Source: Pseudomonas phage TC6. From it: a DNA stretch of 49,796 nucleotides. Location of the stretch: the sequence record MG676466.1; one strand, given 5' to 3'. Shown in pieces: positions 1-49,796 of this stretch. The notes beneath the pieces were generated by a model. It was not told where the DNA came from and did not search any database. It saw nothing but the letters and a program-made list of their open reading frames with translations. The translations under genes were made by a program, and so were the position numbers. Every line of letters starts with the position of its first letter. Within the stretch, counting starts at the first letter, position 1.

Positions 1-229
1 GGGGGTTCATTAGGTGCATTGACACTAAAAATTTTCTAGCAGAAATTCCTCCCACTAAAAAGTGGGCCTTAAGGTTCTCCTCATGTAGTGACAGGGAGTT
101 ACTATGTAGGTGTTCTTCTCATGAAGAGGAGGACATACTAACATGTAAGAGGACTATACGCCTTCGGCACTTAATGCTAAAGGTACCATTGCTCACGCAA
201 GTGAGCGTTAAGAATAATAAGAGACTCTT

Positions 230-823
230 ATGACCGACATAACGTTACAGAACATTACGTCTGGTTACAATGTCACGAAGATTAATTACAACTTCGATGT
301 TATTGAACAAAGTATTAATGAGGACATTCTACACTTGAAGGGTGGTAACAACACTATGCTTCAAGACTTGGATATGAACTCTTATGCTTTGCTTAATGTT
401 AAGACAGATGTAACCAATCCGGATAGCCTCCTTACTGTTGCTGATGGTGATGTACGCTATTACAACATTACGGGAGACACCCTGGAAGGAACTTTTAACG
501 CTGGTCAACAGCGTATGACTAATTTGCGTAAGGCAGCAGCTCCTACTGAAGCAGTACGTAAACAAGAGCTTGATGAAGAAGCTGCTGCTAGAGCAGCCGG
601 TGATGCTTCTTTACAAGAACAACTTAATGGAACCAACCCGCCAATGGGTAGTGCTTTCTCAGTTATTAGTTGGCACGGACAACATGTAACAAATAGTATT
701 GACATACCAGACAATGTTAACGCTTGGTCCTTTGGGCCTACGATGACTATTGATGCAGGTCAAGTAGTTACTATTGGCGACAATTCGTTCTGGACCATTG
801 CTAACGGAGAAGTACAACCATGA
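230..823 (+). CDS. tail fiber/tailspike N-terminal adaptor (anchor) protein
   Basis: First ORF of the structural module. Its stop overlaps the ATG of the downstream beta-helix spike ORF (ATGA at 820-823). N-terminal region resembles podovirus tail-fiber anchor domains. A split-spike arrangement is inferred. Confidence 0.45.
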   Translation: MTDITLQNITSGYNVTKINYNFDVIEQSINEDILHLKGGNNTMLQDLDMNSYALLNVKTDVTNPDSLLTVADGDVRYYNITGDTLEGTFNAGQQRMTNLRKAAAPTEAVRKQELDEEAAARAAGDASLQEQLNGTNPPMGSAFSVISWHGQHVTNSIDIPDNVNAWSFGPTMTIDAGQVVTIGDNSFWTIANGEVQP

Positions 824-2214
824 GTACGTTGAGAGTAGACACTCTACAAAAACCTGATAACAGCGTCACTGTTAATCTGGAAGATATCATTACGGAAGTG
901 AATCTAGGTGATACCACTTCCCCCGCTAAAGGAGCTGGCCTAGTAGGTTTCTCTAGTAGCGTTAGCTACCCTGATGGTACTGTAGGGGCTGAAATCCTAG
1001 AGGTAAGCTCTAAGATTGGCGTTACAGTAAAAGACTATGGTGCTGTCGGTGATGGCGTCACTGATGATACCGTAGCGATTCAAGCAGCCATCACTGCGGT
1101 TGGTCAATATAAAGACTTAGGTTGGCCTAGTGGTACCTACCTAATTACTCAGAAGTTGGTAATGCCAACTGGTCAAAGATGGGTGGGCGCTGGTGGCCAA
1201 CGTGGTGCCACTATTAAGAAGGGCGCCAATATCGACATGGTAGAAGTAGGTACTCTGTGTACTGTTCTTGATATTAGCCTAGAAGGTGAGGGAGCTACTT
1301 ACTCCGGTAAAGGGTTTGTAATTGCGTCTGGCTTTAGTCAGAACCTAGTGCGTTGCAGAGCCGTTAACATGGGTGGTGAGCCACTATACTTCGCTAATAA
1401 CGCAGGTGGTGGTGCAAACGTAACAGCGTTTGAAGGTTACCCTGTAGATACGGACACTTACGCTGGGTGCGTTATTGCAGGAGATACTTCTCCTCATCCT
1501 CGGTTCTTCCGTGGTATGTGGTTGAGCGGTGCTAACTTTGCCCTTGGCCCTGGTGCAGGTAATGGTGGATCGATGACTCAATTCTACATTAGAGATTTGA
1601 GGTTTGATCCTACTTCAACTCTGTTCCACATTTCCAATGGACGTTGTGCAACTCTTGGAGCCACGACGACTCTTAAGGGTTTCGATCACTCAATTGATGG
1701 CGTTGCTTTTGCAGGTCCAGTTGCACTCGACTCTGCTCAAGGCATCAACCTTGGTCCGTCTTGCTCTGTACCGTCACTCACGGAGAATGCGACCAACTCG
1801 CAATACAACTCCGTCTATGTACAGCGTAGGACCTACACCCCAACTTGGACGCAGACTAGTGCTACTCCTGCAATTGGTAATGGTACCTTGACTGGTAACT
1901 ATGTCCGAGCTGGTCACATGTGTCATGTGCAGATTGAATTGGTAGCAGGTTCGACTACGACCTTCGGTGATGCTGCATCAGGCTATCGTTTCTCTCTCCC
2001 GTTCCCTGGACACCTGTCTTTCAACCAGAGAGGGTTCCCTGTGCGAATCTACGACACTAGTGCTAGTGCAGATTTCACTGGGTGGGCATCCATTGGTGCG
2101 GGTCAAGATTACATCACCATCTCCGTAGGAGCACAGCAGGTTCGTTCTACGTCGCCTATGACTTGGGCCACTGGGGATACGCTGCATTGCTCGTTCTCCT
2201 ATATGACCCGTTAA
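820..2214 (+). CDS. tailspike / receptor-binding protein with pectate-lyase-like right-handed beta-helix (putative depolymerase)
   Basis: Motif VKDYGAVGDGVTDDTVAIQAAI is typical of the Pectate_lyase_3 / P22-tailspike-like beta-helix N-cap. Gly/Asn-rich repeats follow. 464 aa. Confidence 0.7.
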   Translation: MSTLRVDTLQKPDNSVTVNLEDIITEVNLGDTTSPAKGAGLVGFSSSVSYPDGTVGAEILEVSSKIGVTVKDYGAVGDGVTDDTVAIQAAITAVGQYKDLGWPSGTYLITQKLVMPTGQRWVGAGGQRGATIKKGANIDMVEVGTLCTVLDISLEGEGATYSGKGFVIASGFSQNLVRCRAVNMGGEPLYFANNAGGGANVTAFEGYPVDTDTYAGCVIAGDTSPHPRFFRGMWLSGANFALGPGAGNGGSMTQFYIRDLRFDPTSTLFHISNGRCATLGATTTLKGFDHSIDGVAFAGPVALDSAQGINLGPSCSVPSLTENATNSQYNSVYVQRRTYTPTWTQTSATPAIGNGTLTGNYVRAGHMCHVQIELVAGSTTTFGDAASGYRFSLPFPGHLSFNQRGFPVRIYDTSASADFTGWASIGAGQDYITISVGAQQVRSTSPMTWATGDTLHCSFSYMTR

Positions 2215-2266
2215 GGTATTAATTAACTTTTAAGTTCTTCCAGGGAAGGAGGAACAGGAGTATCAT

Positions 2267-2770
2267 ATGATAGATAAATCTAGATTGGTTGACAGTATGG
2301 GTAGGCCACTCACTCAAAGTTTGTTTTTAGAAATTGGTTATAGTGAGTTTGCTGTCTATACTTTTAAAGATAGAGACTACGCCTACAAAGGCAGTCATTA
2401 TCCTTCTCTTAAGCGGCTGTACCTAGAAGAGGAAGACCCTATTGAGTACACCTTTGCGGAGAAGCATTTGCTTGGCTGGCAACATTGGAAACGCCTTCAA
2501 GAAAACAAGATTATTCGTAAACAAATTGATCAATGGCGTGAAGAGCTAGAGCTTAAACTCCGGTCACAAGGTGTAAGAGAAATGCTTAACCTTTGTGCTA
2601 GTGAGACCGGTAACTTCAGTGCTGCTAAATACCTAGCTGATAGAGGTTGGGAGAAACGAGCTGCTGGTCGTCCTAGCAAAGCTGAGAAAGAACGATATCA
2701 AGCCATTGAAGAAAAACTACAAGACGAGTTCAGTGCTGATATTGCTCGACTAGATGACTTTAGGAAATAA
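2267..2770 (+). CDS. putative terminase small subunit
   Basis: 167 aa charged ORF immediately upstream of the large terminase, with a good RBS (GGAGTATCAT-ATG). The assignment is positional only. Confidence 0.35.
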   Translation: MIDKSRLVDSMGRPLTQSLFLEIGYSEFAVYTFKDRDYAYKGSHYPSLKRLYLEEEDPIEYTFAEKHLLGWQHWKRLQENKIIRKQIDQWREELELKLRSQGVREMLNLCASETGNFSAAKYLADRGWEKRAAGRPSKAEKERYQAIEEKLQDEFSADIARLDDFRK

Positions 2771-2773
2771 GTA

Positions 2774-4381
2774 ATGCAAGAAGAAGATTGGCTGATAGAG
2801 GCAGAGAAAAAGCTTAAGCGAATGCCTGAAAAGGCTAAGGAAGTAAGAGAGCGTGCCCTAGAAGACCTCTATTTCTTCGCTAAGCTTGTGAATCCTGGAT
2901 ATGTGTACGGTGAGGTACATAGAGAAATTTTTGCCTGGATGCAAGACTATACGCTGTTTGGTAGAGGTAGTGATCTCACTAGTAACAAACTCATTATGCT
3001 ACCTCGTGCTCACCTTAAGTCTCACATGGTAGCTACATGGTGTGCATGGATTATCACTAGGCATCCAGAAGTAACTATTCTCTACATTTCTGCAACTGCG
3101 ACTCTGGCCGAGACACAGCTATATGCTGTAAAGAATATTCTGGCTTCCAGTGTATACAATAGATACTTCCCAGAGTATATTCATCCTCAAGAAGGTAAGA
3201 GGGAGAAGTGGTCATCTAACGCAATGTCAATTGACCACGTACAGCGTAAGAAAGAGGGTATTCGAGATGCTACCATTGCTACTGCTGGTCTAACTACTAA
3301 CACCACTGGATGGCACGCTGATATTATTGTAGCGGACGACTTAGTAGTTCCTGAGAACGCCTACACTGAAGATGGCCGTGAGAGCGTACAGAAGAAGTCC
3401 TCTCAGTTCACCTCTATCCGTAACGCTGGTGGATTTACTATGGCCTGCGGTACTCGTTACCATCCGTCTGATATTTATGCTACTTGGCGTAGTCAGAAAT
3501 ACGATATCTTCGATGATGAAGGTATGAAGATTGATGAGCATCCAGTTTGGGAGATCAAGGAGTATGCTGTAGAGAAAGACAACATCTTCTTATGGCCCAG
3601 AACTATTCGAGAGGATGGTAAGGCGTTTGGGTTTGACATTAGGGTGTTGGCTAGGATTAAGGCAGAATACTCTGACAGGGTGCAGTTCTTTGCTCAGTAT
3701 TACAATGACCCTAACGATCCGGGCAGTGACCGAATCTCTAGAGATAAGTTTCAATATTATAACCCCAGACTGTTGAAGAAGGAAGGCTCTAGATGGACGT
3801 ATAATGGTCGCAGGCTTAACATCTATGCTGCTGTGGACTTTGCGTTTAGCCTTTCTAGGCAAGCGGACTACACAGCTATTGTCGTCATTGGCATAGACTG
3901 TGATAATAATATCTATGTCGTCGATATTGACAGATTCAAGTCAGATAAAACTCTGGAGTATTTCCAGCACATTAAAGCTCTACATTCCAAATGGGTGTTC
4001 AACAAACTCCAGGCTGAAGTAACAGTAGCTCAGAAAGTTATTGTGAATGGGATTAAAGACTATGTGAAGAAGGATGGATTAAGGCTGTCAGTAGAAGAGT
4101 ATAGGCCGAGCAGGGCTGAAGGCTCTAAGGAAGAACGCATTGCAGCGGCCCTAGAACATCGATATGATAACCTAGAGGTATGGCACCACGAGGGTGGCTG
4201 GACAAGCGTCCTAGAAGAAGAATTGGTGCTTTCTAGGCCACCTCATGACGATATCAAAGATGCCCTGGCTAGTGCTGTTTCTATTGCCACCCCTCCTGCA
4301 AAAAGTTTCAACAGTGGTATTCAAGACTTTCTTTTTGACAACTCCAAACGTTCTCGTTTTGGTGGCGTCGCTTACAGATAA
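2774..4381 (+). CDS. terL: terminase large subunit
   Basis: 535 aa ORF directly preceding the portal gene. ATPase-like N-terminal half and an acidic nuclease-like C-terminal half (VDFAFSL...DID) are consistent with TerL. Confidence 0.7.
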   Translation: MQEEDWLIEAEKKLKRMPEKAKEVRERALEDLYFFAKLVNPGYVYGEVHREIFAWMQDYTLFGRGSDLTSNKLIMLPRAHLKSHMVATWCAWIITRHPEVTILYISATATLAETQLYAVKNILASSVYNRYFPEYIHPQEGKREKWSSNAMSIDHVQRKKEGIRDATIATAGLTTNTTGWHADIIVADDLVVPENAYTEDGRESVQKKSSQFTSIRNAGGFTMACGTRYHPSDIYATWRSQKYDIFDDEGMKIDEHPVWEIKEYAVEKDNIFLWPRTIREDGKAFGFDIRVLARIKAEYSDRVQFFAQYYNDPNDPGSDRISRDKFQYYNPRLLKKEGSRWTYNGRRLNIYAAVDFAFSLSRQADYTAIVVIGIDCDNNIYVVDIDRFKSDKTLEYFQHIKALHSKWVFNKLQAEVTVAQKVIVNGIKDYVKKDGLRLSVEEYRPSRAEGSKEERIAAALEHRYDNLEVWHHEGGWTSVLEEELVLSRPPHDDIKDALASAVSIATPPAKSFNSGIQDFLFDNSKRSRFGGVAYR

Positions 4382-4393
4382 TTTGGAGATATA

Positions 4394-6148
4394 ATGTCAA
4401 CTAAAGTAGCTGAGCTTAATAGCTTGCTGGTACGTGATAGTTCTGCCCAATGGGTAGCCTATCTCTGGGATCGTTTTAATAATCAACGACGCCAGAAAAT
4501 TGAAGAGTGGAAAGAGTTGCGTAACTATGTTTTTGCAACAGATACTACTACGACTTCCAACCAAGGGTTGCCTTGGAAGAACTCTACCACCCTCCCAAAA
4601 CTTTGTCAGATTAGAGACAACCTTCACTCTAACTATTTCTCGTCCCTATTCCCTAACGACGACTGGCTTCGCTGGGTAGGTTATGGCAAGGGTGATAGCA
4701 CTAAAACTAAAGCCAAAGCCATCCAGGCTTACATGAGCAATAAGTGCAGAGAGAGTCATTTCCGCACTGAGGTTAGTAAGCTAATCTATGATTATATTGA
4801 TTACGGTAATGCGTTTGCCACTGTAAGTTTCGAAGCTAAGTACAAAGAGATGCCTGATGGCACTTTGGTGCCTGACTACATTGGCCCACGGCTTGTACGT
4901 ATTAGTCCACTGGACATTGTGTTTAACCCACTTGCAACCTCTATTTCTGACACCTTTAAAATTGTACGCTCTGTAAAGACCAAGGGAGAGCTTATGAGGC
5001 TCGCTCAAGATGAACCTGAGCAATCCTATTGGCTAGAGGCTTTGAAGCGTAGAGAAGAGATTTGCAGGCATCTAGGGGGTTATTCTGTAGAGGACTTCGA
5101 TAAGGCTGCTGGATTCGATGTAGATGGATTCGGTAACCTGTACGAATACTACATGAGTGACTGGGTAGAAATCCTGGAGTTCTATGGAGACTACCACGAC
5201 AAAGAAACTGGCGAACTTCAAACCAATAGAATTATCACTGTAGTAGATAGGTCTACTGAAGTTCGTAATGAGTCCATTCCGACTTGGTTTGGCTCTGCCC
5301 CAATTTACCATGTTGGTTGGAGATTCCGCCCAGACAATCTGTGGGCCATGGGACCTCTAGACAATCTAGTAGGTATGCAATATCGAATTGACCATCTTGA
5401 GAATGCCAAGGCTGATGCTGTCGATCTTATCATTCAACCTCCGCTGAAAATCATTGGTGAGGTGGAAGAGTTTGTATGGGGTCCTAGTGCGGAGATTCAT
5501 CTGGACCAAGGCGGTGATGTACAAGAGGTTGCCAAGAACGTTAACTATATCATCAATGCAGACAACCAAATTCAAATGCTAGAAGATCGTATGGAGCTGT
5601 ACGCTGGCGCTCCTCGTGAGGCTATGGGCATTCGTACTCCTGGTGAAAAGACTGCATTTGAAGTACAACAGCTTGGTAATGCTGCCGGTCGAATCTTCCA
5701 AGAGAAGGTCACTACGTTCGAAGTAGAACTGTTGGAGCCTGTGCTAAACGCTATGCTGGAAACCGCTACTCGTAACATGGATGGTAGTGATGTTATTCGA
5801 GTTATGGATACTGATCTTGGCGTTAAAGAGTTCATGTCTGTTACTCGTGAAGACATTACTGCTAACGGAAAGATTAGACCCATTGGCGCTAGACACTTCG
5901 GTAAGCAGGCACAAGACTTGCAAAACCTAGTAGGAATCTTCAATAGTCAAATTGGGCAAATGATTCTTCCTCACACTAGTGGTAAGGCGTTGGCTACTTT
6001 CGTAGATGATGTAACTGGATTGCAAGGTTACGAAATCTTTAGACCTAACGTGGCAGTAGCAGAACAAGCAGAGACTCAATCGCTTGTTGCACAAGCACAA
6101 GAAGACCTGCAACTTCAAGCTCAAATGCCTGCTGAGGGTGCTATCTAA
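4394..6148 (+). CDS. portal protein
   Basis: 584 aa ORF between terminase and scaffold/capsid, with the size and position of a portal. Acidic C-terminus. Confidence 0.7.
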   Translation: MSTKVAELNSLLVRDSSAQWVAYLWDRFNNQRRQKIEEWKELRNYVFATDTTTTSNQGLPWKNSTTLPKLCQIRDNLHSNYFSSLFPNDDWLRWVGYGKGDSTKTKAKAIQAYMSNKCRESHFRTEVSKLIYDYIDYGNAFATVSFEAKYKEMPDGTLVPDYIGPRLVRISPLDIVFNPLATSISDTFKIVRSVKTKGELMRLAQDEPEQSYWLEALKRREEICRHLGGYSVEDFDKAAGFDVDGFGNLYEYYMSDWVEILEFYGDYHDKETGELQTNRIITVVDRSTEVRNESIPTWFGSAPIYHVGWRFRPDNLWAMGPLDNLVGMQYRIDHLENAKADAVDLIIQPPLKIIGEVEEFVWGPSAEIHLDQGGDVQEVAKNVNYIINADNQIQMLEDRMELYAGAPREAMGIRTPGEKTAFEVQQLGNAAGRIFQEKVTTFEVELLEPVLNAMLETATRNMDGSDVIRVMDTDLGVKEFMSVTREDITANGKIRPIGARHFGKQAQDLQNLVGIFNSQIGQMILPHTSGKALATFVDDVTGLQGYEIFRPNVAVAEQAETQSLVAQAQEDLQLQAQMPAEGAI

Positions 6149-6405
6149 TGAGACAATCTTGGACTCAAGGCCTAGAGCCAGAACGTGCCAAGGATGTTAG
6201 AGCTAACTTCAAGGAGTCTCTGGTTATGAGACGGAGGCTCCTTGAACTTCTTGAGAAGAAGATTGACGCCTCTGTAAAAAATGGACGCTCTATCACATCC
6301 TACGATAACCCCAACTGGGCTCTGCTTCAAGCGGATGCCAGAGGTTACGAACGCGCTATACAAGAAGTATTAGACCTTTTGAATGATAAATCTACCGATA
6401 GTTAG
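6148..6405 (+). CDS. hypothetical protein
   Basis: 85 aa ORF whose ATG overlaps the portal stop (TAATG), suggesting translational coupling. Confidence 0.4.
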   Translation: MRQSWTQGLEPERAKDVRANFKESLVMRRRLLELLEKKIDASVKNGRSITSYDNPNWALLQADARGYERAIQEVLDLLNDKSTDS

Positions 6406-6411
6406 GAGATT

Positions 6412-6528
6412 ATCTTCTAAAAAAAGTATATACTATGTGTATAATATATTTATATATATATATATATTAGTATTATTATAATTAGTAATATTATTATATA
6501 TTAATTAACATAATTACTTAGAGGTATA
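6412..6528. promoter_or_regulatory. AT-rich intergenic region with TATAAT -10 hexamer (about 6439-6444, TG just upstream) and (TA)n palindromes
   Basis: About 85% AT. Contains tgtgtataat (a sigma70 -10 consensus with adjacent TG), the palindrome agtatatact and an (at)n run. Lies directly upstream of the scaffold and capsid genes. Confidence 0.5.
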
Positions 6529-6530
6529 CT

Positions 6531-7289
6531 ATGGCTGACCAGCCTGATGTATTTAGTGAGCAACAATCTACTCCGGTAACCCCGGAGGCTTCCAATCCGG
6601 CTTCTGCTCCTGATGCGTCTTATGCGGACCTGCTGGCGTCTATCAAGAATGAGCAAGGCCAACCTAAATATGATTCTCTGCCTAAAGCTCTAGAAGGGCT
6701 GGCTAACGCTCAACAATACATTCCTCAACTCAAGCAGCAACTGCAAGAGAAGGAAGCGGCTCTTGCCGAACTCCAAGCGAAGCTTCAGCAAACTCAATCG
6801 GTAGAAGAAATCATTGAACGACTGCAAAACCAGAATCAACCTCCGGCAGCAGAAACACCATCTCAAGCTAGTGGTCTTGATCAGCAAGCAGTTACTGAAC
6901 TTGTGCGTAATCTTCTTGTTCAAGAGAAGGTCCAAATGACCGCTGAACAAAACAAGGCGCAAGTAAATAATACTCTCCTCCAGAAATTTGGTGAGAAGGC
7001 TCCTGAAGTTATGGCAGCGAAAGCTAAAGAACTTGGGACTACTCCTAAAGAACTAGGAGAACTTGCTAGCCGGAATCCAGCAATGGTACTGGCACTTTTC
7101 AATACCTCGACCTCTTCGGTCAAACTTAACACTGCCACTAGCTATAACACTCAACTCAATGCTCCTGAGCGTCAACCTCTACAGCGTCCCGAGAAGTCTC
7201 TACTGAAAGGGGCCACGTCTAAAGAACAGGCTGAGTTCATGCGTAGGATTCGAGAAGAAGTGTACGCACAGCATGGCATTACACAATAA
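6531..7289 (+). CDS. scaffolding protein
   Basis: 252 aa Q/A/E/L-rich predicted coiled-coil protein immediately upstream of the major capsid gene. Confidence 0.6.
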   Translation: MADQPDVFSEQQSTPVTPEASNPASAPDASYADLLASIKNEQGQPKYDSLPKALEGLANAQQYIPQLKQQLQEKEAALAELQAKLQQTQSVEEIIERLQNQNQPPAAETPSQASGLDQQAVTELVRNLLVQEKVQMTAEQNKAQVNNTLLQKFGEKAPEVMAAKAKELGTTPKELGELASRNPAMVLALFNTSTSSVKLNTATSYNTQLNAPERQPLQRPEKSLLKGATSKEQAEFMRRIREEVYAQHGITQ

Positions 7290-7299
7290 GGAATAGGAA

Positions 7300-8241
7300 A
7301 TGCAACTTACTTCTAATACCCGTGCGTTTATCGAGAGTGAACAATATAGCAAGTTCATTCTTCTGAACCTGCATGATGGTCTGCTGCCGGAAACTTTCTA
7401 TCGCAACGTTTCTGATTTCGGCTCGGGCGAGACCCTGCATATCAAAACCATCGGCTCGGTAACTCTGCAAGAAGCAGAAGAAGATACCCCGCTGATTTAC
7501 AACCCGATTGAGACTGGCGAGATCACTTTCCAAATCACCGAATACAAAGGCGATGCTTGGTATGTGACTGACGACCTGCGTGAAGATGGTACTGATATTG
7601 ACCGTCTGATGGCAGAGCGTGCTGCTGAGTCCACTCGCGCTATCCAAGAAACCTTCGAAACCGACTTCCTGAAGACTGGTGCTGAATACTTCGCAGCTAA
7701 CCCCGGTCCTCACAATGTTAACGGTTTCCCGCACGTTATTGTCTCCGCTGAGACCAATGGCGTCTTTGCACTGAAGCACCTAATCGCTATGCGTCTGGCC
7801 TTCGATAAGGCTAACGTTCCGGCTGAAGGTCGTGTCTTCATTGTTGACCCGGTAGCTGAGGCCACTCTGAATGGTCTGGTCACCATTACCCACGACGTAA
7901 CCGAGTTCGGTAAGATGATTCTCGAAAGCGGTATGGCTCGTGGTCAACGCTTCATCATGAACCTGTACGGCTGGGATATACTCACTTCCAACCGTCTGCA
8001 TGTAGCTAACTACAACGATGGCACCACCACTGGTAATGGTTATGTTGGTAACCTGTTCATGTGTATCCTGGACGACCAAACCAAGCCGATCATGGGTGCA
8101 TGGCGTCGTATGCCCAAATCCGAAGGTGAGCGTAACAAAGATCGTGCTCGTGATGAACACGTAGTTCGTTGCCGCTATGGCTTTGGTATCCAACGTCTGG
8201 ATACTCTGGGTCTCCTGGCTACTTCTGCAACCGCTTACTAA
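7300..8241 (+). CDS. major capsid protein
   Basis: 313 aa ORF after the scaffold gene with a strong RBS (AAGGAATAGGAA). Codon usage looks highly expressed (GGT/CGT/CTG bias). A rho-independent terminator lies a short way downstream. Confidence 0.7.
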   Translation: MQLTSNTRAFIESEQYSKFILLNLHDGLLPETFYRNVSDFGSGETLHIKTIGSVTLQEAEEDTPLIYNPIETGEITFQITEYKGDAWYVTDDLREDGTDIDRLMAERAAESTRAIQETFETDFLKTGAEYFAANPGPHNVNGFPHVIVSAETNGVFALKHLIAMRLAFDKANVPAEGRVFIVDPVAEATLNGLVTITHDVTEFGKMILESGMARGQRFIMNLYGWDILTSNRLHVANYNDGTTTGNGYVGNLFMCILDDQTKPIMGAWRRMPKSEGERNKDRARDEHVVRCRYGFGIQRLDTLGLLATSATAY

Positions 8242-8254
8242 TAGGAGAATAATA

Positions 8255-8611
8255 ATGGGTTATGAATCCAACACTGGTCTGAACGTCAGTAACCACTACG
8301 GCCCTCGTGGCACGGGTGGTACTCGTGGCGTGTTCAAGACCGAAGGTTATCAATACGAGTTCGTATGGAACCTTGAAGACACCGGCCTGCCGTTTAAATT
8401 CCCGATTTATCCGGGCGGTGTAGAGGTAGTTGCTGTAGATGACTCCTTCGCTGAAGGTACTGTCTCTGCTGTGACCATTGGTGGTGTAGCTGTTTTCGCT
8501 GCCACTGAAGCCTCCCCGGTTATGCTCGCTGCCAACAACACTGGCGTGCTTGCTCAAACTGGTGGTACTGGTGGTGTTCTGGTAATTCGTTTCCGCAACG
8601 TAGCAGTCTAA
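8255..8611 (+). CDS. hypothetical virion protein (Gly/Thr/Val-rich)
   Basis: Start refined to the ATG with RBS AGGAGAATAATA. Has the same high-expression codon bias as the capsid gene. Confidence 0.45.
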   Translation: MGYESNTGLNVSNHYGPRGTGGTRGVFKTEGYQYEFVWNLEDTGLPFKFPIYPGGVEVVAVDDSFAEGTVSAVTIGGVAVFAATEASPVMLAANNTGVLAQTGGTGGVLVIRFRNVAV

Positions 8612-8620
8612 GGAGGTTGT

Positions 8621-8887
8621 ATGACTTCCGTAGTTGATGCTAAACGTGCATATCTCCAATCTGTAACTGGCAGCGACACTGCTGCCATTGCAGACTTGGA
8701 AGCAATTTACTATGAACAAAAACTAGAGGGTGGTGCTGGTGATCCTGTCCCGGCTGCAACCACTTCTGTTGTGGGTGGCGTTAAGAAAGGTGTCGCTGTA
8801 GCGGATGCTACTGACGAAGCCTCTGCTGTCACTCAACTCAATGCCCTCCTCGCTAGCCTTCGGGCAGCAGGTACTATTGTTACCTAA
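8621..8887 (+). CDS. hypothetical protein
   Basis: 88 aa ORF with RBS AAGGAGG. Precedes the terminator. Confidence 0.4.
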   Translation: MTSVVDAKRAYLQSVTGSDTAAIADLEAIYYEQKLEGGAGDPVPAATTSVVGGVKKGVAVADATDEASAVTQLNALLASLRAAGTIVT

Positions 8888-8892
8888 CTGGG

Positions 8893-8935
8893 CTAAGGGC
8901 TGGTCAGAAATGGCCGGCCCTTTTTTATTGGAGAA
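8893..8935 (+). terminator. rho-independent terminator after capsid operon
   Basis: GC hairpin agggctgg...ccggccct followed by a ttttttatt run. Confidence 0.6.
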
Positions 8936-8940
8936 TTATA

Positions 8941-9561
8941 TTGGAACACGTAAACATTCCCGATAGTCAACGCCATGAAGTTAAGGGTGCCAGTACCGCT
9001 GCGTTGAACACTGTTTTGCACTCTGATGGTGATGGAACTACCACTTTTAAATTTGTGGACTACTCTAACATCGCTAACGTACCTGTCATTGATGGATATG
9101 AGTTTGTACTGTCGTCCTTTAGTGGAGCTAACCAACAGCCAGCATCAGTAGACACACCTCTTCAAGTTACTTTTGGCAGTGCTCAAACCACTACTGACGT
9201 GAACTTAGCCAGCAATGGCACAGTAACATTTAACACTGCTGGTAATTATATTGTCACGTTTTTCCTACGATTTGGACGTACTGGTGGTGCTGGCACCTCA
9301 GTCATTTTGAATAGAATTTTGCTTAACGGTTTGCAAGGGTTGAATACTAACACTTGCAGTTTTGACAATACTAGTATTACTATACCCTTCTCTGCAACGT
9401 TAGGTTTTAATGTCACACCTGGCACCACACTGGCGATGGAGATTATGAGGGACAGCTCTGGAAATAACAGTGGTGGCCTGCTAGCTACAACCCCAATCTT
9501 ATCTGGTTGGAATATCAGCCCTTCTGCAACTATCATTGTGAGCAAATTCTCAGGAAGTTAA
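8941..9561 (+). CDS. hypothetical virion protein (probable TTG start)
   Basis: 206 aa Thr/Asn/Ser-rich beta-type ORF. GGAGAA lies 5 nt upstream of the TTG start. Confidence 0.4.
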   Translation: MEHVNIPDSQRHEVKGASTAALNTVLHSDGDGTTTFKFVDYSNIANVPVIDGYEFVLSSFSGANQQPASVDTPLQVTFGSAQTTTDVNLASNGTVTFNTAGNYIVTFFLRFGRTGGAGTSVILNRILLNGLQGLNTNTCSFDNTSITIPFSATLGFNVTPGTTLAMEIMRDSSGNNSGGLLATTPILSGWNISPSATIIVSKFSGS

Positions 9562-9562
9562 T

Positions 9563-10366
9563 ATGATTAAGACACTGCTCGATATTGTGCAAGACATACT
9601 CTCTGAAATGAGCAGTGATGAAGTCAACAGCATCAACGATACTATTGAGTCTATGCAAGTAGCCCAGATTGTAAAATCTGTCTACATGTCTATGATGAGC
9701 AATAGGAATTGGCCACATCAAAGAAAGCTTATTCAGCTTGAACCGTCTGGCGATGATGCTTACCCAACCCACATGAAGTTGCAAACTCCGATTAAGGAAA
9801 TGTGCTTCATCAACTATGACTGTGTTAAAGATGGGGAAACCCGTAAGAGATACAGGACTATGAAGTGGGCTGAACCTGATGACTTCCTCCGCTCCATTAG
9901 TAAGAGAAACAATGATCAAGATAACATTGATGTTATTATTGATCCCTCTGGTGTAGAGCTGTTGATCAGAAATGATTTAGCCCCGACATACTACACCTCA
10001 TTTGATGATACTACGCTTATTTTCGATTCTTATGATAAGGCAGTGGATGATACCCTGCAAAAATCCAAGATTCAAGCTATGGCGTATGTTATGCCTGTCT
10101 TCTTTATGGATGATAATTTCATCCCAGAAATTCCAGACGAAGCACGAGCCGCTCTTCTGGAAGAAGCTAAGAGCAGGGCGTTCATAACCATTAAGCAAAT
10201 GGCTAACCAGAAAGCAGAGCAAGAAGCTCAGCGTCAACAAGCCTGGTTGAGTCGAAAAGCTTGGAGAGTGAACGGTGGTATCAAATATCCCAACTATGGT
10301 AGGAACAGCATGAAGCATCAAAGCTCCCCCTACTTCGATAAACACAACAAGAAACCCACACCTTAA
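9563..10366 (+). CDS. tail tubular protein A / adaptor (T7 gp11-like)
   Basis: N-terminal pattern LLDIVQDIL...RNW resembles T7 gp11 (ELSAVNDILASIG...RGW). Located upstream of the large gp12-like ORF. Confidence 0.45.
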   Translation: MIKTLLDIVQDILSEMSSDEVNSINDTIESMQVAQIVKSVYMSMMSNRNWPHQRKLIQLEPSGDDAYPTHMKLQTPIKEMCFINYDCVKDGETRKRYRTMKWAEPDDFLRSISKRNNDQDNIDVIIDPSGVELLIRNDLAPTYYTSFDDTTLIFDSYDKAVDDTLQKSKIQAMAYVMPVFFMDDNFIPEIPDEARAALLEEAKSRAFITIKQMANQKAEQEAQRQQAWLSRKAWRVNGGIKYPNYGRNSMKHQSSPYFDKHNKKPTP

Positions 10367-10375
10367 GGAAAAATT

Positions 10376-10564
10376 ATGAGCGTAGAATACAAAGGCTATC
10401 AGATCGTCAATGACGGGACTTATGGCTTTAAAGAAATTAAACCTCTTGGCAAGGGTTCAGTACACATGTCCCTGCGGGGTAAGTTCACTAATGACCGTAT
10501 TGCTAAGGTAGCTATTGATACTTTCCTGAGCAAGAAGGTAGACACTAATGGCAAAGACGACTAA
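10376..10564 (+). CDS. hypothetical small protein
   Basis: 62 aa ORF with RBS AAGGAAAAATT. Confidence 0.35.
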   Translation: MSVEYKGYQIVNDGTYGFKEIKPLGKGSVHMSLRGKFTNDRIAKVAIDTFLSKKVDTNGKDD

Positions 10565-12863
10565 CGCTGCCGAGTTTAACACTTTTGTTGGGGGGCTAAT
10601 CACCGAGGCTAGCCCCTTAACTTTTCCTCAAAATGCCTCCATTGATGAAGTCAATTTCATTCTTAACCGAGATGGGTCTAGAAACAGACGCAACGGTATG
10701 GACTTTGAAAATGGCGCCACTAAAGTTGTATGCAACACGTTAGTTCCAGCAGATGGCACTATTGCCGTTACCTCACATAACTGGGAGAATGCTGGTGGTG
10801 AAGTTGGTAGATGGATTAGCCTTGTGCAGGTAGGCACGGAGTTGAAGTTTTTTCAGACTACTGGAGAGACACTATCCGAGGGCAACTTCTACAACTACCA
10901 GTTTGTTAATATGTCTCCAAGTCATAAACTCTCTTATGCTGTCGTAGACGGTTTGCTGGTAGTAGCTAACGGTAGTAGAGATATTTATGTCTTCGAATAC
11001 GACAGCGGCTCTGTTAGCGTAACAACCAAAAGACTGTTAGTTAGAGATTTGTTTGGCGTCCAGGATATTGTGAATGGCGTTGATCTTAGGCAAGGCAACG
11101 ACATTGCAACCAGACCGACTGTTCAAACTAACGCTCATATCTACAACTTGAGAAACCAGACGTTTGGTGTACCAAGGGCGACCTGGCATAGTAACGAACC
11201 GTCTGATCCTATTGTAACTTTTAGATCAGCAGCTTCTGGTAAATTTCCATCCAACTCTGACTCTGTGAATTTGGCACTGTCCAAACGTGCAGATGTTGAG
11301 CCAAGCACTACTGATAGATTTAGAGCCGAGGATATTGTACTCAACCCAATCGGTACATATGAGACAGCTAGAGGCTTCTTTATCATTGATGCAATGGCTC
11401 GTGGTAAAAGTAGACTAGAAGAAATAGTGAAGCTGAAGCAGAGATACCCTTCTTTGTCTTTTGGCGTGTCTTCTTTGCCACAAGATGAAACCCCAGGTGG
11501 AGCTAGTGTAGTTTGTGAATACGCTGGCAGGGTTTGGTATGCTGGTTTCTCTGGTCAGATTATTGATGGTGATGATCAATCACCTAGACTTGTTTCCTAC
11601 ATTTTGTTTAGCCAATTGGTAGATAGCCCAGCAGATATTGTGAACTGCTACCAAGATGGCGATCCTACCAGTACAGAAGAGCCAGAACTAGTAGATACTG
11701 ATGGCGGATTTATTCGTATCGAAGGCGCCTACGACATTATCAATTTGGTCAATGTCGGAAGTGCTGTAATGGTAGTGGCAGCTAACGGTATATGGATGAT
11801 CCAAGGTGGTAGTGACTATGGATTCACTGCAACCAACTACCTTGTTACTAAGGTTAGTGAGCATGGCTGCTCTTCTCCTAACTCCGTAGTGGTTATTGAT
11901 AACAGTTTCATGTATTGGGGTGATGATGGTATTTACCATTTGACCAGAAACCAATACGGTGACTATGTAGCAAACAACCTCACTGAGAAGACCATTCAGA
12001 AGTATTATGAAAAGATTCCATCTGATGCTATTCTAAACGCTACTGGTTTTTATGACAGTTACGATAAGAAAGTTAAATGGCTTTACAATACTGTCTTGGA
12101 TGGCAGGACTGAGCCAGTCACTGAGTTAGTTTTTGATCTTGCCTTGGGTGCGTTCTATCCATCTAAAATTGGAAGCTTGACTGCTGGTAGGTTGCCAATT
12201 CCTGTAGGCTCTGTAAAAATTCCACCCTACAAATTGGTGGAGACTGACGAAGAAGTAACCGTAGACTCTGAGCAGGTAACTGTCACTGGGGAATTGGTCA
12301 CCGTTAAGGTTAGCACTAGATCGCCAGTAATCAGGGAAACCAAATACATCATTGTAGAAAAGTTGTCCTCACCTATGCGTATCAGCTTTGGTGGGTATAC
12401 AGATGATGAGTTTGTTGACTGGAAGTCGGTTGACGGTGTAGGAGTCGATGCACCTGCTTATCTGTTGACAGGGTATCTGGCTGGTGGTGATTATCAAAGA
12501 GAAAAGTTTGTCCCATACATCACTTTCCACTTCAAGAAGACTGAGGATGGTTTTGTAGAAGACGCTGAAGGTGATTGGACACCAACCAACCAATCCTCGT
12601 GTATGGTTCAGAGTCAGTGGTCTTGGACTAACTCTCCGGCCTCTAACAAATGGGGTAGGACTTGGCAAGCCTACAGATTTAGAAGCCACTTTTTCCCAGA
12701 CAACATCGATAACCAATTTGATGATGGCAACTCTGTAGTAGAAACCAAAAGCAGATTGCGGGGAAGTGGTAAAGTCTTGTCTTTGTATATCACTACTGAG
12801 CCTAAGAAGAACCTTCACATTTATGGTTGGTCTATGTTGGTGGATGTAAATGGAACAGTCTAA
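10548..12863 (+). CDS. tail tubular protein B (nozzle, T7 gp12-like)
   Basis: 771 aa beta-rich ORF following the gp11-like gene. Size and position match podovirus nozzle proteins. Confidence 0.5.
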   Translation: MAKTTNAAEFNTFVGGLITEASPLTFPQNASIDEVNFILNRDGSRNRRNGMDFENGATKVVCNTLVPADGTIAVTSHNWENAGGEVGRWISLVQVGTELKFFQTTGETLSEGNFYNYQFVNMSPSHKLSYAVVDGLLVVANGSRDIYVFEYDSGSVSVTTKRLLVRDLFGVQDIVNGVDLRQGNDIATRPTVQTNAHIYNLRNQTFGVPRATWHSNEPSDPIVTFRSAASGKFPSNSDSVNLALSKRADVEPSTTDRFRAEDIVLNPIGTYETARGFFIIDAMARGKSRLEEIVKLKQRYPSLSFGVSSLPQDETPGGASVVCEYAGRVWYAGFSGQIIDGDDQSPRLVSYILFSQLVDSPADIVNCYQDGDPTSTEEPELVDTDGGFIRIEGAYDIINLVNVGSAVMVVAANGIWMIQGGSDYGFTATNYLVTKVSEHGCSSPNSVVVIDNSFMYWGDDGIYHLTRNQYGDYVANNLTEKTIQKYYEKIPSDAILNATGFYDSYDKKVKWLYNTVLDGRTEPVTELVFDLALGAFYPSKIGSLTAGRLPIPVGSVKIPPYKLVETDEEVTVDSEQVTVTGELVTVKVSTRSPVIRETKYIIVEKLSSPMRISFGGYTDDEFVDWKSVDGVGVDAPAYLLTGYLAGGDYQREKFVPYITFHFKKTEDGFVEDAEGDWTPTNQSSCMVQSQWSWTNSPASNKWGRTWQAYRFRSHFFPDNIDNQFDDGNSVVETKSRLRGSGKVLSLYITTEPKKNLHIYGWSMLVDVNGTV

Positions 12864-13179
12864 CGAAGTTGTAGTGTGTGAAGATTCTGAAGTGAAGGTC
12901 GGAGCAGAGGTCAGAGATGGCCTCTTGTTCTGCCATTGCTACATCAAGACAGAACCTAGCATGTACCTTATGAAGAAGTTAAAAACTTGGTGGGCTATTA
13001 TCAAAGAGGAGGCGTATATTTCCGGTTTTGATTATATCTACACATACACACCTAATATAAAATTCTGTAAAGTGTTAGATAATTCTTTTGATCATCTAGA
13101 CACTATAGAGGTTAACGGAGAAAAATTGGAGGTACTTAGATGGGAGCTGATCCGATCTCCATCACTATCGCTGCCGTAG
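12850..13179 (+). CDS. hypothetical protein
   Basis: 109 aa ORF overlapping the end of the upstream gene. Confidence 0.3.
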   Translation: MEQSNEVVVCEDSEVKVGAEVRDGLLFCHCYIKTEPSMYLMKKLKTWWAIIKEEAYISGFDYIYTYTPNIKFCKVLDNSFDHLDTIEVNGEKLEVLRWELIRSPSLSLP

Positions 13180-13691
13180 TAGCAGCTAGTACAGTTAATG
13201 AGATTATTACTCAAAAGGGGGCTACGGAAGATGCTGCTAAAGCACAAAGAAAAGCTGCCTCCACTGCTCAAAACGAACGGATGAACAGGGACCTAGAGAC
13301 TAAGCGACAGCAGCTTAGACAAGAGCGTGTTAGACGGGCTCAGATCCAACAGTCTTCTCAGAACACGGGCGTAGCTGCCAGCTCTGGTCAGATTGGAGCT
13401 GAGTCGGCTATCAACACTCAAGTAGGTCAGAACATCTCTAACATTACATCAGAACAACAAGCTAACTTAGCTATTGGCTATTACCAACAGAAAGCCTCTG
13501 ACGCTCAGGTAAGAGCGCAAAGCGGTCAACAATTTACTCAATTGGCTATGACCGGCCTTAGCTTGTACAGTGGATTTGGTGCAGCTAATGCAGCCGCTGC
13601 TAACCCAGGTATTGGTACTGGCGCAGCAGCAGGAGCTAATATGTCGCCAAGTACTGTGACCAATCCGTTTACACTTAATTTGTTTCAATAA
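13140..13691 (+). CDS. internal virion protein (gp13/14-like)
   Basis: 183 aa Ala/Gln-rich ORF with a strong RBS (GGAGGT), upstream of the giant internal protein. Confidence 0.4.
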   Translation: MGADPISITIAAVVAASTVNEIITQKGATEDAAKAQRKAASTAQNERMNRDLETKRQQLRQERVRRAQIQQSSQNTGVAASSGQIGAESAINTQVGQNISNITSEQQANLAIGYYQQKASDAQVRAQSGQQFTQLAMTGLSLYSGFGAANAAAANPGIGTGAAAGANMSPSTVTNPFTLNLFQ

Positions 13692-13701
13692 CGAGGAATA
13701 G

Positions 13702-16700
13702 ATGGCTAGTCTTCAAGAATTTAATTCTACTGCTACCCCGGAGCTTGGTGAATTCCAAGTTGGGGTGAATCAAACAGCACCGGTTAGCAACCAAGCATCC
13801 AACTTGAACCTAGCCGCTCACTCTGCTGCACTTGTCCAAGACCCACAGCAAGTAATGGACGCTTACAACATTTCCCTCTCTGAAATGTCGTTGGAGGGTA
13901 AGTCGCAAGCGGCCCAAGCAATCTTTGACACTGCTAAGCAACAGTCTTTCAATCAACAAAAACAAGCCCTTGTAAATCTTCTGGTGGACCCTAATGTTTC
14001 TGATGAAGAGAAAAAGAAAGCGGCTCTTGGAGTTCTCGATTGGCAAGATAGTAGATATAACATTCGTAACACTCTCTCCACTAACGCCATCATTGCACCC
14101 TCTGGTAAAGAGAACAGTGAAATGGAGTTTACTCGTGTTAATCTTGCTGATAGTGTTCAAGCTGTAAACGAGTATAAGAGGGAAGCTCAAGCCATACTAA
14201 ATGGTCAAGTAGCTGCTGTAGACGCTGAGACTATGACAGCTTTTGCTGATGTGTTTCAGTATTTCATCCCGTTCGTAGAGAGCAAATTTGCTGGCACCAT
14301 TCTAGATGATCTTAAGAATGGTGGTGGTCATGCCTATATCCAAGCCACAGCTATGCTGGGAAGCGCTAAGATGGATATTAAGGACATGGTCAATAGCATC
14401 CCACCGGAGCAACGTATCGGCTTCACACAGGCCGTTGTAAACGCCGTTAACGCTAACAAGAATATCGTTATGGTGGACGAGAATGATTTTGCTAAAGTCG
14501 ACTATCTCCGTTCGTTCTTGGAAGAGGGTTATTACGGTGACACTTTTAAGTGGGTGGATAACGTAGTCTCTATTCTGAACATCGTAGGTCTTGGTGCTTT
14601 TGCAGGTCGTGTGGCTCGTGGTGTTACTAGGGCTGCTAGGATTAGTGAAGACACTGCACGAAACATTAGACGTGAGTCTGTTGTTAACCGAGTACAGCCG
14701 ACCACTATTAGTCAGAACTATAAAGACACTAACCCAGCTAAAGCACAAGCTGTACACGAAGCTGCTGCCTCTGACCTTACTGGTGAAGCTTCTCAAGCCC
14801 TTTATGGTGCTTCTAGGGAAGAAGCTATTGTACACGATTTGGCCCCTCAAATTGGTAGTGTAGACAATAGTGTCAAAGCTAAAGTGGGAAATGCTGGTGC
14901 AATGTACGACCAACAAATCACCCCTCCAGCAGAACTAATGGACTTCGTTAACAATAACGGAGCCATCCACTATTGGGAAGCTGAGAAGCGTCAACTTCGT
15001 GCAGACGTAGTTAACGACTTTGAACAAGTGCATGGCATGAATGCCCGCAAGGAAATGTTCCAAGTAGAAGACCTGCCCGATGGCGTTAAGATTCGTGCTA
15101 TGTACGGACCTGCTCAGGGTGGCTTTAGCTCGGCTGAAGAAGCTAGGGAAATGGCTAAGTGGGCGCTGAGGGACTACGGTGTTGAAGATAAAAATATCAT
15201 TCTCATGCAACGTGATGGCCCTAACTACTACGCTGTAACTGACGAGCAAGCTAATATTAGGTTGGCTAAGGATGTTATCGTAGGCGGTCCAGGTGGTGCT
15301 AGAGGCATGTCTATCACTCGCACTAAACCAGACTTCTTGGTTATGGTTGATCATGAGTATAAGTTCTCCCCTCTGGATGTAGCTCAGTGGGCTGAGGCCG
15401 ATGTTAAGTACAACATCTTCGACCGTATCCCTGCTTTCAATGGCGCTGCTGGTGCAGGCTCTCTACAAGCTCATGTGCTCGATTTTGCCTCTACCCTTCA
15501 CCCTACCATTATCAAGGGTGCAAACGTCGCTGTAGACAAAGCTGCGAGCCTTGAGAAGCAACTATTGGACGTAGGTAAAACCTTTACTGATAACTTCACT
15601 AAGTTGCCTAAAGAAAGGCAAGCTTTGTTGAACGATATCATCAAGAAAGCTAACGACCAAGGTTTGAATTTTGATTATGCCAAGATGGCAGCCGACGGTT
15701 TGACCAAAGCCGAGATGGATACTCTTCGTAGTTGGAAACACTATTGGGACACGGCCTATTGGATTGAGAATAAAGACATGGCACGCACCCTCCGTGCTCG
15801 TGGTTATCAAGAGTTTGTAGACGAAGCTTATGACACTAGGTTGTTTGCCCGCCCTGTTAGCCGTCAACGTATTGGTCGTTCAGCTAAGGTGTATGACCAT
15901 ATCAATGATGAGATTAGAGTTCTCAGTAATGAAGAGTTGACTGATCTGTACCAACGTAATGGAACTATAGCACAATTGCGTCAGCCCGTACAAAGGGGCG
16001 ATGATGCGGCTGAGTTTATTGTTTCTGAGCAAGCGGCAGGTAGAGGTTACCTGAGAGCTTTGAATGATAGTAGTCAAGTCTTGAACTACCGCAGAGGTTA
16101 CTACTCTGTACATTACAAAGACCCGCAATTCATTGTTAAAGTGGTGAAGGATAAGCGTGGCAATGTATTGTATGAGAAGGCTGTAGCGACTGCTGGCAAC
16201 GTCAAAGACGCAGACTTGATGGTTCGTAGGATGAAAGCTGTAGACAGTGCCAGCGACTTCTATCGTCGTCCTGACCTGAAGAAGGAAGGATTTAGAGGTG
16301 ATGATCATTGGGACCTGCAATCTGCTAGAGGCCGTAGCGCTCAGAAGATTCGTGGTAAGAGATTGGAAGATGCCACCTCTACTTTGAGCAGCCCTAGTCA
16401 GGCTAACATCCTTGGTCCTGTAGATAGTATGATTTTGTCTGCTCGTAGTATTGCTAACCGTGTGAGCATGCGCGACTATCTGGAAGTTACTAAAGAGCGT
16501 TTTGTCAATCAGTTCAGAGAGTATCTGCCTAAAGATCAATTTGGTAGACCTACTTTCCCGAGCAAGGTTGATGATGTTCGTTACTATGGTGGTCACACCC
16601 CAGACAGTAAGAGATTGGCTGATGCTAGAACTACCTTCTCCTACCTGCGTTACATGGAAGATGGCTATATTAACCACATTGATGATGGCATTAAAGCTAC

Positions 16701-18366
16701 GTTGAAAACCATTGCAGACATTGCTGGTAATGCTGGGCTCACTAAAACTGAGAAGGCATTCACTTGGCTAGGTGAAGCAAGAGGTTTGAGCGCTATGGGT
16801 AAGAACATTGCGTTCAACCTGTATCTAGCTCTTAACCCTCTCCGTCAATTGGTAGTGCAGAGCCACCAAGCTGTACAACTCTTCGCTAACTTCCCACGTT
16901 GGATTATGAGTGGATTGGCTACTCCTCAGATTACCATCCTCACTTCTTTCCAACTTGGTATCGCTCCAAACAAAGCTCTGCTTAAAGCAGCAGGTATGAC
17001 TTTGGATGAAGCCCGTCAGATGTTTAAAGAGTTTGACGCTTCTGGTCTCGTAGCTTCCATTGACAAACAGAACCTGATCCGTGGTGCTATGGCTAGTCTG
17101 GCTGACCAAGCCGCTAAGAAAGACTTTGCTCCGTTGACCTTCCTTCGTCGAGTTGGTTTTGACGCTGGTGAAAACGTGAACATGCAGACTGCTTGGTTGG
17201 CTCATCGTGATGCAGCTATTCGTGCAGGTAAGGACGTACACGCTAAAGACACTCTGGAAGAAATTTCAGCTTTGGCACGTAACTACACCTACAACATGAA
17301 CGCTGCTGGTGACATGCCGTACAACCAGAACTTCTTGGCTGCTGTCTTCCAGTTTATGCAAGTTCCGCATAAAGCATTGACCACTATGACTACTAACCGT
17401 GTACTCACTCCTCAACAGAAGTTGAGACTGCTAGGGTTTAACGCAGTGATGTATACTCTACCACCGGCTGCTATGTATAGTTGGTTTGGTAGTATTCTGC
17501 CTAATGACCCTGTAGCTCGGGATGCTGTGGTTAACGGTCTTGAAGGGGCTATGCTCAACAAGCTGTTGTCTTTGGCTACTGGCGAGGAAACTCGTATTGA
17601 CTGGAGCGGATTGAGTCCCTTTAATTTGTATGGAACTATGGACTTCATTCACAGCCTGTTCACTACTGATGTTGGCACCATCCTGGCTTCCACTCCTAGT
17701 GGTCAGCTCCTGTTTGGTAACAACCCTCGTATTACCAACTTTGCTAAGACTGCTGCTCGTTACTTCAACTTGATTGATGATTATGAAGACCCAACTACGT
17801 TTAGCCAAGTGGCTTTGCAGTTTGGTAAGTTGTCGTCTGGTTTCTCTAACGCGTACAAAGCAGCTTATGCTATGGAGTATGGTAACAAGGTTAACACCCT
17901 TGGTGGCGTAACTGATAGTCGTGTGTCCACTCCTGAAGCTATGGCACAAGCCCTTGGCTTCGGCACCTTGGATGAAGCTCAACGTTATTGGGTGAGCAAC
18001 ACTACTTACGAGAAATCTAAATCTTTCGAGAAGGACGTAACTGAATGGTATAGAGGTCTGAAACAACACATGGTTGCTTCTGGTAAATCTACTGAAGAGT
18101 ACAACAACATCCTTCAGGTTTACAGTGAAGCTTGGCGTGTGTGGGGAAATGACAATTTCAAAGCCAAGCAGATTATCGACCAACTTCTGAGAAAGGACCT
18201 TGAGAGTGGTGACAATCGTATGTACAAGAACTTGCTCAACATGACTGGCATTATGAGCAAAGATGAACTTAAGAATTTGGTTAACGGTATGCCTAACATT
18301 ACAGAAGAGCAACGCAGCCAAATCCAAAATACCATTGATTTTATTGATAGTTATAAGGAGCCCTAA
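13702..18366 (+). CDS. large internal virion / DNA-ejection protein (1554 aa)
   Basis: Giant ORF in the T7 gp15/gp16 position. All internal ORFs on other frames look spurious. Confidence 0.6.
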   Translation: MASLQEFNSTATPELGEFQVGVNQTAPVSNQASNLNLAAHSAALVQDPQQVMDAYNISLSEMSLEGKSQAAQAIFDTAKQQSFNQQKQALVNLLVDPNVSDEEKKKAALGVLDWQDSRYNIRNTLSTNAIIAPSGKENSEMEFTRVNLADSVQAVNEYKREAQAILNGQVAAVDAETMTAFADVFQYFIPFVESKFAGTILDDLKNGGGHAYIQATAMLGSAKMDIKDMVNSIPPEQRIGFTQAVVNAVNANKNIVMVDENDFAKVDYLRSFLEEGYYGDTFKWVDNVVSILNIVGLGAFAGRVARGVTRAARISEDTARNIRRESVVNRVQPTTISQNYKDTNPAKAQAVHEAAASDLTGEASQALYGASREEAIVHDLAPQIGSVDNSVKAKVGNAGAMYDQQITPPAELMDFVNNNGAIHYWEAEKRQLRADVVNDFEQVHGMNARKEMFQVEDLPDGVKIRAMYGPAQGGFSSAEEAREMAKWALRDYGVEDKNIILMQRDGPNYYAVTDEQANIRLAKDVIVGGPGGARGMSITRTKPDFLVMVDHEYKFSPLDVAQWAEADVKYNIFDRIPAFNGAAGAGSLQAHVLDFASTLHPTIIKGANVAVDKAASLEKQLLDVGKTFTDNFTKLPKERQALLNDIIKKANDQGLNFDYAKMAADGLTKAEMDTLRSWKHYWDTAYWIENKDMARTLRARGYQEFVDEAYDTRLFARPVSRQRIGRSAKVYDHINDEIRVLSNEELTDLYQRNGTIAQLRQPVQRGDDAAEFIVSEQAAGRGYLRALNDSSQVLNYRRGYYSVHYKDPQFIVKVVKDKRGNVLYEKAVATAGNVKDADLMVRRMKAVDSASDFYRRPDLKKEGFRGDDHWDLQSARGRSAQKIRGKRLEDATSTLSSPSQANILGPVDSMILSARSIANRVSMRDYLEVTKERFVNQFREYLPKDQFGRPTFPSKVDDVRYYGGHTPDSKRLADARTTFSYLRYMEDGYINHIDDGIKATLKTIADIAGNAGLTKTEKAFTWLGEARGLSAMGKNIAFNLYLALNPLRQLVVQSHQAVQLFANFPRWIMSGLATPQITILTSFQLGIAPNKALLKAAGMTLDEARQMFKEFDASGLVASIDKQNLIRGAMASLADQAAKKDFAPLTFLRRVGFDAGENVNMQTAWLAHRDAAIRAGKDVHAKDTLEEISALARNYTYNMNAAGDMPYNQNFLAAVFQFMQVPHKALTTMTTNRVLTPQQKLRLLGFNAVMYTLPPAAMYSWFGSILPNDPVARDAVVNGLEGAMLNKLLSLATGEETRIDWSGLSPFNLYGTMDFIHSLFTTDVGTILASTPSGQLLFGNNPRITNFAKTAARYFNLIDDYEDPTTFSQVALQFGKLSSGFSNAYKAAYAMEYGNKVNTLGGVTDSRVSTPEAMAQALGFGTLDEAQRYWVSNTTYEKSKSFEKDVTEWYRGLKQHMVASGKSTEEYNNILQVYSEAWRVWGNDNFKAKQIIDQLLRKDLESGDNRMYKNLLNMTGIMSKDELKNLVNGMPNITEEQRSQIQNTIDFIDSYKEP

Positions 18367-20144
18367 TGGCTGAATTCAATACTGGTATCCAACCTCTGGC
18401 TGGGAGTGCAACCACTCCCATGCCTCCGGTGGTTGACCGATCTTCTTCTGTGACTCTTGACGCATTCTCTGACATAGCCCAGACCGTAGTGCCTGGGTTG
18501 CTCAAGACTCAGGTTGCTAGACAGAAAGCTGAACTTGAGCAGATGAAGAACCAAGCCCTTAGCAACTTTGCACAAACCCAACTTAAACTAGCAGACGCTG
18601 TGGACATGGGGGATATCTCCAGCCAAGAAGCACGTATGCGTATGCGTAAAAACTATACTGAGGCGGTGGCTAACAGCCCCGCTTTGGTTGGTGATTTCGC
18701 AGAGTTGCAGAAACAACTTGTCTCTACTTCTGGTCTTGGCAAGGTTGTAGCTGATGGAACTGACAAGGAAAAGATTTGGCTGGCTGCCGAGAAGGAAGCT
18801 ACTCTGAATGGTTGGGTACCACCGAGTGCTAAAGGAGAGGGTGAACGACTTGAAGCCACTCAGAATTATCTGAACTTCAAACGTGCACAAGAAGACTTGC
18901 AGATGCAACAACGTCAAGTAGCCCTGCAAACGGCCAAGATTAACCAACAGACGGCTGTTTACTCCAGGGATAGTGCTAGGCTAGGCCTCGTACAAAGAGA
19001 GCGTGCTGAGCGTTCTAGAGTGGCTGTAGGCAATCTCGCTGATAGTTACAACTACAAGTTCAACAATGATCTGCAAGAGATTATGGCTCGTAAGGATCGT
19101 GGTGAAATTAGTGAGCAAGATGCTATTATGATGGTCAATCAACAATACGCCATCATCCAGCAGACTGTCTCTCAGATCGGCTCTGACGCACCGTCCGAGT
19201 ACGTTAACAACATCACCAACCCCATGAAGCTACGCTATCAAACTGCTCTTGACTATGTAAGTGGTAAGATTGATAACGAAGTGTTGAAGAATAAGAACGA
19301 GAACATTCTCGCTCAACAGAAGCTCAACCTACTTGGTGACCCTGAAGTAGCTCGTGTAGTAGCTACCTCCAGTATGTTCCAATACGCTTCCCCTAACCTC
19401 CTGCAAGTAATTGACAGGAAGGTAGTGGATAAGATTAGCCAGAACATGCCTAGCCAAACTGGTGGTAAGCCTGTTGATGTTATGCCAGATAATGACAACG
19501 AGAAACAGTCCAACCAAAGCTACCTGTCTATGGTTAAAGAAGGTATGACTGCTTTCAATGGTGGTCGTATGAATGGCGATCAGCTTGCTGAGCGTGAGCT
19601 TGATCAACACGTTAGTCAAATGCTGAAAGGTATCAATGCTTATGGTCCTGCCACTGAGCGTCCTCAAGACTTCAACCAGATTGTTGACTTCCTGGCTGAT
19701 CCTCAATTTGGTAAGTATACCAGCGCTCGTGGTGGTGTTCCTGCTGACACAGCAGTAGCGGCTAAGAACGTACTGAGCCAACAATACGAACAAGCTGTCA
19801 TCCCTCTCATTCGGAAGGAGTATGAACAAGCTCGTATCATTGATCTACAAGCCACTCCTAGCCAAGCACTTAGAGGTCAAGCTACTTCTACTGTTAGCAA
19901 TCCGACTGATGTTATCAAACCTGTGTTTACTGGCAGTGGTGTGGTGTTCCAAGCCAAGCCTGATGCTTCTCTTGCCATCCGTAGGAAAGCTCAGGACCTG
20001 AACAAGAGTGTCTCCCCTGTATTGAACAGGCTTATTCGTATGTCTGCTCACTTGGACGGTAACACTGACTATCGGTCTACTTGGCAGAAGAATTACGAAG
20101 CTTTGTTTGGTATTGGAGAGGAGGAGAATAGTGCGAACGAATAA
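18366..20144 (+). CDS. internal virion protein (592 aa)
   Basis: Its start overlaps the stop of the giant ORF (TAATG). Q/A-rich. Confidence 0.5.
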   Translation: MAEFNTGIQPLAGSATTPMPPVVDRSSSVTLDAFSDIAQTVVPGLLKTQVARQKAELEQMKNQALSNFAQTQLKLADAVDMGDISSQEARMRMRKNYTEAVANSPALVGDFAELQKQLVSTSGLGKVVADGTDKEKIWLAAEKEATLNGWVPPSAKGEGERLEATQNYLNFKRAQEDLQMQQRQVALQTAKINQQTAVYSRDSARLGLVQRERAERSRVAVGNLADSYNYKFNNDLQEIMARKDRGEISEQDAIMMVNQQYAIIQQTVSQIGSDAPSEYVNNITNPMKLRYQTALDYVSGKIDNEVLKNKNENILAQQKLNLLGDPEVARVVATSSMFQYASPNLLQVIDRKVVDKISQNMPSQTGGKPVDVMPDNDNEKQSNQSYLSMVKEGMTAFNGGRMNGDQLAERELDQHVSQMLKGINAYGPATERPQDFNQIVDFLADPQFGKYTSARGGVPADTAVAAKNVLSQQYEQAVIPLIRKEYEQARIIDLQATPSQALRGQATSTVSNPTDVIKPVFTGSGVVFQAKPDASLAIRRKAQDLNKSVSPVLNRLIRMSAHLDGNTDYRSTWQKNYEALFGIGEEENSANE

Positions 20145-20568
20145 TATCGACGCCATTAAAGAACACGAGGGGCTACGTCTTGTAGCCTACCTCGATTCTG
20201 TAGGGGTGTGGACTATTGGATATGGTGATACTGGCCCTGATGTAGTTAAGGGCCTTACTATCACTAAGGAAGAGGCCGAGAAGCGTCTTAGGAAGCGTCT
20301 GGTGGAGTTTGAAGGGTATGTCAATACCTACGTCAAGGTTCCACTAAAACAGCATCAGTTCGACGCTCTGGTGAGTTTGGTGTACAACATTGGTCCTGCT
20401 AACTTCAAGACCTCGACGTTGCTTAAGAAGCTTAATGCTGGGGATTATATTGGAGCGGCTGATCAGTTCCTAGTGTGGGACAAAGGCCGAGTAGATGGGA
20501 AGCTTGTTGTGATTAAGGGTCTTGCTAATAGGCGGGCCAAAGAACGTAAACAATTCCTTGGAGAATGA
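20131..20568 (+). CDS. endolysin, GH24 (T4-lysozyme-like)
   Basis: [20 protein letters not shown] catalytic motif. Start refined to the GTG with RBS GGAGGAG, overlapping the upstream stop. Confidence 0.85.
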
Positions 20569-20569
20569 C

Positions 20570-20716
20570 ATGCCGTTAAAGAAGGGCAAGAGTAAGAAAA
20601 CGATCAGTAAGAATATTGCTGAACTAAAGAGGAGTGGTAGGCCCACTGATCAAGCAGTGGCAATCGCCTACAGTAAAGCCGGAAAGTCTAAGAAGACTAA
20701 GAAGGGGAAGAAATGA
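20570..20716 (+). CDS. small lysine-rich protein
   Basis: [10 protein letters not shown]...KKTKKGKK sequence with RBS GGAGAATGAC. Confidence 0.3.
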
Positions 20717-20717
20717 A

Positions 20718-21077
20718 ATGTGGATTGTCGATGTAATAGGTGGACTAGCTGGGCTAGGTAAGACTTGGCTGGAAGGTAAGCAGAAGATTCAGGAAGCTCA
20801 GATTAATCAGCAAGTCACGCAGATTAATAATGATGCTAATTGGGACAACATCCAAGCAGAGGCTAGTAAGTCTAGTTGGAAAGATGAATGGCTCACCATT
20901 CTAATCTCTGTACCTATGGTTCTAGCGTTCATTCCTGGAGCGGATGGTATTGTGGAGGCTGGGTTTAAGAACCTGTCAGAATGTCCTGAGTGGTATCAAT
21001 ACCTCATTGGTGTAGTGTTTGCTGCTTCGTTTGGTATCAAGAAGGTGACTGATATCTTCGCTACGAGGAAGCGCTAA
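20718..21077 (+). CDS. putative holin / membrane protein
   Basis: Two predicted TM helices (ILISVPMVLAFIP and YLIGVVFAASFGI). Located next to the endolysin. Confidence 0.4.
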   Translation: MWIVDVIGGLAGLGKTWLEGKQKIQEAQINQQVTQINNDANWDNIQAEASKSSWKDEWLTILISVPMVLAFIPGADGIVEAGFKNLSECPEWYQYLIGVVFAASFGIKKVTDIFATRKR

Positions 21078-21355
21078 TGGCACTATTAGATAAAATTGGT
21101 ACTGGTGTTCAAACCGTAGTTACTGTAGGGAGTTTAGTGTTTGGCGGAGGGATACTGTACGCCGATGTTCAAGACATTAAACATGACGTTGCCAAAAGTG
21201 AGGGGCTTGTTGTTCAAACACAAGTGCTTGAAACTAAGCTAGAGAACGCTGAGAAGACACAAGCTGAAACCATTAGGGTACTTGGTAAGTTGTCTGATAG
21301 CGTAGATAGTCTGAGCAAGAACGTAGCCAGACTGGAAGGTAAGTTAGAGAGATAA
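21077..21355 (+). CDS. putative i-spanin-like membrane coiled-coil protein
   Basis: N-terminal TM segment (VVTVGSLVFGGGILY) followed by a coiled coil. It is the last plus-strand gene. Confidence 0.35.
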   Translation: MALLDKIGTGVQTVVTVGSLVFGGGILYADVQDIKHDVAKSEGLVVQTQVLETKLENAEKTQAETIRVLGKLSDSVDSLSKNVARLEGKLER

Positions 21356-21356
21356 A

Positions 21357-21392
21357 GAGCAGGGGCCAAAAAGGCCCCTTTTCTTTTACCAA
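21357..21392. terminator. bidirectional rho-independent terminator at convergence of the two modules
   Basis: Hairpin gcaggggcc-aaaaa-ggcccct flanked by T/A runs on both strands. Confidence 0.7.
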
Positions 21393-21398
21393 AAATTA

Positions 21399-21620
21399 TT
21401 AGCATTTATAAGTGATTGTTTGTGCAGGCAATTGCATGACTTTGCTCAAGTCCTTATAAGTAGGTGATACTTTAACCTCTGGGGTTACTTTATTGAAGAC
21501 AGTCTGAAGATGCTGTTCAATTACCTCCATAGTCTCTTGTGTAGCACCTAATCTATGATCTATAGTTCTCTTAAGTTCAAAGTACCCTTGCAACCAATAG
21601 CAAAACTGTTCGGGTGTCAT
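21399..21620 (-). CDS. hypothetical protein
   Basis: Start refined to MTPEQF with RBS GGAGGT. Preceded by conserved motif copy C. Confidence 0.45.
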   Translation of the reverse strand: MTPEQFCYWLQGYFELKRTIDHRLGATQETMEVIEQHLQTVFNKVTPEVKVSPTYKDLSKVMQLPAQTITYKC

Positions 21621-21625
21621 ATTAA

Positions 21626-21677
21626 CCTCCAAAAATTTTTCTAGCAGAAATTCACGTCATTGAGCATTGCATTATCC
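21626..21677 (-). promoter_or_regulatory. conserved promoter/leader element copy C
   Basis: Minus-sense sequence GGATAATGCAATGCTCAATG...TAGAAAAATTTTTGGAGGT shares its core with copies at 41401-41455, 45981-46035 and 1-48. Confidence 0.45.
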
Positions 21678-23363
21678 TTCACAAGCTACGCACTCCCCTT
21701 TACTTGCCTGCACTCCTGCTTTGGTTCGCATGTAGTAGAGGGACTTGATTTGCGGATTGAGTAGAGCTTCTTTATGGATTTGAGCAATGTAAGCCTCGCT
21801 TTCGTTAGCGTCAAAGAACAAGTTAATAGACTGAGCTTGACAGATGTAAGGTTGTCTAGCTGCTGCTAGTCTAACCAGAGCTGCTTGATCCACCTCATAA
21901 GCCGTCTTGAATACAGCCTTCTCTTTCGGACTAAGCCAATCAAGATGTTGTACACTACCCTCAGATTTGATTAAGTCTTTAACGAGTTCGTCAGTCCAAC
22001 CAACACGTTTCTTTGCCAGGTTAAGAAAGACAGGATTGACCCTGTAAATTTCCCCTGCGGAGGTTGGTTGATTGTACAGATTTGCAACCACCGGCTCAAT
22101 ACCTTGGGAGACGCCCCCACAGATAAGAGCAGAAGATGTGTTGGGGGCAATAGCAAGTAGATGAGTGTTCCTAACACCATAACCTTTACACCATTCAGGT
22201 TCACCCCAAGCTTTTGCCATCCACTTCGTAGCACGAGTGGCCTCCTCATGTAGATGTTGGAAGATTTCTAAGTTAATCATATGAGCCTCGAAAGACTCAA
22301 GTGGAATCATCTTAGCTTGCAGATAGGTGTGGAAACCAAGGGCTCCAAGCCCAAGAGCCCGGCTTGCCTCAGTGAATCTAACACTCTTTTCAAAACCCTT
22401 TTGTCCCTTGGCGAGTCGGATAAACTCTTGTGCAACGCAGTCAAGAAACACTGTAGACACGAACACTGCGTCTGTGTTTTTCCACTCATCATACTTCTCC
22501 AAATTCATGGACGACAGAACACAAGTGAATGTATGGTCTGCGTCACTAAACAATGTAATCTCAGTGCAAAGGTTAGAGGCTTTAACTTCAAGACCTCTGT
22601 CCTTATACATCTGAGGGTTCATGGCGTTAACTGTATCAGGCTTAAAGAAATAGCCCTTACCAGTGATGGCCTTAACATACATTGCCCTTTGGAAGCGTTG
22701 TACAGCGTCTGTGTCGCCAGCTTCTAGACGGTTGATGAAGTCTTGACTGATGTTCCAACCAATGTTTAGATCATCAGGGAAGTTCTTCAAGTAGTCTACG
22801 ATTTCGTAGAAGTCTCCGTGGTCAATAGGTAGATGCCCTGACCATGCTCCTCTCCGAGAAGTTCCTTGTGCAACATCTCGCATGTCTTGGACAAAATGCT
22901 TAAAGATTGGGAGAGTACCTGAAGCTTTTCCTCCGGTACTGATGACGCTTCCACGAGGTCTGATATCGCCGAGATAGCCCGACGTACCGAAGCCATTCTT
23001 TGTAAGCATAGCCGTTTCGTGGTAGGCTGAGTAGAATCCATCAATGCTGTCCTCAATATATTGACCAGAGCAGCTTACTGGCATACCTTTGATTGTACCC
23101 ATGTTACTAAGAACAGGAGTAGAGGCAGCAAGCCAGCCGCGCCAAAGAACATCAAAAAACTTAGAGGCCCACTTGTCAGGGTCGTCAGTGTGTCGTGCAG
23201 CAGTTTTAGCAATGCGCTCGTAGGTGTCTTTGAGTCCTCTTGCTTCCCACAAATATTTCTCTTTAAAGAGTTGGAACCCACCTGTGGTGAACCACTCTGG
23301 GTACAACCCCTCCTTTTGTAATTGTTTTCGCTCTTCTGACAGCTTCTCATAAATACTAGTCAA
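21672..23363 (-). CDS. nrdA: ribonucleotide reductase class I alpha subunit (no ATP-cone)
   Basis: NLCTEI active-site motif and C-terminal CxxC...C tail. The ORF-track start overlaps the upstream gene by 127 nt, so the true start is probably internal (a TTG near 23363). The start is uncertain. Confidence 0.8.
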   Translation of the reverse strand: MTSIYEKLSEERKQLQKEGLYPEWFTTGGFQLFKEKYLWEARGLKDTYERIAKTAARHTDDPDKWASKFFDVLWRGWLAASTPVLSNMGTIKGMPVSCSGQYIEDSIDGFYSAYHETAMLTKNGFGTSGYLGDIRPRGSVISTGGKASGTLPIFKHFVQDMRDVAQGTSRRGAWSGHLPIDHGDFYEIVDYLKNFPDDLNIGWNISQDFINRLEAGDTDAVQRFQRAMYVKAITGKGYFFKPDTVNAMNPQMYKDRGLEVKASNLCTEITLFSDADHTFTCVLSSMNLEKYDEWKNTDAVFVSTVFLDCVAQEFIRLAKGQKGFEKSVRFTEASRALGLGALGFHTYLQAKMIPLESFEAHMINLEIFQHLHEEATRATKWMAKAWGEPEWCKGYGVRNTHLLAIAPNTSSALICGGVSQGIEPVVANLYNQPTSAGEIYRVNPVFLNLAKKRVGWTDELVKDLIKSEGSVQHLDWLSPKEKAVFKTAYEVDQAALVRLAAARQPYICQAQSINLFFDANESEAYIAQIHKEALLNPQIKSLYYMRTKAGVQASKGECVACEG

Positions 23364-23916
23364 GTAATTTCCCCCATTGTTCAGCCATTGCCTCGGCAAT
23401 ACCTTTGTAAGTTTCGCTTCTAATCTTCCAACGATCTCCTGTTGGCGGCAACTTCCAGATTCTCTGTTCCCTTCCCTCAACAATATTCGTGGGCACTAAG
23501 TCTGGTAAGCCTCTCTTCCACAACCCAGTTTTCTTTGTCTCCCCATGACCAAACATCCATGGTTGGATATATTGCGGTTTGGGTAGGTTAAGGTAACTAT
23601 TTATCACCCCCACAGGATTCTCAAGACATAGTTTCTCGACAGGAATATTCCAAACTCTTTCTATGAAAGCAAGACCATCCAACCTGGCCTTAGTCCCCGA
23701 GTAATGCCTGTTTCCCGAAACACATACAGCAGTGCAGGGTGGGTGTGCGATAACTAGGTCAAATTTAGAGAAGTCCAACTCAAACATGTCTCCTTGGTAG
23801 TGTGGCCCCTCCCTATCTGTTGGTAGCAGATCACATGACATTGCATCATGGCCGGCTTTAATGAATGCATCTCTAACTGCACCGGAGTATTCACATGCCA
23901 CTAAAACTCTGCCCAT
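23356..23916 (-). CDS. C5-cytosine methyltransferase-like minimal protein (PPC and ENP motifs)
   Basis: Motif I-like VLVACEYSGAVRDAF, motif IV-like HPPCTAVCVSG and motif VI-like LCLENPVG. Only 186 aa with no target-recognition domain. Lies between nrdB and nrdA. Confidence 0.4.
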   Translation of the reverse strand: MGRVLVACEYSGAVRDAFIKAGHDAMSCDLLPTDREGPHYQGDMFELDFSKFDLVIAHPPCTAVCVSGNRHYSGTKARLDGLAFIERVWNIPVEKLCLENPVGVINSYLNLPKPQYIQPWMFGHGETKKTGLWKRGLPDLVPTNIVEGREQRIWKLPPTGDRWKIRSETYKGIAEAMAEQWGKLLD

Positions 23917-23919
23917 ACA

Positions 23920-24888
23920 TCACCAATTAAATCCTTTCTCATCCCAGGAACGATTGTAACTGTTACCAATGCCGCTAAAGAAGTCATGGAACATGACGCC
24001 ATTGATACCATCATAGAACCACTCTGCAACAATATTGTTACTCACTTCAAAGACAGGATCAATACCAAGCTGAGCAAGACAGATGTTGACACGAGACTTA
24101 ACGAAGGTTTTCATTTGTTCAGCAGTGATGCCTTCCATTTCACCCTTCTCAAAAATCATATCAACAATACGGAACTCATGCTCTGCAATAGTCCTGGCAC
24201 AGTTAGCCAAATCATACTCAAGGTTTGGGTTAATGTATCCACCCTCAGCTTTAATCTCTTGCTTCAAAGTATTGAACAACCAAGCCCCACCTTCACAGTG
24301 TAGGTTCTCATCACGTACAGAGAAGTTAATGCCCCTCACTACGTTCATCAGTTTGTTCTTACCCTTAGCTTGGAAGTGCTTAAGGAAAGCAAAGCTTGAG
24401 TACAGAACAGCACCCTCTACCATAGAGAACGCCCCTAGGCTGTACAGTGGGTCATCTTTCTCAACCAGACTGTCAACAAACTCCATACGTTCTTTCAGAA
24501 TGGGATCATTAACATAAGCAAGATAAAACTCGTCCGTGTTGAGCATAAGCGCTTCATTAATCTTATTGTAGAACGGAGCGTGAACATTAAGTTCAAAGAA
24601 CCCAAAAGTAGCTGCCATCCTCTCAATATCAGGACGAGGGAAAGTTTTGAGGACACGACCAAGCCAATAGTCACGACCAGCCACCAGCTCGTATAGAGTA
24701 AAGAGACGAAGTGTTGTAATGACTCCATGTGCCTCCGCCTCTGTCATGTTTACACGAATGTCTTGAATGTCTTTTTCTACGTTAATCTCATCGTCAGTCC
24801 AGAAGATAGATGACTGTACCTTAGCAAACTGAATGGCTTCAGGATAGTCAAAGGTATAACTATACTTAGGCTCAAGCAGTCTGGGCAT
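23920..24888 (-). CDS. nrdB: ribonucleotide reductase class I beta subunit
   Basis: Ferritin-like di-iron motifs (EGAVLYSSFAFL, ENLHCEGG). Confidence 0.85.
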   Translation of the reverse strand: MPRLLEPKYSYTFDYPEAIQFAKVQSSIFWTDDEINVEKDIQDIRVNMTEAEAHGVITTLRLFTLYELVAGRDYWLGRVLKTFPRPDIERMAATFGFFELNVHAPFYNKINEALMLNTDEFYLAYVNDPILKERMEFVDSLVEKDDPLYSLGAFSMVEGAVLYSSFAFLKHFQAKGKNKLMNVVRGINFSVRDENLHCEGGAWLFNTLKQEIKAEGGYINPNLEYDLANCARTIAEHEFRIVDMIFEKGEMEGITAEQMKTFVKSRVNICLAQLGIDPVFEVSNNIVAEWFYDGINGVMFHDFFSGIGNSYNRSWDEKGFNW

Positions 24889-25120
24889 TACTTACCTCTT
24901 TCATCTTAACTAGAATATTATGTACGCCTGTTACAAGCTCAGGCTTCTCATCAGTGAACACTACTAGAGTAGGTATACCTCTGATACCAAACTCTCTTGC
25001 AGCCGCAGGGTCTTTGTCAATGTCAATAACCTCTACTTGATATTCGTTACGACCAATACATTCTTTGATTACGCCACATGGTCCACACCAATTAGCGCTC
25101 AACAGTGTCATCTTCTTCAT
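24872..25120 (-). CDS. thioredoxin
   Basis: WCGPC active site. 82 aa. Confidence 0.85.
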   Translation of the reverse strand: MKKMTLLSANWCGPCGVIKECIGRNEYQVEVIDIDKDPAAAREFGIRGIPTLVVFTDEKPELVTGVHNILVKMKEVSNAQTA

Positions 25121-25247
25121 TCTTTTCCTCTTGTTGGAAGACCATTAGCATAGGCATATAGCCTAGGCGAGCAAGCCCTAGCAGGATTAGGGCTGCGAAT
25201 AAGCCTGTTACGAAACACTCAAGTAGTGCATTAAATGCTGCGATCAT
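25092..25247 (-). CDS. small membrane protein
   Basis: Hydrophobic MIAAFNALLECFVTGLFAALILLGLARLG segment with an acidic tail. Start refined to the internal Met. Confidence 0.3.
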   Translation of the reverse strand: MIAAFNALLECFVTGLFAALILLGLARLGYMPMLMVFQQEEKNEEDDTVER

Positions 25248-25878
25248 GTTCTTCTTCCTCAAAAGCTTGGATGAACATCTTGCAAGTTTCACTACGAAGA
25301 ACATCATCTACAGTGAAGTGAATAGTATGGACAGGCAAGTTATATCTACCGACCATATCAATAAATCTCGCAAGTCCAGAGTTTTTAAATAGCGGAGAAG
25401 TTTGAGCAATGTCCCCACACAATACAAGTTTACTGTACTCACCTACACGAGTGACCAACACTTTAATCTGCTCGAAGGACATGTTCTGACATTCATCTAC
25501 AATGATGAGAGAGTCATCCCAGGTAAGCCCTTGGATATGTTCAAGCATGTAGTATTGAAGACGATGGTTTTTCTCAAGGTCTTCTTGGTGTCGGATGCCA
25601 ATACCATGCTCAATAAAGTTTTGTTGTAGGGGCCTAATCCAAGGCTCCAACTTCTCTCGCTCAGTGCCAGGCAGAAACCCGTTAGTCTCAGCGAAGGAGA
25701 CGTTGGGTCTAGCAATCACTACACGGCTCTTACGGTTAGTTTCTAGCCACGATACAGCTCGACCAATAGCACCATATGTCTTACCGGTCCCAGCGCTTCC
25801 ATACGCCACTACAGGCATGTTCTTGCGGTCATGCAGGGCAAGGTCATACAGTTCATGCATTTTAGTTGGTTTAAGCAT
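25231..25878 (-). CDS. phoH: PhoH-like ATPase
   Basis: Walker A motif GSAGTGKT. Start refined to MLKPTKMHELYD, which overlaps the ThyX stop by 8 nt. Confidence 0.85.
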   Translation of the reverse strand: MLKPTKMHELYDLALHDRKNMPVVAYGSAGTGKTYGAIGRAVSWLETNRKSRVVIARPNVSFAETNGFLPGTEREKLEPWIRPLQQNFIEHGIGIRHQEDLEKNHRLQYYMLEHIQGLTWDDSLIIVDECQNMSFEQIKVLVTRVGEYSKLVLCGDIAQTSPLFKNSGLARFIDMVGRYNLPVHTIHFTVDDVLRSETCKMFIQAFEEEEHDRSI

Positions 25879-26512
25879 TTTTAAGGGCCTTCCAAGAATG
25901 TGGGAAAATGGGTTGAACAACTTCTTCCAACTTCTGTGCAAACTCTTGAGCTTCTTTCTGAGCGTGGCTATCAATACGTAGACGCCATGCATGGAAGAAG
26001 GCAGTCAGACTTCCAGTCCAAATCCAATCAACCATCATGCTTTGAGGCAACACCATACGAGCTTGTTCTGTCGCTACATTGCAAGCAAGCATGTTTTCAT
26101 AAGTAGCCAGTGAATGCTTTATATACTCAGAATAGATTGACTTAAACATGTCATTATCTTCTACGACACCGCCACTACCTTGTTTTACGGAACCATCAGG
26201 GCGACTACGCCAATTATCAGGAACAAAGAATTCAATACCAGCATCGACGTAGCGACGTGATACCTCGTTCCAAGAGAGTCCAACTTGGTGCTTGCCGAGT
26301 TGCCTAGCAAGAAAGACCGGAGCTTTACAACTAAGGGTAATTGCTGTATGGCGGAAAGGACTAGAATGTTCATGACGAGCAAGGTAATTAATAAGACCAA
26401 CATCACCCTCGTCTAACTCTTCTTTCCATTTGTTGAAAGACACGCGGGCAGCATTAGCCACCCGCAAGTCATCTCCCATACTATCCACTAGTTCTACTTT
26501 GATTTCAGCCAC
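25871..26512 (-). CDS. thyX: flavin-dependent thymidylate synthase ThyX
   Basis: ThyX-like RHxxxS region (ARHEHSSPFRH) with family-typical length and composition. Confidence 0.75.
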   Translation of the reverse strand: MAEIKVELVDSMGDDLRVANAARVSFNKWKEELDEGDVGLINYLARHEHSSPFRHTAITLSCKAPVFLARQLGKHQVGLSWNEVSRRYVDAGIEFFVPDNWRSRPDGSVKQGSGGVVEDNDMFKSIYSEYIKHSLATYENMLACNVATEQARMVLPQSMMVDWIWTGSLTAFFHAWRLRIDSHAQKEAQEFAQKLEEVVQPIFPHSWKALKNA

Positions 26513-26732
26513 CGTACTTAAGCTCCTTGATAAGTTGAAGGTAATGTATAGCTTTATTAATGTCTTCTACACCGTTCTTACTTTCGTGTCTCGTAACATA
26601 TTTAATAACGTTACCTTCTAGATAGCCAATATTGTTGGCATGAATGTATTCAATAGGTTGAATTTTTAAGGTCTTATAATGAGCCCCACCTTCTTGGTTA
26701 TTAAGAGCTGAGTTATCCATATCACACCGCAT
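26505..26732 (-). CDS. DUF3310-family phage protein
   Basis: HY..L.IQPIEYI....GYLEGNVIKYV.R...KNG.EDI.KA.HYL pattern. Start refined to an internal Met to avoid overlapping the exonuclease gene. Confidence 0.5.
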   Translation of the reverse strand: MRCDMDNSALNNQEGGAHYKTLKIQPIEYIHANNIGYLEGNVIKYVTRHESKNGVEDINKAIHYLQLIKELKYGG

Positions 26733-27489
26733 TGACGAGAAGGGCTTTACGTTTTTCTTTTGGATAGACGCTGAACCTAGACCGCGACCATCCTCCACAG
26801 TCTGAGCAACGATATCGTTGATACTTGCCAACTGAAGTTGTGGTATAACCCCGGCTGACAAGATGCTTTGAACCACATTTAGGGCAGGTATGGGCAGCAT
26901 TCTCTTCTAGTACTCCTACATTAGAGTGATTACGAATCCAAGGCCTCATCTTAAGATATACTTCTTCGAGAGTTAGAACGTCTTGAATGTTATATTCCTT
27001 CATTTCAGCCCAAGCTTCATCGTTCTGTCGAAGACACTCAAGCCACAACTCAAACCCTGGGAACTTAGCATGGCCTCCTTTAGGGGCACAACCAAGAACT
27101 TGAGCCAAATACTCAAGATTGTTACGCTCAAATTTAAACTCCTTGTGCGCTACCTTAAGGGTATCAATGGTTTTGTATGGAGAGGGTGGTTTAAGGCCAT
27201 GCACAAGGGCACGGCCATTAATAGTAGGCAAGTCGAACTTATCGCCGTTGTGGGCAATGATAATGTCCGCATCATCCAGTACGCTAATCAGTTCTTGAGT
27301 GATGAGCCTGTCATCACCTTTTCTGTTTTCTACATAAATGATGTTGTCATCGCCAAGCTTCTTAGCTGCAAAGGACATAATATGACCATGATCAAGAACC
27401 TGTTTAGCTCCAATCATTTCCTTGAAGAAGCGCCAGACGTAAGCTACTTTAGGTGCTGTCTCAATATCAATGATGTAGATATTAGGCAT
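26722..27489 (-). CDS. DnaQ-like (DEDDh) 3'-5' exonuclease with C-terminal zinc ribbon
   Basis: Exo I motif IIDIETAP, Exo II-like IIAHNGDKFD and C-terminal CPKCGS...CSDCGG. Confidence 0.6.
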   Translation of the reverse strand: MPNIYIIDIETAPKVAYVWRFFKEMIGAKQVLDHGHIMSFAAKKLGDDNIIYVENRKGDDRLITQELISVLDDADIIIAHNGDKFDLPTINGRALVHGLKPPSPYKTIDTLKVAHKEFKFERNNLEYLAQVLGCAPKGGHAKFPGFELWLECLRQNDEAWAEMKEYNIQDVLTLEEVYLKMRPWIRNHSNVGVLEENAAHTCPKCGSKHLVSRGYTTTSVGKYQRYRCSDCGGWSRSRFSVYPKEKRKALLVNAV

Positions 27490-27667
27490 TAATATTGCCC
27501 TCTACCTTAGAGTATTCTCCCTTGATTACTTTCTGTTTAGTCTTTTCATAACCTTGAGCAGCGACAACATTAAGCATAGCGTACACTTGTTTCTTACTAA
27601 CATCATCAAGCTTTTCCATATACTGACGGGCTACTTCCACACCACGATCAGCCGTTAGATTAAACAT
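27482..27667 (-). CDS. hypothetical protein (start uncertain)
   Basis: The ORF extends to 27850 but overlaps the HNH gene. An internal Met or a GTG start is likely. Confidence 0.3.
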   Translation of the reverse strand: MFNLTADRGVEVARQYMEKLDDVSKKQVYAMLNVVAAQGYEKTKQKVIKGEYSKVEGNINA

Positions 27668-27737
27668 CACAGCAGCACGATTCCATGTACGCAGGGCCGG
27701 GTCTTGTACATCATTAAACAGACTGTTACCTTTAAAA

Positions 27738-28181
27738 CTATTCTTCACTATTCTTTTCCTTTTGGCGTCGTTCTTTAGTAATGTCAATTTCTTCTTGACA
27801 CTTAATACTGTGACATTTCCTACAAAGAAGTTGTAGGTTACTTGAGTCACAAAACATGCGGTCGATTGTGCTGTCCCAACTTACCCACCCCACCGCTGGG
27901 TCAATAATTGGTTCGATGTGATCTACGAAGATGTTGGTTACGCGTTTACGTTTATCTTCGTCATATACGGTTGGAGGTACATGCTCTTTACATTCAGCAC
28001 ACTCGTAAAGACCTCTAGAGACATTAGCATTTTTCTTACACTTCTGAATAGGAGCCCACTTTCTGGACGTACCTCTTAGGTTATTCTTAATGAATGATCG
28101 AAACTTTGCTTCTGTCCACTGACCGTCACATCTAGTTTTATCTCCGCTTGGTCTTCCTGCCATCAATTTACCTCTGGCCAC
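27738..28181 (-). CDS. HNH endonuclease
   Basis: VDHIEPI...LQLLCRKCHSIK HNH motif with Cys pairs. Confidence 0.75.
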   Translation of the reverse strand: MARGKLMAGRPSGDKTRCDGQWTEAKFRSFIKNNLRGTSRKWAPIQKCKKNANVSRGLYECAECKEHVPPTVYDEDKRKRVTNIFVDHIEPIIDPAVGWVSWDSTIDRMFCDSSNLQLLCRKCHSIKCQEEIDITKERRQKEKNSEE

Positions 28182-29044
28182 TTATACATTACAGGAGAGC
28201 CGTCTTCATTAAGCTCTCTTACCATCCAGAGCAAGTCAGCTTGCTCCCTCATTTCTGCTTCCCAGTTGTCCCCATACTTATTTTTGTATAGTGCTCCCAC
28301 TCTCTCAAACAACTCAACTTCGCTTTCGGCGTCATGAACGGATTCGAAAGCAGTGACAGGACCACCTCCTGGTACTCCGGGGATATTGTCTGTAGAATCT
28401 CCTGTGACAAGTTGGGAATAGAAGAATTTAAGTCCATTGCCAATTATCTTTTTCTTATCCTTGGTAATTCTAATCTCACCCAGCTCAGTGACACGAGCTG
28501 GACCATATTGCACTTGACGACCACACTCCCATCCAAAGTGCATACCTGGGGTGATCCGTAAGTCTTTATCTCGGGTACAAATGATAGTGTCTAGATGACC
28601 ATCCTTTACCCTACTCCATTGCTTGATGGACATTAGATCGTCAGCTTCCATACCGAAAGCCATTTCACATTCATAGTTAGCCAATAGATAGACTAACAAA
28701 TTGTCATAGTGAAAAGGCTTCTCAGGGTTACGGCCTGCTTTATATTCCTTTTTCTTAGCTATGCTTCCTCTAAAGTTAGGAACATATTCGACAAGCGGCT
28801 TTCCTTCAGATTTACGTTGCCTATTGACTTTCTTGTGGATGCGACGATTGTTGGTGATAAAGATAGTTGGCTCTTCAGTAGCCCACACTTCGGCACAAAT
28901 TTCTTTGATCTTTTGATCGATAAGATTGCCAGCAAACTCAAAGTCGCGAATGATTTTCTCACCGTTCTCATCAATATACTCCGCACTGTTTCCAATTTCG
29001 TATAGAAGAATGTCACCATCAATTAGAGGTTTCATTCTTCTCAC
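28163..29044 (-). CDS. 5'-3' exonuclease / flap endonuclease (T7 gp6-like)
   Basis: H3TH motif VTGDSTDNIPGVPGGGPVTAFE and acidic PIN-like N-terminal region (GMEADDLM). Confidence 0.8.
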   Translation of the reverse strand: MRRMKPLIDGDILLYEIGNSAEYIDENGEKIIRDFEFAGNLIDQKIKEICAEVWATEEPTIFITNNRRIHKKVNRQRKSEGKPLVEYVPNFRGSIAKKKEYKAGRNPEKPFHYDNLLVYLLANYECEMAFGMEADDLMSIKQWSRVKDGHLDTIICTRDKDLRITPGMHFGWECGRQVQYGPARVTELGEIRITKDKKKIIGNGLKFFYSQLVTGDSTDNIPGVPGGGPVTAFESVHDAESEVELFERVGALYKNKYGDNWEAEMREQADLLWMVRELNEDGSPVMYKWPEVN

Positions 29045-29330
29045 CGAAATCTTGTTTCATCTTCTCTGCAAACTTCTGTTGTTTAGCTTCAGAGACAGGC
29101 TTACAACGCTTTCCATCAATAAGGAAAGGTTTACGATCCGCCAAGATGTGTCCATCTTCCATGAACGCAGCTACGAACAACCGACGAAGTTGGTAAGGGT
29201 CTTTCTCGCTAACAGCTACAATACTGTCGCCAGCAATGTAGATGAAGTCACCCTTCTTGACGCCATGTTCAACAAAGCTGCTATCCAAGACCTCTACGAA
29301 GTCACCAACGTTAACAATTTTCTTACTCAT
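29019..29330 (-). CDS. hypothetical protein
   Basis: Start refined to MSKKIV. Translationally coupled to the upstream small ORF (ATGAGTAA). Confidence 0.4.
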   Translation of the reverse strand: MSKKIVNVGDFVEVLDSSFVEHGVKKGDFIYIAGDSIVAVSEKDPYQLRRLFVAAFMEDGHILADRKPFLIDGKRCKPVSEAKQQKFAEKMKQDFGEKNETSN

Positions 29331-29496
29331 CCAATGCCTCAATACATGCGTTAATTTCATCTACAGTGAGATTGTAGTCTAGGTGATTGTCTAGATCAAT
29401 CTTCTTATGAGGACTAGCCAGCCTCGCAAGACTGGCATTATCCTCTACTGCCCATTCGTACAACCAATAACCATCAGGCCATACATAGATTACCAT
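29323..29496 (-). CDS. small hypothetical protein (57 aa, not in ORF track)
   Basis: Its ATG lies inside CCATGGTAA, overlapping the SSB stop, and its TAA overlaps the next ATG. The ORF reads MVIYVWPDGYWLYEWAVEDNASLARLASPHKKIDLDNHLDYNLTVDEINACIEALDE. Confidence 0.35.
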   Translation of the reverse strand: MVIYVWPDGYWLYEWAVEDNASLARLASPHKKIDLDNHLDYNLTVDEINACIEALDE

Positions 29497-30212
29497 GGTA
29501 CGTCCTCGTCCCCTTGTACGTCGTCTACGAGCTCTTCCTCAGCGTTTTCTTCCTCTACCCTAGGGTTAGCCTTACCCTTCTTCTCTTCTTGCTTAGGAGC
29601 CCCTTCCAGGGCCTTCTGAAGGGCACTGCCATCATACTCTAGGTTGCCTTTGATTTTGTCCTGAATCCATTGAGGGAAGGAACGGAACACATCCACATCA
29701 GGTTCATCAAGACTAAACACCTTAGGCTCGTTAATAAGCTCAGGTGCTTTAGCTGCATCACGAGCACGCATGCTGGTGACAGAAGCTACGTTGGTGTATA
29801 CATTATCACCACTAACATTGTTGACGGTGGTAACCATGCACGGAGTACCTACTACTTCACCCCAATCACCATCATATACCATGTCAGGATCAAGAGCTTT
29901 GTAACGCTTAGTAGACTTAGCAAGGTCCGCTTCGATGTTGTGAAGGGGGAAAGTCTCGCTAATCCAACGAGGCTTATCTTCCATTTCAACACCGTTCTCA
30001 TCTACGCAGAACTCATCAAGACATTCATACGTGACCATCAGTTCATAAGCCGGATTCTTTGGCTCACCTTTATAAGGACGCTGTGGTTGCAGGCCCATGT
30101 CAATCACTTGTACTACACGGGACGGATAAGTCCCCGGCTCCATAGTGGGTTGTTTGGGCATACCACTACCCTTGCCACCAACTTTCGGAATGTTACGTGC
30201 TTTAAGTGCCAT
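29490..30212 (-). CDS. putative ssDNA-binding protein with acidic C-terminal tail
   Basis: 240 aa with a very acidic C-terminus (EEENAEEELVDDVQGDEDVPW), as in T7 gp2.5-type SSBs. Located within the replication module. Confidence 0.35.
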   Translation of the reverse strand: MALKARNIPKVGGKGSGMPKQPTMEPGTYPSRVVQVIDMGLQPQRPYKGEPKNPAYELMVTYECLDEFCVDENGVEMEDKPRWISETFPLHNIEADLAKSTKRYKALDPDMVYDGDWGEVVGTPCMVTTVNNVSGDNVYTNVASVTSMRARDAAKAPELINEPKVFSLDEPDVDVFRSFPQWIQDKIKGNLEYDGSALQKALEGAPKQEEKKGKANPRVEEENAEEELVDDVQGDEDVPW

Positions 30213-30640
30213 TAGTTTTGTTTCTCCTTATGATATCGTTTAACCCATTTAGAAATGCAGGCTTGGCTTCTATCGAACCTCTCGCCCCATTCCTTCTGAG
30301 TGAAGAAAGAATCTTCACCGCAAAGGTAGTAAAATTGTTTAAATTTTAAGTACTCCTCTAAGTACCTTTCTCTATTGCTTTTGGAGGCGTGCAAACCCCC
30401 TTCGATACACTCTAAGTGTTCAATATTACAACATCGTCGATTTTTACATAGGTGATTAATCTCGTATCCTTTTGGGATTGGTCCCTTCTGCAACTCCCAA
30501 AACCAACGATGCCTCATGACTAGTGCACCACCCTCTGGTTTCGGTCTATCCCAGATACGGACATAACCATCTTTATTCTCATAGCCGAACCCGGGGTCAA
30601 GACAGTCAGTGTATGTCACTATAGGAATCTCCATATTCAA
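30212..30640 (-). CDS. HNH homing endonuclease
   Basis: INHLCKNRRCCNIEHLE HNH motif. Its start overlaps the 3' end of the DNA polymerase gene by 35 nt. Confidence 0.75.
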   Translation of the reverse strand: MNMEIPIVTYTDCLDPGFGYENKDGYVRIWDRPKPEGGALVMRHRWFWELQKGPIPKGYEINHLCKNRRCCNIEHLECIEGGLHASKSNRERYLEEYLKFKQFYYLCGEDSFFTQKEWGERFDRSQACISKWVKRYHKEKQN

Positions 30641-32486
30641 TTGAACATTCTAGTTCTCTGTTAAGATTTAAGAATTTATTTGTCTTATCCATAGCTCTAT
30701 GTAGCAACGCTGTACATTGCTCTCTAAATCCCTTCCTAATACATAGGACGACTTCATCATGGAATTGCGCAGTGAGTTGTGGCCGCTCCTCCCGGATGTG
30801 CCTAACCCATGTATCGAAACAGTAAACTCCCGTACCTTGGTTTAGTGTTGAGAACCTATCTTTTTCATGACGTAAGCTGTACCAGAATCCACTAACTGGA
30901 TTGAACAACCACTTCATTCCATTGCACACCTTAACTATCTGGTCTTCAGCAATACGTTTGACTGACCAGTTACGTTGCCAATATGCATCTACCAGTTTGT
31001 ACCCCTCATCCATGGTTACCCCAGCAGTGATGGCCACACGTGGACCACCAGCCCCATACACGCACGCATAGTTAACGCTCTTATACACCTTCCTAATAGC
31101 TTTAACTAGCCCCTCCTCTTCTTTCTTAAGGAAGCCTGCTTTATACAACTCTACTTCGTGAGAAGAAAGTGCCCCAGCAAACACCGCCAAGTCGAGGTGT
31201 GGGTCGAAGTCTGGTTTAATCATCTCCTTTACATACTCAGGGTCATAGGGCCACATGTAATGTTGCTTACATCTGTCCTCCAAGCTGCTCATATCACTAC
31301 CAACCAGCTCATAACCTTCAGGAGCAACCAGACAACCACGTATATCAGCGCCATAAGGCTTGTCAACACCCGGAAGGTTGACCACCACCTCATGCTTAAA
31401 TCGCAACGTGTTGGTGAGTCCTTGCACTTTGGCTTGGACATAACCTTCATCATCCACGTTGTTTAAGAACCCGTTTAGAACGGAGATACGGTGAGTTAGA
31501 ATCGAGAGTCCGTCAAGAATTTCTAGCTTTGGCTCTTTACCATAGAGCTTTTTAACGCTAGCACACAAGCCAGGACCAAGAGTTTTATCTTGCTGTACTT
31601 GTTCAATCTTCTTAACTTCCCCAGTTTCCTTGTTTCTTTTATATGCAAAAGTCTCTGGCACCCAACCTAGGCTGTACAACCAAGACTTAATTTGCTCGTG
31701 TGAGCCAGGATTAGGTTCCTTCCAATCCTTAATGTACTCAACTACTCCTTCGTAATCTTCGGGCAGCCCCTGCTCTTCCAACAACGCAACCCAAGCTTTC
31801 CCCTGTTCGCTTAAAGTGTTTGGCTTATTCTTTAGATACATCTTCTTAGGCTTTTCCTTACTTGCCATTACTGGCACATGAGGCATAGCCAATCTAAGCT
31901 CTTCTACTTTTTCTTCTTTTAACTTTTCTAGTTTCTTTAAAGTGGTCTTACAATGTACTACATCTAGCTTCCATCGACTACGCTCTTGTTCAGCAGCACA
32001 ATCCATTTTGAACATAATGTAGTCAATGAACTTCCAAACTTTATCTGGCTCACCATACAACTTGGAGAGTTGTTTCCATTGGCGTTCCCACAGTTTGGTA
32101 TTAATCTTTACGTCTTCTTCACATCGATGTATATATTCCTCTACGGCTAGGTTTTCCCAATCATCGACTTTCGGCTTAGGAACACCAAACTCTTCACCCC
32201 ATTCAGCTAGGCCATGCCTCTTCCTAGCTGGCTCCAAATACCAAGAGAGTGGTAGTGTATCAACAAGTTTACACTCTACTTTGATATTTAACAATCTCTC
32301 AATATTTGGAATGTCATACCTGTAAATATTGTGACCACCAATAATCTTAGCGTTTCTAAAGAACGACCTCATCTTATCGTAGTCAGTGGTTGAAAAGAGT
32401 TTACCATTCTTCATGACAGAAAGACAATGAATCTTAGTAGGCTTCAAGCCATCAGCTTCAATGTCAAAAATGTCAATCAATGCCAA
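30606..32486 (-). CDS. DNA polymerase, family A (T7-like, exo+pol)
   Basis: Exo I motif DIFDIEADGL, polymerase motif A region and motif C QFHDEVV. Confidence 0.85.
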   Translation of the reverse strand: MALIDIFDIEADGLKPTKIHCLSVMKNGKLFSTTDYDKMRSFFRNAKIIGGHNIYRYDIPNIERLLNIKVECKLVDTLPLSWYLEPARKRHGLAEWGEEFGVPKPKVDDWENLAVEEYIHRCEEDVKINTKLWERQWKQLSKLYGEPDKVWKFIDYIMFKMDCAAEQERSRWKLDVVHCKTTLKKLEKLKEEKVEELRLAMPHVPVMASKEKPKKMYLKNKPNTLSEQGKAWVALLEEQGLPEDYEGVVEYIKDWKEPNPGSHEQIKSWLYSLGWVPETFAYKRNKETGEVKKIEQVQQDKTLGPGLCASVKKLYGKEPKLEILDGLSILTHRISVLNGFLNNVDDEGYVQAKVQGLTNTLRFKHEVVVNLPGVDKPYGADIRGCLVAPEGYELVGSDMSSLEDRCKQHYMWPYDPEYVKEMIKPDFDPHLDLAVFAGALSSHEVELYKAGFLKKEEEGLVKAIRKVYKSVNYACVYGAGGPRVAITAGVTMDEGYKLVDAYWQRNWSVKRIAEDQIVKVCNGMKWLFNPVSGFWYSLRHEKDRFSTLNQGTGVYCFDTWVRHIREERPQLTAQFHDEVVLCIRKGFREQCTALLHRAMDKTNKFLNLNRELECSIEYGDSYSDIH

Positions 32487-32976
32487 CTTGCCCCTTCAAC
32501 TCTTCTCTAAAGTTGTACACCATACGGCTAACAAAAGCTGCGTCAGCATCAGTTACTTCTACAATTTCCCTAGGCTTATAGCCCAAGATAAAATACAGAT
32601 GGAGAACATCAGCAACGTTTGATGGACGCTCGGCGATAGCTCTGTCAATAAACTTTCGTAGACCACTTTCAGTTTGAGAGAGTACCACTCCATCTACTTC
32701 TTCCTCATCGAATTCTTCACACATACCATATCGGCGTTCATCCCTCTTAAAGTCTCGAAGGGCATTATTAAGAATGGAATTGAACCAAGCTCCCAACTCT
32801 TTTCGTTCTGGGTCATAAGAGTTCCAATACTTCAATGCTCTGGAGAAAGCTTCTTGAACAATGTCTTCTGCGTTCTCAGGAGTACCAGCACGGAACGACA
32901 CACGCTTTACCAATTCATTGTAGTTGTTCTTAAAGAACCTGCCCATAATCAGGTTACGAGCTTTCACATCAACCAT
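32473..32976 (-). CDS. ECF-like sigma-70 family sigma factor
   Basis: Region 2-like DIVQEAFSRALKYW...ELGAWFNSILNNALRDFKRDERR and region 4-like HTH VADVLHLYFILGYKPREIVEVTDADAAFVSRMVYNFREEL. Confidence 0.6.
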   Translation of the reverse strand: MVDVKARNLIMGRFFKNNYNELVKRVSFRAGTPENAEDIVQEAFSRALKYWNSYDPERKELGAWFNSILNNALRDFKRDERRYGMCEEFDEEEVDGVVLSQTESGLRKFIDRAIAERPSNVADVLHLYFILGYKPREIVEVTDADAAFVSRMVYNFREELKGQVGID

Positions 32977-34691
32977 TATACTTCCTCAAACATAGTTGTT
33001 TCTTTGTTCCAAAAGAGTGGGTAGTTACCTGTGCCACCAAACTCACGATCTTCCAACAAACGTAGGTTACGTAGATTACGTACATGCTCAGGAAGCTCTG
33101 GGTCTTTGTTACCCTCCAAACCAAGCATCAAGTTACAAGAACGCATCATAGCACGGCTGCCAGCAAACTGAGAGCTAACAACGTCACCCCCAAGCTCATG
33201 AGGACAGTTGCCCAATCCATAGAACTTGCCATCTTTATATTTTTTCTGGCGTTGATCAAGGCTGAGGTTACCTTCAGGCGCTTTAAGGTGAGCGAAGAGG
33301 AATACGACAATGTTAAGATCAAGAGCCATAGCCGAAATCTCTTGAGCAATCTCTTGCAACTTGACGTTAGCGTCTGCTGCTGCCATACCGTTCGTAAGGT
33401 TGGTAATAGGGTCAATGAATACAACCTTAGCACCCCACGCCGCAGCAGCATAAATGTCTGCTTTGAGCGTTTCCCAACCAAGGTGCTGGTAGAGGTTAAC
33501 CATTGCGAGCTTGTCTTTAAGGACTTCTCCAGCCCTATCATAAGCGTCAAAGTCAAACTCTCTCTCAGGGTCATGGAACACCTTCTTGGCAATCTTGCCA
33601 CACATGAGTTTGTATGTCTTAGCGTTAGCTTCTTCTGGCTTAGCCATGAATACTTTAACGCCATGCTCTTTTACGAAGTGAGCCCCCAACATATTGAGTA
33701 GCTCAGACTTACCCATCTTTACACCAGCGCCGATGTAAATAGTTTCCCCGAACCTAATACCTCTAGTCTTCTTATTGATGTGTTCCCACGGCCAAGTAAG
33801 TTCACCATAAGCGGCAGGCTTACGAGCCTCTTCATGCAAGTCTTCACCAAAGACTAGTCTGGTATTCTTAACCTTTTGGTGATTGAAGGTGCAAGCCTTG
33901 TGAGCTGCCTTCCCCTTGCCTGACATGAGACATTCGTTAGCGTCTTTACCTGGGAGATTGATCACTGTAGCGTCTGGGAAAATCTTACACACATCTTCTA
34001 CAGCACGCTGACCAGCATCATCGTTGTCAAAAGCTAGACTAACTTCCTTAAAATATTTTCTAATCTCAGGCATCAGCCTAGCAATATCTTTACCAGCGGC
34101 TGAAGCACCATGAGGAAGAGAACATACTGCTGGAATATTATCTTTGTATTGTTCTGGCGTATAAATCTCTAGGATTTTATGGAGGGCAGCAGCATCAAGC
34201 TCACCTTCAGTGATAATTAGACGCCTAGCACCAGACTTCTTAGCTACTTCCCAACCAAACAAATCAACATCAGTTTGATCACCAATAGTCCACATACGCT
34301 TGTTCTCTACGAAGCGTACCTTGTAGGCTCTTAGCTCACCATTCTTGTAGTATGGGTAGTAGTGAAACTTGGGAGTCTTACCATCCTCTTCACTAACACC
34401 AATCTTAATACCATAAAGCTCTAGAACATCTTTACGAAGTTTACGATCAACTATATCAACAACACCATAGTCACTAATCTCTTTGATCTCTGCCTCAATC
34501 TCTTCCCTAGTTTTCTTAATACGCTCCTTCTTGGGAATGTCAGAGGCTTTCTTATCATCACCAAATGGATGGCGAACGTAAGTCTTACAAGCATAACAGT
34601 AGCCATCCACTGTACCATCTTCACGCTCGAAGACTTGTAGGGCATCTCTACTACCGCATTGATGCCCAATCTTAACTAGGGCTTGTCCCAT
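32976..34691 (-). CDS. DNA primase/helicase (T7 gp4-like)
   Basis: N-terminal zinc finger (CGSRD...CYACK), TOPRIM region and DnaB-like Walker A GAGVKMGKS. Confidence 0.85.
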   Translation of the reverse strand: MGQALVKIGHQCGSRDALQVFEREDGTVDGYCYACKTYVRHPFGDDKKASDIPKKERIKKTREEIEAEIKEISDYGVVDIVDRKLRKDVLELYGIKIGVSEEDGKTPKFHYYPYYKNGELRAYKVRFVENKRMWTIGDQTDVDLFGWEVAKKSGARRLIITEGELDAAALHKILEIYTPEQYKDNIPAVCSLPHGASAAGKDIARLMPEIRKYFKEVSLAFDNDDAGQRAVEDVCKIFPDATVINLPGKDANECLMSGKGKAAHKACTFNHQKVKNTRLVFGEDLHEEARKPAAYGELTWPWEHINKKTRGIRFGETIYIGAGVKMGKSELLNMLGAHFVKEHGVKVFMAKPEEANAKTYKLMCGKIAKKVFHDPEREFDFDAYDRAGEVLKDKLAMVNLYQHLGWETLKADIYAAAAWGAKVVFIDPITNLTNGMAAADANVKLQEIAQEISAMALDLNIVVFLFAHLKAPEGNLSLDQRQKKYKDGKFYGLGNCPHELGGDVVSSQFAGSRAMMRSCNLMLGLEGNKDPELPEHVRNLRNLRLLEDREFGGTGNYPLFWNKETTMFEEV

Positions 34692-34705
34692 TTACTCTCC
34701 TATTG

Positions 34706-34900
34706 TTAACAACTGTCATCACATGGTCTAGCACCACAAGTCACACACATTAGTGGCGAGTAGTTGCATCCGTAAGTGGCAGTGAAATCTTGGTCTCCAT
34801 TCACATACGTTGTGACCACAGCTTCGCTGCCACAATCTGGGCACTCTCCCAGTGTTTCATTACTTCCTTCTGGGCCTATGTTCCAACCGTCACAACACAT
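34706..34900 (-). CDS. Cys-rich small protein (zinc ribbon-like)
   Basis: Contains CPDCGS and CVTCG pairs. Confidence 0.35.
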   Translation of the reverse strand: MCCDGWNIGPEGSNETLGECPDCGSEAVVTTYVNGDQDFTATYGCNYSPLMCVTCGARPCDDSC

Positions 34901-35022
34901 ATTACTCTCCGAATTTTTTCTTCAATTCTTCATACTGTCTGCGTTGATAAGCCTCAGCTGCTTCTTTTTTAGAGGTATAACTAACTATTTTCTTCAAACC
35001 TGTTTCATATTCACGACATACT

Positions 35023-35322
35023 TCATACATAATCTTGCTCCTTGACAAATACACCATCAATCATTCGACCTTTACGGTCTTTAATTTCTTGATAGGAATG
35101 ATACAGACAATCCTCTACAGACAATCCAAGCTGCTCAGCTAGAATGATTAGCACCACTATACAATCGCCAATGTCGTCAATGGCTGGTTTACCTTTACAC
35201 AAACTGTCACTAAGCTCTCCAACTTCTTGAATGAGTTTAAGACATTGATCTTTAGGCGTACTGCCTTCAATCAAATTCCTATCACTAGCCCAGCGTTTGA
35301 TACTCTCAATCAATACTTTCAT
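35023..35322 (-). CDS. mazG: MazG-like nucleotide pyrophosphohydrolase
   Basis: EVGELSDSL...DIGDCIVVLIILAEQLG pattern matches the MazG EExGE...D...LxD motifs. Confidence 0.65.
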   Translation of the reverse strand: MKVLIESIKRWASDRNLIEGSTPKDQCLKLIQEVGELSDSLCKGKPAIDDIGDCIVVLIILAEQLGLSVEDCLYHSYQEIKDRKGRMIDGVFVKEQDYV

Positions 35323-35330
35323 AACTCTCC

Positions 35331-35624
35331 TTATGTAGAAATATGATTACGAACAAGGATATCGTTAACACACTTATCACGATCTTCCTCGTCAATGTAT
35401 CCGTTAGGGTTGTTCTGCCCACCTACATAACCCCACTCGTAAATACTTCGCAGCCATCCAGGTAAGTCAGATAGCTTTGCGCACAGTGCTGCGACTTCCT
35501 CCCTGAGCGCCTGGGCCTCTTCGGCGAGGTCGTCGTAGTCCTGGCTAAGGACGAACTCCCCGAATTGGCTTTCTTCCCAGCCATAGATATTTCCAACCGG
35601 GCTGATCTTCTTCACCTCACTCAT
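35331..35624 (-). CDS. hypothetical protein
   Basis: 97 aa. Its N-terminal third lies within the GC-rich island. Confidence 0.4.
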   Translation of the reverse strand: MSEVKKISPVGNIYGWEESQFGEFVLSQDYDDLAEEAQALREEVAALCAKLSDLPGWLRSIYEWGYVGGQNNPNGYIDEEDRDKCVNDILVRNHIST

Positions 35625-36966
35625 GGATCAGTCCTCCCGATACAGGTCGTATTTGCGGCAGATGGCGTCCATTTCCGGGCGCGGCGGCGAGAGATCGCAG
35701 ACCATCATGGATGGCTCGCAGGTCGTCGTCGGTCGGCTCTGTGCGCAGGTACAGAACTACGGAGCGCGGATAGGCGAAGTCTCGTCCGATCCCTGACACC
35801 TCCGGCACGCTGTGCTGAGCCTGGGCTACAGGGGCGGTGTAGAGCTTCGTGCCCGACGGTATGCCTTTCAGGTCGCGATAGAAATGAAGGCCGTTCCAGT
35901 CTTCACCCGGCACCCTCGCAACGGTCGCCACCGGCTCCTGCTTCTCCATCTCCGCCAGTTTGGCGTTGGCGTCCATCAGCAGCGCGCAATAGTTGTCTGC
36001 CATAGTTTTCATATCTGCGACCCTGGCCAGGGCGGCGTCGCGCTCTGCCGTGCGGCCCGAAACCAGACCATCAAGACGAGCAATTTCCGCTTCCCGTTCC
36101 CGGATTTCGTTCTGCAAGGCTCGGTAGGTTTCCTGGCCGGAATCCATGTAATCGTTCTTGTGCTGGCGGAGCTGGGCTATCACCGCCCGCAGTTCCCCGA
36201 CGATGCACTCATGCTGGGCGACGGTCATCAGCGATTGATATTCGCCGCCGGATTTCCATTCATCGAGACATGCCTTGTCGCTGACGATTCCGCCTCTGGA
36301 GTCGTAACGCCACGCCACCACCTCCGGCCGCTCCGCCTCTGCCTGCTCGGCTAGTGCCTCGGTCGCGTCCTCCACGAAGAACCCGCAGTGCCGGCACTCG
36401 CGGCCGGTCTTTGTCACGCCGTTGCGGTTCCACCAGACGCCATAGAAGTCGTGCCGGCAGGTCTGTTCGGTGGTGGTGCCGCGCTCGGCCAGGTCCGGCG
36501 CAGGGGAGGGTTGCGCTAGGGCGGCGTAATAGACGGGAGTGCCAACCGGCATTTCCCACGCGCTACGGTCTTTTGCCCATTCGAGATATCGTGAGGTTTC
36601 ATCACCCGCAACGTGTGCTACGGGAGCGATTGAAATTGGGCGGTCCGCCTCGGTGCCTTCAGGCATAGGCCCCCATTCTGTAGCCTGATTTCGACGGTCT
36701 TGATAAGCCTGTTGCTCTTGCCTGGCTTTCTCTCGCAAAGCGTCAGCCATCTTCGCCATAGGCGATTCATCGGCTACAGGGGTGCTTGCCAGGGCGGCGC
36801 GGGCTTGCCAGGCCATCCAGTACGATTGCGTCTGCGCCAGTTTGTAACAGTTGCCGGAGCGCTCAACCGCCTTCGGGTAGATTCCTTCATCACTGGCCCA
36901 GTATTCGAACTTGGCGCGCTCATCCCCGCCTGCCTGCTCTACCGATTCCTTGTTCAGTTCGCTCAT
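35617..36966 (-). CDS. hypothetical protein encoded in GC-rich island
   Basis: 449 aa ORF in a 60-68% GC segment, with Cys pairs (CRHDFYG...CRHCGF) and a C-terminal coiled coil. The overlapping ORFs on other frames are GC-driven artefacts. Confidence 0.5.
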   Translation of the reverse strand: MSELNKESVEQAGGDERAKFEYWASDEGIYPKAVERSGNCYKLAQTQSYWMAWQARAALASTPVADESPMAKMADALREKARQEQQAYQDRRNQATEWGPMPEGTEADRPISIAPVAHVAGDETSRYLEWAKDRSAWEMPVGTPVYYAALAQPSPAPDLAERGTTTEQTCRHDFYGVWWNRNGVTKTGRECRHCGFFVEDATEALAEQAEAERPEVVAWRYDSRGGIVSDKACLDEWKSGGEYQSLMTVAQHECIVGELRAVIAQLRQHKNDYMDSGQETYRALQNEIREREAEIARLDGLVSGRTAERDAALARVADMKTMADNYCALLMDANAKLAEMEKQEPVATVARVPGEDWNGLHFYRDLKGIPSGTKLYTAPVAQAQHSVPEVSGIGRDFAYPRSVVLYLRTEPTDDDLRAIHDGLRSLAAAPGNGRHLPQIRPVSGGLIHE

Positions 36967-37715
36967 TTCAATTCCTCAAACCTTTTGACATAACCTTCGA
37001 GCGTCGTGCCATCAACTCCTGGAGCTGTATTGACTTCCAGCACGTATGCTTGCTGTTCCTTCTCGTTGAAGATGACGTCTGCTGCACCGAAGTCAAGTCC
37101 ACAGGCTTCAACAGCCTTAATAGCTTGTTCAATAATGTCTTCATGAGGTTTAATTCCTTCGTTACGTGCAAAGATAAAACCACCACCAATGTTCCTAATC
37201 TTCCAATTCACTTCGTCATCAGGAACATCTTTCTTACGTGCTTTTCTTTGAATATCTACACATTCACCACGGAACACATGAATTCGCCACTCTTGTTTCT
37301 TGGGCACATACTTAGTGTACAGAGGTGCATCAACAAGCTCATCATCACCTGGCCCTACAAGTACAATACCCTTACCACTGTTTGCATTTAGCAAAGTACG
37401 ACATACTACAGTGTTGCCACCATCCACCCATTTAAGGGCCTCAGCTTTCTCTGTAGTGGATTCTGGTGTACGGGCATGCCCTACCATTGCCTCGAAGAAA
37501 GAACGCTTGTTAGCGGCCATAGAGACGGCTACAGAGGTATTAACAACCGTACACTTAAGAACTTCTTCTGGAAGGTTGCTACTACCCCAGTTAATCACCA
37601 CTTTATCTGGGGAGCCTTTGAACTTAGAGTTCTTATGCTTAATAAATTTTACATTAAGCATGTCCTTGATTTGCTTACCAGCCTTACTGGCGTTATTGTA
37701 CGCATAGATAAACAT
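36963..37715 (-). CDS. ATP-grasp ligase
   Basis: C-terminal VLEVNTAPG and glycine-rich GKGIVLV, typical of RimK/GshB-type ATP-grasp enzymes. Confidence 0.65.
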   Translation of the reverse strand: MFIYAYNNASKAGKQIKDMLNVKFIKHKNSKFKGSPDKVVINWGSSNLPEEVLKCTVVNTSVAVSMAANKRSFFEAMVGHARTPESTTEKAEALKWVDGGNTVVCRTLLNANSGKGIVLVGPGDDELVDAPLYTKYVPKKQEWRIHVFRGECVDIQRKARKKDVPDDEVNWKIRNIGGGFIFARNEGIKPHEDIIEQAIKAVEACGLDFGAADVIFNEKEQQAYVLEVNTAPGVDGTTLEGYVKRFEELK

Positions 37716-38662
37716 TAGAACGGCACTCCTTCTTCAACCCAAATCGGTGGGAAGATTTCTTTTGGTACTTCAGCAAAGAACGCAACGGGATCAAAGTCAT
37801 AGTTAAGAACTTCCTTTCTCGGTGCTGGTACAGGCGGAACAATCTCTTCTTGGAAGAACTGTTGCCAATCACAACAGAAAGCAATGTCCTGTGCTCGTCG
37901 CATACCATCGTTCAACATCTTGGGTACGTTGTCATAGTCTTTAAACAACTCTACATGCTCACCAAGACATTTATTAAGGAACGCTACGTAGTCCCCCTCA
38001 GAATAACTGTTGATAATATCCTTAGGATCAGTAAACTTCTTAGCAGCTTCACGAAGATCAACAAGAATATTAGCCCATTTATGAATGAGGTTTAGATCAC
38101 GAGTGCCACGCATAGCACGGAACTCAAGACTGCCATACGTACCCAAAGCCTTGACGTTCATAGAGCCATAGCGAAGATTATCGTCAGTCAGAATGCGTCT
38201 GAACTGTCGAGTACGTGCTGCCTCTGACAACCTAAACAACAGCCATTCTGCGTCACAAGCACGAAGGCAAAACAAATTGCCCTCTCGATATGGACCACAG
38301 AACTTAACCAAAAGTTCCTCAAGAGTAAGGTAGAGCGTCATAAAGTTATAAAGCTCTACAATGTTTAGTTGCTGAACGTTGATATGCACATGGACACCAG
38401 CACGTACCGTGTCATCAACAACTGAATTGTTCTTCTTGTATTGCATGTTAAGATGGCTTAGAGCAAGCTTAACTTGACGGAGAGTCATAGGTTTTTCTAG
38501 GACATACTCTGCGTTATCTTCGCCACGAAGAGAGCCGTCAGCCTCTACTCTCCAATACCTATCAAAAGCTTTGGGCAAGTTCTTACCCTCCACTTCAATC
38601 TCTACACCAACATCACCCTTGGTGGGTAGTTGGATGCCGAACCATTGCATTACAGTTTTCAT
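37715..38662 (-). CDS. amidoligase (Amidoligase_2 / GS-like family)
   Basis: VGVEIEVEG motif near the N-terminus and HVHINV, characteristic of the phage-associated GS-like amidoligase family. Confidence 0.55.
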
Positions 38663-39228
38663 AGCACCTCCTGTAGTGCTTCACGAAGAAACATAAACTC
38701 ACCGCTCAGTTCTGGATTACCGTCTCTCACACAACCAACAATCAGGTTTTTGTAAATGAGTGGCCTATTATTTTTCAATTTACTATCGCCAACAGCCCAC
38801 TCCCTACACCAAGCTCTCAATACTCTAGCTGGTGAATCAACACACTCTTGCAAAGTTGGGTAGATGCCTTCAATAGTATCTGCTAACGCATTGTAGTTAA
38901 CTAGATCGGCAGGAGTGCCGTATACTGAAGTGAAGTTTCCAATTCGTAGCCCTTGTCTCCAATCCCTACGCATTGGCATGCGAGTAAGGTAAGAGATTGC
39001 ATTGCCAATATTGGCAAAACCTAGCTTTACAGGAGTCAAGTCTAGGTCGTCAAGGTTAACAATATTACCCTCACCACCTCGAAGAGAAGTGATCAGGACT
39101 CCTTTCTTCATCACCTTGTTAACAAAGACCCCCTTACCTTCATGCCTAACAATAGTATTGTTAAGTCGGGAGTCTGCATATTGCCAATCATCACCATACA
39201 TATTCATGTTACACCTGCTTGATAACAT
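38659..39228 (-). CDS. hypothetical protein (ligase cluster)
   Basis: 189 aa. Start overlaps the upstream stop. Confidence 0.35.
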
Positions 39229-40072
39229 AATCCCCTAGGAAGCCCTTTTCGGCCAGTACAAATCCAGGCGGCATAGGGATTTTGTTTTTACCAAGGAGAT
39301 ATGCTAGGTTTCTTTCATCAGGTTTAGCTGATACGCCGAGTGACCGAACAGTGTCGTCATATTCCTCATTGTAAGCAGGCTTACCCTCAAGGAGTTTTTT
39401 GATGCCAAGCACAGTATTTTTAAATACCCACTTCATAAGTGCTTTATCTTTCAACCAAGCGTTGGACAACACTCGATACTCAACACCATACGGCTTAGGA
39501 CGGAATGCTCCCATAGCACCATAAAGAGTACGACGCTTCACTTGCTTATCATAAAGAAGGCTGGGCAACCCAAGGTAATAGTCAAGCTGTTTTGCTGCCA
39601 TGCAGCACGCCTCAATGTGGTCAGGATCACTGATATCAATGTCATTTCCCCAACCAATGTGTACGTGACCAGCACCAGTACGGAAGTCTACTTCAGCATT
39701 GGGGCGAGGATTAGCTGCACCGTTTTCATAAGCGTTGAAGTCAGGCTCGCACCCAAGTTCTTTCGCTTCGTCAGGTTGGCCTTTGATATAATCGAAACCG
39801 AATTCAGCAACCGGAGATGGGTTCAATTCGAACCCAGGTACCATACCCTTAAGGGTGGACATTACCGTAGTTAGGTTGCGTACAAATTCTTTCTCATCTT
39901 TAGCCGGATCAATGTTGAACTCAAGCGCCATGCCATCTACTTGGACAGCACCCTTGTCAACCTTGAAAGGTTCTTTCTTGTTGCCAGGAATGGCACCATG
40001 CGCTGATACGAATTTGCCGTCCTTCATCATGAAGATTTCCGGGTCAGCGCCAACCAGAATATTCAGACTCAT
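39209..40072 (-). CDS. carboxylate-amine ligase, GCS2/YbdK-like (second amidoligase)
   Basis: VGADPEIF, MALEFNIDP and TGAGHVHIGW motifs resemble the glutamate-cysteine-ligase-2 / GS-like fold. Confidence 0.5.
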   Translation of the reverse strand: MSLNILVGADPEIFMMKDGKFVSAHGAIPGNKKEPFKVDKGAVQVDGMALEFNIDPAKDEKEFVRNLTTVMSTLKGMVPGFELNPSPVAEFGFDYIKGQPDEAKELGCEPDFNAYENGAANPRPNAEVDFRTGAGHVHIGWGNDIDISDPDHIEACCMAAKQLDYYLGLPSLLYDKQVKRRTLYGAMGAFRPKPYGVEYRVLSNAWLKDKALMKWVFKNTVLGIKKLLEGKPAYNEEYDDTVRSLGVSAKPDERNLAYLLGKNKIPMPPGFVLAEKGFLGDYVIKQV

Positions 40073-40081
40073 ATCGTTTAC

Positions 40082-41395
40082 CTATGCTTGTTTAAGATAT
40101 TGTTTAACGTCAGGAAACTCTTTACAACTACCGCAAACAAAATTGTGCTTGTCCAACCACAACAAATCGTTAGCATCACTTTCATCTACGGGACTACTAC
40201 ACCATGAACAACATTTTTCTGTGCGTTGTTCATATACAACCCTACTAACAACTTCACCACCATATACAACAAATGTCTCAGGTGGAGTGTCGTCAGCAGT
40301 ATTACCAAGCTCAATAATCTCTTCGACTGTACGGAGATCAATGGTCAAATAGCCTTTTTCAGAGCTACTATACGACTTAACATGAGCCTTAAAGAAGTTA
40401 GAAGAGTTAAGCATCTTGTGCCAAAGCTCGCTACCTTCTCCAGCGTAACAACGAATGGAGACTAGGTCGTTGTCACATGCCCAGCATTGCAGGAACTTTT
40501 GGTTGTAGTTATTAGTTGAAACCTTATCGACGTAGAAGTCGCATGATTTTCCTACAAACCTTTGATACTCCGCAAATCCCGCTGCTGGCGTGGACTTTCC
40601 CACATTGGTGGCTGCCGAAAAGACGTTATTAGCAGCCGTAGAGGTAGTAGACGCCACTACGGCTTTCTGAAAATTTTGACGAAGCTCCAGTTTCCTAGTG
40701 CGACATTTTTCCAGAGGCTTATATTGATATGGGGAGCCGAGGGGAATGTCAAAGCTGAAGTGGATGCCAATGGGTACAGAGAAAATTTCTCCAAACTTCT
40801 GGCCAGCCATGCCACAAGCAACTTCAATCATCCAATCTTCACTAGCCCAAATAATCGCTTTACGATCTTCGGTGAAACAGTAGTAGAGGGGTCGCTCACT
40901 GTTACGAATGAAGTTAATAGTGCTCTCTTCCTTGTTATACCAAGTGAGTGCGAATGCACCATCTAGAACTTTGACAGTTTCTGCTACACCATTACGCTCC
41001 ATGTGATGGTATAGGTTCTCACTGTCCACTTCAAACTGAGTGTTATCGTCCAGATCACGAACAGAACGAAGAGTTCCGTTATGGGCACCTACTAGCGTAT
41101 CAAAATCGAAGGGGTGGGCGTTCTTAGCAGAGATTTTACCTTTGGTTGCCCAACGGTTATGCCCCAGCAGGACATTGAAAGAACCACCCTTAAGGTACTC
41201 TTCAAAGTCTTTACTGTCGAACAGCCCCTCCCAAGGAGTACCAAGCTTCTTGACAACTTTATTGTCGCCATTAGTACGCACCATAGCTACACCAGTGCTA
41301 TGAGGGCCACGTACAGTGTCAAGTTGAAGAAGACAGCGGAAAGTTTTTTCCAAGTTAAACGTAACAGCGCCTGCAACACCGACGAGTCCACACAA
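40082..41395 (-). CDS. class II (Ntn) glutamine amidotransferase domain protein with Cys-rich C-terminal domain; TTG start
   Basis: Begins M-CGLVG (N-terminal nucleophile Cys) with GHNRWATKG...NAHPF. C-terminal half has CWACDN and CCSWCS...CGSC clusters. GGAGGT lies 5 nt upstream of the TTG. Confidence 0.65.
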   Translation of the reverse strand: MCGLVGVAGAVTFNLEKTFRCLLQLDTVRGPHSTGVAMVRTNGDNKVVKKLGTPWEGLFDSKDFEEYLKGGSFNVLLGHNRWATKGKISAKNAHPFDFDTLVGAHNGTLRSVRDLDDNTQFEVDSENLYHHMERNGVAETVKVLDGAFALTWYNKEESTINFIRNSERPLYYCFTEDRKAIIWASEDWMIEVACGMAGQKFGEIFSVPIGIHFSFDIPLGSPYQYKPLEKCRTRKLELRQNFQKAVVASTTSTAANNVFSAATNVGKSTPAAGFAEYQRFVGKSCDFYVDKVSTNNYNQKFLQCWACDNDLVSIRCYAGEGSELWHKMLNSSNFFKAHVKSYSSSEKGYLTIDLRTVEEIIELGNTADDTPPETFVVYGGEVVSRVVYEQRTEKCCSWCSSPVDESDANDLLWLDKHNFVCGSCKEFPDVKQYLKQA

Positions 41396-41400
41396 ATTGC

Positions 41401-41455
41401 ACCTCCAAAAATTTTTCTAAAGTAAATGTCGGCCATTGGCCATTGCATTATTCGA
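41401..41455 (-). promoter_or_regulatory. conserved promoter/leader element copy A
   Basis: Minus-sense sequence TCGAATAATGCAATGGCCAATGGCCGACATTTACTTTAGAAAAATTTTTGGAGGTG. Confidence 0.45.
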
Positions 41456-41948
41456 CATGTTTTCTGTAGCCTGCGTCGTACAGGATTTCGCAGAAGCGTT
41501 TAAGCGTCGTCGACCAGTGGAAGCTATCGAAGGCACCGAGCATCTCGCTGATTGCCTTTTCACGCCCCTCGGCGGCGATCTGTTCAGCGGTGCGGATGGG
41601 GCGCACGCCGTGCCCATTGCGAGGGTAATACTTCCCCTTGTGGCTGATAACAGCGAACACGCCATCATGACCAATGACGCGACCTTTCGCCCAGCCGATA
41701 CTGCCCAGGTTCAGCGAGAACTCACACTCGATGCCAACGGGCGGCAGGCCCTGGCCGTCCCAGGACTCTTGCGGAATAGGTACGTAATAGTCAGGCATGA
41801 ATCCTTTGTCGAAACTGTTGACCATGAACCATTTGCCTTTGTAGTGTTCATACGCAACAGTACCTTCGATTTTTCGCCAAGGATTTATGTCATCGTGTAT
41901 GTGGTAGTGCGTCGCACCATCTGGTGCCTTGCTCCAGTCAATGCTCAT
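41448..41948 (-). CDS. hypothetical protein
   Basis: 166 aa Trp/Tyr-rich ORF. Confidence 0.4.
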   Translation of the reverse strand: MSIDWSKAPDGATHYHIHDDINPWRKIEGTVAYEHYKGKWFMVNSFDKGFMPDYYVPIPQESWDGQGLPPVGIECEFSLNLGSIGWAKGRVIGHDGVFAVISHKGKYYPRNGHGVRPIRTAEQIAAEGREKAISEMLGAFDSFHWSTTLKRFCEILYDAGYRKHVE

Positions 41949-41959
41949 GTTGTGTCCTT

Positions 41960-42148
41960 TTATTTAAATGGTCTGTCGCCGAATTTACTCAGATAAATTT
42001 CTAATGCAGCATCAGCTTCGGTCTGAGCTGTTTGGTTTTTAAAACCATTTTGCTTAGAAGCAATAAAGTTTGCCTTCCAAAATTCTCTTTTATCTAACTC
42101 AAACGCGACACGTGCTCGTCTCTCTTGCTCTTCATCCGTCCGACTCAT
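41960..42148 (-). CDS. small hypothetical protein
   Basis: 62 aa charged ORF. Confidence 0.3.
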   Translation of the reverse strand: MSRTDEEQERRARVAFELDKREFWKANFIASKQNGFKNQTAQTEADAALEIYLSKFGDRPFK

Positions 42149-42771
42149 GCTTTTAATCCCAGATAACGATTAAGCAATTCAAAATAGTAGTCACGAGTGC
42201 TGTCAGCGTTATAAGACTCTGGGTGTGGCTGGAAGCACAAAGACTTGGTGTTGTCGTAATACACTACCTCTACATCTGCCTCATTAGCCAAGAATACGCT
42301 ATCATAGCTTTCCTTAACTTTAGACTCATAGGCAACAGCAATGATTTCTCCATTGTAACCTGGAATCATCATTTGATGGTGAGTGGAAGTTACTGAAAGT
42401 TGTTCACCAGAGAATCTGTCTTCGAGGTCATGTTCCCTACCTTTCGCATGGCCGTTAACATGTTGGTACATCTTACCACCATTCATGACATTAAGAAACT
42501 GGCCACCACGACAAATGCCTGCCATACGAATTTTGTTTCGCTGGGCAAAGGCAAAGTAACCTGCCTCTTCCAAGTCACGTCTTTCATTGTGATAGGTCTT
42601 TGGATGGACGCCTTCACCATACAACATAGGTGTTACATCTTCACCTCCAGTAAATTGGATTAGGTCTGCTGTGAAGAAGTCTTTAATGCTACCTACTTCC
42701 CAACCCATGCGCTTAAACATCTCAGCGTACTGGCCATTCCCGTTGATAATAACTACTTTAGGCACGTCCAA
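42145..42771 (-). CDS. class I glutamine amidotransferase-like / peptidase C26 (gamma-glutamyl hydrolase-like)
   Basis: GICRGGQFLNV nucleophile elbow and CFQPHPE His-Glu region. Confidence 0.55.
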   Translation of the reverse strand: MDVPKVVIINGNGQYAEMFKRMGWEVGSIKDFFTADLIQFTGGEDVTPMLYGEGVHPKTYHNERRDLEEAGYFAFAQRNKIRMAGICRGGQFLNVMNGGKMYQHVNGHAKGREHDLEDRFSGEQLSVTSTHHQMMIPGYNGEIIAVAYESKVKESYDSVFLANEADVEVVYYDNTKSLCFQPHPESYNADSTRDYYFELLNRYLGLKA

Positions 42772-43690
42772 TCTCCTTCATAATTTCATGTTCGAAAGCT
42801 GCCATAGCTTCAATACCCTTCCAATATGAGACGGAGCCGCCCCCTTCTTTGGGCTTAGCTTTCTGAAACGGATTGACGCCTTTGTCGGCCTCAGCTTTCA
42901 CTTTAAAGTTGGCATCTAGCCACTGGCCCATATTATTTCGTGGCTCTATCATTCCCCAACCATTACCTTGCTTATTTTTATGCAGATACATCCTATCGTA
43001 ATAATTATACTGTACACACTCAGAGTATGGCTCATTTGGGGTTGTGACTTTGTGATCAAGCCATGCACACAAAGCTTCTTTATCAAAGAAGTGTGGGTTC
43101 ATAGAGCAATGACCACTGTGGCAAGTCAAGAAATTAATATTGCCTGCCCTATTCGCCCTTGCTTGGCTCTTATGAGCCACCCAAAAAGCCAAGTCTTCAT
43201 TCATACCAGCATGCACCAAGTCATGCCACACGATTAGAATGTGATTGGCTTCCCACAAACGACGAGAAGCTACCAGTCCAGCGGCCAACAGATTAGAGGG
43301 AGCACTACTGTCTGCAATGATACAACTATTTTTAATAGCGTCTTTAGCAGACTTAGTAACAAACACCTTACTGTATGGGCTTCGATTAAGAAGCCAATCT
43401 AGATAGGCTTCTCCCTCTTTAGTATTGAGTAGGTTGCCTATATATTTAGGTTGGAGACCGCTAATCACCGCAATCGAATTAGTCGGCAAACTCTTCAAGC
43501 CAAAGTGGCAAACTTGGTTTGTACTCACTTGCAAGTGATCTTTGTACGCATGATTTTTGTACACAGCGCCAACACTTGCCATGTACGCTGCGCATAATTT
43601 GTAATGGCCATCAACTTTCCCCTTGCCGAGTAGAATTTTCTTAAATACTTTCCTGGCTTTTAACGCAATGAGGTAGTGTTCCCGTTTCAT
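42758..43690 (-). CDS. hypothetical protein
   Basis: 310 aa with His-rich motifs (HDLVHAG, CHSGHC). Confidence 0.4.
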   Translation of the reverse strand: MKREHYLIALKARKVFKKILLGKGKVDGHYKLCAAYMASVGAVYKNHAYKDHLQVSTNQVCHFGLKSLPTNSIAVISGLQPKYIGNLLNTKEGEAYLDWLLNRSPYSKVFVTKSAKDAIKNSCIIADSSAPSNLLAAGLVASRRLWEANHILIVWHDLVHAGMNEDLAFWVAHKSQARANRAGNINFLTCHSGHCSMNPHFFDKEALCAWLDHKVTTPNEPYSECVQYNYYDRMYLHKNKQGNGWGMIEPRNNMGQWLDANFKVKAEADKGVNPFQKAKPKEGGGSVSYWKGIEAMAAFEHEIMKEIGRA

Positions 43691-43691
43691 A

Positions 43692-43922
43692 CTACTTCCC
43701 TTTCCAAATAGTCTTCAGTTCTTTATAAACTTTACGAGCACAGTTCTCATCAAGCTTGATGGTGGCCATTTGAATGACAGTCATCTTCTTAGTGCCATCA
43801 TCATTCAACTTACCAGTCCAAACTTCCTTGGGCTTGTGCAACTTGCTAGTGTAAGTTGTTTGAGTGGCAAAGGTATCGTTGTATGCAATCTTACGGAAAA
43901 GTTTAGCTTTGGTGTTACGCAT
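43692..43922 (-). CDS. small hypothetical protein
   Basis: 76 aa ORF. Confidence 0.35.
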   Translation of the reverse strand: MRNTKAKLFRKIAYNDTFATQTTYTSKLHKPKEVWTGKLNDDGTKKMTVIQMATIKLDENCARKVYKELKTIWKGK

Positions 43923-44089
43923 TATTTGAGTTCCTCAATTTTAGTTTCAGACGGGTCTTCATAACGCCAGCCATCAGCCTCAGCATTAAGCAAAGCAATC
44001 TTGTAGGCATGGTCTTTGTTGTGTGCATAGACACGGGTGTTGTAGTCTGGTTGAAGTAGCCAGACAAACTTAACTTGATATTGTTTCAT
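43922..44089 (-). CDS. small hypothetical protein (55 aa, not in ORF track)
   Basis: ORF MKQYQVKFVWLLQPDYNTRVYAHNKDHAYKIALLNAEADGWRYEDPSETKIEELK. Its stop overlaps the downstream ATG (TAATG). Coordinates are approximate. Confidence 0.3.
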   Translation of the reverse strand: MKQYQVKFVWLLQPDYNTRVYAHNKDHAYKIALLNAEADGWRYEDPSETKIEELK

Positions 44090-44335
44090 TTCTATTTCCT
44101 TACATCTATCCTAAGACATTACCAATAGATTTAACCGAGGATGAGATTGACAATTGCTACTTCCACCACAAGCTCGAAGAAACCGAACCAGCCAATCAAG
44201 CAAATCTCTTGTCTGTCCATCTTCCAACCATGGCGGATAAGACCAGTGAGGATGAGCATGTTACACCTTCCAGTCCTTGCGCTTCTGCGCAATGTAGGGG
44301 CCAATGACGAAGACACACACGAGGGCGATCATGGC

Positions 44336-44602
44336 TTACCTCCCCTTGATAGTATAGTAGATCGCTTGGGCGAACAGCTTCACACCAAAATGTACGATGT
44401 AGACGGCAGCCCCAAATAAAATTAGTGGTACTGTCACCGGCCACAACCCACCTATCAATATGGCGTGCTGGTCAGTGAACCAATCATTATCGTCTACGAG
44501 AGCCATAGCCATAGCTCCAGTTAAGAACGCCATAAGAACGTAGATGAGGGCACACATTAGGAAAAAGAATGCTATAGCTGCTACGTAGATTGCTTCGTTC
44601 AC
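44336..44602 (-). CDS. small membrane protein
   Basis: Three hydrophobic segments. Confidence 0.45.
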   Translation of the reverse strand: MNEAIYVAAIAFFFLMCALIYVLMAFLTGAMAMALVDDNDWFTDQHAILIGGLWPVTVPLILFGAAVYIVHFGVKLFAQAIYYTIKGR

Positions 44603-44622
44603 GAGTCACCTCTTTAATTAAT

Positions 44623-44705
44623 TGGCGCAGGAGGCGGGGTTCGAACCCGCATTTTCAGCTCCAATTACCCTTATCAATTTAGAAGACTGATGGGGCTACT
44701 CCCGC
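44623..44705 (-). other. tRNA-like element (acceptor stem + T-arm + encoded CCA), non-canonical D/anticodon region
   Basis: Minus-sense GCGGGAG...GCGGG-TTCGAAC-CCCGC-CTCCTGC-G-CCA. The T-arm has a perfect 5 bp stem with a TTCGAAC loop. A 7 bp acceptor stem (one G-U) is followed by a discriminator and CCA. The middle 46 nt do not fold into a canonical D or anticodon arm. Confidence 0.3.
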
Positions 44706-45131
44706 ACGACCTTTAAATCCACCCTTTGACCTTGTGAATTTAGCATTACAAGACCTAGAGCAGAAAAGATTCTTCTTGCCAGCTACTTGATTGGCCCATT
44801 TTCTAAATTCACAACTACAAAAAGCACATGACACCACTAAAGACTTTCTTTCTTTTCTATCAAAACATGTCTTCTTCATATGGTCTGACTTGCTAAGTAC
44901 TTGTAAGTTTTCTAACGAGTCGTTAGTCTTATCTCCATCTATGTGGTCAACTTCTTCAGACTTATCTAGTAGCCGCGCTAAGTGCACTGATACCACATAC
45001 TTAGCGTAGGATATTGTTGTTCTATCTTTGTTTGAGTTAAATAGGTCAACCCTTGCTCTGTCGTCCTTACATTTTCTGACATACCCATATTTATAAAGTT
45101 CTTTGTACGGGCTTTGTAATTCTATCTTCAT
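44679..45131 (-). CDS. HNH homing endonuclease
   Basis: VDHIDGDKTNDSLENLQVLSKSDH HNH motif with a C-terminal Cys cluster. Its last 9 codons read into the tRNA-like element. Confidence 0.7.
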   Translation of the reverse strand: MKIELQSPYKELYKYGYVRKCKDDRARVDLFNSNKDRTTISYAKYVVSVHLARLLDKSEEVDHIDGDKTNDSLENLQVLSKSDHMKKTCFDRKERKSLVVSCAFCSCEFRKWANQVAGKKNLFCSRSCNAKFTRSKGGFKGRAGVAPSVF

Positions 45132-45210
45132 AATTCCTCCAGTAGTTAATGTTAAGAGTACCTCTTACCGACGACACCCACATTAACTATTACAAGAATT
45201 ATTAGTTTTT

Positions 45211-45247
45211 CTCCTGCTCTATCCAATTGAGCTAACGGAACTTAATA
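45211..45247 (-). other. tRNA D-arm-like fragment
   Basis: Minus-sense GTTCCGT-TA-GCTC-AATTGGATA-GAGC-A is a textbook D-arm (U8, A14, G18G19, A21). No matching T-arm or acceptor partner is adjacent. Confidence 0.3.
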
Positions 45248-45529
45248 TTTGCTGATATTGTCCCAATATACATGGCCCTCTTCAGTTTCGTCCCAAATAA
45301 AGGCATTATCAATGTTGATACTTCCAGGGTCCTCATCTACAATCCAACCCTCACCATGATAAGTGGCGGTCTTCAAGTCTTCTTTCCTTTTAATCCATTG
45401 CTTTTCACAATTGACTCGAAGTTTTTCTAACACCTCTTGTTTTACCTCTTCGCCGAGACCAAAACAATAGCGTTCCACTTGTCTTGCTGCCTCAGTGAAC
45501 ATAAGAAAGTCCATGTTAAGTTTAAGCAT
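45242..45529 (-). CDS. hypothetical protein
   Basis: 95 aa ORF. Confidence 0.4.
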   Translation of the reverse strand: MLKLNMDFLMFTEAARQVERYCFGLGEEVKQEVLEKLRVNCEKQWIKRKEDLKTATYHGEGWIVDEDPGSINIDNAFIWDETEEGHVYWDNISKY

Positions 45530-45599
45530 GCCCCTATAACCTCCAGATTTGACGTATAACGCACGTTTGACCTATACCCTAGGCCACCCTACAGGGTAG

Positions 45600-45974
45600 T
45601 TAGATAACAGGCCTGTAGGCCATAATATCTAGGTTTACACCTATATGGTCCCAATAAAGAGCATTGCCATCCGCCTTTATCCCAAGTTCCCAGAATGTTC
45701 CATTGCGAAACCTAACTTCAAATCTATCTCCAGGTTTGCCAGGGTGCTTACCGCCACGATGGCGAATCCAAGACACTCGGTAGGCTACAATATCTCCCTC
45801 ATCATTGAGATGAGACCATACATTGTGGTTAAAATCTAACCAAACAATTCTCATAGAAGTCTTATAACCATCCCTGTAGATAACATCTACTTTAGTTCCA
45901 TAAGGAACAGGACATTCACCGCCGTTCCATTCAATCCATTCATTGCCGGGGCGAGCTTTAGGAAGCTTCAACAT
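45600..45974 (-). CDS. hypothetical protein
   Basis: Start refined to MLKLPKARPG with RBS GAGGGT. Preceded by motif copy B. Confidence 0.45.
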   Translation of the reverse strand: MLKLPKARPGNEWIEWNGGECPVPYGTKVDVIYRDGYKTSMRIVWLDFNHNVWSHLNDEGDIVAYRVSWIRHRGGKHPGKPGDRFEVRFRNGTFWELGIKADGNALYWDHIGVNLDIMAYRPVI

Positions 45975-45980
45975 GATTAT

Positions 45981-46035
45981 ACCCTCGAAAATTTTTCTAA
46001 TATAAAAGCCAGCCATTGCCCATTGCATTATTCGA
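45981..46035 (-). promoter_or_regulatory. conserved promoter/leader element copy B
   Basis: Minus-sense sequence TCGAATAATGCAATGGGCAATGGCTGGCTTTTATATTAGAAAAATTTTCGAGGGT. Confidence 0.45.
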
Positions 46036-46296
46036 GCTTAGCTGGCTAGGTCTGCCATTTTGCAGACAATAAAAATAGCGTACACTACTATGAGCATACG
46101 CATAAAGAAAACATCACTGTTCATTGACCTAGCCCGTCCTTGAAACCGCGCCAGTAATACGTCTTCAATTCCTCAGTGAGCGAACAAACGTAATTCAACG
46201 AATCAGTGAGAATTCGTTTGCCTAATGACTTTTCTACCACATGGTAGAACCCCATCTCATACGCCGACAACTCTTGTTCTTCCCTACTAGCTATCA

Positions 46297-46488
46297 TCAC
46301 CGCCAGTCCCTCCCCTCAATATGAGTGACTACTTCGTGTAGTTGTGGTGCAAACTCATGCTTACCATTACGCCACACAAGAGTAGTCAACATCTCTATGT
46401 GCTTGATAGCTACGGTTAACGTCCCTTGTCCTGTGATGACACGGTATTGGACGTTATCGTCCCCAATAGTCACTGCCTGTACGCTCAT
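46297..46488 (-). CDS. hypothetical protein
   Basis: About 63 aa. Could start at an ATG or the upstream GTG. Confidence 0.3.
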   Translation of the reverse strand: MSVQAVTIGDDNVQYRVITGQGTLTVAIKHIEMLTTLVWRNGKHEFAPQLHEVVTHIEGRDWR

Positions 46489-46496
46489 AATCACGC

Positions 46497-46631
46497 TCCA
46501 ATTTAGGAGAAACGACTTTATTTTAAGTAGTATACTAACGTATAACTATTAGTATATATATACTAAGAGGGAGGAGTTGGGGTACGAAGTAAACCAACCA
46601 ACTACGACCCTTAGTAATAATATATAATATA
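46497..46631. promoter_or_regulatory. AT-rich region with 16-nt perfect palindrome tagtatatatatacta and agtata repeats
   Basis: About 75% AT intergenic region with iteron-like repeats. A candidate origin or promoter cluster. Confidence 0.4.
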
Positions 46632-47177
46632 TTAAGCAGCTTCCTCGACAACAGGCTCTTCAATGATTGCTTCGAAGTTACACAACTTCAATACGGCTTG
46701 GATAGTAGCATCGTTAACTTTGAAGTTAACTTTCTCTTGATCTTCCTGCGTAAGGCCAGCCACTTTCTCTTTCATGGCGTTATGATCTTTAATTACTTTT
46801 TGCAAGGCTGCCTCAAGATCAAACCCCTTGAAAGGAGATTTAACTTTGAGTGACCACCACATAGTGGCCTTAGCTTCTTCGAAGCGTTGTTCAATGTAAT
46901 CCTTGCCGGACCAGCCGATGAATCCATTGTCATCAGTGCTCAGGCCACCGTACAACTTGAACCATTCGACAAGGGCAGCACCATTAACAGTGTTACCCAA
47001 CCCATCGACGAGCTTCTGAGCGTAGGTCCAATCACCATGCTTGTGAGCGTGCATGATGGTTGCCACTGCCGCAATCTGTACGAGCACCCGTGCCTTTTGT
47101 ACAGACTTGATGGCGGTGGCTTGAATCTTCTCCAGTTCAGCAGCATCTTTAGCGGTGACGTATTTGATAGCTTTCAT
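46632..47177 (-). CDS. hypothetical protein
   Basis: 181 aa ORF with its RBS in the upstream GC-rich spacer. Confidence 0.5.
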   Translation of the reverse strand: MKAIKYVTAKDAAELEKIQATAIKSVQKARVLVQIAAVATIMHAHKHGDWTYAQKLVDGLGNTVNGAALVEWFKLYGGLSTDDNGFIGWSGKDYIEQRFEEAKATMWWSLKVKSPFKGFDLEAALQKVIKDHNAMKEKVAGLTQEDQEKVNFKVNDATIQAVLKLCNFEAIIEEPVVEEAA

Positions 47178-47187
47178 TTCACTACTC

Positions 47188-47442
47188 CTACAAACTCAAG
47201 GGTTTTACGGTTGAAGCGTAGAATACGGGCAGGGAGAGGCGCTGCGGTGTCACGTCAAACGTGACCGGCGCATTTTCGCAGGGCGAGAAAATGATTCGCG
47301 CCCAATGCAAACCGCGTCCGTATTTTTCGTAGGCGGCGTATGCGAGTTCGAACGTTTCGAATGAATCGCAGTAATCGCAATCTTCGAAAATGTCGTCGCC
47401 GTCATATTCGAATTTGCCAGCCTCTACGTGAAACTTGAGCAT
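47188..47442 (-). CDS. hypothetical acidic protein
   Basis: 84 aa ORF with Cys pairs (CDYCD) in a moderately GC-rich stretch. Confidence 0.35.
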   Translation of the reverse strand: MLKFHVEAGKFEYDGDDIFEDCDYCDSFETFELAYAAYEKYGRGLHWARIIFSPCENAPVTFDVTPQRLSLPVFYASTVKPLSL

Positions 47443-47452
47443 TGTTTGATCC

Positions 47453-47725
47453 TCAGTTGGTTTTTGCTTTGAGTGCTCGATTGATTTTGGTAGCTTTTAC
47501 GCCGCTACCCTTTGCCAGTCGCTTACCCTTTGGGTTCCAGAAGTCATTAAGGTTAGTACGACTGCCACGATATACAACATCGTTCATAGCTTTACGTGCC
47601 TTGCGTGCTTCAGGGGTGCGCTCAGCATTTAGTGCGTCAATCTTATCTTCACGCCGTGCAATCTTAGCTTTGTTGCTCATTCTAGTGTCAGGTTGACGCT
47701 TGTGATTCTTAGCTTGGAAGGCCAT
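47453..47725 (-). CDS. small basic protein
   Basis: Start refined to MAFQAKNHKRQPD with a perfect RBS (AGGAGGAACTAAT). Lys/Arg-rich. Confidence 0.45.
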   Translation of the reverse strand: MAFQAKNHKRQPDTRMSNKAKIARREDKIDALNAERTPEARKARKAMNDVVYRGSRTNLNDFWNPKGKRLAKGSGVKATKINRALKAKTN

Positions 47726-48307
47726 ATTAGTTCCTCCTAGGTTTAGGTTGAACGTTCTGCTCTGCACTATACGCTTTATCAGTGCGCTGCATTGGTAATA
47801 CAGAACGTTCACCTAAGTCTAAAAAGACTTTGCCCTTCGCGGGACTTCGTAGGGGTGCACCCTGCACACTGCTACGGCTTACACTTCTTAGCGTTCGCGT
47901 TTGTCAGACGCTACTAACTCTCCCCGTGCTATGGCTGCAAGCTACAGCCCGTCTCTAACTATCCTAGAGCCCGATACGGATGCCTGTATAGTAGGCATTA
48001 CTGGCGTGTTCTACAAACCTTCCACGCTTTGTACCGTCCGCTTTCATGCGCTCACCTTGAGGCCGAAGCCAGCTAGCGCTTTACTTACTTAGGCCGCCCC
48101 CTGTCGGGACGTACTGTTTGAGCTTTGTAAGCCTCCAGGCCCGTTTGCCTTTGTTGGGAGCCATATTACCACTTTCTGTCGCTTTGTCAAGCCCTAAAAT
48201 TTTCTTAGGGAATCTCAAGCCGGCCAGCATCGCATTTCCCGTTATCGACGCCTGAGTGGTTAGGCTATGTAGACCAGTAGACATTAGTAGACACTCTTTC
48301 GAGTGCC

Positions 48308-48457
48308 TTACCAAACCTTACCTTTGTTAGTGTCACATGCAATGATGGCTGCCAGTCTGAAAGCAAAAGGCTTGTCCATCTTGCTGATACGTTCCACTTT
48401 TTGAGCTACAGTTTCCTGGCTCTTAAGGGCAAGGTAGGCTTGACGTTCATTACGCAT
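48308..48457 (-). CDS. small hypothetical protein (49 aa, not in ORF track)
   Basis: ORF MRNERQAYLALKSQETVAQKVERISKMDKPFAFRLAAIIACDTNKGKVW with RBS GGGAGAA 5 nt upstream. Flanked by a 21-nt inverted repeat. Coordinates are approximate. Confidence 0.3.
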   Translation of the reverse strand: MRNERQAYLALKSQETVAQKVERISKMDKPFAFRLAAIIACDTNKGKVW

Positions 48458-48552
48458 AGTAGTTCTCCCGTATAAGATGAGGGTCTACTAATGCCTACTG
48501 ATCCACATTGTTAAAGAACATATGTCTAATGTGCTGTAGTGTAGCGTATTTT

Positions 48553-48774
48553 TCAATACGCGACATTCATGCGATAGACTATTGTAGCAGCTACATGGAT
48601 ACTAAGCATGCCTCTTAGAGAACTGTCCACTTGTTGAAAGTGTTCAATCTCTCTTTTAGCTGCCGGACTAGCCTTCAAGATTTCGTTAGCTAGCATACGC
48701 ATACCATTGCTGCAAGCTACCCCAGCCAGGATGATTGCCGGATTGATAGCATAGTCGTTCGGATTGATTCGCAT
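48553..48774 (-). CDS. small hypothetical protein
   Basis: 73 aa ORF with RBS AGGAGG 7 nt upstream. Flanked by inverted 12-nt and direct 13-nt repeats. Confidence 0.4.
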   Translation of the reverse strand: MRINPNDYAINPAIILAGVACSNGMRMLANEILKASPAAKREIEHFQQVDSSLRGMLSIHVAATIVYRMNVAY

Positions 48775-48886
48775 GGTAGTGCCTCCTATGTGGATACACT
48801 ACAGCACACTAAACATATTGTTAAAGAACGGTGGCCTACTTCCCTCGACTCGTAAGGCCTGTCAAGCATTGAACCCTTTCCTTACA

Positions 48887-49093
48887 TCACGCATGCATCC
48901 GCACGGTGATGTAGCCGTTGCTTGCAACTACATGCTCCCAGCAATTGAAGAAGACGGACTGTCCGAACTTCTTCATTGCCGCCTGTCGAACCTTCACCTC
49001 AACGTCCAGAGGTTGTTCACCTGCTTCAGGCAGGGCAAGCCATCGCAGGCTCTTGCCGTCGCTTAGGTGGGAATCGATGTTGAATTGAGCCAT
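48887..49093 (-). CDS. small hypothetical protein
   Basis: Start refined to MAQFNIDSH with RBS AAGGAGA. Confidence 0.4.
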   Translation of the reverse strand: MAQFNIDSHLSDGKSLRWLALPEAGEQPLDVEVKVRQAAMKKFGQSVFFNCWEHVVASNGYITVRMHA

Positions 49094-49796
49094 TTCAGTC
49101 TCCTTACCAGGGTTTACCGGCGTTGATGTATGCACTTACTTGTAACGTCACTCCCCCGTTAGATGCCTGCCGGCCTTACACTAACTGGTTCATGCCCTAG
49201 AACCTATCGTGTCATTCCCCATAATGTCCGTAGACTAGAGAACAAGATTGTCGGCTCCGTTGAAGGTTAGTTACCTTCTGAGAACGCACGTTAGTCTATG
49301 CGCTCTTAGAAGTCAACTGTTATTTGTACACCAGGCACATCACACAATCAGACAGAACCACTACATCTACCTTGTAACCTTCACCTTCTGCGCAGTCTTT
49401 AAGCGCTTGCGCTTCGGCTTTGTTTGCAACAATTGAGATGGTCATTTTTGGTTGCCTTTGTTTGTGTCTACGGCTGCGAACTCTACAGACCTGTATCGAA
49501 GTCTGCTAATTGATTGTAACTATCAATGTGGTGTCGGTGAATAGGACATACCTATAACCCTTACGTGTATAGATGAACGTGTACACGCGTAGCATGATGC
49601 ATGCCAAGTATAGGTGTGCTGTTAGCACGTTTTATAAGCCTATACGCGACGGTAGTCGCACATACACATAAGCACATGTGCTGGCTTGCCAGCGTATAAG
49701 CCTGGACCCCTAGTGCCACCAGGCTTAGAGGCCTATTTGCATGTGAAGAAAAATGTGGTGGACATAGTGGAGGTACATTACACCCCACCTCCTCAT

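Follow-up and report, generated by a model that had tools for sequence, protein, structure and literature searches.

What needs explaining in Pseudomonas phage TC6 is how a short, sharply bounded stretch of GC-rich DNA came to lie within a much less GC-rich genome, and whether it arrived there as a single acquired gene or by some other route. TC6 belongs to the genus Paundecimvirus and was called lytic in the paper describing it, which found no integrase or repressor gene and did not discuss the island. We analysed a 49,796-nucleotide stretch of TC6 DNA (sequence record MG676466.1; hereafter the window), in which an initial annotation had marked a sharp GC-rich island at positions 35480–36965 and proposed that it was a recent horizontal acquisition, a moron from a high-GC donor, possibly encoding a host-derived or anti-defence gene.

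The compositional discontinuity was borne out. GC content is 0.610 over 35480–36965 and 0.446 in the remainder of the window, placing the island about 8.5 s.d. outside the distribution of the remaining 1,486-bp windows (mean 0.447, s.d. 0.019, maximum 0.509), and 200-bp windows within it range from 0.55 to 0.695. In 50-bp windows, GC rises from 0.48–0.54 to 0.66 at a left step near 35476 and falls from 0.52–0.60 to 0.38 at a right step near 36951; these two steps delimit the island proper (35476–36966, about 61% GC, no strand assigned). GC3 of its 449-amino-acid (aa) gene is 0.68, compared with 0.32–0.41 in the flanking genes and 0.71–0.75 in prophage alleles, and GC1 (0.68) and GC2 (0.48) also exceed the values of five larger flanking genes (0.51–0.57 and 0.30–0.39, respectively). 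The six ORFs of 97–201 aa that overlap the island in other frames, already suspected to be spurious, have no gene support and are by-products of composition. No Rfam match at E ≤ 1 was found in 34500–37500 and no tRNA in the whole window.

The gene content and setting are as first described. The island holds the 449-aa gene (35617–36966, minus strand) and the N-terminal part of a 97-aa gene (35331–35624, minus strand), between a downstream MazG-like gene (35023–35322, minus strand) and an ATP-grasp, amidoligase and ligase cluster that begins at 36963 with an R2K-like ATP-grasp gene (36963–37715, minus strand), both flanks being of native composition. The ATG of the 449-aa gene overlaps the ATP-grasp stop codon (ATGA), with GAGGAA just upstream, and the 97-aa gene starts inside the 449-aa gene, with an 8-nt overlap (ATGAGTGA), so that both island genes are translationally coupled. 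A scan of the minus strand from 34600 to 37800 for sigma-70-like promoters, the one promoter type covered, returned none, and no terminator-like site was found in the same interval. The 449-aa gene is under purifying selection (pN/pS 0.06–0.33 in most segments, 0.29 pooled; two short C-terminal comparisons give values of 1 or more from counts too small to interpret). It is a genuine gene whose product is under selection and is co-translated with its neighbours.

The 97-aa gene is itself divided by the compositional step. Its N-terminal half (35475–35624) lies inside the island, has a GC3 of 0.72 and is 96.5% identical to gp34 of LC3I3; its C-terminal half (35331–35474) has a GC3 of 0.35 and is common to the relatives O4, IME180 and Ty. 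The same switch at a module border within one ORF is seen in O4 gp51, the two genes together passing from 0.59–0.72 to 0.35–0.39. The C-terminal module of the 97-aa protein aligns with the C-terminal part of a phi1 ‘Lar family protein’ and the protein weakly matches phrog_3592 (E = 2e-4); against Pfam it gives only a sub-threshold HALZ match and no Lar domain, and a CPFCG motif is absent from the aligned N terminus. Both TC6 proteins differ from Lar-like proteins (PF14354, phrog_3592) in having no CPFCG-type zinc ribbon, and their link to Lar is through shared neighbouring modules only.

Read in the direction of translation, the 449-aa gene is a succession of segments with separate relationships. 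Codons 1–18 (36913–36966) include the VEQAGGDER anchor, and exact 18-mers over 36915–36944 occur in up to seven of eight unrelated phage or prophage loci. Module A (codons 19–61, 36784–36912), a helical region, is 98–100% identical to the prophage-type allele of LC3I3 (98.2% over 36778–36944; 100% over codons 9–59) and is fused to PF26207 in other P. aeruginosa proteins. Module B (codons 62–147, 36526–36783) has no counterpart in the relative PA11, is 99% identical in FBPa8, has relatives at 97–98% protein identity in Achromobacter and Stenotrophomonas proteins and is joined to a Lar zinc ribbon in Achromobacter phage JWAlpha. Codons 148–205 (36352–36525), a PA11-type segment for which AlphaFold confidence is low, comprise the AALAQPSPAP linker anchor followed by a Cys/His cluster (C170-x-H172 ... 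C191-x-H193-C194). Codons 206–250 (36217–36351) contain the EQAEAERPEVVAW anchor (36309–36348) and a small β-α-β module. They are followed by a single long helix (codons 251–342, 35941–36216; pLDDT above 90) that forms the coiled-coil core, the most conserved part of the family, with anchors at 36017–36099 and 36133–36171. The C-terminal modules (codons 343–432, 35671–35940), with the anchors EKQEPVATVA (35916–35948) and APVAQAQHSVPE (35799–35837), are 97–99% identical in nucleotide sequence to prophage L015 and phage phi1 and have no match in PA11 or FBPa8. The tail (codons 433–449 and the stop codon, 35617–35670) has no family counterpart; 35610–35686 matches the 3′ end of another small gene, located upstream of a ‘Lar-like’ gene in phage PAShipCat1, which makes the tail a fusion junction. 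Internal repeats were limited to 14–18-nt chance matches, and we therefore rejected unequal crossing-over inside the gene as the source of this modularity. The cysteine pairs and coiled coil noted initially thus hold in part: the coiled coil stands, and the cysteines form one Cys/His cluster, a possible zinc knuckle, with the others scattered.

The protein matches phrog_3956 (E = 4.5e-90, residues 106–444) and phrog_11504 (E = 1.9e-41, residues 148–432), as well as PHROGs 9434, 5310, 17860 and 36186, all annotated ‘unknown function’ and all clusters rather than characterized families; one protein matches 7–14 PHROGs because modules are shared piecemeal. Columns at least 90% conserved in 120 homologues define the core AQHE.IVGELRA.IAQLRQHKNDYMD.GQETYRALQNEIREREAEIARLDGLVSG..AERDAALA. 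With the same 120 homologues, AlphaFold2 gave a mean pLDDT of 61.7, with residues 249–342 as one helix above 90 and low confidence for the regions flanking the coiled coil. The family comprises at least 2,466 clusters at 90% identity, or 604 representatives at 50% identity, and extends beyond temperate P. aeruginosa phages to several lytic Pseudomonas phage genera. For the 449-aa protein, no Pfam family was found at E ≤ 0.1, a PDB sequence profile search returned nothing at E ≤ 1 and Foldseek of the AlphaFold model against the PDB nothing at E ≤ 0.001; Foldseek rows for C2H2 zinc fingers (E 3–10) were set aside as noise around the Cys/His cluster. NCBIfam yielded nothing usable for either island protein. 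Pfam searches of 104 family representatives turned up only sporadic fusions (DUF4406, DUF4407 and DnaJ-CXXCXGXG), and we found no paper on the family or on the exo–xis region of Pseudomonas phages.

The origin of the GC-rich DNA can be read from its nearest matches. Island segments of 140–600 bp are 93–99% nucleotide-identical to temperate phages and prophages of P. aeruginosa with a GC content near 60%, phages of genera unrelated to TC6. Altogether 259 phage records match, among them phi1 (99.4%), PAShipCat1 (98.7%), LC3I3 (96.5–98.2%) and prophage L015 (96–97%). A single donor was sought and not found, no record covering 80% or more of the island. A 28-nt anchor (part of 36915–36944) occurs exactly in 93 IMG/VR viral contigs and in none of 185,579 species-representative genomes, and 80 IMG/VR loci carrying it have a median GC of 0.60. 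The temperate-phage and prophage homologues sit between RecT/YqaJ or exo/bet and Exc/integrase (loci L004, L005, L006, L014 and L015); TC6 itself, in the part examined, has no such recombination (exo/bet) or xis/int genes. The un-ameliorated GC3 and the high identities support the proposed horizontal acquisition from a high-GC source. The donors belong to the early regions of temperate phages and prophages, not to the host core genome.

Comparison with the other members of the genus changes how that acquisition is understood. By BLAST of TC6 against PPAT, PA11, FBPa8, PP21, O4, IME180 and Ty, and from the annotations of these relatives, we delimited a variable slot between the MazG-like and ATP-grasp genes (35337–36950, no strand assigned), defined as the stretch without a counterpart in PPAT. 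Six of the seven other genomes carry a different GC-rich allele in this slot (292 aa in PA11, 384 aa in FBPa8, 205 and 102 aa in PP21, 220 aa in O4, 76 and 94 aa in IME180, and 249 and 130 aa in Ty, compared with 449 and 97 aa in TC6), each slot having 53–61% GC between flanks of 43–44%, and the principal slot genes of all six match the same PHROG set as TC6. The seventh, PPAT, was rejected as an ancestral empty site: it retains the frameshifted C terminus of a PP21-type gene and is a deletion remnant, showing that the slot is dispensable, at least for laboratory propagation. The expectation of a single insertion absent from relatives is thus not what the genus displays, and the GC-rich alleles in those relatives point to a long-standing, repeatedly overwritten slot.

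The allele in TC6 is a patchwork. PA11 ORF009 occupies the same slot between the same flanks and has codons 1–18 and 147–344 in common with the TC6 gene, and FBPa8_0030, likewise in the same slot and flanks, shares codons 9–157 and 251–342; the TC6 gene is a recombinant of the PA11 type (over codons 147–344) and the FBPa8 type (over codons 9–157), with a prophage-type C terminus (codons 343–432) found in neither. PA11 also differs from TC6 in having neither the 97-aa nor the MazG-like gene. The flanks of the TC6 slot are 99.6% identical to those of PA11, and 64% of the TC6 sequence missing from PA11 falls in this locus. The two phages have different alleles here despite a genome-wide divergence of only about 2%, which makes part of the exchange very recent, as the initial annotation had supposed of the whole.

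The breakpoints between alleles coincide with short conserved linker-coding anchors of 18–53 nt, and exact 18-mers common to up to seven of eight unrelated loci mark the module borders. Of 80 loci compared, 32–59 match at the anchors, where the depth is greatest, and 0–18 in the stretches between them. Exchange mediated by the anchors is what we infer, from the breakpoint positions only; some anchors may be no more than the protein's most strongly constrained segments, not recombination substrates. No recognized recombinase was found in the examined part of TC6.

A classical moron would be one recent insertion, a self-contained cassette that brings its own promoter and terminator and has an anti-defence or host-derived function. 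The island resembles the morons of lambdoid phages in its atypical, sharply bounded composition, in its accessory status, being variable among relatives, and in its site between conserved genes, and some relatives of its modules occur in fusion with the Lar zinc ribbon, which is a restriction-alleviation domain. It differs in having no transcription signals of its own in the interval scanned and in being coupled to both neighbours through overlapping start and stop codons; moreover, it replaces a resident allele rather than being inserted, with alleles in six other genus members and a remnant in the seventh, and it is a composite of several sources. The anti-defence component fares no better, since PADLOC defence models gave no match to either protein at E ≤ 0.1 and neither carries a Pfam Lar domain; with Pfam and NCBIfam also silent, such a role is neither shown nor excluded. 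We therefore consider the moron reading distinctly unlikely. Capture from the core chromosome of the host would suit the GC content of P. aeruginosa (about 66%), the labelling of most database homologues as P. aeruginosa and the PA11 annotation, which notes a similar protein in P. aeruginosa strain 2192. Both bacterial loci examined are, however, prophages (with CII/Cro/S24 repressor, RecT, YqaJ, Exc and integrase genes nearby), the 28-nt anchor is confined to viral contigs in the sets searched, and a GC3 of 0.68–0.75 fits phage early regions in loci of about 60% GC and lies below that of the P. aeruginosa core genome (about 0.85–0.9). A host-derived gene in this sense is highly improbable.

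Two further explanations would dispense with transfer altogether. The GC richness could be native, reflecting the Ala/Arg/Gly/Glu-rich composition of a coiled coil or selection on the DNA, which would agree with the raised GC1 and GC2 and with the retention of a GC-rich gene here in every intact relative. GC3 nearly doubles, however, and switches within single ORFs at module borders, and the reading already fails on nucleotide identity to phages of unrelated genera; we regard it as barely conceivable. The island could instead be an assembly chimera, with induced-prophage reads built into the TC6 contig, as induced prophages are frequent in P. aeruginosa lysates. Against this, PA11, sequenced independently, is continuous over 36914–37800 at 99.5%, O4 is continuous over 35020–35519, PP21 and LC3I3 cover 35469–35625, and the reading frames stay open and coupled through both junctions, making a chimera scarcely credible.

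The best explanation as a whole, and in our judgement a probable one, is that the island is a prophage-derived mosaic allele of a modular coiled-coil family at a recombination hot spot. It would be the current allele of a hot spot within the early or DNA-metabolism operon of Paundecimvirus phages; the gene at this site is one of a large modular family, frequent in the early-left region (recT/exo to xis/int) of P. aeruginosa temperate phages. The protein would resemble beads on a string, with short interchangeable N- and C-terminal modules on either side of a conserved coiled coil, about 94 residues long, and between them Pro/Ala-rich linkers that are conserved in the nucleotide sequence encoding them. 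During infection of a lysogen or co-infection, homologous recombination at these anchors would swap cassettes with prophage alleles of about 60% GC, so that the 5′ part of the locus would be repeatedly overwritten by un-ameliorated GC-rich DNA while the 97-aa gene kept its native, AT-rich 3′ module. Much more tentatively, the product may be expressed early in infection as an oligomeric adaptor, the variable modules at its ends might bind host or rival-phage targets, and it could serve as an accessory factor, not as a core protein of replication.

Mosaicism in lambdoid phages arises by recombination at short conserved boundary sequences. TC6 is similar in that short conserved stretches flank exchangeable segments; it differs in that its anchors lie within one ORF with the reading frame kept, and in that a lytic phage with 45% GC receives segments from temperate phages with 60%. 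A second parallel is lambda Ea22 (PF13935, Ead_Ea22). Like Ea22, the temperate P. aeruginosa homologues are the longest ORF in the interval from the recombination genes to xis/int, and in the layout of both a central coiled coil separates a short N-terminal part from a variable C-terminal domain (PMC10834534); both also show high sequence diversity between phages (PMC7093339). Homology was considered and rejected: alignment of the family profile by hhalign gave a probability of 0.5% (E = 0.11) against lambda Ea22 and 0.3% against a weak PF13935 protein of prophage L014, and the TC6 protein, which is 2.5 times longer than Ea22, has no PF13935 match at E ≤ 0.1. A pro-lysogenic role such as that of Ea22 cannot apply as such in TC6 because TC6 is lytic.

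A broader reading, which we think unlikely, would make the phrog_3956 superfamily a cassette-exchange arms-race locus across many Pseudomonas phage lineages. The coiled-coil scaffold would then carry swappable target-binding modules, and in-frame, nucleotide-conserved anchors would let any phage, even a strictly lytic one of 45% GC, sample alleles from prophages resident in the cell it infects. The product might act in counter-defence or in phage–phage competition, as a functional analogue of the lambda exo–xis/Ea22 system.

For annotation, the mosaicism means that ‘Lar-like’ or ‘C repressor’ labels on neighbouring mosaic genes are unreliable. The locus also flags a very large, Pfam-dark family common to temperate and lytic P. 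aeruginosa phages, made experimentally tractable by its modular, anchor-flanked structure. As the largest sequence block separating TC6 from PA11, the island provides a clean and datable case in which prophage genes have passed into a virulent phage used in therapy research.

The GC-rich island at 35480–36965 of the TC6 genome is genuine. Its GC content is 0.610 compared with 0.446 in the remainder of the 49,796-bp window, where stretches of the same length have a mean of 0.447 (s.d. 0.019) and a maximum of 0.509. Windows of 200 bp range from 0.55 to 0.695 within the island and from 0.34 to 0.48 in its flanks, and 50-bp windows place abrupt steps at about 35476 and 36951, confirming at both edges the discontinuity described in the initial annotation. 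The 449-aa gene has a third-position GC (GC3) of 0.68, versus 0.32–0.41 in neighbouring genes, and GC3 drops within the 97-aa gene from 0.72 in its N-terminal half to 0.35 in its C-terminal half. Six further ORFs (97–201 aa) overlapping the island in other frames, earlier dismissed as spurious, indeed have no support as genes.

Every gene in the region lies on the minus strand: primase/helicase (32976–34691), a 64-aa ORF, the MazG-like gene (35023–35322), the 97-aa ORF (35331–35624), the 449-aa ORF (35617–36966), and the ATP-grasp (36963–37715) and amidoligase (37715–38662) genes. The start codon of the 449-aa gene overlaps the ATP-grasp stop codon (ATGA; GAGGAA upstream), and a second overlap (ATGAGTGA; GGGAGGA upstream) links its stop codon to the start of the 97-aa gene. 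With a cross-lineage pN/pS of 0.06–0.33 in most segments (0.29 pooled), this is a real gene, embedded in an operon. A scan of the minus strand at 34600–37800 gave no sigma-70-like promoter match and no intrinsic terminator match, and we therefore withhold the label of moron that had been proposed. Directly upstream, a conserved minus-strand cluster (36963–41395; R2K-like ATP-grasp, Amidoligase_2, a 189-aa ORF, COOH-NH2 ligase and glutamine amidotransferase) resembles a peptide-ligation or modification pathway.

Judged by its sequence, the TC6 allele is a recombinant of those found in PA11, FBPa8 (both Paundecimvirus phages) and prophages. Codons 1–18 are common to the TC6, PA11 and FBPa8 alleles, codons 9–157 are of the FBPa8 type (99% identical), codons 147–344 are of the PA11 type (99.5% identical), with codons 251–342 again common to all three, codons 343–432 are of a prophage type without counterpart in PA11 or FBPa8, and codons 433–449 come from another small gene, from its 3′ end. 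Exact 18-mers in common with eight unrelated phage and prophage loci, spanning lambdoid phages, Hollowayvirus, Pbunavirus and Samunavirus, define 12 anchors of 18–53 nt, the main ones at codons 8–18 (VEQAGGDER), 207–220 (EQAEAERPEVVAW), 266–317 (the coiled-coil core), 340–351 (EKQEPVATVA) and 377–390 (APVAQAQHSVPE). Across 80 IMG/VR loci, match depth peaks at 32–59 loci at the anchors and is 0–18 between them. The TC6/PA11/FBPa8 breakpoints coincide with or adjoin anchors, from which it may reasonably be inferred that cassettes are swapped by homologous recombination at these in-frame sites. The single ORF gp51 of phage O4 illustrates such an exchange: GC-rich sequence of prophage type (GC3 of 0.59) fills its first 170 codons, and its last 50 form an AT-rich native module (GC3 of 0.39), which is also the C-terminal module of the TC6 97-aa protein. 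BL6 (Pbunavirus) has a copy of this module too, at 74% identity.

Matches to island segments come from 259 phage records (253 from Pseudomonas phages), none of which covers 80% of the island. Nucleotide identity is 99.4% to phi1 (Detrevirus) at 35672–35827, 98.7% to PAShipCat1 at 35800–35955, and 96.5% and 98.2% to LC3I3 at 35484–35625 and 36778–36944, respectively; a P. aeruginosa prophage matches at 97.2% (35672–35955) and 96.5% (36014–36351). These near-identical stretches uphold the proposed horizontal acquisition from a high-GC source and, as the matching temperate phage and prophage loci have 59–66% GC and their alleles a GC3 of 0.71–0.75, the TC6 copy is barely ameliorated. Codons 62–147 are of a different type: at the protein level, Achromobacter and Stenotrophomonas sequences are 97–98% identical, and nucleotide identity to Achromobacter phage ART is 87%. 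The source is the accessory phage pool and not the host core genome: the 28-nt anchor at the 5′ end of the 449-aa gene has exact matches in 93 viral contigs of IMG/VR and in 0 of 185,579 species-representative bacterial genomes, which argues against the host-derived option of the initial annotation. The homologue carried by temperate phages and prophages sits between recT/bet–exo genes and excisionase/integrase, the counterpart of the lambda exo–xis region. A smaller GC-rich patch at 41401–41850 (300-bp GC up to 0.60), within a minus-strand 166-aa ORF (41448–41948), appears to have been acquired from the same pool of phage genes; PA11 has the same stretch at 99.3%, and nucleotide identity is 84–89% to the temperate P. 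aeruginosa phages D3 (orf65/66), PAJU2 and YMC11/02/R656 and likewise to lytic PAK_P3.

Comparison of the genes between the MazG-like and ATP-grasp genes across the genus shows that the island occupies a variable slot. It contains 449 + 97 aa in TC6, 292 aa in PA11/PSA11 (97-aa and MazG-like genes absent), 384 aa plus a 216-aa fusion protein in FBPa8, 205 + 102 aa in PP21, 220 aa in O4, 76 + 94 aa in IME180/K4 and 249 + 130 aa in Ty. All filled slots have 53–61% GC between flanks of 43–44%, and the principal slot genes tested belong to common PHROG families (3956, 11504, 5310 and 17860). Similar segments in relatives, which the initial annotation named as a refutation, formally count against an acquisition; they leave horizontal transfer standing and show a resident locus overwritten again and again, not a one-off insertion. 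The sole empty slot, in PPAT (record marked UNVERIFIED; 3577–3714 of its locus), is ruled out as an ancestral site, as it contains, beside a 23-aa ORF, what is left of the PP21-type 102-aa gene, frameshifted (…HHSKGIWNACLDELERLRRLHEK), and is therefore a deletion. In the FBPa8 fusion (FBPa8_0031; 2318–2968 of its locus), the beginning of a 97-aa-type gene runs in frame into the C-terminal portion of the primase/helicase, and the MazG-like gene and N-terminal two thirds of the primase/helicase have thus apparently been lost.

The published description of TC6, which does not discuss the island region, is of a podovirus that is lytic and lacks integrase and repressor genes. PA11 (genus Paundecimvirus, family Zobellviridae) matches the island flanks at 99.6% identity, with whole-genome divergence from TC6 of about 2.2%; 1,357 of the 2,120 bp of TC6 without PA11 counterpart (64%) fall in the slot locus. 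Other TC6-only segments lie at 21401–21628, 47246–47483 and 48834–49130. Identity is itself patchy (99.5% at 36914–44268; 96.2–98.2% over most of the remainder), and the two phages are therefore mutually mosaic at larger scale too. In PA11, 63 bp replace 967–970 bp of TC6 (34960–35929) containing the MazG-like and 97-aa genes; PA11 probably lost the MazG-like gene, as all other intact genus members examined retain it.

The 449-aa protein belongs to a catalogued but uncharacterised family, with at least 2,466 clusters at 90% identity and 604 representatives at 50% (both E ≤ 0.001); the best 120 of the at least 2,466 clusters are nearly all from P. aeruginosa and span 282–782 aa. Pfam, NCBIfam and PADLOC scans, a PDB sequence search and Foldseek with the AlphaFold2 model gave no lead, nor did Pfam when 104 family representatives were scanned. 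The model (120 homologues) has one confident element, a helix at residues 249–342 (pLDDT > 90), with moderately confident N-terminal helices, a small β-α-β unit (216–248) and low-confidence linkers. A Cys/His cluster (C170-x-H172 … C191-x-H193-C194) may bind zinc. Modular family members also adjoin primase or replication genes in strictly lytic Pseudomonas phage genera (BL6, 2641–4008; Samunavirus PA_L9, 3139–5079).

The best analogue is lambda Ea22, which occupies the same genomic position as the temperate-phage homologues and similarly combines an N-terminus, a coiled coil and a variable C-terminal domain with high diversity (PMC10834534, PMC7093339). A test for homology found none (hhalign probability of 0.5%; no match of the 449-aa protein to the Ea22 family PF13935), and the pro-lysogenic role of Ea22 cannot apply unchanged in TC6, which is lytic. 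Where relatives of the 97-aa protein are labelled ‘Lar-like’, the label stems from common flanking modules; the zinc ribbon is missing from the TC6 proteins. Annotations within the mosaic region of two matching phages look unreliable; the PAShipCat1 ‘Lar-like restriction alleviation protein’ (3341–3643) lacks zinc-ribbon cysteines, and the phi1 ‘C repressor’ CDS (4991–5260) covers a stretch that matches the TC6 gene's C-terminal module at 99% identity. As a low-confidence guess, the 449-aa protein could act early as an oligomeric adaptor whose binding modules are exchangeable.

The island is horizontally derived, and its origin and anatomy are well supported. The reading that fits best is of a mosaic hot spot fed by prophages, with the island as its current allele; this is an instance of an event already known in phages, mosaicism through exchange with prophages.

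What the first reader, a model, noticed from the sequence alone, without database searches (positions are those of the whole stretch)
36963..43690. Contiguous peptide-ligase/amidotransferase cluster (ATP-grasp + two GS-like amidoligases + Ntn GAT-II + class I GATase/C26) of unknown substrate
This cluster is the strongest candidate in the window for an uncharacterised biochemical system. Seven to eight co-oriented genes sit together. They encode an ATP-grasp enzyme (VLEVNTAPG), an Amidoligase_2-type GS-like enzyme (VGVEIEVEG) and a second GCS2/YbdK-like carboxylate-amine ligase. They also encode an Ntn class II glutamine amidotransferase with N-terminal Cys and a Cys-rich extra domain. A class I GATase / gamma-glutamyl-hydrolase-like protein (GICRGG...HPE) and several unknowns complete the set. 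This combination has been predicted from comparative genomics to make gamma-glutamyl or other peptide-like tags or small metabolites, but to my knowledge has no experimentally defined product. In a phage it could modify virion or host proteins, or a nucleotide or cell-wall precursor. The cluster follows a conserved promoter/leader element (copy A), which suggests coordinated expression.
Basis: partly seen in the sequence, partly recalled or inferred. Interest (0 to 1): 0.85.

Follow-up and report, generated by a model that had tools for sequence, protein, structure and literature searches.

The report
Known phage gamma-glutamyl/peptide-ligase operon, substrate unknown
This is the well-conserved but never experimentally solved "phiEco32-type" operon of amide-bond-making and gamma-glutamyl-cleaving enzymes carried by many lytic podophages, here in Pseudomonas phage TC6/PA11; it is real and correctly read, but already described in the literature.

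Summary
Window 36963-43690 holds nine co-oriented minus-strand ORFs. Five are enzymes with conserved catalytic residues: an ATP-grasp ligase, Amidoligase_2, the phiEco32-type COOH-NH2 ligase (PF14395), an Ntn GAT-II with a C-terminal zinc ribbon, and a Peptidase_C26/class I GATase.

The window is Pseudomonas phage TC6 (PA11 group, Paundecimvirus). The operon is already published. Iyer 2009 and Hardies 2013 described it, Duhaime 2017 lists PA11 by name, and the TC6 genome paper annotates all five enzymes. I found no experimentally defined product.

- The invariant core is the triad COOH-NH2 ligase, a 182-aa tandem SH3-like Arg-rich protein, then Amidoligase_2. GAT-II and usually the ATP-grasp accompany it.
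- All but two of 23 loci (one of those two is truncated) carry a C26 enzyme, a gamma-glutamyl cyclotransferase, or both. This argues that gamma-glutamyl bonds are made and then cleaved.
- Two ORFs inside the cluster (41448-42148) are variable inserted genes, not members.
- The "leader element" lies inside the cluster, directly before GAT-II.
- Natural deletion or split alleles in viable phages suggest an accessory role.

Best reading: a cytoplasmic gamma-glutamyl/peptide-like assembly-and-unmasking pathway with an unknown acceptor.

The parts
42758..43690 (-). 310-aa conserved protein of unknown fold, rich in conserved Cys/His. It is a lineage-restricted accessory member encoded directly upstream of the C26 gene.
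42145..42771 (-). Peptidase_C26 / class I GATase-fold enzyme. Read here as a gamma-glutamyl-amide hydrolase.
   Evidence: Peptidase_C26 at 1e-16 is stronger than GATase at 7e-6. The Cys87-His183-Glu185 triad is nearly invariant in 12 homologues. Weak NCBIfam hits include the PuuD-type gamma-glutamyl-GABA hydrolase. In RIO-1, a gamma-glutamyl cyclotransferase occupies the position before GAT-II that C26 occupies in TC6. LUZ24-like, Kuravirus and 7-11 modules have a cyclotransferase and no C26.
41960..42148 (-). 62-aa ORF lying inside the cluster. Not a conserved member; an inserted variable gene.
   Evidence: Absent from phage O4, although the flanking C26 and GAT-II genes are about 99% identical between the two phages. 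Its only PHROG match is its own small family.
41448..41948 (-). 166-aa ORF lying inside the cluster. Not a conserved member; a mobile variable gene.
   Evidence: 54% GC against about 44% for the module. Only 43% identical to the O4 counterpart. An 88-93% identical DNA stretch occurs in unrelated Pseudomonas phages such as YMC11/02/R656, PAJU2 and PA5oct.
41396..41455 (-). 60-nt repeated leader element ending in a Shine-Dalgarno-like GGAGG just before the TTG start of GAT-II.
   Evidence: A direct repeat with 45976-46035 at 82% identity. Both copies abut a start codon. There were 0 matches in 100 shuffles. Phage O4 also has two copies. Its function as a promoter is not shown, and the consensus promoter scan found nothing significant.
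40082..41395 (-). Ntn class II glutamine amidotransferase domain (residues 1 to about 215) followed by a variable linker and a C-terminal CxxC...CxxC zinc ribbon.
   Evidence: GATase_6 at 3.6e-16. The N-terminal Met-Cys is kept in 13 of the 14 homologues with an intact N-terminus. R81, N106-G107 and D124 are invariant in 15 homologues, and the GHNRWATKG and HNG motifs resemble GlmS. The terminal zinc ribbon is aligned in most homologues, while the middle region is not conserved. GlmS and PurF are the nearest solved relatives, over the glutaminase domain only.
39209..40072 (-). phiEco32-type COOH-NH2 ligase type 2, a glutamine-synthetase-like ATP-dependent carboxylate-amine ligase. First gene of the invariant triad.
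   Evidence: PF14395 at 6.3e-11 and phrog_3815 at 6.6e-97. Invariant or near-invariant residues: D10, E12, E51, H136, H138, E198, R200. No PDB sequence relative. Present in 318 phage records.
38659..39207 (-). 182-aa tandem SH3-like-barrel protein with the near-invariant Arg-rich motif [13 protein letters not shown]. It is the unannotated middle member of the triad, and is probably a substrate- or partner-binding subunit.
37715..38662 (-). Amidoligase_2, a glutamine-synthetase-like ATP-dependent ligase. Third gene of the triad.
   Evidence: PF12224 at 31.7 bits against a cut-off of 22 and phrog_7469 at 1.8e-127. Invariant residues: E21, E23, E25, H91, H93, N95, E180, R182. No PDB sequence relative.
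36963..37715 (-). ATP-grasp ligase, RimK-like or R2K.2-like. Last gene of the module.
   Evidence: phrog_2599 at 2.9e-100. R2K_2 and RimK are below Pfam cut-offs. Across 16 homologues, 7 match RimK and 7 match R2K_2. The best NCBIfam hit is MptN, an alpha-L-glutamate ligase, at 2e-10 but far below its cut-off. The E227-x-N229 and D213 motifs are conserved.

Best explanation
The cluster is the Paundecimvirus (TC6/PA11) version of the phiEco32-type phage operon for unusual amide bonds. All its proteins are soluble and cytoplasmic, and it lies between the early genes and the replication genes.

Proposed mechanism:
1. The two glutamine-synthetase-like ligases (COOH-NH2 ligase type 2 and Amidoligase_2) each use ATP to activate a carboxylate as an acyl-phosphate. 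Each then joins it to an amine. At least one of these bonds is a gamma-glutamyl amide.
2. The small Arg-rich tandem SH3-like protein encoded between the two ligases holds the anionic acceptor or bridges the two ligases.
3. The RimK-like ATP-grasp enzyme adds a further amino acid, most likely glutamate.
4. The GAT-II enzyme binds a glutamine or gamma-glutamyl moiety. It either delivers ammonia to one ligase or hydrolyses a gamma-glutamyl amide.
5. The C26 enzyme removes a gamma-glutamyl group to unmask the product. In other phages a gamma-glutamyl cyclotransferase does this.

The product is a small peptide-like or gamma-glutamylated adduct on an acceptor that is still unknown. The module is accessory and acts on the phage-host interaction. 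It is not needed for basic replication.

Shown: enzyme families, conserved catalytic residues, conserved gene order, the C26/cyclotransferase pattern, and dispensability alleles.
Inferred: every chemical step and the acceptor.
For: - Family assignments and catalytic residues are established.
- Gene order is conserved across 22 further loci, from about 45-kb podophages to a 170-kb contig.
- The triad of ligase, SH3-like protein and ligase is universal.
- All but two of the 23 loci analysed carry C26, a GGCT/AIG2 cyclotransferase, or both. The exceptions are L010 and L007, and L007 is cut at its 5' end.
- In RIO-1 the cyclotransferase sits before GAT-II, the position C26 has in TC6.
- C26 homologues occur in only 58 cultured-phage records, against 318 for the ligase.
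- Two unrelated folds share only the ability to break gamma-glutamyl amides, and a cyclotransferase cannot donate ammonia.
- Distant loci add only more ligases, GAT-II, C26 and GGACT-like paralogues, and no other chemistry.
- No cluster protein has a hydrophobic segment.
- Accessory role, three lines of evidence:
  - Phage FBPa8, deposited as a complete genome, has an in-frame deletion of residues about 155-279 of the COOH-NH2 ligase, which removes invariant residues.
  - Phage TL has a split GAT-II.
  - Directed evolution of a phage whose module genes carry LUZ24-type annotations gave missense changes in both the amidoligase and the GAT-II gene in both evolved lines (PMC11450229).
Against: - No substrate, product or phenotype has been measured.
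- Five loci carry both C26 and a cyclotransferase, so the two are not simply interchangeable.
- The GAT-II keeps every glutamine-binding residue of true amidotransferases. An ammonia-channelling role cannot be separated from a hydrolase role by sequence.
- The ATP-grasp subfamily is unresolved.
- The role proposed for the SH3-like protein rests only on its fold, its Arg-rich motif and its position.
- The deletion and split alleles could be recent defects or sequencing artefacts.
- The missense mutations in the evolution experiment were not tested individually.
Confidence: 0.6

Rival explanations
1. Peptidoglycan or cell-surface remodelling. This is the published hypothesis. The enzymes would rebuild or amidate the peptide stem of cytoplasmic peptidoglycan precursors, so that the infected cell's surface changes and other phages are excluded.
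For: - The hypothesis is attributed to Iyer 2009 and repeated in later papers.
- The enzyme types parallel stem-peptide chemistry. From general knowledge: the gamma-D-Glu linkage, the ATP-grasp enzyme Ddl, MurT/GatD using a class I GATase, and AsnB/LtsA-type GAT-II amidation of diaminopimelate.
- Four of 16 ATP-grasp homologues hit the Ddl C-terminal model.
- Among the genera named in the output, carriers infect Proteobacteria.
Against: - There is no Mur-ligase-family protein, membrane protein or exported protein in the module.
- Nothing in any of the 23 loci links the module to cell-wall genes.
- To my knowledge, gamma-glutamyl cyclotransferases act on L-gamma-glutamyl compounds, not on the D-isoglutamate of the stem.
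- The hypothesis has never been tested.
Confidence: 0.15
2. Host- or phage-protein tagging. The ATP-grasp and GS-like ligases would add glutamate or a short peptide tag to a protein, as RimK does on ribosomal protein S6 or PafA does with Pup. The hydrolases would trim or reverse the tag.
For: - Burroughs 2015 proposed that phage R2K.2 ATP-grasp enzymes modify host proteins.
- The ATP-grasp shows RimK and R2K_2 similarity.
- SH3, Tudor and KOW-like barrels often bind proteins or peptides.
Against: - No conserved small tag-like protein accompanies the module. The small ORFs between C26 and GAT-II vary.
- The RimK and R2K_2 scores are below family cut-offs.
Confidence: 0.12
3. Glutamine-dependent amidation. 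Each GS-like ligase would pair with one glutaminase (GAT-II or the class I GATase) and convert a carboxylate to a carboxamide. The first reader's title implies this ligase-plus-amidotransferase reading.
For: - GAT-II keeps Cys1, R81, N106-G107 and D124, as in GlmS and PurF.
- The C26 protein also hits the class I GATase model.
- GAT-II is directly adjacent to the COOH-NH2 ligase in the Zobellviridae-type loci.
Against: - The LUZ24-like, Kuravirus, 7-11 and RIO-1 modules have a cyclotransferase and no class I enzyme. A cyclotransferase cannot supply ammonia.
- The GAT-II to ligase adjacency is not kept in the LUZ24, Kuravirus and 7-11 order.
- The C26 model scores far better than the GATase model.
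Confidence: 0.1
4. Nucleic-acid hypermodification. The module would decorate phage DNA or an RNA with an amino-acid-derived group to evade host nucleases.
For: - The module lies next to primase/helicase, DNA polymerase or ribonucleotide reductase genes in most loci.
- Lee 2021 noted amidoligase and amidotransferase genes co-occurring with thymidine hypermodification genes in viral contigs.
- The Arg-rich SH3-like protein and the zinc ribbon could bind nucleic acid.
Against: - The phage's thymidylate synthase is ThyX.
- No hydroxymethylase, 5-HMUDK, aGPT-Pplase, TET/JBP or transglycosylase was found among the cluster ORFs or ten replication-arm ORFs.
- No such gene was found in the flanks of other loci.
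- The papers I read report no DNA modification for these phages.
Confidence: 0.06
5. Auxiliary metabolism. The module would be a phage-run gamma-glutamyl cycle, thiol-peptide pathway or polyamine pathway. It would recycle nitrogen or amino acids, or adjust redox or polyamine pools during infection.
For: - The enzyme set mirrors glutathione synthesis and breakdown, and Puu/Pau polyamine glutamylation (general knowledge). The parallels are GCS-like ligase, GshB-like ATP-grasp, ChaC/GGCT, and PuuA/PuuD.
- Ribonucleotide reductase genes are interleaved with the module in L010, L013, L016 and L017.
- RIO-1 has a glutaredoxin gene next to the module.
- Duhaime 2017 calls these 'host material recycling genes'.
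Against: - No protein reaches any GshA, GshB, PuuA or PuuD equivalog score.
- The hosts already make these metabolites (general knowledge).
- The oxidising steps of polyamine catabolism are absent from the module.
Confidence: 0.07

Closest known systems
phiEco32-type phage amidoligase operon, also called the 'gamma-glutamyl amide / unusual peptide bond' operon (Iyer et al. 2009; Hardies et al. 2013; Duhaime et al. 2017)
   Same: It has the same five enzyme families in the same kind of place, between early genes and primase/helicase in lytic podophages. PA11 is listed by name as a carrier. TC6's own paper annotates the five enzymes. PF14395 is named after the phiEco32 founder.
   Different: - The TC6/PA11 version uses a C26 hydrolase and has no cyclotransferase.
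- It has the lineage-restricted 310-aa Cys/His protein.
- Two variable genes are inserted in it.
- GAT-II lies before the triad rather than after it.
Butirosin side-chain pathway: BtrJ ATP-grasp gamma-glutamylation and BtrG gamma-glutamyl cyclotransferase removal (general knowledge)
   Same: Both combine an ATP-dependent ligase that installs gamma-glutamyl on an amine with a later cyclotransferase that removes it. This is a protect-and-unmask logic.
   Different: No carrier protein, PLP enzyme, oxygenase or acyltransferase is present here. The resemblance is of logic only, and no homology was tested.
Puu/Pau gamma-glutamyl-polyamine pathway: PuuA GS-like ligase and PuuD Peptidase_C26 (general knowledge)
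   Same: A GS-like ligase is paired with a C26 gamma-glutamyl hydrolase. PuuD is among the weak NCBIfam hits.
   Different: The score of 20 bits is far below the 266-bit cut-off. There are no oxidase or dehydrogenase steps. The ligases belong to different GS-like families.
Ergothioneine EgtA (gamma-glutamylcysteine ligase) and EgtC (stand-alone GAT-II amidohydrolase) (general knowledge)
   Same: A GCS-type ligase occurs together with a stand-alone Ntn GAT-II that removes glutamate.
   Different: No EgtB, EgtD or EgtE equivalents are present. The phage GAT-II carries a zinc ribbon. Orthology is not supported.
RimK (ribosomal protein S6 poly-alpha-glutamylation) and the MptN/CofF cofactor glutamate ligases
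   Same: These are the nearest named ATP-grasp relatives.
   Different: All scores are far below family cut-offs. For example, RimK_fam scores 21.9 against 143.4 and MptN scores 40.2 against 350.

Membership tests
phiEco32-type phage amidoligase operon | A co-directional set of COOH-NH2 ligase type 2, Amidoligase_2, GAT-II and ATP-grasp in a tailed lytic phage | tested here: met
   All four are present and co-oriented. The same set is found in 22 other loci, including LUZ24-like, Kuravirus, 7-11, RIO-1 and CW02.
phiEco32-type phage amidoligase operon | An accompanying gamma-glutamyl-bond-cleaving enzyme (GGCT/AIG2 or an equivalent) | tested here: met
   TC6 has C26 and no GGCT. The other loci have GGCT, C26 or both.
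phiEco32-type phage amidoligase operon | A defined product or phenotype | not testable with these tools
   No experimental characterisation was found in 8 literature searches.
Pfam Amidoligase_2 (PF12224) | Score above the gathering threshold, with GS-like metal and ATP residues | tested here: met
   31.7 bits against 22. E21, E23, E25, H91, H93, E180 and R182 are invariant.
Pfam COOH-NH2_lig (PF14395) | Score above the gathering threshold | tested here: met
   42.4 bits against 25. Acidic, His and Arg residues are conserved.
Class II (Ntn) glutamine amidotransferase | N-terminal Cys nucleophile plus the Arg, Asn-Gly and Asp glutamine-binding residues | tested here: met
   MCG start. R81, N106-G107 and D124 are invariant. 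GATase_6 scores 59.8 against 27.
Class II amidotransferases of defined pathways (GlmS, PurF, AsnB) | Fused synthase domain and equivalog-level score | tested here: not met
   Scores of 24-54 bits against cut-offs of 267-418. The C-terminal part is a variable linker plus a zinc ribbon, not a synthase domain.
Peptidase_C26 / class I GATase | Cys-His-Glu triad and score above threshold | tested here: met
   61.8 bits against 20.5. C87, H183 and E185 are conserved.
RimK family / R2K.2 ATP-grasp | Score above the family threshold | tested here: not met
   R2K_2 scores 23.2 against 26.2. RimK scores 16 against 21. rimK_fam scores 21.9 against 143.4. Only membership of the ATP-grasp superfamily is supported.
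Thymidine hypermodification clusters (Lee et al. 2021) | 5-hmdU source (dUMP hydroxymethylase or TET/JBP), 5-HMUDK kinase and aGPT-Pplase | tested here: not met
   None were found among the 10 cluster ORFs or 10 replication-arm ORFs. The thymidylate synthase is ThyX. The small ORFs of the window were not scanned.
Known anti-phage defence proteins (PADLOC) | Match to any PADLOC model | tested here: not met
   No hits for the 9 proteins scanned: 8 of the 9 cluster ORFs plus the 449-aa downstream ORF. The 62-aa ORF was not scanned.

The most novel reading that the evidence does not exclude
The module writes, and then unmasks, a covalent gamma-glutamyl or oligopeptide-type modification that has not been described before. 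The target would be a macromolecule or an envelope precursor: a host protein, a peptidoglycan precursor or a nucleic acid. The universal Arg-rich tandem SH3-like protein would serve as the target-recognition subunit. The modification would decide how the infected cell deals with competing phages or host defences. This would be the first phage-encoded non-ribosomal peptide-tagging pathway.
Probability: 0.25. Interest if true: 0.8.

Novelty: already known. Interest (0 to 1): 0.4.

Why it matters
The operon is one of the most widespread conserved enzyme modules of unknown function in cultured lytic podophages.

- Its ligase occurs in 318 phage records, and thousands of relatives of the SH3-like protein occur in metagenomes.
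- The carriers include Pseudomonas and E. coli phages used for therapy.
- Fifteen years after it was predicted, its substrate is still unknown.
- Solving it would probably reveal new amide-bond biochemistry. It would also explain why evolved therapeutic phages pick up mutations in it.

For this scan, however, the finding adds no new kind of system. Its value is a sharper parts list and a testable chemical logic.

Tried and rejected
- **PDB sequence searches.** Searches for the 310-aa protein and both GS-like ligases found nothing usable.
- **Fold search of the 182-aa protein.** It gave only generic SH3/Tudor/KOW barrels.
- **AlphaFold-database fold library.** It was not available.
- **Defence and pathway libraries.** PADLOC gave no hits. 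NCBIfam gave no equivalog-level hit. This rejects membership in purine, asparagine, hexosamine, glutathione or Puu pathways.
- **A LysW-like carrier.** I considered this for the GAT-II zinc ribbon. The tail after the ribbon is neither acidic nor conserved.
- **The 182-aa protein as the RimK-type substrate.** Its C-terminus does not end in conserved acidic residues.
- **Bacterial genome scan.** A scan with the degenerate motif of the 182-aa protein gave one hit in an archaeal MAG. That hit carries none of the module proteins, so it is a chance match.
- **The leader element.** No further strong copies were found. No consensus promoter or terminator stood out above shuffled sequence.
- **Papers I could not read.** The Iyer 2009 and Hardies 2013 full texts are not held. 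The paper cap stopped me reading the PPAT/PPAY paper.

Full report
**What the window is.** The region matches Pseudomonas phages PSA11 and PA11 at 99.5% identity. The 310-aa protein is 100% identical to a protein named as coming from Pseudomonas phage TC6, found on a contig of 49,796 bp, which is the window's length. The window is therefore phage TC6 or a near-identical member of the PA11 group, genus Paundecimvirus, family Zobellviridae. In the related phage O4, one arm of the genome carries small early genes, then this cluster, then MazG, primase/helicase, a sigma factor, DNA polymerase, exonucleases, ThyX, PhoH and ribonucleotide reductase.

**Checking the observation.** Nine minus-strand ORFs fill 36963-43690, with overlaps or gaps of at most 52 nt.
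- Pfam places four proteins above the curated thresholds: Amidoligase_2, COOH-NH2_lig (PF14395), GATase_6/7 (class II) and Peptidase_C26/GATase.
- The ATP-grasp protein is below the Pfam thresholds for R2K_2 and RimK. It matches phrog_2599 at 2.9e-100 and keeps the ATP-grasp Mg/ATP residues.
- Alignments with homologues from other phages show conserved catalytic residues in each enzyme:
  - GAT-II: the Ntn Cys, R81, N106-G107 and D124.
  - C26: the C87/H183/E185 triad.
  - Amidoligase_2: E21/E23/E25, H91/H93 and E180/R182.
  - COOH-NH2 ligase: D10/E12, E51, H136/H138 and E198/R200.
- The Cys-rich extension of GAT-II ends in a CxxC...CxxC zinc ribbon that aligns in most homologues. The linker before it is variable.

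**Not orthologues of known pathway enzymes.** No protein comes near the curated score of any characterised NCBIfam equivalog, including GlmS, PurF, AsnB, RimK, MptN, Ddl, PuuD and CPSase. None matches a PADLOC defence model. The two GS-like ligases and the 310-aa protein have no relative of known structure by sequence.

**What is conserved elsewhere.** A scan of viral contigs with the COOH-NH2 ligase returned 18 loci. I added annotated regions from phages TL (Bruynoghevirus, the genus of LUZ24), MN05 (Kuravirus, the genus of phiEco32), 7-11, RIO-1, CW02 and FBPa8. Searches with tblastn, clustering and profiles show a module that travels as a block at 25-58% identity. It occurs in phages of about 45 kb up to a 170-kb contig.
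- The invariant core is a triad in fixed order: COOH-NH2 ligase, a protein of about 180-220 aa, then Amidoligase_2.
- GAT-II is in every locus and an ATP-grasp is in nearly all.
- The middle protein of the triad (window 38659-39207) has no Pfam family and is annotated 'hypothetical' in the phage records listed.
  - Its AF2 model is confident (pLDDT 95) and consists of two SH3-like barrels.
  - It carries a near-invariant Arg-rich motif, [13 protein letters not shown].
  - The proteins at the same position in TL, MN05 and 7-11 are homologous to it (hhalign probability 94.6%).
  - A profile search found 3957 cluster representatives. The 150 listed are small, about 175-220 aa, and match over essentially their full length.
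  - A motif scan of 185,579 prokaryotic genomes found only one chance hit. The family therefore looks phage-restricted.
- The 310-aa protein (42758-43690) is a narrower family, many members of which lie on contigs of about 50 kb.
  - It is always encoded just before C26, or before GGCT in RIO-1.
  - It has conserved Cys/His residues and no convincing structural relative.
- The 166-aa and 62-aa ORFs are not members. They differ or are absent in phage O4, although the flanking genes are about 99% identical. The 166-aa gene has 54% GC and shares DNA with unrelated Pseudomonas phages.

**A clue to the chemistry.** All but two of the 23 loci analysed carry a C26 enzyme, a GGCT/AIG2 gamma-glutamyl cyclotransferase, or both. 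The exceptions are L010 and L007, and L007 is cut at its 5' end.
- TC6, O4 and several metagenomic relatives have C26 only.
- TL, MN05, 7-11, RIO-1 and two viral contigs have the cyclotransferase only.
- CW02 and four others have both.
- In RIO-1 the cyclotransferase sits before GAT-II, the position C26 has in TC6.
- Among cultured phages the ligase is in 318 records, but C26 is in only 58.
- These two unrelated folds share one activity, the cleavage of gamma-glutamyl amide bonds. A cyclotransferase cannot donate ammonia.
- I therefore read the C26 protein as a gamma-glutamyl hydrolase rather than an amidotransferase subunit.
- I read the pathway as one that makes at least one gamma-glutamyl amide and later removes the glutamyl group.
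- Extra genes in distant loci are only further ligases, GAT-II, C26 and GGACT-like paralogues.
- No cluster protein has a hydrophobic segment, so the chemistry is cytoplasmic.

**Essential or accessory.** Three observations point to an accessory role.
- Phage FBPa8, deposited as a complete genome, carries an in-frame deletion of residues about 155-279 of the COOH-NH2 ligase. This removes invariant residues.
- In phage TL the GAT-II is annotated as two fragments.
- In a directed-evolution study, a phage whose module genes carry LUZ24-type annotations acquired missense mutations in both the amidoligase and the GAT-II gene. This happened in both evolved lines, at different positions (PMC11450229).

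None of these effects was tested directly.

**Literature status.** The operon is already known.
- Later papers attribute to Iyer et al. 2009 (not held) the proposal that the phiEco32 amidoligase and GATase modify the cell wall to block superinfection.
- Hardies et al. [quoted passage not shown]
- Duhaime et al. 2017 call it a seven-gene 'peptidoglycan modification cassette' and name PA11, phiEco32, 7-11, tf, MR299-2, LUZ24, PaP3 and CW02 as carriers.
- The TC6 genome paper labels the five enzymes.
- Burroughs et al. 2015 proposed host-protein modification for phage R2K.2 ATP-grasp enzymes.
- Lee et al. 2021 noted amidoligase and amidotransferase genes near thymidine-hypermodification genes in some viral contigs.
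- I found no experimental identification of a substrate or product.

**Weighing the acceptor hypotheses.**
- The peptidoglycan idea fits the types of bond involved. It has no support from gene content, because the module has no Mur-type ligase, membrane component or exported component.
- Protein tagging fits the ATP-grasp and the SH3-like fold, but no conserved tag protein exists.
- Pure glutamine-dependent amidation conflicts with the cyclotransferase pattern.
- DNA hypermodification by known routes is unlikely. The thymidylate synthase is ThyX, and no hydroxymethylase, 5-HMUDK, aGPT-Pplase or TET/JBP was found.
- A metabolic role (gamma-glutamyl cycle, thiol peptide or polyamine pathway) fits the neighbouring ribonucleotide reductase and glutaredoxin genes in some loci. 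No orthology supports it.
- I therefore commit only to the general mechanism: ATP-dependent assembly of a gamma-glutamyl or peptide-like adduct, followed by gamma-glutamyl removal, with an accessory role. My confidence in this is about 0.6. The acceptor stays open.

**The leader element.** A 60-nt sequence at 41396-41455 recurs at 45976-46035 with 82% identity.
- Each copy ends in a Shine-Dalgarno-like sequence directly before a start codon.
- The 24-nt core is absent from all 100 shuffles and occurs twice in O4 as well.
- It lies inside the cluster, at the boundary of the variable 166/62-aa insert. It therefore precedes only the run from GAT-II to the ATP-grasp.
- Whether it is a promoter for the phage sigma factor, a translation leader or a recombination boundary cannot be decided here.

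**Verdict.** The finding is real and was read correctly, but it is a known, published and still uncharacterised module. I rate its novelty as 'already known' and its interest as moderate (0.4). The open question is genuine and can be tested in a tractable host, but this finding does not open it.

Noticed in passing
window 35617-36966 (-): A 449-aa ORF lies directly downstream of the ATP-grasp gene, with a 4-nt overlap. It has 61% GC against 45% for the genome. Pieces of it are shared at 90-99% identity with 144 Pseudomonas phage records of many genera. It differs between TC6, PA11/PSA11 and O4. It looks like a mosaic mobile gene of unknown function (PHROG families of unknown function only).
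   Followed up: partly
window 41448-42148 (-): The 166-aa and 62-aa ORFs form a variable insert between C26 and GAT-II. The flanks are about 99% identical between TC6 and O4, but the insert is 43% identical or absent. Part of the 166-aa gene is shared at the DNA level with unrelated Pseudomonas phages, including the jumbo phage PA5oct. This looks like a recombination hotspot bounded by the 60-nt repeat.
   Followed up: partly
window 41396-41455 and 45976-46035 (-): A 60-nt repeat with 82% identity. Each copy lies directly before a start codon, and phage O4 also has two copies. Its function (promoter, leader or recombination boundary) is unknown.
   Followed up: partly
window 44626-44705 (-): Rfam finds a tRNA here (38.7 bits against a gathering score of 29) that ARAGORN does not call. 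It abuts and overlaps the 3' end of an HNH homing-endonuclease ORF (44679-45131). Phage O4 has an annotated tRNA-Arg in the corresponding region.
   Followed up: partly
L026 7256-7753 (phage vB_PaeP_FBPa8, ON857932): The COOH-NH2 ligase carries an in-frame deletion of residues about 155-279, which removes invariant catalytic residues. The genome is deposited as complete.
   Followed up: yes
L021 8508-9609 (phage TL, NC_023583): The GAT-II gene is annotated as two fragments (a misc_feature) rather than a CDS. It is a possible pseudogene in a viable LUZ24-like phage.
   Followed up: no
L010, L013, L016, L017: In four distant viral contigs, ribonucleotide reductase genes are adjacent to or interleaved with the module. 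RIO-1 (L024 10304-10525) has a glutaredoxin gene next to it. This may be a link to deoxynucleotide supply or redox, or only shared placement in the nucleotide-metabolism region.
   Followed up: no
L011, L015, L009, L012, L016, L017, L014: Several loci carry extra paralogues: second ATP-grasp genes, a second COOH-NH2 ligase, a second GAT-II or C26, and long Amidoligase_2 proteins (477-611 aa) with an N-terminal extension of about 200 aa. In L014 and L017 the extension might replace the separate SH3-like protein.
   Followed up: no
window 25871-26512 (-): The phage thymidylate synthase is of the ThyX type (PF02511). A DUF3310 protein and PhoH lie next to it.
   Followed up: yes

Follow-up and report, generated by a model that had tools for sequence, protein, structure and literature searches.

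Three full copies of a 60-nt element lie on the minus strand of the 49,796-nt stretch of Pseudomonas phage TC6 DNA analysed here (the window), and two short boxes within the element recur, at a nearly fixed distance from one another, in phages of other genera. With somewhat better than even confidence, we read the element as a compact cassette that joins a promoter to a ribosome-binding site and that would represent a phage-specific, middle-type promoter class. The two boxes, the spacer between them, the A/T-rich stretch that follows, the co-orientation with genes and the location at operon heads or in tandem with other promoters most likely denote a sigma-70-family promoter with a non-host consensus. 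In the layout that we propose, the upstream gene ends with TAA or TAG and is followed by a -35-like box (core ATGC or ATGG, consensus R-ATGC-Y-R), a spacer of 18 bp here and 17 bp in other genera, and a -10-like TAGAAA with 7–8 nt of A/T-rich sequence. Transcription would start at or just before GGAGG, the Shine-Dalgarno sequence, with the start codon 5–7 nt on. The reader would most likely be the host core RNA polymerase together with the two-domain, ECF-type sigma factor of the phage. The three copies would head, or in one case tail, blocks of middle and DNA-metabolism genes, and genes would be gained, lost or exchanged exactly at the downstream edge of the element. A first-pass annotation of the same DNA had named the element a candidate promoter; its strand-specific and intergenic placement, its position at the heads of gene blocks and its conservation across genera support that claim, but the anatomy proposed there is not supported.

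Copies of the element and their genomic setting

The window comes from a PA11-like Pseudomonas phage (Zobellviridae, genus Paundecimvirus). Its 40–47 kb stretch shares 98% identity with Pseudomonas phage PSA11 and 86–97% with PA11, O4, K4, IME180, Ty and others, all of them Paundecimvirus. Virion and lysis genes occupy the plus strand from 230 to 21355, and early, middle and DNA-metabolism genes run along the minus strand from about 49445 down to 21399. The two ends of the window are contiguous in PSA11 and PA11, with 38 additional bases between them, the IME180 record was deposited as circular, and the relative Klyazma (L111) is annotated with 711-bp direct terminal repeats (1–711 and 49588–50298) at the junction of the late and early blocks. 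The start of the window is therefore arbitrary or terminal, and an arbitrary start, as suggested in the first-pass annotation, is borne out by the contiguous ends and the circular record. In the light of the Klyazma repeats, the window may lack one terminal-repeat copy or begin inside that region.

A repeat-family search returned the three copies at 70–82% identity across 60 nt, with nhmmer E-values from 6e-18 to 6e-22; the triple repeat is real and far beyond chance. Copy-to-copy identity within the window is 0.71–0.80 over the element and 0.15–0.35 over its flanks. Exact TAATGCAATG occurs four times in the window, three of these within the full copies, and TAGAAAAATTTTT, allowing up to two mismatches, has nine matches against 2.5 expected. 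The copies and the features next to them are these:

41396–41455, minus strand: c41, full copy, the locus described in the first-pass annotation; found as a repeat, by nhmmer and by profile matches
Within c41, minus strand: stop codon TAA of the 166-aa gene at 41450–41448, inside TAATGCAATG at 41450–41441; -35-like ATGGCC at 41443–41438; 18-bp spacer; -10-like TAGAAA at 41419–41414; AATTTTT; GGAGGT at 41406–41401; start codon TTG at 41395
45976–46035, minus strand: c46, full copy; TAATGCAATG at 46030–46021; -35-like ATGGGC at 46023–46018
Within c46, minus strand: TAGAAA at 45999–45994; AATTTTC; GAGGGT at 45986–45981; start codon ATG at 45974, opening a 124-aa protein (PHROG 9174)
21620–21679, minus strand: c21, full copy; stop codon TAA of the large ribonucleotide-reductase subunit at 21674–21672, inside TAATGCAATG at 21674–21665
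Within c21, minus strand: -35-like ATGCTC at 21667–21662; TAGAAA at 21643–21638; GGAGGT at 21630–21625; start codon ATG at 21620 of a 73-aa gene (21399–21620)
48193–48241, minus strand: c48, diverged full copy; ATGCTG at 48230–48225, 17 bp, TAAGAA at 48207–48202
48190–48163, minus strand: canonical sigma-70 promoter directly after c48; TTGACA at 48190–48185, N16, TAATAT at 48168–48163
46078–46101, minus strand: hairpin and T run resembling a terminator, about 40 nt ahead of c46, at the end of the early block

Read in the minus sense, c21, c41 and c46 run ATAATGCAATG..CAATG, a spacer, TAGAAAAATTTT(T/C), G(G/A)GG(G)T and a start codon 5–7 nt on. This is the order that had been described before, with small differences: c21 has the variant GGATAATGCAATGCTCAATG, and c46 has TTTTC and GAGGGT. 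In both c21 and c41, the upstream gene stops at the TAA within ATAATG. Four copies had been listed, of which those at 41, 46 and 21.6 kb are full; the one placed at 1–48 is partial and matches the 3′ half, and c48 had been overlooked.

The TTG that follows c41 is the start of a class-II glutamine amidotransferase, and c41 stands at the head of a gene block of about 20 kb that has only three intergenic gaps longer than 25 nt and includes the sigma gene. The minus-strand interval 35617–43690 encodes class I and class II glutamine amidotransferases, a COOH–NH2 ligase, an amidoligase and an ATP-grasp enzyme. This cluster, which lies in the c41-headed block and the genes just upstream, is kept from PA11 to CW02 and Klyazma. 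In the region 47813–48162 (minus strand), the sigma-70 promoter at c48 is followed first by an open reading frame that corresponds to ORF056 in the PA11 annotation and is unannotated in O4. Beyond it lies a gap of 268 nt, rich in GC hairpins, in which we saw no convincing open reading frame and no Rfam match; it could be a non-coding early RNA. A small open reading frame beginning at the ATG of TAATG was also considered, with similar peptides (MQW.MA..Y.RKIF) in c41 and c46, and was rejected: the frame closes after six codons in c21 and in FBPa8 and PPAT, and the likeness of the c41 and c46 peptides is a by-product of their shared DNA.

The two-box core and the predicted start site

Distant loci were fetched by way of the sigma protein (37–44% identity) and the large terminase (70–83%). 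A profile trained solely on 15 sites from relatives outside Paundecimvirus had as its four best matches in the window c41 (E = 2.8e-6), c21 (1.8e-5), c48 (6e-3) and c46 (2.3e-2), with c1, the partial element near the window start, in fifth place. The common core is R-ATGC-Y-R, 17 bp (18 in c21, c41 and c46) and TAGAAA(AT). At the distant loci it takes the form of a stop codon, R-ATGC-Y-R, 17 bp and TAGAAAAT(A)ATTT, a degenerate version of the same architecture. R-TGC-N2 and TAGAAA are 17 bp apart in 14 of the 15 distant sites and 18 bp apart in one distant site and in c21, c41 and c46; the spacer of c48 is 17 bp. Two boxes at 17 ± 1 bp have the -35/-10 spacing of bipartite sigma-70-family promoters.

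The arrangement is tied to one strand. The strict pattern R-TGC-N19/20-TAGAAA occurs six times, against 0.9 expected, in five sigma-centred loci, each time on the gene strand, and a further ten times in the terminase loci, always on the early-gene strand. All 23 profile matches (E < 0.05) in 820 kb of relatives, eight non-training sites among them, fall on the early/middle-gene strand, and the window copies, all on the minus strand, are co-oriented with the genes that they would serve. In relatives, sites lie upstream of the amidotransferase block and of the operon of primase/helicase and sigma genes. The complete genome of Pseudomonas phage GP100 holds five to seven sites, all on the early/middle strand and all before gene starts, and their first box reads GGAATGC. 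Other searches returned little: an exact two-box scan of IMG/VR, with a pattern too genus-bound, gave PA11, O4 and chance matches only; five distant loci were searched for repeat families and had none; and a 56-nt consensus site, compared with phage records by BLAST, gave noise only.

The first-pass annotation had likened TAATGCAATGG to a single -10-like element and had suggested that the A5T5 tract could be a translational enhancer. On this reading, transcription would start about 8 nt downstream of the box, and TAGAAAAATTTTT would be a conserved enhancer in the 5′-UTR. In its favour, the AATGCA in the box matches the phiEco32 element AATGTA at five of six positions (PMC12276001), TAATGCAATGC recurs in three other lineages (L038, L040 and L045), and the A/T tract is fixed at 7–8 nt from GGAGG. 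However, the information in the 15 foreign sites peaks at ATGC and, more strongly, at TAGAAAAT-ATT, strictly 17 bp apart and with no conserved box further upstream of ATGC, so that the 3′ end of TAATGCAATGG is -35-like and the TAGAAA within the supposed A5T5 leader is -10-like. TAGAAA is also kept where no Shine-Dalgarno sequence follows, before seven sigma-70 promoters and before the 5′ end of a GP100 tRNA, which speaks against a translational enhancer, and among PDB chains the phage sigma has no detectable similarity beyond ECF-type sigmas. We consider a single-box anatomy rather unlikely.

A resemblance of the same box to the single element in sigma-dependent middle and late promoters of other podoviruses had also been noted. 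In coliphage phiEco32, the middle and late promoters read by its sigma gp36 have a single AATGTA element, centred at -11.5, which marks non-early genes (PMC12276001). Like the phage studied here, phiEco32 is a podovirus with a small sigma-70-family protein and a non-host consensus. Unlike the phiEco32 element, the present one has two boxes 17–18 bp apart, with the stronger conservation in the downstream one, TAGAAA. The resemblance is superficial. Among PDB chains, the phage sigma has detectable matches to ECF-type sigmas only.

Under the two-box promoter reading, the start site can be placed from its surroundings. GGAGG begins 7–8 nt past TAGAAA at nearly all mRNA sites, and the GP100 tRNA begins exactly 8 nt past it. 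These constant distances suggest that transcription starts there, on the Shine-Dalgarno sequence or on the first tRNA base, so that the mRNAs would begin with the Shine-Dalgarno sequence itself. Three observations count against the promoter reading. A start at the predicted place would leave the Shine-Dalgarno sequence with hardly any leader in front of it, an unusual arrangement; TAGAAA lacks the sigma-70 T at -7; and ATGC differs from the GGAAC/CGT signature of typical ECF promoters. The GP100 tRNA (L109, 2034–2106) has the anticodon UUA, which would read the stop codon UAA.

At seven early-region sites (L032, L034, L038, L040, L047, GP100 and c48), a consensus sigma-70 promoter stands in place of GGAGG. 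The motif there lies at about -45 to -75 of that promoter and its A/T tract at the position of an UP element. Such sites are consistent with two boxes that form the binding site of a phage or host regulator, or an UP-like module, and that modulate sigma-70 promoters or block read-through; the ribonucleotide-reductase copy, which in most genomes has no gene to drive, is in keeping with this as well. We nonetheless judge it unlikely. An A/T tract at -40 to -60 of a core promoter, as an UP element would have, is found only at c48 and at the six sites in relatives, and the promoter scan found no core promoter downstream of c21, c41 and c46. After these three copies and most sites in relatives come only GGAGG and a start codon; where TTGACA is present, its distance from the motif is variable (11, 16, 23 and about 38 nt); and the motif is without dyad symmetry. 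A host sigma-70 consensus promoter, taken as at least 4/6 matches per hexamer and a -10 box with A second and T sixth, was not reported within c21, c41 or c46 by the same scan; TAGAAA ends in A. Manual sigma-54 and sigma-70 readings were dropped, each fitting at most one copy.

The tandem arrangement invites comparison with the middle promoters of phage T4, in which a MotA box, TGCTT, near -30 is combined with a sigma-70 -10 element. The element is like these in having a TGCT-containing upstream box in place of the -35, in standing in tandem with early sigma-70 promoters and in its middle-gene context. It is unlike them in that its -10-like box is without T at -7 and in that the phage has a sigma factor of its own. 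T4 middle promoters are also named in PMC12276001.

An element that acts in RNA would offer a different account of the same stretch, either as an intercistronic processing site or as a translational operator, with a nuclease, Hfq, ribosomal protein S1 or a phage repressor binding the AU tract. The element does lie between same-strand genes and is overlapped by the upstream stop codon, its AU-rich tract is 7–8 nt from GGAGG, and in c41, c46 and the copy of FBPa8 the first box is enclosed by short stems. No such stems occur in c21, however, and the folds gave z-scores of -0.48, -0.96 and +0.70 against shuffles; over six copies, folding was no better than in shuffled sequence except where a known terminator was included. 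Rfam, run over the window, gave a single match, to a tRNA elsewhere, and no family on the element. A strict, unpaired two-box spacing is atypical of RNA motifs, and some sites precede promoters or a tRNA and no coding start. We hold a role of this kind to be decidedly unlikely.

The phage sigma factor and the distribution of the motif

The first-pass annotation had also presumed a phage-encoded sigma factor, and the window does contain one:

32473–32976, minus strand: phage ECF-type sigma gene, 167 aa, directly after the primase/helicase gene; Pfam Sigma70_r2 at 1e-13; PHROG 1740

A phmmer search of this protein against PDB chains (E ≤ 1) returned cellular ECF and SigI sigmas only. ECF sigmas are its best solved relatives, and the alignment spans region 2 and the helix-turn-helix of region 4, so a two-box promoter is expected. 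Together with the host core RNA polymerase, this sigma is the most likely candidate reader of the motif. ECF sigma promoters have a -35 GGAAC, a spacer of 16–17 bp and a -10 CGT, and are often autoregulatory. Likenesses to them are the two-domain sigma, the bipartite motif with its strict spacing and the GGAATGC of GP100; the site that relatives have before the primase–sigma operon would likewise allow autoregulation. Unlike in ECF promoters, the -10-like box here is the A-rich TAGAAA and not CGT, and with GGAAT as the -35, the spacing would exceed the usual by about 3 bp.

GP100 and the IMG/VR relatives, whose sigmas are at least 37% identical to that of the window, have the motif; in GP100 the sigma is 45% identical and the large terminase, TerL, 74%. 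In CW02, where TerL is 75% identical, similar to that of GP100, and the sigma 30%, the motif was not found. It was likewise not found in Klyazma, which has a divergent sigma gene that escaped detection by tblastn with the window sigma. This pattern of presence and absence fits co-evolution of sigma and promoter; an effect of host genus would fit equally.

The late genes, on the plus strand, have no such motif. The phage sigma might therefore serve the late genes, with the motif read by host sigma-70 and a phage co-factor. Two candidate motifs for the late genes were rejected: TAATGC, as a general motif covering them, was not enriched and had its sole plus-strand intergenic case at 172, and TWACTATGTRK had ten matches against seven expected. 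Very AT-rich intergenic stretches with (TA)n-like runs occur at 6406–6530 (plus strand) and 46495–46631 (minus strand). The former lies upstream of the scaffold and capsid genes, where many relatives share ...AAAACTCAATATTTCTAGTATATAG, and may be a late-gene control region.

Gene content at the downstream edge and a separate element near the genome end

All five relatives that were fetched whole (PSA11, O4, PA11, Ty and FBPa8) have the same three copies in the same places, and the partial loci of K4, IME180 and PPAT have c41 and c46. When the window is compared with O4, Ty, K4, FBPa8, IME180 and PPAT, c41 and c46 are 0.91–0.96 identical and the 60 nt upstream 0.88–1.0, whereas the 60 nt downstream are 0.27–0.43 identical, near the 0.25 expected of unrelated sequence. 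The element is therefore a conserved island, with gene content changing at its downstream edge. What comes directly after each of the three copies varies, with genes present in some genomes and missing from others; O4-type genomes have an additional Cys-rich open reading frame after c41 and, after c46, an additional gene of about 120 aa. The c41 copy of FBPa8 and PPAT differs in its upstream gene and flank, and its spacer resembles that of c21, which suggests exchange between copies. The copies would act as homology patches because they are long and nearly identical.

At the ribonucleotide-reductase copy, two further features are relevant:

21362–21378, between converging gene blocks: hairpin GGGGCC-TTTTT-GGCCCC; the PA11 record has terminators on both strands at the corresponding place
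21389–21397, minus strand: AATTTTTGG, a repeat of the 3′ end of the element (21637–21629) that, with that copy, brackets the inserted 73-aa gene

In PA11, PSA11, O4, Ty, FBPa8, K4, IME180 and PP21, the hairpin between the converging blocks comes directly after the ribonucleotide-reductase copy. The 73-aa gene is inserted between ...TTTTTGG and AGGTTAATATG only in the window, HHBS10_2, PPAT and PPAY; the terminal gene of GP100, considered as its homologue, was rejected as not homologous. In at least eight relatives, then, the copy meets a terminator at once, so that a promoter there has nothing obvious to express, and yet the copy is well conserved. This counts against promoter function.

These homology breaks also raise the question of whether the element is merely left over from recombination, or is a small mobile sequence, and has no part in regulation. 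The edges of the element are where homology between genomes breaks, the 9-nt repeat AATTTTTGG brackets an inserted gene, and O4 has an HNH endonuclease gene inside c1. Yet the core is conserved across genera whose sigmas are 37–45% identical, it lies on the gene strand in every case and directly ahead of gene starts, and there are no terminal inverted repeats and no associated transposase. We regard a remnant without function as very improbable.

Gene shuffling next to a putative promoter has a parallel in T4-type phages, where cassettes called 'promoter-early stem-loop' (PeSL) reportedly flank shuffled ORFs. As in PeSL cassettes, repeated promoter-like sequences here border variable small genes, with evident recombination between copies. 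Unlike in PeSL cassettes, there is no conserved stem-loop, the stems differing between copies and being absent in c21; there are only three or four copies per genome, and a ribosome-binding site is included.

Returning to the promoter cassette, we found no description of promoters or transcription in PA11-like or related Zobellviridae phages in the literature searched, and the cassette most likely belongs to a family-wide motif that has no description there. We tentatively extend the proposal, as a possibility that we rate below the cassette itself. The motif (R-ATGC-Y-R, 17–18 bp, TAGAAA) could define an undescribed promoter class read by the ECF-type sigma of a Zobellviridae subclade, giving nearly leaderless RNAs, with the Shine-Dalgarno sequence or the first base of a tRNA at their 5′ end. 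The same cassette could be a portable junction for the capture, loss and exchange of genes, and the ribonucleotide-reductase copy may fire into the terminator to give a tiny RNA. Some PA11-like and related Zobellviridae phages are used or have been screened for therapy against P. aeruginosa. A promoter consensus tied to the phage sigma would give a testable map of the temporal programme, would supply an orthogonal sigma/promoter pair for Pseudomonas synthetic biology and would explain why gene content varies at exactly these points in the genus. If confirmed, mRNAs that begin at the Shine-Dalgarno sequence would be of an unusual design.

Two other loci of the window deserve mention. Rfam places a tRNA at 44626–44705 (38.7 bits) that was not called by ARAGORN, and an HNH endonuclease open reading frame at 44679–45131 (minus strand) overlaps its 5′ end. 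At about 45241–45211 (minus strand) there is a 5′ fragment nearly identical to the start of the intact tRNA-Arg of O4, and the tRNA-Arg locus seems to have been remodelled by insertion of the endonuclease. The second locus is the partial element near the window start:

25–54, minus strand: c1, partial; GAATTTCTGC, TAGAAA (38–33) and ATTTTT, then GTGTCAATGCACCTAATGAACCCCC

Only GAATTTCTGCTAGAAAATTTTT (about 25–54), which is common to c21, matches the full element (nhmmer E = 0.015). Within the copy that had been claimed at 1–48, no upstream or -35-like box, GGAGG/Shine-Dalgarno sequence or start codon is present. c1 is a separate, deeply conserved element that adjoins the genome end or the terminal-repeat region; in PSA11 it lies upstream of the first early open reading frame, by about 410 nt. 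It consists of TAGAAAAT followed by ATGCAC and is conserved more widely than the full promoter-like motif, with sites in the window, in CW02 (L110, 41253–41300) and, on the minus strand, in L045, L072, L079, L081, L090 and L095. The pattern GGAATTTCTG-CTAGAAAAT-N~11-ATGCAC-CTAAT-GAACCCCC is kept as far as CW02, a Salinivibrio phage. In FBPa8, c1 is present as two tandem copies, and in O4 it is the site of the HNH endonuclease insertion.

What the first reader, a model, noticed from the sequence alone, without database searches (positions are those of the whole stretch)
44623..45247. HNH homing endonuclease gene flanked by tRNA-like fragments (T-arm/acceptor/CCA downstream, textbook D-arm upstream)
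Downstream of the HNH ORF, the minus strand encodes a perfect T-arm (GCGGG-TTCGAAC-CCCGC), a 7-bp acceptor pairing and a templated CCA. The last 9 codons of the HNH ORF read through this element. Upstream of the HNH ORF lies TA-GCTC-AATTGGATA-GAGC, a canonical D-arm. The two pieces do not assemble into one canonical cloverleaf because the acceptor strands do not match. This could be a tRNA gene disrupted or split by endonuclease-gene insertion. It could also be remnants of two tRNAs, or a tRNA-like structural element such as a processing site.
Basis: seen in the sequence. Interest (0 to 1): 0.55.

Follow-up and report, generated by a model that had tools for sequence, protein, structure and literature searches.

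The report
Homing endonuclease with rewired spare tRNA
A selfish endonuclease gene has overwritten this phage's arginine tRNA gene and sits next to a complete replacement tRNA whose inner parts are joined in a different order from the textbook cloverleaf; this design is common in phages and was missed by a standard tRNA finder (ARAGORN).

Summary
The window is a PA11-like Pseudomonas phage (Paundecimvirus).

- **Upstream D-arm (45216-45241, minus strand).** These are the first 26 nt of a canonical tRNA-Arg(UCU) gene. The gene is intact at this position in sister phages K4, PPAT and O4.
- **Downstream element (44623-44705, minus strand).** It is a complete 83-nt tRNA-Arg(UCU) gene, not a fragment. 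It scores 38.7 bits against Rfam tRNA, and ARAGORN does not call it. Phages IME180 and HHBS10_2 carry it alone.
- **Architecture.** There is no D hairpin. A 3-bp helix closes the base of the anticodon arm, and a D-loop-like UAAUUGGA motif follows that arm.
- **Family.** This design recurs in more than 170 sequences from viral contigs, GenBank phages and some bacterial chromosomes. All four helices covary (92.5% of cells paired, against 58% when shuffled).
- **Recurrence.** [quoted passage not shown] occurs in at least four other unrelated loci or groups.

The best reading is a homing-endonuclease cassette that destroys the resident tRNA gene and supplies a substitute. The endonuclease target, charging of the tRNA and its 3D fold are inferred, not shown. 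I found no published description of this tRNA design.

The parts
45216..45241 (-). 5' remnant (nt 1-26: acceptor 5' strand GTTCCGT, TA, D arm GCTC-AATTGGATA-GAGC) of the resident canonical tRNA-Arg(UCU) gene
   Evidence: Identical to nt 1-26 of the intact tRNA-Arg(TCT) of PPAT. K4 and O4 differ by one D-loop base. It abuts the stop codon (45242-45244) of the homologous upstream gene.
45211..45217 (-). Heptamer GCAGGAG at the left junction. It overlaps the last GC of the D stem and is a perfect complement of the spare tRNA's 3' acceptor strand CTCCTGC.
   Evidence: Read directly. Also present in Ty. It is identical to the 5' acceptor strand of the odd tRNA in viral contig L009. A possible relic of an earlier insertion; unproven.
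45132..45210 (-). Leader of the endonuclease gene, with GGAGG ribosome-binding site (45136-45140) and the first CTTGTAAT repeat (45189-45196)
   Evidence: Read directly. PP21 and FBPa8 lack exactly the 444 bp between this repeat and the second one.
44679..45131 (-). HNH endonuclease ORF, 150 aa
   Evidence: Pfam HNH_3 at 1.5e-8; PHROG 14913 'HNH endonuclease' at 2e-73. Invariant D62 H63 N70 N75 H84 and C102 C105 C124 C128 in six relatives. 98.7% identical to PA11 ORF064 and 68.7% to Ty. The conserved part ends near aa 138. The tail RAGVAPSVF is encoded by the tRNA.
44745..44752 (-). Second CTTGTAAT repeat, inside the HNH ORF
   Evidence: Deletion end point in PP21 and FBPa8, which keep only the last 24 codons of the ORF.
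44623..44705 (-). Complete non-canonical ('odd') tRNA-Arg(UCU) gene, 83 nt with CCA
   Evidence: Rfam tRNA 38.7 bits. 74.1 bits, E 2.4e-19, against the family model R1, where canonical tRNAs score <=36. The MFE fold gives acceptor + helix X + anticodon arm + T arm. Compensatory changes in Ty, IME180 and L009.
44699..44705 (-). Acceptor 5' strand GCGGGAG
   Evidence: Pairs with 44627-44633. The acceptor stem is 98.6% paired across 100 family members, and all 7 pairs show changes on both sides.
44692..44694 (-). Helix X, 5' strand CCC (mapped to D-stem positions 23-25), followed by A26 (44691)
   Evidence: Pairs with GGG at 44668-44670. The family pairs are 100%, 100% and 78% paired, with four Watson-Crick types each. 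This helix was not used to select the sequences.
44674..44690 (-). Anticodon arm TCAGT-CTTCTAA-ATTGA (anticodon UCU; the loop holds the HNH stop codon)
   Evidence: The stem covaries.
44668..44670 (-). Helix X, 3' strand GGG (mapped to D-stem positions 10-12), after the linker TAA (44671-44673)
44651..44667 (-). D-loop-like motif TAATTGGA (U13 A14 A15 U16 U17 G18 G19 A20 by my mapping), then GCTGAAAAT in place of the variable loop
   Evidence: Same AATTGGA string as the D loop of the canonical tRNA. The last two nt before the T stem are AT in 96/100 family members. Positions 15 and 48 covary: A15 with U, G15 with C. A20 in Arg members, U20 in Ile/CAU members.
44634..44650 (-). T arm GCGGG-TTCGAAC-CCCGC
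   Evidence: Ty and IME180 have GTGAG/CTCAC, with two pairs changed on both sides.
44623..44633 (-). Acceptor 3' strand CTCCTGC, discriminator G, CCA
   Evidence: The sequence that follows (ATTAATTAAAG...) is the same as the one after the canonical tRNA in K4 and PPAT.

Best explanation
**What the locus is.** It is a tRNA-Arg(UCU) gene that was overwritten by a mobile cassette. The cassette has two parts: a free-standing HNH homing-endonuclease gene and a spare tRNA-Arg(UCU) gene.

**Shown:**
- The first 26 nt of the resident canonical tRNA survive upstream.
- The rest of that tRNA was replaced by leader + HNH ORF + a complete 83-nt tRNA with the same anticodon.
- FBPa8 keeps the 3' part of the old tRNA as well, so the cassette lies inside the old gene.
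- The HNH gene is present, partly deleted or absent among close relatives.
- The spare tRNA belongs to a large conserved family with three normal arms but no D hairpin. A 3-bp helix at the base of the anticodon arm and a D-loop-like UAAYUGGA motif 3' of that arm replace it.

**Inferred:**
1. In mixed infections the endonuclease cuts or nicks canonical tRNA-Arg genes of relatives that lack it, somewhere between the D arm and the anticodon loop. Repair then copies the endonuclease gene and its neighbour tRNA.
2. The spare tRNA keeps AGA/AGG decoding going. Because its DNA is arranged differently, it does not contain the target site.
3. The odd tRNA folds into the usual L shape. The segment that corresponds to positions 10-21 (one D-stem strand plus the D loop) has been moved to after the anticodon arm. 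The chain then runs 9->22, 43->linker->10 and 21->48, which are all spatial neighbours in a normal tRNA.
4. The tRNA is charged by ArgRS through A20, C35, U36 and G73.
5. The endonuclease later decays (PP21, FBPa8) or is lost (IME180), leaving the odd tRNA behind.
6. The ORF runs into the tRNA only because it lacks its own stop. RNase P cleavage at the tRNA 5' end would remove that stop from the mRNA.
For: **The remnant and the alleles.**
- Intact 77-nt tRNA-Arg(TCT) at the same site in PPAT, O4 and K4.
- 26-nt remnant in the window, PA11, Ty, PP21 and FBPa8.
- FBPa8 also has the old 3' part, AGCTGTAGG...ACGGAACGCCA, after the odd tRNA.
- PP21 and FBPa8 lack 444 bp between CTTGTAAT repeats.
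- IME180 and HHBS10_2 have the odd tRNA alone.

**The endonuclease.** HNH_3 and PHROG 14913 matches; catalytic residues and four cysteines are invariant.

**The same design elsewhere.**
- L028: canonical 5' part | odd tRNA | HNH (52% aa identity) | canonical 3' part.
- L088: canonical 5' part | HNH | odd tRNA | canonical 3' part.
- Kuravirus L031 and L032: canonical 5' remnant at the HNH start, with a spare tRNA-Arg(UCU) after it.
- L148: a different HNH plus an intact canonical spare tRNA-Arg between the two halves of a tRNA-Arg. That ORF also ends ...TTC TAA in the anticodon loop.
- L081: canonical remnant + odd tRNA + an ORF whose IAFPD...IEING motif I read by eye as a PD-(D/E)xK-type endonuclease; no domain search was run.

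**The odd tRNA as a family.**
- 100 distinct sequences: 92.5% of cells paired, against 58.3% when shuffled and 40-48% when slid. Covariation score 0.904 against 0.22.
- Helix X pairs are 100/100/78% paired, although this helix was not used for selection.
- RNAalifold predicts the same four helices de novo, and the single-sequence MFE agrees.
- Family model scores are bimodal: odd >=57 bits, canonical <=36 bits.

**Evidence that it functions as a tRNA.**
- It is the only tRNA in the window.
- AGA + AGG make up 40% of Arg codons.
- A20, C35, U36 and G73 match the bacterial Arg identity set (PMC9976931).
- Length to the discriminator is 74-84 nt, about that of a normal tRNA.
- Positions 15 and 48 covary, and position 20 is A in Arg members and U in Ile members.
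Against: - No cleavage assay, no mapped target and no mixed-infection data exist. Homing is inferred from the gene's presence/absence pattern and from the remnants.
- Most odd tRNAs have no endonuclease nearby. Only about 5% of the viral loci have a relative of this HNH within a few hundred nt.
- Some odd tRNAs sit in ordinary chromosomal surroundings in Brucella/Ochrobactrum and Mesorhizobium. The odd design is therefore not simply an accessory of the endonuclease.
- The order of endonuclease and spare tRNA differs between examples, and the breakpoints in the old tRNA range from about nt 20 to 32. These may be independent events rather than one mobile unit.
- The spare tRNA can be canonical (L148, Bas91), so immunity through the odd arrangement is not required.
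- The window's copy has G3.U70, the alanine identity pair, which could cause mischarging.
- The single-sequence fold is not exceptional (z = -1.6).
- ARAGORN rejects all 100 family members.
- No evidence of expression, processing or aminoacylation is available.
Confidence: 0.62

Rival explanations
1. Incidental neighbours. The odd tRNA replaced the canonical one by ordinary recombination between phages. The HNH gene is one of the many endonuclease genes that accumulate around phage tRNA genes. It neither targets tRNA-Arg genes nor mobilises the tRNA.
For: Odd tRNAs mostly lack a neighbouring endonuclease and also occur in bacterial chromosomes. IME180 has the odd tRNA without an HNH gene or a remnant. 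Relatives of this HNH also sit next to other tRNAs, for example tRNA-Phe in Acinetobacter phages.
Against: An endonuclease gene lies inside a broken tRNA-Arg gene together with a spare tRNA-Arg in at least five unrelated phage groups, involving at least two endonuclease families. In the Acinetobacter phages an odd tRNA-Arg(UCU) lies just upstream of the HNH gene as well.
Confidence: 0.2
2. The downstream element is a tRNA-like RNA that does not decode. It could be a processing signal for RNase P/RNase Z in the operon transcript, a decoy for a host tRNA-cleaving defence, or a donor for a non-ribosomal reaction.
For: There is no D hairpin, and ARAGORN rejects it. It is embedded between two ORFs and overlaps one of them. 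In marine phage tRNA clusters it lies beside a canonical tRNA-Arg(UCU), so it can be redundant. The window copy has G3.U70.
Against: - It replaces the only tRNA of these phages and keeps the same anticodon.
- The 7-nt anticodon loops are always proper ones, and position 20 tracks the anticodon: A for Arg, U for Ile.
- Identity elements, the discriminator and often CCA are kept.
- The phage uses AGA/AGG heavily.
Confidence: 0.13
3. One tRNA gene split by a self-splicing (group I) intron that carries the HNH gene. The two pieces would be exons.
For: HNH genes often live in phage group I introns, and bacterial tRNA genes can carry group I introns (general knowledge). A tRNA 5' piece lies upstream and a 3' piece lies downstream.
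Against: - No intron model matches at E<=10.
- GTTCCGT cannot pair with CTCCTGC.
- The downstream element has its own 5' acceptor strand and anticodon arm, and exists alone in IME180.
- PP21 deletes most of the 'intron' without joining the pieces.
- In FBPa8 the true 3' partner of the upstream piece lies after the odd tRNA.
Confidence: 0.02
4. The downstream element is a decaying tRNA pseudogene that lost its D arm and gained junk in the variable region.
For: The Rfam alignment treats it as a tRNA with the D arm deleted and a 20-nt insertion.
Against: The 'junk' is the most conserved part. The new helix covaries across >100 sequences from unrelated phages and bacteria. Compensatory changes occur even among close relatives.
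Confidence: 0.03

Closest known systems
Free-standing homing endonucleases in phage tRNA gene regions: T4 SegB (GIY-YIG; lies between tRNA-Arg and tRNA-Ile and cuts the tRNA region of relatives; PMC2330249, PMC2988022). From memory and the PA11 record note only: the T5 F-Tfl HNH nicking enzymes.
   Same: An endonuclease gene that is not in an intron sits among tRNA genes. It is present or absent among close relatives and is expected to drag neighbouring tRNA sequence along when it spreads.
   Different: Here the gene lies inside a broken tRNA gene rather than between genes. It travels with a substitute tRNA of the same anticodon. Activity and target are untested. T5 was not among the tblastn hits at E<=1e-8.
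Homing endonuclease genes in group I introns or inteins
   Same: Same logic. The element interrupts the target gene, which removes the recognition site, while the host keeps the gene's function.
   Different: Function is kept by carrying a spare gene, not by splicing. No ribozyme is present.
D-arm-lacking mitochondrial tRNAs, e.g. metazoan mt tRNA-Ser(AGY) (PMC4013460, PMC7609411)
   Same: No D hairpin, and three helical arms. The anticodon arm is effectively lengthened.
   Different: The odd tRNA is not shortened (74-84 nt). It keeps a D-loop-like sequence with G18 G19 and position 20, a helix equivalent to the D stem, and a standard T loop. It occurs in phages and bacteria.
Circularly permuted tRNA genes of the red alga Cyanidioschyzon (from memory, Soma et al. 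2007) and other disrupted tRNA genes (PMC4033280)
   Same: The order of tRNA segments in the gene differs from the cloverleaf order.
   Different: In those genes the 3' half precedes the 5' half, and processing restores a normal tRNA. Here the 5' and 3' ends are normal, the moved segment is internal (positions 10-21), and nothing suggests it is put back.
tRNA gene fragments left by integrating elements (PMC9897764)
   Same: A partial tRNA gene lies next to foreign DNA.
   Different: Those elements usually duplicate the 3' end of the tRNA and come with an integrase. Here the 5' end is left behind, the newcomer is an endonuclease gene, and the tRNA is replaced rather than restored.

Membership tests
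tRNA (Rfam RF00005) | Score at or above the curated gathering score | tested here: met
   38.7 bits against 29. IME180 copy 41.7; Kuravirus copy 29.7.
tRNA (Rfam RF00005) | 7-bp acceptor stem, discriminator, 3' CCA | tested here: met
   GCGGGAG/CTCCTGC, G, CCA. In the family 98.6% of cells are paired and all pairs covary.
tRNA (Rfam RF00005) | Anticodon arm: 5-bp stem, 7-nt loop with U33 | tested here: met
   TCAGT-CTTCTAA-ATTGA. The stem is 94% paired in the family.
tRNA (Rfam RF00005) | T arm with TTCRA loop | tested here: met
   GCGGG-TTCGAAC-CCCGC. 99.4% paired in the family.
tRNA (Rfam RF00005) | D arm: hairpin between position 9 and the anticodon arm | tested here: not met
   Only TAGCCCCA lies there. 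Rfam deletes 13 model positions. RNAalifold finds no hairpin. ARAGORN of 100.
tRNA (Rfam RF00005) | Processed, CCA-ended, aminoacylated RNA used by the ribosome | not testable with these tools
   Needs tRNA sequencing, charging assays or genetics.
Bacterial tRNA-Arg identity | A20, C35, U/G36, A/G73 (PMC9976931) | tested here: inconclusive
   C35, U36 and G73 are present. An A follows GG in the D-loop-like motif, but calling it position 20 rests on my mapping. Support: A in Arg members and U in Ile/CAU members.
Free-standing HNH homing endonuclease | HNH catalytic motif in an intact ORF | tested here: met
   Pfam HNH_3 at 1.5e-8; PHROG 14913; D62 H63 N70 N75 H84 invariant.
Free-standing HNH homing endonuclease | Sporadic presence among close relatives, at one locus | tested here: met
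   Present in the window, PA11, PSA11 and Ty. Truncated in PP21 and FBPa8. Absent in K4, PPAT, O4, IME180 and HHBS10_2.
Free-standing HNH homing endonuclease | Site-specific cut or nick in the endonuclease-less allele, and biased inheritance in crosses | not testable with these tools
   Needs enzyme assays and co-infections.
Group I intron with endonuclease ORF | Ribozyme core; flanks that join into one gene | tested here: not met
   No intron family at E<=10. The acceptor halves do not pair.
Integrative element at a tRNA gene | Integrase gene and a duplicated tRNA 3' end | tested here: not met
   The remnant is the 5' end. The locus lies between small phage ORFs on one strand, and neither the two neighbours scanned nor the annotated ORFs at this locus in relatives are integrases.
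Odd tRNA family defined here (model R1) | Acceptor + helix X + anticodon arm + UAAYUGGA-type motif + T arm, scoring far above canonical tRNAs | tested here: met
   74.1 bits, E 2.4e-19. Canonical tRNAs in the same search score <=36 bits. Note that the window sequence was one of the 35 used to build the model.

The most novel reading that the evidence does not exclude
The spare tRNA represents a natural tRNA architecture that I could not find described. It would be a working tRNA whose core is internally permuted. One D-stem strand and the D loop (positions 10-21) sit after the anticodon arm, yet all the usual tertiary partners are kept: U8, A14, R15:Y48, G18, G19, position 20 and the T loop. 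It exists for Arg (UCU, CCU, UCG, ACG), Ile (GAU, UAU) and CAU anticodons, in many phages and some bacteria. Standard finders skip it, so tRNA sets of these genomes are under-counted. Endonuclease genes that break canonical tRNA-Arg genes while sitting next to such a tRNA may help spread it.
Probability: 0.45. Interest if true: 0.9.

Novelty: new variant of a known kind. Interest (0 to 1): 0.8.

Why it matters
**For tRNA biology.** If the odd RNA is a working tRNA, the L-shaped adaptor can be built from a different strand order. That bears on how tRNA folds, on how RNase P, the CCA-adding and modification enzymes, ArgRS/IleRS, EF-Tu and the ribosome recognise it, and on tRNA design.

**For annotation.** ARAGORN called none of the 100 family members extracted from their loci, though it did call two loci with longer boundaries. 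Most of the matching GenBank phage records listed carry no feature at the site. Phage tRNA counts and codon-usage arguments are therefore biased.

**For mobile elements.** This is a way for a homing endonuclease to invade an essential small RNA gene without splicing, by having a substitute gene beside it.

Tried and rejected
- **Group I intron or split tRNA.** No model hit and non-matching acceptor halves.
- **ARAGORN.** Nothing in the window, and 0 of 100 family members extracted from their loci. It did call two loci with longer boundaries (L022, L236).
- **Pattern TAGCCCC...AGGGTAATTGG in viral contigs.** Nine of the eleven loci (L012-L020) were chance matches in coding DNA and were discarded.
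- **"Arginine only".** My first regex scan suggested this. The covariance model overturned it by finding Ile and CAU members.
- **First test of the 15:48 pair by regex.** It mis-parsed the G15 cases. The model alignment gave the usable result.
- **"Phage only".** Rejected. Rhizobiales isolates carry it among housekeeping genes.
- **Promoter and terminator scan of 44300-45700.** Promoter-like matches were not above chance, and the two terminator-like sites are on the opposite strand to the genes.
- **PDB sequence search for the HNH protein.** No hit.
- **E. coli genomes.** No copy of the Klebsiella-type odd tRNA.
- **Literature.** Eight full-text searches and a 2020 review of non-canonical tRNAs gave no description of this architecture or of endonuclease-plus-spare-tRNA cassettes. 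The library lacks most subscription journals, so prior description cannot be excluded.
- **Similarity to T5 F-TflI.** It is stated in the PA11 record but was not reproduced at E<=1e-8.
Full report
**Observation**

On the minus strand the window reads, from 45241 down to 44623:
- GTTCCGT-TA-GCTC-AATTGGATA-GAGC;
- then AGGAGAAAAAC... and a GGAGG ribosome-binding site;
- a 150-codon ORF (45131-44679);
- overlapping the ORF's last nine codons, GCGGGAG-TAGCCCCA-TCAGT-CTTCTAA-ATTGA-TAA-GGG-TAATTGGA-GCTGAAAAT-GCGGG-TTCGAAC-CCCGC-CTCCTGC-G-CCA.

The ORF has a Pfam HNH_3 domain (1.5e-8) and matches PHROG 14913, "HNH endonuclease". ARAGORN reports no tRNA in the window. Rfam's tRNA model matches 44626-44705(-) at 38.7 bits (cut-off 29) by deleting the D arm and inserting about 20 nt after the anticodon arm. 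This is the only Rfam gathering-level hit in the whole 49.8-kb window. No group I intron model matches, even at E<=10.

**What the upstream piece is**

The window is a PA11-like Pseudomonas phage of the genus Paundecimvirus, 96% identical to PA11 and PSA11 over this region. In relatives K4, PPAT and O4, the space between the homologues of the two flanking genes holds an intact 77-nt tRNA-Arg with anticodon TCT. It starts right after the stop codon of the upstream gene. Its sequence in PPAT is:

GTTCCGTTAGCTCAATTGGATAGAGCTACAGCCTTCTAAGCTGTAGGTTACAGGTTCGAGTCCTGTACGGAACGCCA

The window keeps exactly nt 1-26 of this gene (45216-45241) in the same place.

**What the downstream piece is**

It is a complete gene, not a fragment.
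- IME180 and HHBS10_2 have it alone at this locus, with no remnant and no HNH gene.
- Close relatives show compensatory changes in every stem:
  - acceptor pair 3:70 is G.U in the window, G-C in Ty and IME180, and A-U in contig L009;
  - the T stem is GCGGG/CCCGC against GTGAG/CTCAC;
  - the anticodon stem is TCAGT/ATTGA, TCAGT/ACTGA or GCAGT/ATTGC.
- The loop CUUCUAA gives anticodon UCU, the same as the tRNA that was destroyed.
- The phage is 45% G+C and uses AGA and AGG for 40% of its arginine codons. From general knowledge, these codons are rare in the G+C-rich host.

**History of the locus**

FBPa8 carries, in order:
1. the 26-nt remnant;
2. the leader;
3. the last 24 codons of the HNH ORF;
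4. the odd tRNA;
5. 14 nt;
6. the 3' part of the old tRNA from about position 38 to CCA.

The cassette therefore sits inside the old gene and replaces roughly positions 27-37. The window differs from that state in two ways. It still has the whole HNH ORF. It lacks the old 3' part, which is consistent with a deletion between the two CGCCAA repeats. PP21 equals the window minus 444 bp between two CTTGTAAT repeats at 45189-45196 and 44745-44752.

The endonuclease gene is thus intact (window, PA11, PSA11, Ty), decayed (PP21, FBPa8) or absent (K4, PPAT, O4, IME180, HHBS10_2) among close relatives. That is the pattern expected of a homing endonuclease gene.

The protein alignment shows invariant D62 H63 N70 N75 H84 and four cysteines. 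Conservation ends near residue 138. The tail encoded by the tRNA (RAGVAPSVF) is found only in the window and Ty. The overlap therefore looks like a by-product of an ORF that reads on until the UAA in the anticodon loop.

**The same design elsewhere**

Relatives of this HNH protein (35-52% identity) occur in 53 GenBank phage records.

| Locus | Arrangement |
|---|---|
| L028 (91-kb viral contig) | canonical tRNA 5' part (to about nt 29), odd tRNA-Arg(UCU), HNH, canonical 3' part |
| L088 | canonical 5' part, HNH, odd tRNA, 7 nt, canonical 3' part |
| E. coli Kuraviruses 1-6af and Bas91 | canonical 5' remnant (GCACCCTTAGCTCAATGGAGG) at the HNH start; after the ORF, an odd tRNA-Arg(UCU) in 1-6af or a near-canonical one in Bas91, whose U8-A9-G10 supply the stop codon |
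| Acinetobacter Saclayviruses | a divergent tRNA-like element with a UCU anticodon loop, read by eye as an odd tRNA-Arg (family model 29 bits, in the range of canonical tRNAs), just upstream of the HNH gene |
| L148 | a different HNH ORF plus an intact canonical tRNA-Arg(TCT) between the two halves of another tRNA-Arg; that ORF also ends GCC TTC TAA in the anticodon loop |
| L081 | canonical remnant and odd tRNA, followed by an ORF whose IAFPD...IEING motif I read by eye as PD-(D/E)xK-like; no domain search was run |

The recurring unit is [quoted passage not shown]. Breakpoints lie between the D loop and the anticodon loop.

**The odd tRNA is a large family**

- A 22-nt core pattern found it in four marine metagenome variants. 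There it lies between canonical tRNA-Arg(CCU) and tRNA-Arg(UCU) in large tRNA clusters.
- A looser pattern (CTTCTAM...TAAYWGGA...GTTCGA) hit the 120-locus limit in IMG/VR and gave 107 distinct sequences.
- BLAST found it in 26 Klebsiella phage records and in a Microbacterium phage. Of the 25 Klebsiella records listed, most carry no feature at the site and one is labelled "tRNA-OTHER".
- The same pattern in bacterial and archaeal genome assemblies gave 49 well-formed examples among the first 120 hits.
- In Brucella haematophila and Mesorhizobium the neighbours are catalase, a PAS/HWE kinase, Ppx/GppA and FtsJ. That is ordinary chromosomal context.

**Structure**

I parsed 100 distinct sequences. 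The filters required only the acceptor, anticodon and T stems. I then aligned the fixed-length modules. Results:
- 92.5% of cells are standard pairs, against 58.3% in shuffles and 40-48% when partners are slid.
- The covariation score is 0.904 against 0.22.
- The helix that was not used as a filter joins the three nt before position 26 with the three nt before UAAYUGGA. Its pairs are 100%, 100% and 78% paired, each with all four Watson-Crick types.
- The next pair outward is unpaired in 93%.

RNAalifold on 35 full-length sequences predicts the same four helices and no D hairpin. The single-sequence MFE of the window copy agrees.

A covariance model built from that alignment separates the classes cleanly:
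- odd tRNAs score 57-89 bits (the window copy scores 74.1 bits, E 2.4e-19);
- a few distant members score 40-50 bits;
- canonical tRNAs score 36 bits or less.

A second batch of loci gave 83 more hits at E<=1e-8.

**How I think it folds (inference)**

Read as tRNA positions, the order is:
- 1-7, U8, A9;
- then the strand equivalent to 22-25, then 26, then the anticodon arm 27-43;
- a 3-10-nt linker;
- then the strand equivalent to 10-13, followed directly by A14 A15 Y16 U17 G18 G19 N20;
- a few more nt ending in A-U, then the T arm.

In other words, the segment 10-21 has moved to the 3' side of the anticodon arm. From textbook tRNA structure, the new joins (9 to 22, 43-45 to 10, 21 to 46-48) connect residues that are already neighbours in the L shape.

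Three observations fit this mapping:
- Total length is 74-84 nt to the discriminator, about normal. This points to a rearrangement rather than an insertion.
- The last nt before the T stem is U when position 15 is A (about 170 sequences). It is C when position 15 is G, in four distinct members (six hits; L026 repeats L022 and L023 differs by one base): L022 1341, 1543 and 6007, and L149 2238. There is one exception. This is the classical 15:48 pair.
- The nt after GG is A in every Arg member and U in the Ile (GAU, UAU) and CAU members. This matches A20 as the main ArgRS determinant and U20 in the Ile identity set (PMC9976931).

The design is therefore not restricted to arginine, as I first thought.

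**Mechanism, with its weak points**

The best-supported reading is a homing-endonuclease cassette that breaks the resident tRNA-Arg gene and supplies a substitute. The presence/absence pattern, the remnants and the recurrence are shown. Cleavage, target site, biased inheritance, expression, processing and charging are not.

Points against a tight link between endonuclease and odd tRNA:
- only about 5% of viral odd-tRNA loci have a relative of this HNH nearby;
- the spare tRNA can be canonical (L148, Bas91);
- odd tRNAs occur in bacterial chromosomes.

The idea that the odd arrangement makes the gene immune to the endonuclease is attractive but untested.

A side consequence of the overlap: RNase P cleavage at the tRNA 5' end would cut the HNH message 27 nt before its stop codon. 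This might limit endonuclease expression (inference).

**Comparison with known systems**

- The nearest endonuclease precedents are free-standing genes in phage tRNA regions, such as T4 segB, which lies between tRNA-Arg and tRNA-Ile (PMC2330249; PMC2988022).
- The nearest tRNA precedents are D-arm-less mitochondrial tRNAs and other non-canonical tRNAs reviewed in PMC7609411. That review mentions neither phages nor this arrangement.
- Permuted tRNA genes of red algae (from memory) differ because processing restores a normal tRNA.
- Eight literature searches found no description of either the architecture or the cassette. The library omits most subscription journals.

**Verdict**

It misses that the downstream element is a complete, conserved tRNA of unusual design with the same anticodon.

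I rate this as a new variant of known kinds (tRNA; free-standing homing endonuclease) and of high interest. The covariation evidence for a rewired tRNA core is strong, the family is large, a standard tRNA finder (ARAGORN) largely misses it, and the key predictions are directly testable.

Noticed in passing
window 44627-44633 with 44699-44705 (pair 3:70 = G at 44703, and T on the minus strand at 44629): The window/PA11-type odd tRNA has G3.U70, the main alanine identity pair. Ty and IME180 have G-C there, and L009 has A-U. Only 3 of 100 family members have G.U at this pair. It could cause some Ala charging of an AGA reader.
   Followed up: partly
window 45211-45217 (-); also Ty, L005 about 1590-1596: GCAGGAG lies right at the junction after the old D stem. 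It is the exact complement of the odd tRNA's 3' acceptor strand and equals the 5' acceptor strand of the L009 copy. It may be a relic of an earlier insertion of the HNH gene into an odd tRNA gene after position 7.
   Followed up: partly
L148 (IMGVR_UViG_3300035698-type contig), offsets about 800-1540 of the stretch printed: A second, unrelated HNH ORF plus an intact canonical tRNA-Arg(TCT) lies between the two halves of another tRNA-Arg. This ORF also stops at the UAA of the anticodon loop (GCC TTC TAA). An odd tRNA-Arg and a further 3' tRNA remnant lie about 650 nt upstream.
   Followed up: partly
L081, about 250-1000 of the stretch printed: An ORF follows a canonical tRNA-Arg 5' remnant and an odd tRNA. 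I read its IAFPD...IEING motif by eye as PD-(D/E)xK-like; no domain search was run. A different nuclease family may sit in the same kind of site.
   Followed up: no
L032 (E. coli phage Bas91) about 1200-1335: After the spare tRNA-Arg comes a stretch of about 130 nt that ends in a good T arm, TCTGG-TTCGATT-CCAGA, plus TAGTCCA-CCA. Rfam reports nothing there at E<=0.1. Possibly another broken or unusual tRNA.
   Followed up: partly
L022 1260-1336, 1341-1421, 1543-1631; L085 4321-4397; L149 2238-2314: tRNAs with the same rewired architecture but with Ile (GAU, UAU) or CAU anticodons, and GGU instead of GGA in the D-loop-like motif.
   Followed up: partly
L165 (Brucella haematophila), L233 (Ochrobactrum), L173 (Mesorhizobium), L181 (Devosia); L155 and L190 (Blastocatellia MAGs): Odd tRNA-Arg(UCU) genes occur in bacterial assemblies. 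In the Rhizobiales they lie among housekeeping genes near tRNA-Gln(CTG). In Devosia one lies beside tRNA-Lys and an integrase. In the Blastocatellia MAGs they lie inside arrays of 19-25 tRNA genes. I did not check whether these genomes also have a canonical tRNA-Arg(UCU).
   Followed up: partly
L007 (IME180) about 880-1000, minus strand: A G+C-rich insertion of roughly 100 nt lies just after the odd tRNA. It is bounded by similar short repeats (CCCTTCAATGG / CCCTACAAAATGG) and by an inverted repeat GGGGATG...CCATCCCC. It is also present in HHBS10_2 and absent from other relatives. No Rfam hit.
   Followed up: partly
L009 5145-5185 (minus strand): In this unrelated viral contig the odd tRNA has its own near-consensus promoter (TTGACA, 17 nt, TAGAAT) about 10 nt upstream. 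There it is an independent transcription unit.
   Followed up: no
L021-L023 marine phage tRNA clusters: ARAGORN lists several other over-long or oddly placed tRNAs: 85-nt tRNA-Met, 82-nt tRNA-Trp, 86-nt tRNA-Asn and a 'tRNA-Pyl' call. They were not examined.
   Followed up: no

Follow-up and report, generated by a model that had tools for sequence, protein, structure and literature searches.

Two tandem small-gene units at the right end of the genome

The stretch of DNA analyzed here, referred to as the window, comprises 49,796 nucleotides of Pseudomonas phage TC6 (MG676466.1). It derives from a PA11-like Pseudomonas podophage and carries, in its right-end region, two small genes on the minus strand, which encode proteins of 73 and 49 amino acids. 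Each gene is part of a unit with the same order of elements, namely, a BoxA sequence, the leader strand of a long-range helix, a Shine-Dalgarno sequence with the small early open reading frame (ORF), a local hairpin, and the trailer strand of the helix. The two units, which we call cassettes A and B after their helices, are arranged in tandem (Table 1). A Pfam search with four small early proteins gave no match, a PHROG search returned only PHROGs without an assigned function, and an Rfam scan of positions 46500-49796 at E ≤ 1 found no family. The BoxA sequences and stems are unannotated in every record examined; PA11 ORF056 and T5.009 overlap them and are probably not genes.

Table 1. Features of the two cassettes and their surroundings, in the order of transcription
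Feature	Position	Strand	Remarks
TTGACA hexamer	48860-48865		Directly upstream of the GGCCT...AGGCC hairpin
Hairpin GGCCT...AGGCC	48833..48859	-	Read from the sequence; 3 nt upstream of BoxA-1
BoxA-1, GTTCTTTAACA	48819..48829	-	Consensus match; intergenic, sense strand; 13-mer of the original prediction, 48817-48829
Helix A, 5' (leader) strand, ATATGTTTAGTGTGCTGTAGTGTA	48795..48818	-	0 nt after BoxA-1; ends 20 nt before ATG
73-aa ORF	48553..48774	-	Inside helix A; Shine-Dalgarno GGAGG at 48782-48786; PHROG 33860, without functional assignment
Local hairpin GCGTATT-GAAA-AATACGC	48544..48561	-	Spans the 73-aa ORF stop codon; immediately precedes the helix A 3' strand
Helix A, 3' (trailer) strand, TACACTACAGCACATTAGACATAT	48520..48543	-	BoxA-2 directly next
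BoxA-2, GTTCTTTAACA	48509..48519	-	Consensus match; 13-mer of the original prediction, 48507-48519
Helix B, 5' (leader) strand, ATGTGGATCAGTAGGCATTAGTAGAC	48483..48508	-	0 nt after BoxA-2
49-aa ORF	48308..48457	-	Inside helix B; Shine-Dalgarno GGGAG near 48465-48469; PHROG 17580, without functional assignment
Local hairpin GGCACTC-GAAA-GAGTGTC	48290..48307	-	Past the stop codon of the 49-aa ORF; last 3 nt overlap the helix B 3' strand
Helix B, 3' (trailer) strand, GTCTACTAATGTCTACTGGTCTACAT	48267..48292	-	
Next early σ70 promoter, TTGACA-16-TAATAT	48163..48190	-	Downstream of the module; 10/12 matches, TG extension

The original prediction held that each small gene is bracketed by its own inverted repeat. 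We recovered both repeats: the one around the 49-aa gene consists of gaccagtagacattagtagac at 48272-48292 and a partner at 48483-48503, one base away from the predicted 48484-48504, and the one around the 73-aa gene lies at 48531-48544 and 48796-48807, as claimed. The arms of helix A are 24 nt long and 92% complementary, forming 22 Watson-Crick and 2 G·U pairs. Those of helix B extend to 30 nt at 87% complementarity (48267-48296/48479-48508), with a contiguous core of 26 Watson-Crick and G·U base pairs, 3 of them G·U. The arms of helices B and A lie 182 and 251 nt apart, respectively, and each pair encloses a whole ORF. The 13-mer attgttaaagaac, likewise predicted as a direct repeat upstream of both genes, occurs exactly twice in the window; on the sense strand, 49 nt separate its 3' end from the ATG at 48457 and 42 nt from the ATG at 48774.

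Read on the sense strand, the 13-mer is GTTCTTTAACAAT and contains a perfect match to GYTCTTTAANA, the gamma-proteobacterial consensus of BoxA (Baniulyte 2017), which is the loading site for NusB and NusE (S10) in the antitermination of rRNA operons. This identity had been overlooked, the 13-mer having been taken as an anonymous direct repeat. Given that the 13-mer is a perfect BoxA abutting the 5' arm, the reading of the locus moves from a generic stability element to an antitermination and processing module resembling that of rRNA operons. The 11-nt consensus has 3 matches in the window, compared to 0.42 expected, and two of the three are on the sense strand in the intergenic early region. 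There, as is typical of rrn BoxA elements, they lie on the transcribed (minus) strand, are untranslated, and have σ70-like promoters upstream. The third match (32928-32938, minus strand) is probably due to chance, since it falls inside a 167-aa coding sequence and has no helix beside it.

The hairpin upstream of BoxA-1 occupies the position of the boxB-like hairpin in rrn leaders. At the same site, HHBS10_2 has GGCAT...ATGCC, which differs in both partners of one pair. T5 and the Pseudomonas rrn leader likewise carry a hairpin immediately ahead of BoxA. As for the hairpins past the ORFs, phages K4, O4, and PPAT carry a different one, GCCCCT-TGAAAT-AGGGGC, at the site of the hairpin that spans the stop codon of the 73-aa ORF. 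The stem past the 49-aa ORF is kept in every sequence, with a GAAA or UUUU loop depending on the phage and with one G·U pair becoming A-U. We considered these local hairpins as intrinsic terminators and rejected that assignment, since none is followed by a U-tract in the promoter and terminator scan. The other early promoters of the phage resemble TTGACA-N17-TAnnnT.

Pairing and covariation of the gene-enclosing stems

The original prediction proposed that the complementary arms fold each small cistron into a stem-enclosed unit within one minus-strand transcript, and this folding is borne out by several observations. Both long-range stems are present in the minimum free energy and centroid structures of the 601-nt sense transcript (z = -9.1), and all internal arm mismatches in the window are G·U wobbles on the sense strand. 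Duplexes of cognate arms have energies of z = -7 to -9 relative to shuffled sequences. They reach -45 to -53 kcal/mol in nearly all cassettes, compared to -12 to -39 kcal/mol for arms combined across classes. Furthermore, the stem is kept in both homologous and nonhomologous cassettes of other phages, in which the arm sequences are completely changed.

To quantify pairing across cassettes, we counted base pairs in a register table anchored at BoxA, which comprised 18 cassettes from unrelated phages (LKA1, T5, My1, and metagenomes), whose arms represent no fewer than 8 unrelated sequences. A MAFFT alignment of all cassettes was dropped for this purpose, because arms of different classes came out of register. 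In columns +2 to +21 after BoxA, 97.5% of the cells are paired, with 3 to 6 pair types per column, whereas permuted 3' arms give 54% ± 5 paired cells and 74% at most. The non-Watson-Crick cells of the 18 cassettes comprise 31 G·U but only 2 A·C combinations, which points to selection acting on the sense RNA. This count is a cleaner strand test than the duplex energy, which did not uniformly favor the sense over the antisense strand and for which the folding also took in local hairpins.

For the alignable subset of cassettes, RNAalifold recovered the stem of helix B, with columns 12-34 pairing with columns 248-270. Three of these pairs are changed on both sides, the compensatory changes for which a comparison with related phages had been suggested, and several are changed on one side. 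The stem pairs are unbroken except for a single cell in the outermost pair, whereas pairs predicted inside the ORF often break. Helix A persists in K4, O4, and PPAT, where it surrounds different ORFs, and PPAT shows a double change from A-U to G-C. Conversely, the idea that the repeats are operators for an early regulator found no support: arm sequences vary while pairing is kept, and the mismatches are strand specific, whereas protein-binding sites would keep their sequence, would not covary, and would lack strand-specific mismatches.

The geometry of the unit is similarly constrained. In the window, no nucleotide separates BoxA from the 5' arm. Of 22 cassettes, 17 have a gap of 0 to 1 nt, four have one of up to 5 nt, and cassette L028 has one of 12 nt. 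The 5' arm ends 15 to 25 nt before the ATG, and the distance from the 3' end of BoxA to the ATG is 40 to 52 nt in nearly all cassettes. BoxA-2, upstream of the 49-aa gene, is kept in all 11 sequenced relatives, in the version GCTCTTTAACA in FBPa8 and DMTU_1; the variants among relatives begin with GTTC or GCTC. In cassette A of K4, O4, and IME180, the sequence is GCTCATTAACA, with one mismatch to the consensus, showing that an exact BoxA is not always kept.

Distribution across phages and comparison with known systems

The cassettes differ in content among the relatives. The 310-bp unit between the two 13-mers, with the 73-aa ORF, is absent from FBPa8, Ty, HHBS10_2, PP21, and DMTU_1, and in K4, O4, and IME180 the unit contains an unrelated 71-aa ORF. 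The same helix A arms surround three different ORFs in the window and PA11, in K4 and O4, and in PPAT. Elsewhere, the helix encloses two ORFs (L022) or no clear ORF (L125). Helix and BoxA are therefore independent of the enclosed gene. Among close homologues of the 49-aa gene, whose product is 58% identical to LKA1 ORF1, 12 of 13 have BoxA and an enclosing helix. The module is missing from the remaining one (L023) and from distant Marinobacter-type homologues (L013 and L027), which shows that it is not obligatory for the expression of a gene of this type.

Beyond these relatives, the cassette is present in LKA1 (Autographiviridae) and at the pre-early gene T5.008 of T5, where the helix has 27 bp and both mismatches are G·U. 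In the cassette of the T5-like phage My1, the trailer is immediately followed by another BoxA, which is also the case in the window. In the T5 and LKA1 types, the 3' arm overlaps the next σ70 promoter, so that a DNA-level constraint also acts on those bases. Metagenomic relatives of LKA1 carry a TTGACA-16/17-TAnnnT promoter ∼30 nt upstream of BoxA, and in L125 a promoter lies 16 nt upstream. A scan of IMG/VR with two anchored 14-mers yielded 233 matches, mostly due to chance or lacking a helix; an adjacent helix of at least 21 bp was found in 3 of the 233 (LKA1, L125, and L130), compared to 0 of 231 controls. A protein-based search of IMG/VR added only one partial distant relative (L017), which lacks BoxA, and the early region of LUZ19 contains no BoxA within one mismatch.

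The closest parallel is the rrn leader of Pseudomonas. The phage BoxA is the same as in the rrn operons of P. paraeruginosa, a close relative of the host, which have GCTCTTTAACA in the leader and GTTCTTTAAAA in the spacer, where a second BoxA is located. In that leader, a 21-bp 16S leader-trailer helix begins 4 nt after BoxA. The phage cassettes have the same features: a hairpin just upstream of BoxA, a long-range helix of at least 21 bp whose 5' strand lies 0 to 5 nt from BoxA in nearly all cassettes, a trailer strand just past the enclosed RNA, and a second BoxA after the first unit. Their helices, with cores of 24 and 26 bp in the window and support from covariation, are comparable in length to the rrn helices, which have 21 bp in Pseudomonas and need more than 17 bp in E. 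coli. LKA1 and the Pseudomonas leader even have 17 identical nucleotides (GCTCTTTAACAAGTCGA), and relatives of LKA1 show a −10 context like that of rrn P2. In contrast to rrn operons, the cassettes enclose ORFs of 49 to 73 amino acids with Shine-Dalgarno sequences (190 to 270 nt) or a short noncoding RNA instead of a 1.5-kb rRNA, have no recognizable boxC (TGTGTGGG), contain a local hairpin between stop codon and trailer, and reside in lytic phage genomes. Hence, they would work like an rrn module without being an rrn operon, as the enclosed 49- and 73-aa ORFs and the absence of an Rfam match indicate.

Phage T7 also has a perfect rrn-type BoxA that is independent of N (GCTCTTTAACA at 813-823), downstream of the early promoters for host polymerase and upstream of the first early gene, and this early boxA has been described as a functional antiterminator (Savalia 2010, as cited in PMC3709561). 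However, T7 has a single BoxA and not one per small gene, and no long-range helix was found beside it, the best candidate having 9 bp. Reportedly, the RNase III site R0.3 follows the T7 BoxA, at a position attributed to Dunn and Studier (1983). Since the RNase III sites of T7 are local intergenic hairpins (∼50 to 60 nt) and the arms studied here are 182 and 251 nt apart with a whole ORF inside, we rejected a T7-type site.

The cassettes share with lambda nutL-N and suhB a BoxA upstream of the Shine-Dalgarno sequence and with nutL-N also a structured RNA in the stretch from BoxA to the ORF, which is sensitive to RNase III in lambda and predicted to be so here. They differ in that suhB has no enclosing helix and lambda depends on its N protein together with a boxB hairpin that follows BoxA, neither of which is evident here. 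A lambda-type nut site was rejected as well: a helix strand directly follows BoxA, the only nearby hairpin is upstream as in rrn, and the small early proteins gave no Pfam match and only PHROGs without an assigned function. The BoxA of CRISPR arrays (Stringer et al. 2020) is another use outside rRNA, protecting a poorly translated or untranslated transcript from Rho, but it comes without a leader-trailer helix and with processing by Cas6 instead of RNase III.

In their modularity, the cassettes resemble other phage elements, with small early ORFs between repeated regulatory sequences and clean presence/absence and ORF replacement among related phages. Such elements are the PeSL cassettes of T4 (ascribed to Arbiol et al., 2010) and the phage "morons" (ascribed to Juhala et al., 2000), which are said to be modular promoter-gene-stem-loop units that are gained and lost. 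The repeat unit here differs in consisting of BoxA and a covarying RNA helix, to which we assign a function at the RNA level, instead of a promoter and a local stem-loop.

In full-text literature searches for BoxA or antitermination in phages, we found no description of a BoxA joined to a gene-enclosing helix. The combination thus appears to be unreported, whereas T7 provides a precedent for antitermination through BoxA in a lytic phage. We tentatively suggest that the combination may represent an unrecognized "pseudo-rRNA cassette" common to lytic phages of gamma-proteobacteria that belong to three or more unrelated families, namely, PA11-like Zobellviridae, LKA1-like Autographiviridae, and T5-like Demerecviridae with T5 among them. 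In this cassette, BoxA would recruit the host rrn complex, which would loop out a small early mRNA or noncoding RNA and bring leader to trailer for cotranscriptional excision by RNase III. Host rRNA synthesis might, in addition, be deprived of NusB, NusE, and SuhB by the abundant phage BoxA RNAs.

Proposed mechanism, alternatives, and implications

What is directly observed comprises the BoxA match, a covarying RNA helix on the sense strand, a fixed geometry, and the similarity to the host rrn leader; we infer the binding of NusB/E, antitermination, looping, and cleavage. On this basis, we favor, with some confidence, the interpretation that BoxA and the gene-enclosing stem form an rrn-like module in which Nus factors bring about antitermination, the RNA is looped during transcription, and small mRNAs are probably excised by RNase III. 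The same layout, BoxA followed by a long-range stem, serves bacteria in the transcription and excision of 16S rRNA. The phage therefore probably borrows this host machinery to make and release its first messages, and by analogy its unit can be regarded as a copy of the host's BoxA and 16S leader-trailer helix. In rRNA operons, BoxA is necessary and sufficient for the antitermination complex (rrnTAC), and RNase III has its site within the leader-trailer helix. When stable, the rrnTAC connects the 5' end of the rRNA with the 3' end and stimulates cotranscriptional cleavage by RNase III. For the cassettes, such processing is plausible, the length and regularity of the duplexes being consistent with cleavage.

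In the proposed sequence of events, host RNA polymerase would start at an early σ70 promoter and transcribe BoxA, on which NusB/E, NusA, NusG, and SuhB would assemble, rendering the polymerase fast and Rho resistant. The ORF would then loop out while BoxA, together with the leader strand next to it, is held at the RNA exit, and the trailer strand would pair upon its emergence. RNase III would cut the resulting duplex of at least 21 bp, freeing a small mRNA whose ends are still paired and detaching it from the loop between BoxA and the polymerase, so that translation would become possible. The next BoxA, right after the trailer, would reload the complex. A Nus/BoxA loop is known to repress translation of the downstream gene, and RNase III modulates this repression in lambda N, which provides a rationale for a cut between BoxA and the ORF that would switch translation on.

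Instead of antiterminating, BoxA could act as a repressor in the manner of the suhB or lambda N leaders, where a Nus complex at most ∼50 nt from the start codon would block translation of the small ORF and lead to Rho termination, with a helix whose only role would be to stabilize or insulate the mRNA, without cleavage by RNase III. The distance of 40 to 52 nt to the ATG is within the range of the translational repression described by Baniulyte et al., which still occurred when BoxA and the Shine-Dalgarno sequence were up to 100 nt apart and was explained by the loop between BoxA and the polymerase, and BoxA is able to promote as well as prevent Rho termination. We nevertheless consider this explanation unlikely. 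It leaves unexplained why a helix of at least 21 bp directly follows BoxA in nearly every cassette, why a second BoxA comes right after the trailer (window and My1), and why helices surround noncoding RNA (L125), and the layout is that of the rrn 16S leader, where BoxA antiterminates. Repression and antitermination by BoxA are not mutually exclusive.

Less probable still is a generic helix for end protection or insulation that pairs the mRNA ends as in the folded-back mRNAs of type I toxins (e.g., hok), with a BoxA-like sequence that has no Nus role or serves only as the −35 element of a promoter (TTAACA-N17-TAGTGT). Paired mRNA ends would guard against RNase E and 3' exonucleases. In cassette A only, TTAACA and TAGTGT can indeed be read with a 17-nt spacer, similar to the TTGACA-N17-TAnnnT of the other early promoters. 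Should a promoter fire just upstream of the 5' arm, it would leave some transcripts without BoxA or the leader strand, which would count against the module. Nevertheless, the full 11-nt consensus is kept, including GYTCT, which a −35 hexamer does not need; cassette B, LKA1, and T5 have no acceptable −10 element after BoxA, and the promoter scan did not call the 13-mer and arm as a promoter. Moreover, the 49-aa protein is neither hydrophobic nor toxin-like, no antisense promoter was seen, and BoxA with an adjacent helix recurs in phages of Pseudomonas, Pectobacterium, and E. coli, always with the BoxA of the host type. The repeats could, in turn, act as DNA, i.e., as operators, ends of a small mobile or invertible cassette, or recombination sites for gene shuffling. 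This we regard as very improbable, even though the 310-bp unit with the 73-aa ORF is cleanly present or absent among phages, with the 13-mers as its borders, and different ORFs occur between the same arms, which indicates that the repeated modules do serve as recombination joints. Between phage groups, it is the complementarity and not the arm sequence that is conserved, the 31:2 excess of G·U over A·C mismatches on the sense strand would not be produced by DNA binding or recombination, and the position of the arms follows BoxA, the Shine-Dalgarno sequence, and the stop codon instead of the indel borders. A MITE-like element or invertible segment was rejected because the arms covary with a G·U bias, the indel borders are direct BoxA repeats instead of inverted repeats, and no recombinase or transposase gene is nearby. 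We rather view the gene shuffling as a result of the repetition of regulatory modules.

If the rrn-like interpretation is true, the cassettes would offer natural substrates of ∼300 nt on which the rrn antitermination complex can be tested as an RNA chaperone and looping machine, as well as a compact, portable part for gene insulation and processing in synthetic operons. NusB, SuhB, and RNase III would become host factors of interest for Pseudomonas therapy phages and T5. The interpretation would further account for the escape of early phage transcripts from Rho despite their long untranslated stretches. Most generally, the strategy of rRNA operons, with BoxA-nucleated Nus complexes, RNA looping, and excision by RNase III, would extend beyond rRNA, and phages would reuse it for individual mRNAs in the first minutes of infection.

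BoxA and an enclosing helix at each small gene

The end of the window that carries the small genes (47000-49796) is 96% identical to Pseudomonas phages PA11 and PSA11, with lower identity to other members of Paundecimvirus (Zobellviridae). The genes lie on the minus strand, and the module sequences are read here on that sense strand. As originally predicted, the 49-aa and the 73-aa gene are each bracketed by an inverted repeat of their own, and a 13-nt direct repeat is found upstream of them, with exactly two copies in 49.8 kb. The suggestion that the arms fold each gene into a stem-enclosed cassette was supported as well, both long-range stems being present in the MFE and centroid structures of a 601-nt sense transcript (z = -9.1). 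All mismatches in helix A (73-aa gene) and helix B (49-aa gene) are G.U wobbles on the sense strand; on the opposite strand, these positions would become C.A mismatches.

The 13-mer reads GTTCTTTAACAAT, and its first 11 nt match perfectly GYTCTTTAANA, the gamma-proteobacterial BoxA consensus (Baniulyte et al. 2017). BoxA is the RNA site for NusB/NusE and is both necessary and sufficient for formation of the rRNA antitermination complex. The 13-mer is a BoxA. The window holds three matches to the consensus versus 0.42 expected, and two of them are intergenic, on the sense strand, at the cassettes. The third (GTTCTTTAAGA) lies inside a CDS, no helix was found adjoining it, and it is probably due to chance.

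In each unit, BoxA is followed without a gap (0 nt) by the leader strand (the 5' arm of the helix), ∼20 nt with a Shine-Dalgarno sequence, the ORF, a local hairpin at or past the stop codon, and the trailer strand (the 3' arm). The trailer of unit A, around the 73-aa ORF, runs straight into the BoxA of unit B, around the 49-aa ORF. BoxA-1 is preceded, at a distance of 3 nt, by a further hairpin, one pair of which is altered on both sides in the related phage HHBS10_2.

Coordinates of the BoxA-helix units and of nearby or comparable features
Feature	Position	Strand	Details
BoxA-1 (13-mer)	48817-48829	-	unit A
Inverted repeat, 73-aa gene	48520-48543 / 48795-48818	-	24 nt, 92% complementarity
BoxA-2 (13-mer)	48507-48519	-	unit B
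Inverted repeat, 49-aa gene	48267-48296 / 48479-48508	-	30 nt, 87% complementarity; contiguous core 26 bp
Third BoxA consensus match	32928-32938	-	38 nt inside 167-aa CDS (32473-32976)
68-aa gene	48879-49140	-	82 aa from upstream GTG start
∼105-nt element	about 49158-49262	-	non-coding
Promoter of ∼105-nt element	49311-49316, 49288-49293		TTGACT, TAACGT
Strong promoter	48163-48190	-	TTGACA-16-TAATAT
Region without convincing ORF	47735-48190	-	∼430 nt to next ATG (47735)
Equivalent of PA11 ORF056	48081-48314		77 aa, TTG start
T5 (NC_005859) module	4681-5010	-	pre-early region
T5 BoxA GCTCTTTAAAA	4988-4978	-
T5 27-bp helix	4977-4951 with 4707-4681	-	encloses T5.008; both mismatches G.U
Annotated T5.009	4915-5022		overlaps BoxA and leader strand
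My1 BoxA consensus sites	3394, 5804, 6108, 6587	sense	pre-early region
L125 locus	8190-8580	+	IMG/VR contig
T7 BoxA	813-823		perfect; upstream of gene 0.3

Covariation of the helix across phages

Throughout Paundecimvirus, the 49-aa gene always comes with BoxA, the two arms, and the local hairpin; the cassette varies solely by changes that preserve pairing, and its hairpin carries either a GAAA or a UUUU loop, depending on the phage. BoxA is GCTCTTTAACA in the relatives FBPa8 and DMTU_1 and also in LKA1 (Autographiviridae), whose ORF1 is a 58% identical homologue of the 49-aa protein. There, 1 nt separates BoxA from a 21-nt arm entirely unlike that of the window in sequence, and the complement of this arm, with a G.U as sole mismatch, lies past the stop codon after a local hairpin. 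We fetched twelve further homologues from metagenomes. BoxA with an enclosing helix of 17 to 29 bp is present in 12 of the 13 close homologues (eleven metagenomic ones, LKA1, and the window's own gene), and the arms fall into several mutually unrelated sequence classes. Two apparent exceptions were resolved, with helices spanning two ORFs (L022) or the ORF plus 135 nt (L026).

To count pairs, we used a BoxA-anchored table of 18 cassettes, in which 97.5% of the cells at positions +2 to +21 after BoxA are paired, with three to six canonical pair types per column. When the 3' arms were permuted among sequences, 54% ± 5 were paired (maximum, 74%). The non-Watson-Crick cells comprise 31 G.U versus 2 A.C. 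In nearly all cassettes, cognate duplexes have energies of -45 to -53 kcal/mol, compared with -12 to -39 kcal/mol for arms of different classes. The compensatory changes that the original prediction had looked to in relatives are present: RNAalifold, applied to the alignable subset, recovers the helix with three pairs altered on both sides and no broken pair except one cell in the outermost pair, while pairs predicted within the ORF are frequently broken. These comparisons point to the long-range helix as a selected RNA structure.

Beyond these homologues, we scanned IMG/VR with an anchored 14-mer and found a helix of at least 21 bp adjoining BoxA in 3 of 233 BoxA-like matches (LKA1, L125, and L130) versus none of 231 controls. 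L130 is the T5-like Pectobacterium phage My1, whose cassette lies in the pre-early (left) terminal repeat and, as in the window, has a second BoxA directly after the trailer. All four consensus sites of the My1 pre-early region lie on the sense strand; at the second, a 25-bp helix encloses a gene, and at the third, a 13-bp helix stretches across two ORFs. T5 carries the same module, with a hairpin ahead of BoxA, and its trailer overlaps a TTGACA-17-TAAGAT promoter. Given its overlap with the module, T5.009 may not be a gene. The L125 contig comes from a GC-rich phage, and the phage collection contained nothing matching this locus. Its BoxA follows a promoter at a distance of 16 nt, and its 30-bp helix encloses ∼290 nt that look non-coding, with no clear ORF and stop codons in every frame; another TTGACA promoter directly follows the trailer. 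No long-range helix was found adjoining the T7 BoxA, and no BoxA was found in the LUZ19 early region.

BoxA outside rRNA was already known from suhB and CRISPR arrays, and among lytic phages, T7 was known to use BoxA for antitermination independently of N (Savalia 2010, as cited in PMC3709561). Our literature search, whose coverage was incomplete so that an earlier description is possible, returned no BoxA fused to a covarying helix around individual phage ORFs and no such units in T5, LKA1, or PA11-like phages.

Host rRNA operon parallel and proposed mechanism

The phage units copy the layout of the rrn operon in P. paraeruginosa, which is closely related to the host. The leader of this operon consists of the P2 promoter, a hairpin, BoxA (GCTCTTTAACA), 4 nt, and a 21-nt strand (GAATCAAGCAATTCGTGTGGG) whose exact complement lies just past 16S rRNA, and a second BoxA (GTTCTTTAAAA) is located in the spacer. 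From BoxA on, LKA1 (936-952) and the rrn leader (255-271) share 17 consecutive identical nucleotides (GCTCTTTAACAAGTCGA), and the -10 context GCTGTAGAATGCG of rrn P2 recurs in the early promoters of L019 and L021, metagenomic relatives of LKA1; the -10 of LKA1 itself is TAAGAT. The shared 17 nt and -10 context suggest that the whole LKA1-type promoter-leader unit is either a mimic of the rrn leader of the host or derived from it by capture.

As an alternative, the original prediction had offered the repeats as operators, and a mobile element would likewise act at the DNA level, but both roles conflict with the covariation of the arms and the G.U bias. The 13-mer can be read as a promoter (TTAACA-N17-TAGTGT) in cassette A; however, this works for that cassette alone and does not account for the conservation of GYTCT. 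If BoxA were purely repressive, as in suhB, its distance of 40 to 52 nt to the start codon would fit, but the abutting helix, the tandem BoxA, and the non-coding cargo would be left unexplained.

In rrn operons, NusB/E bound to BoxA holds the leader at the polymerase's RNA exit, the rRNA is looped out, and the trailer pairs while emerging; a stable antitermination complex bridges the 5' and 3' rRNA ends and increases co-transcriptional cleavage by RNase III. In suhB and lambda N, a loop between BoxA and polymerase represses translation of the downstream gene, a repression that RNase III modulates in lambda N. Building on these published steps, we infer Nus binding, antitermination, and RNase III cleavage at the phage units. 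The units would recruit the Nus complex, which would make transcription fast and Rho resistant and secure formation of the long-range helix across the 190 to 270 nt of translatable RNA between its strands. Cleavage of the helix by RNase III would then release a small mRNA with paired ends from the BoxA loop, and the following BoxA would reload the complex.

Neighboring elements and gene exchange at the modules

An early sigma-70-type promoter is directly followed by a ∼105-nt non-coding element that is nearly identical in 11 of 11 relatives, with differing flanks. Its terminal hairpin shows a compensatory U-A to C-G change in K4 and O4, and it has no Rfam match. The element is a candidate for a small early RNA or a structured leader. 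On the other side of the cassettes, the region after the strong promoter may be a long leader or non-coding RNA. The annotated PA11 ORF056, which spans that promoter and the helix B trailer, is probably not a gene.

The 68-aa gene, located immediately before BoxA-1, matches segments of Pseudomonas phages BUCT566, TC7, PA8, and Epa33 at ∼94% DNA identity; these phages have nothing else in common with the 2.8-kb query. The gene is missing from PA11 and PSA11, and this pattern suggests a recent horizontal acquisition. The 73-aa unit is itself an exact 310-bp presence/absence polymorphism bounded by the two 13-mers. In K4, O4, and IME180, the arms that enclose the 73-aa ORF in the window hold an unrelated 71-aa ORF, and in PPAT they hold a 68-aa ORF, together with a double change from A-U to G-C in the helix. 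The repeated modules act as joints in gene gain, loss, and replacement.
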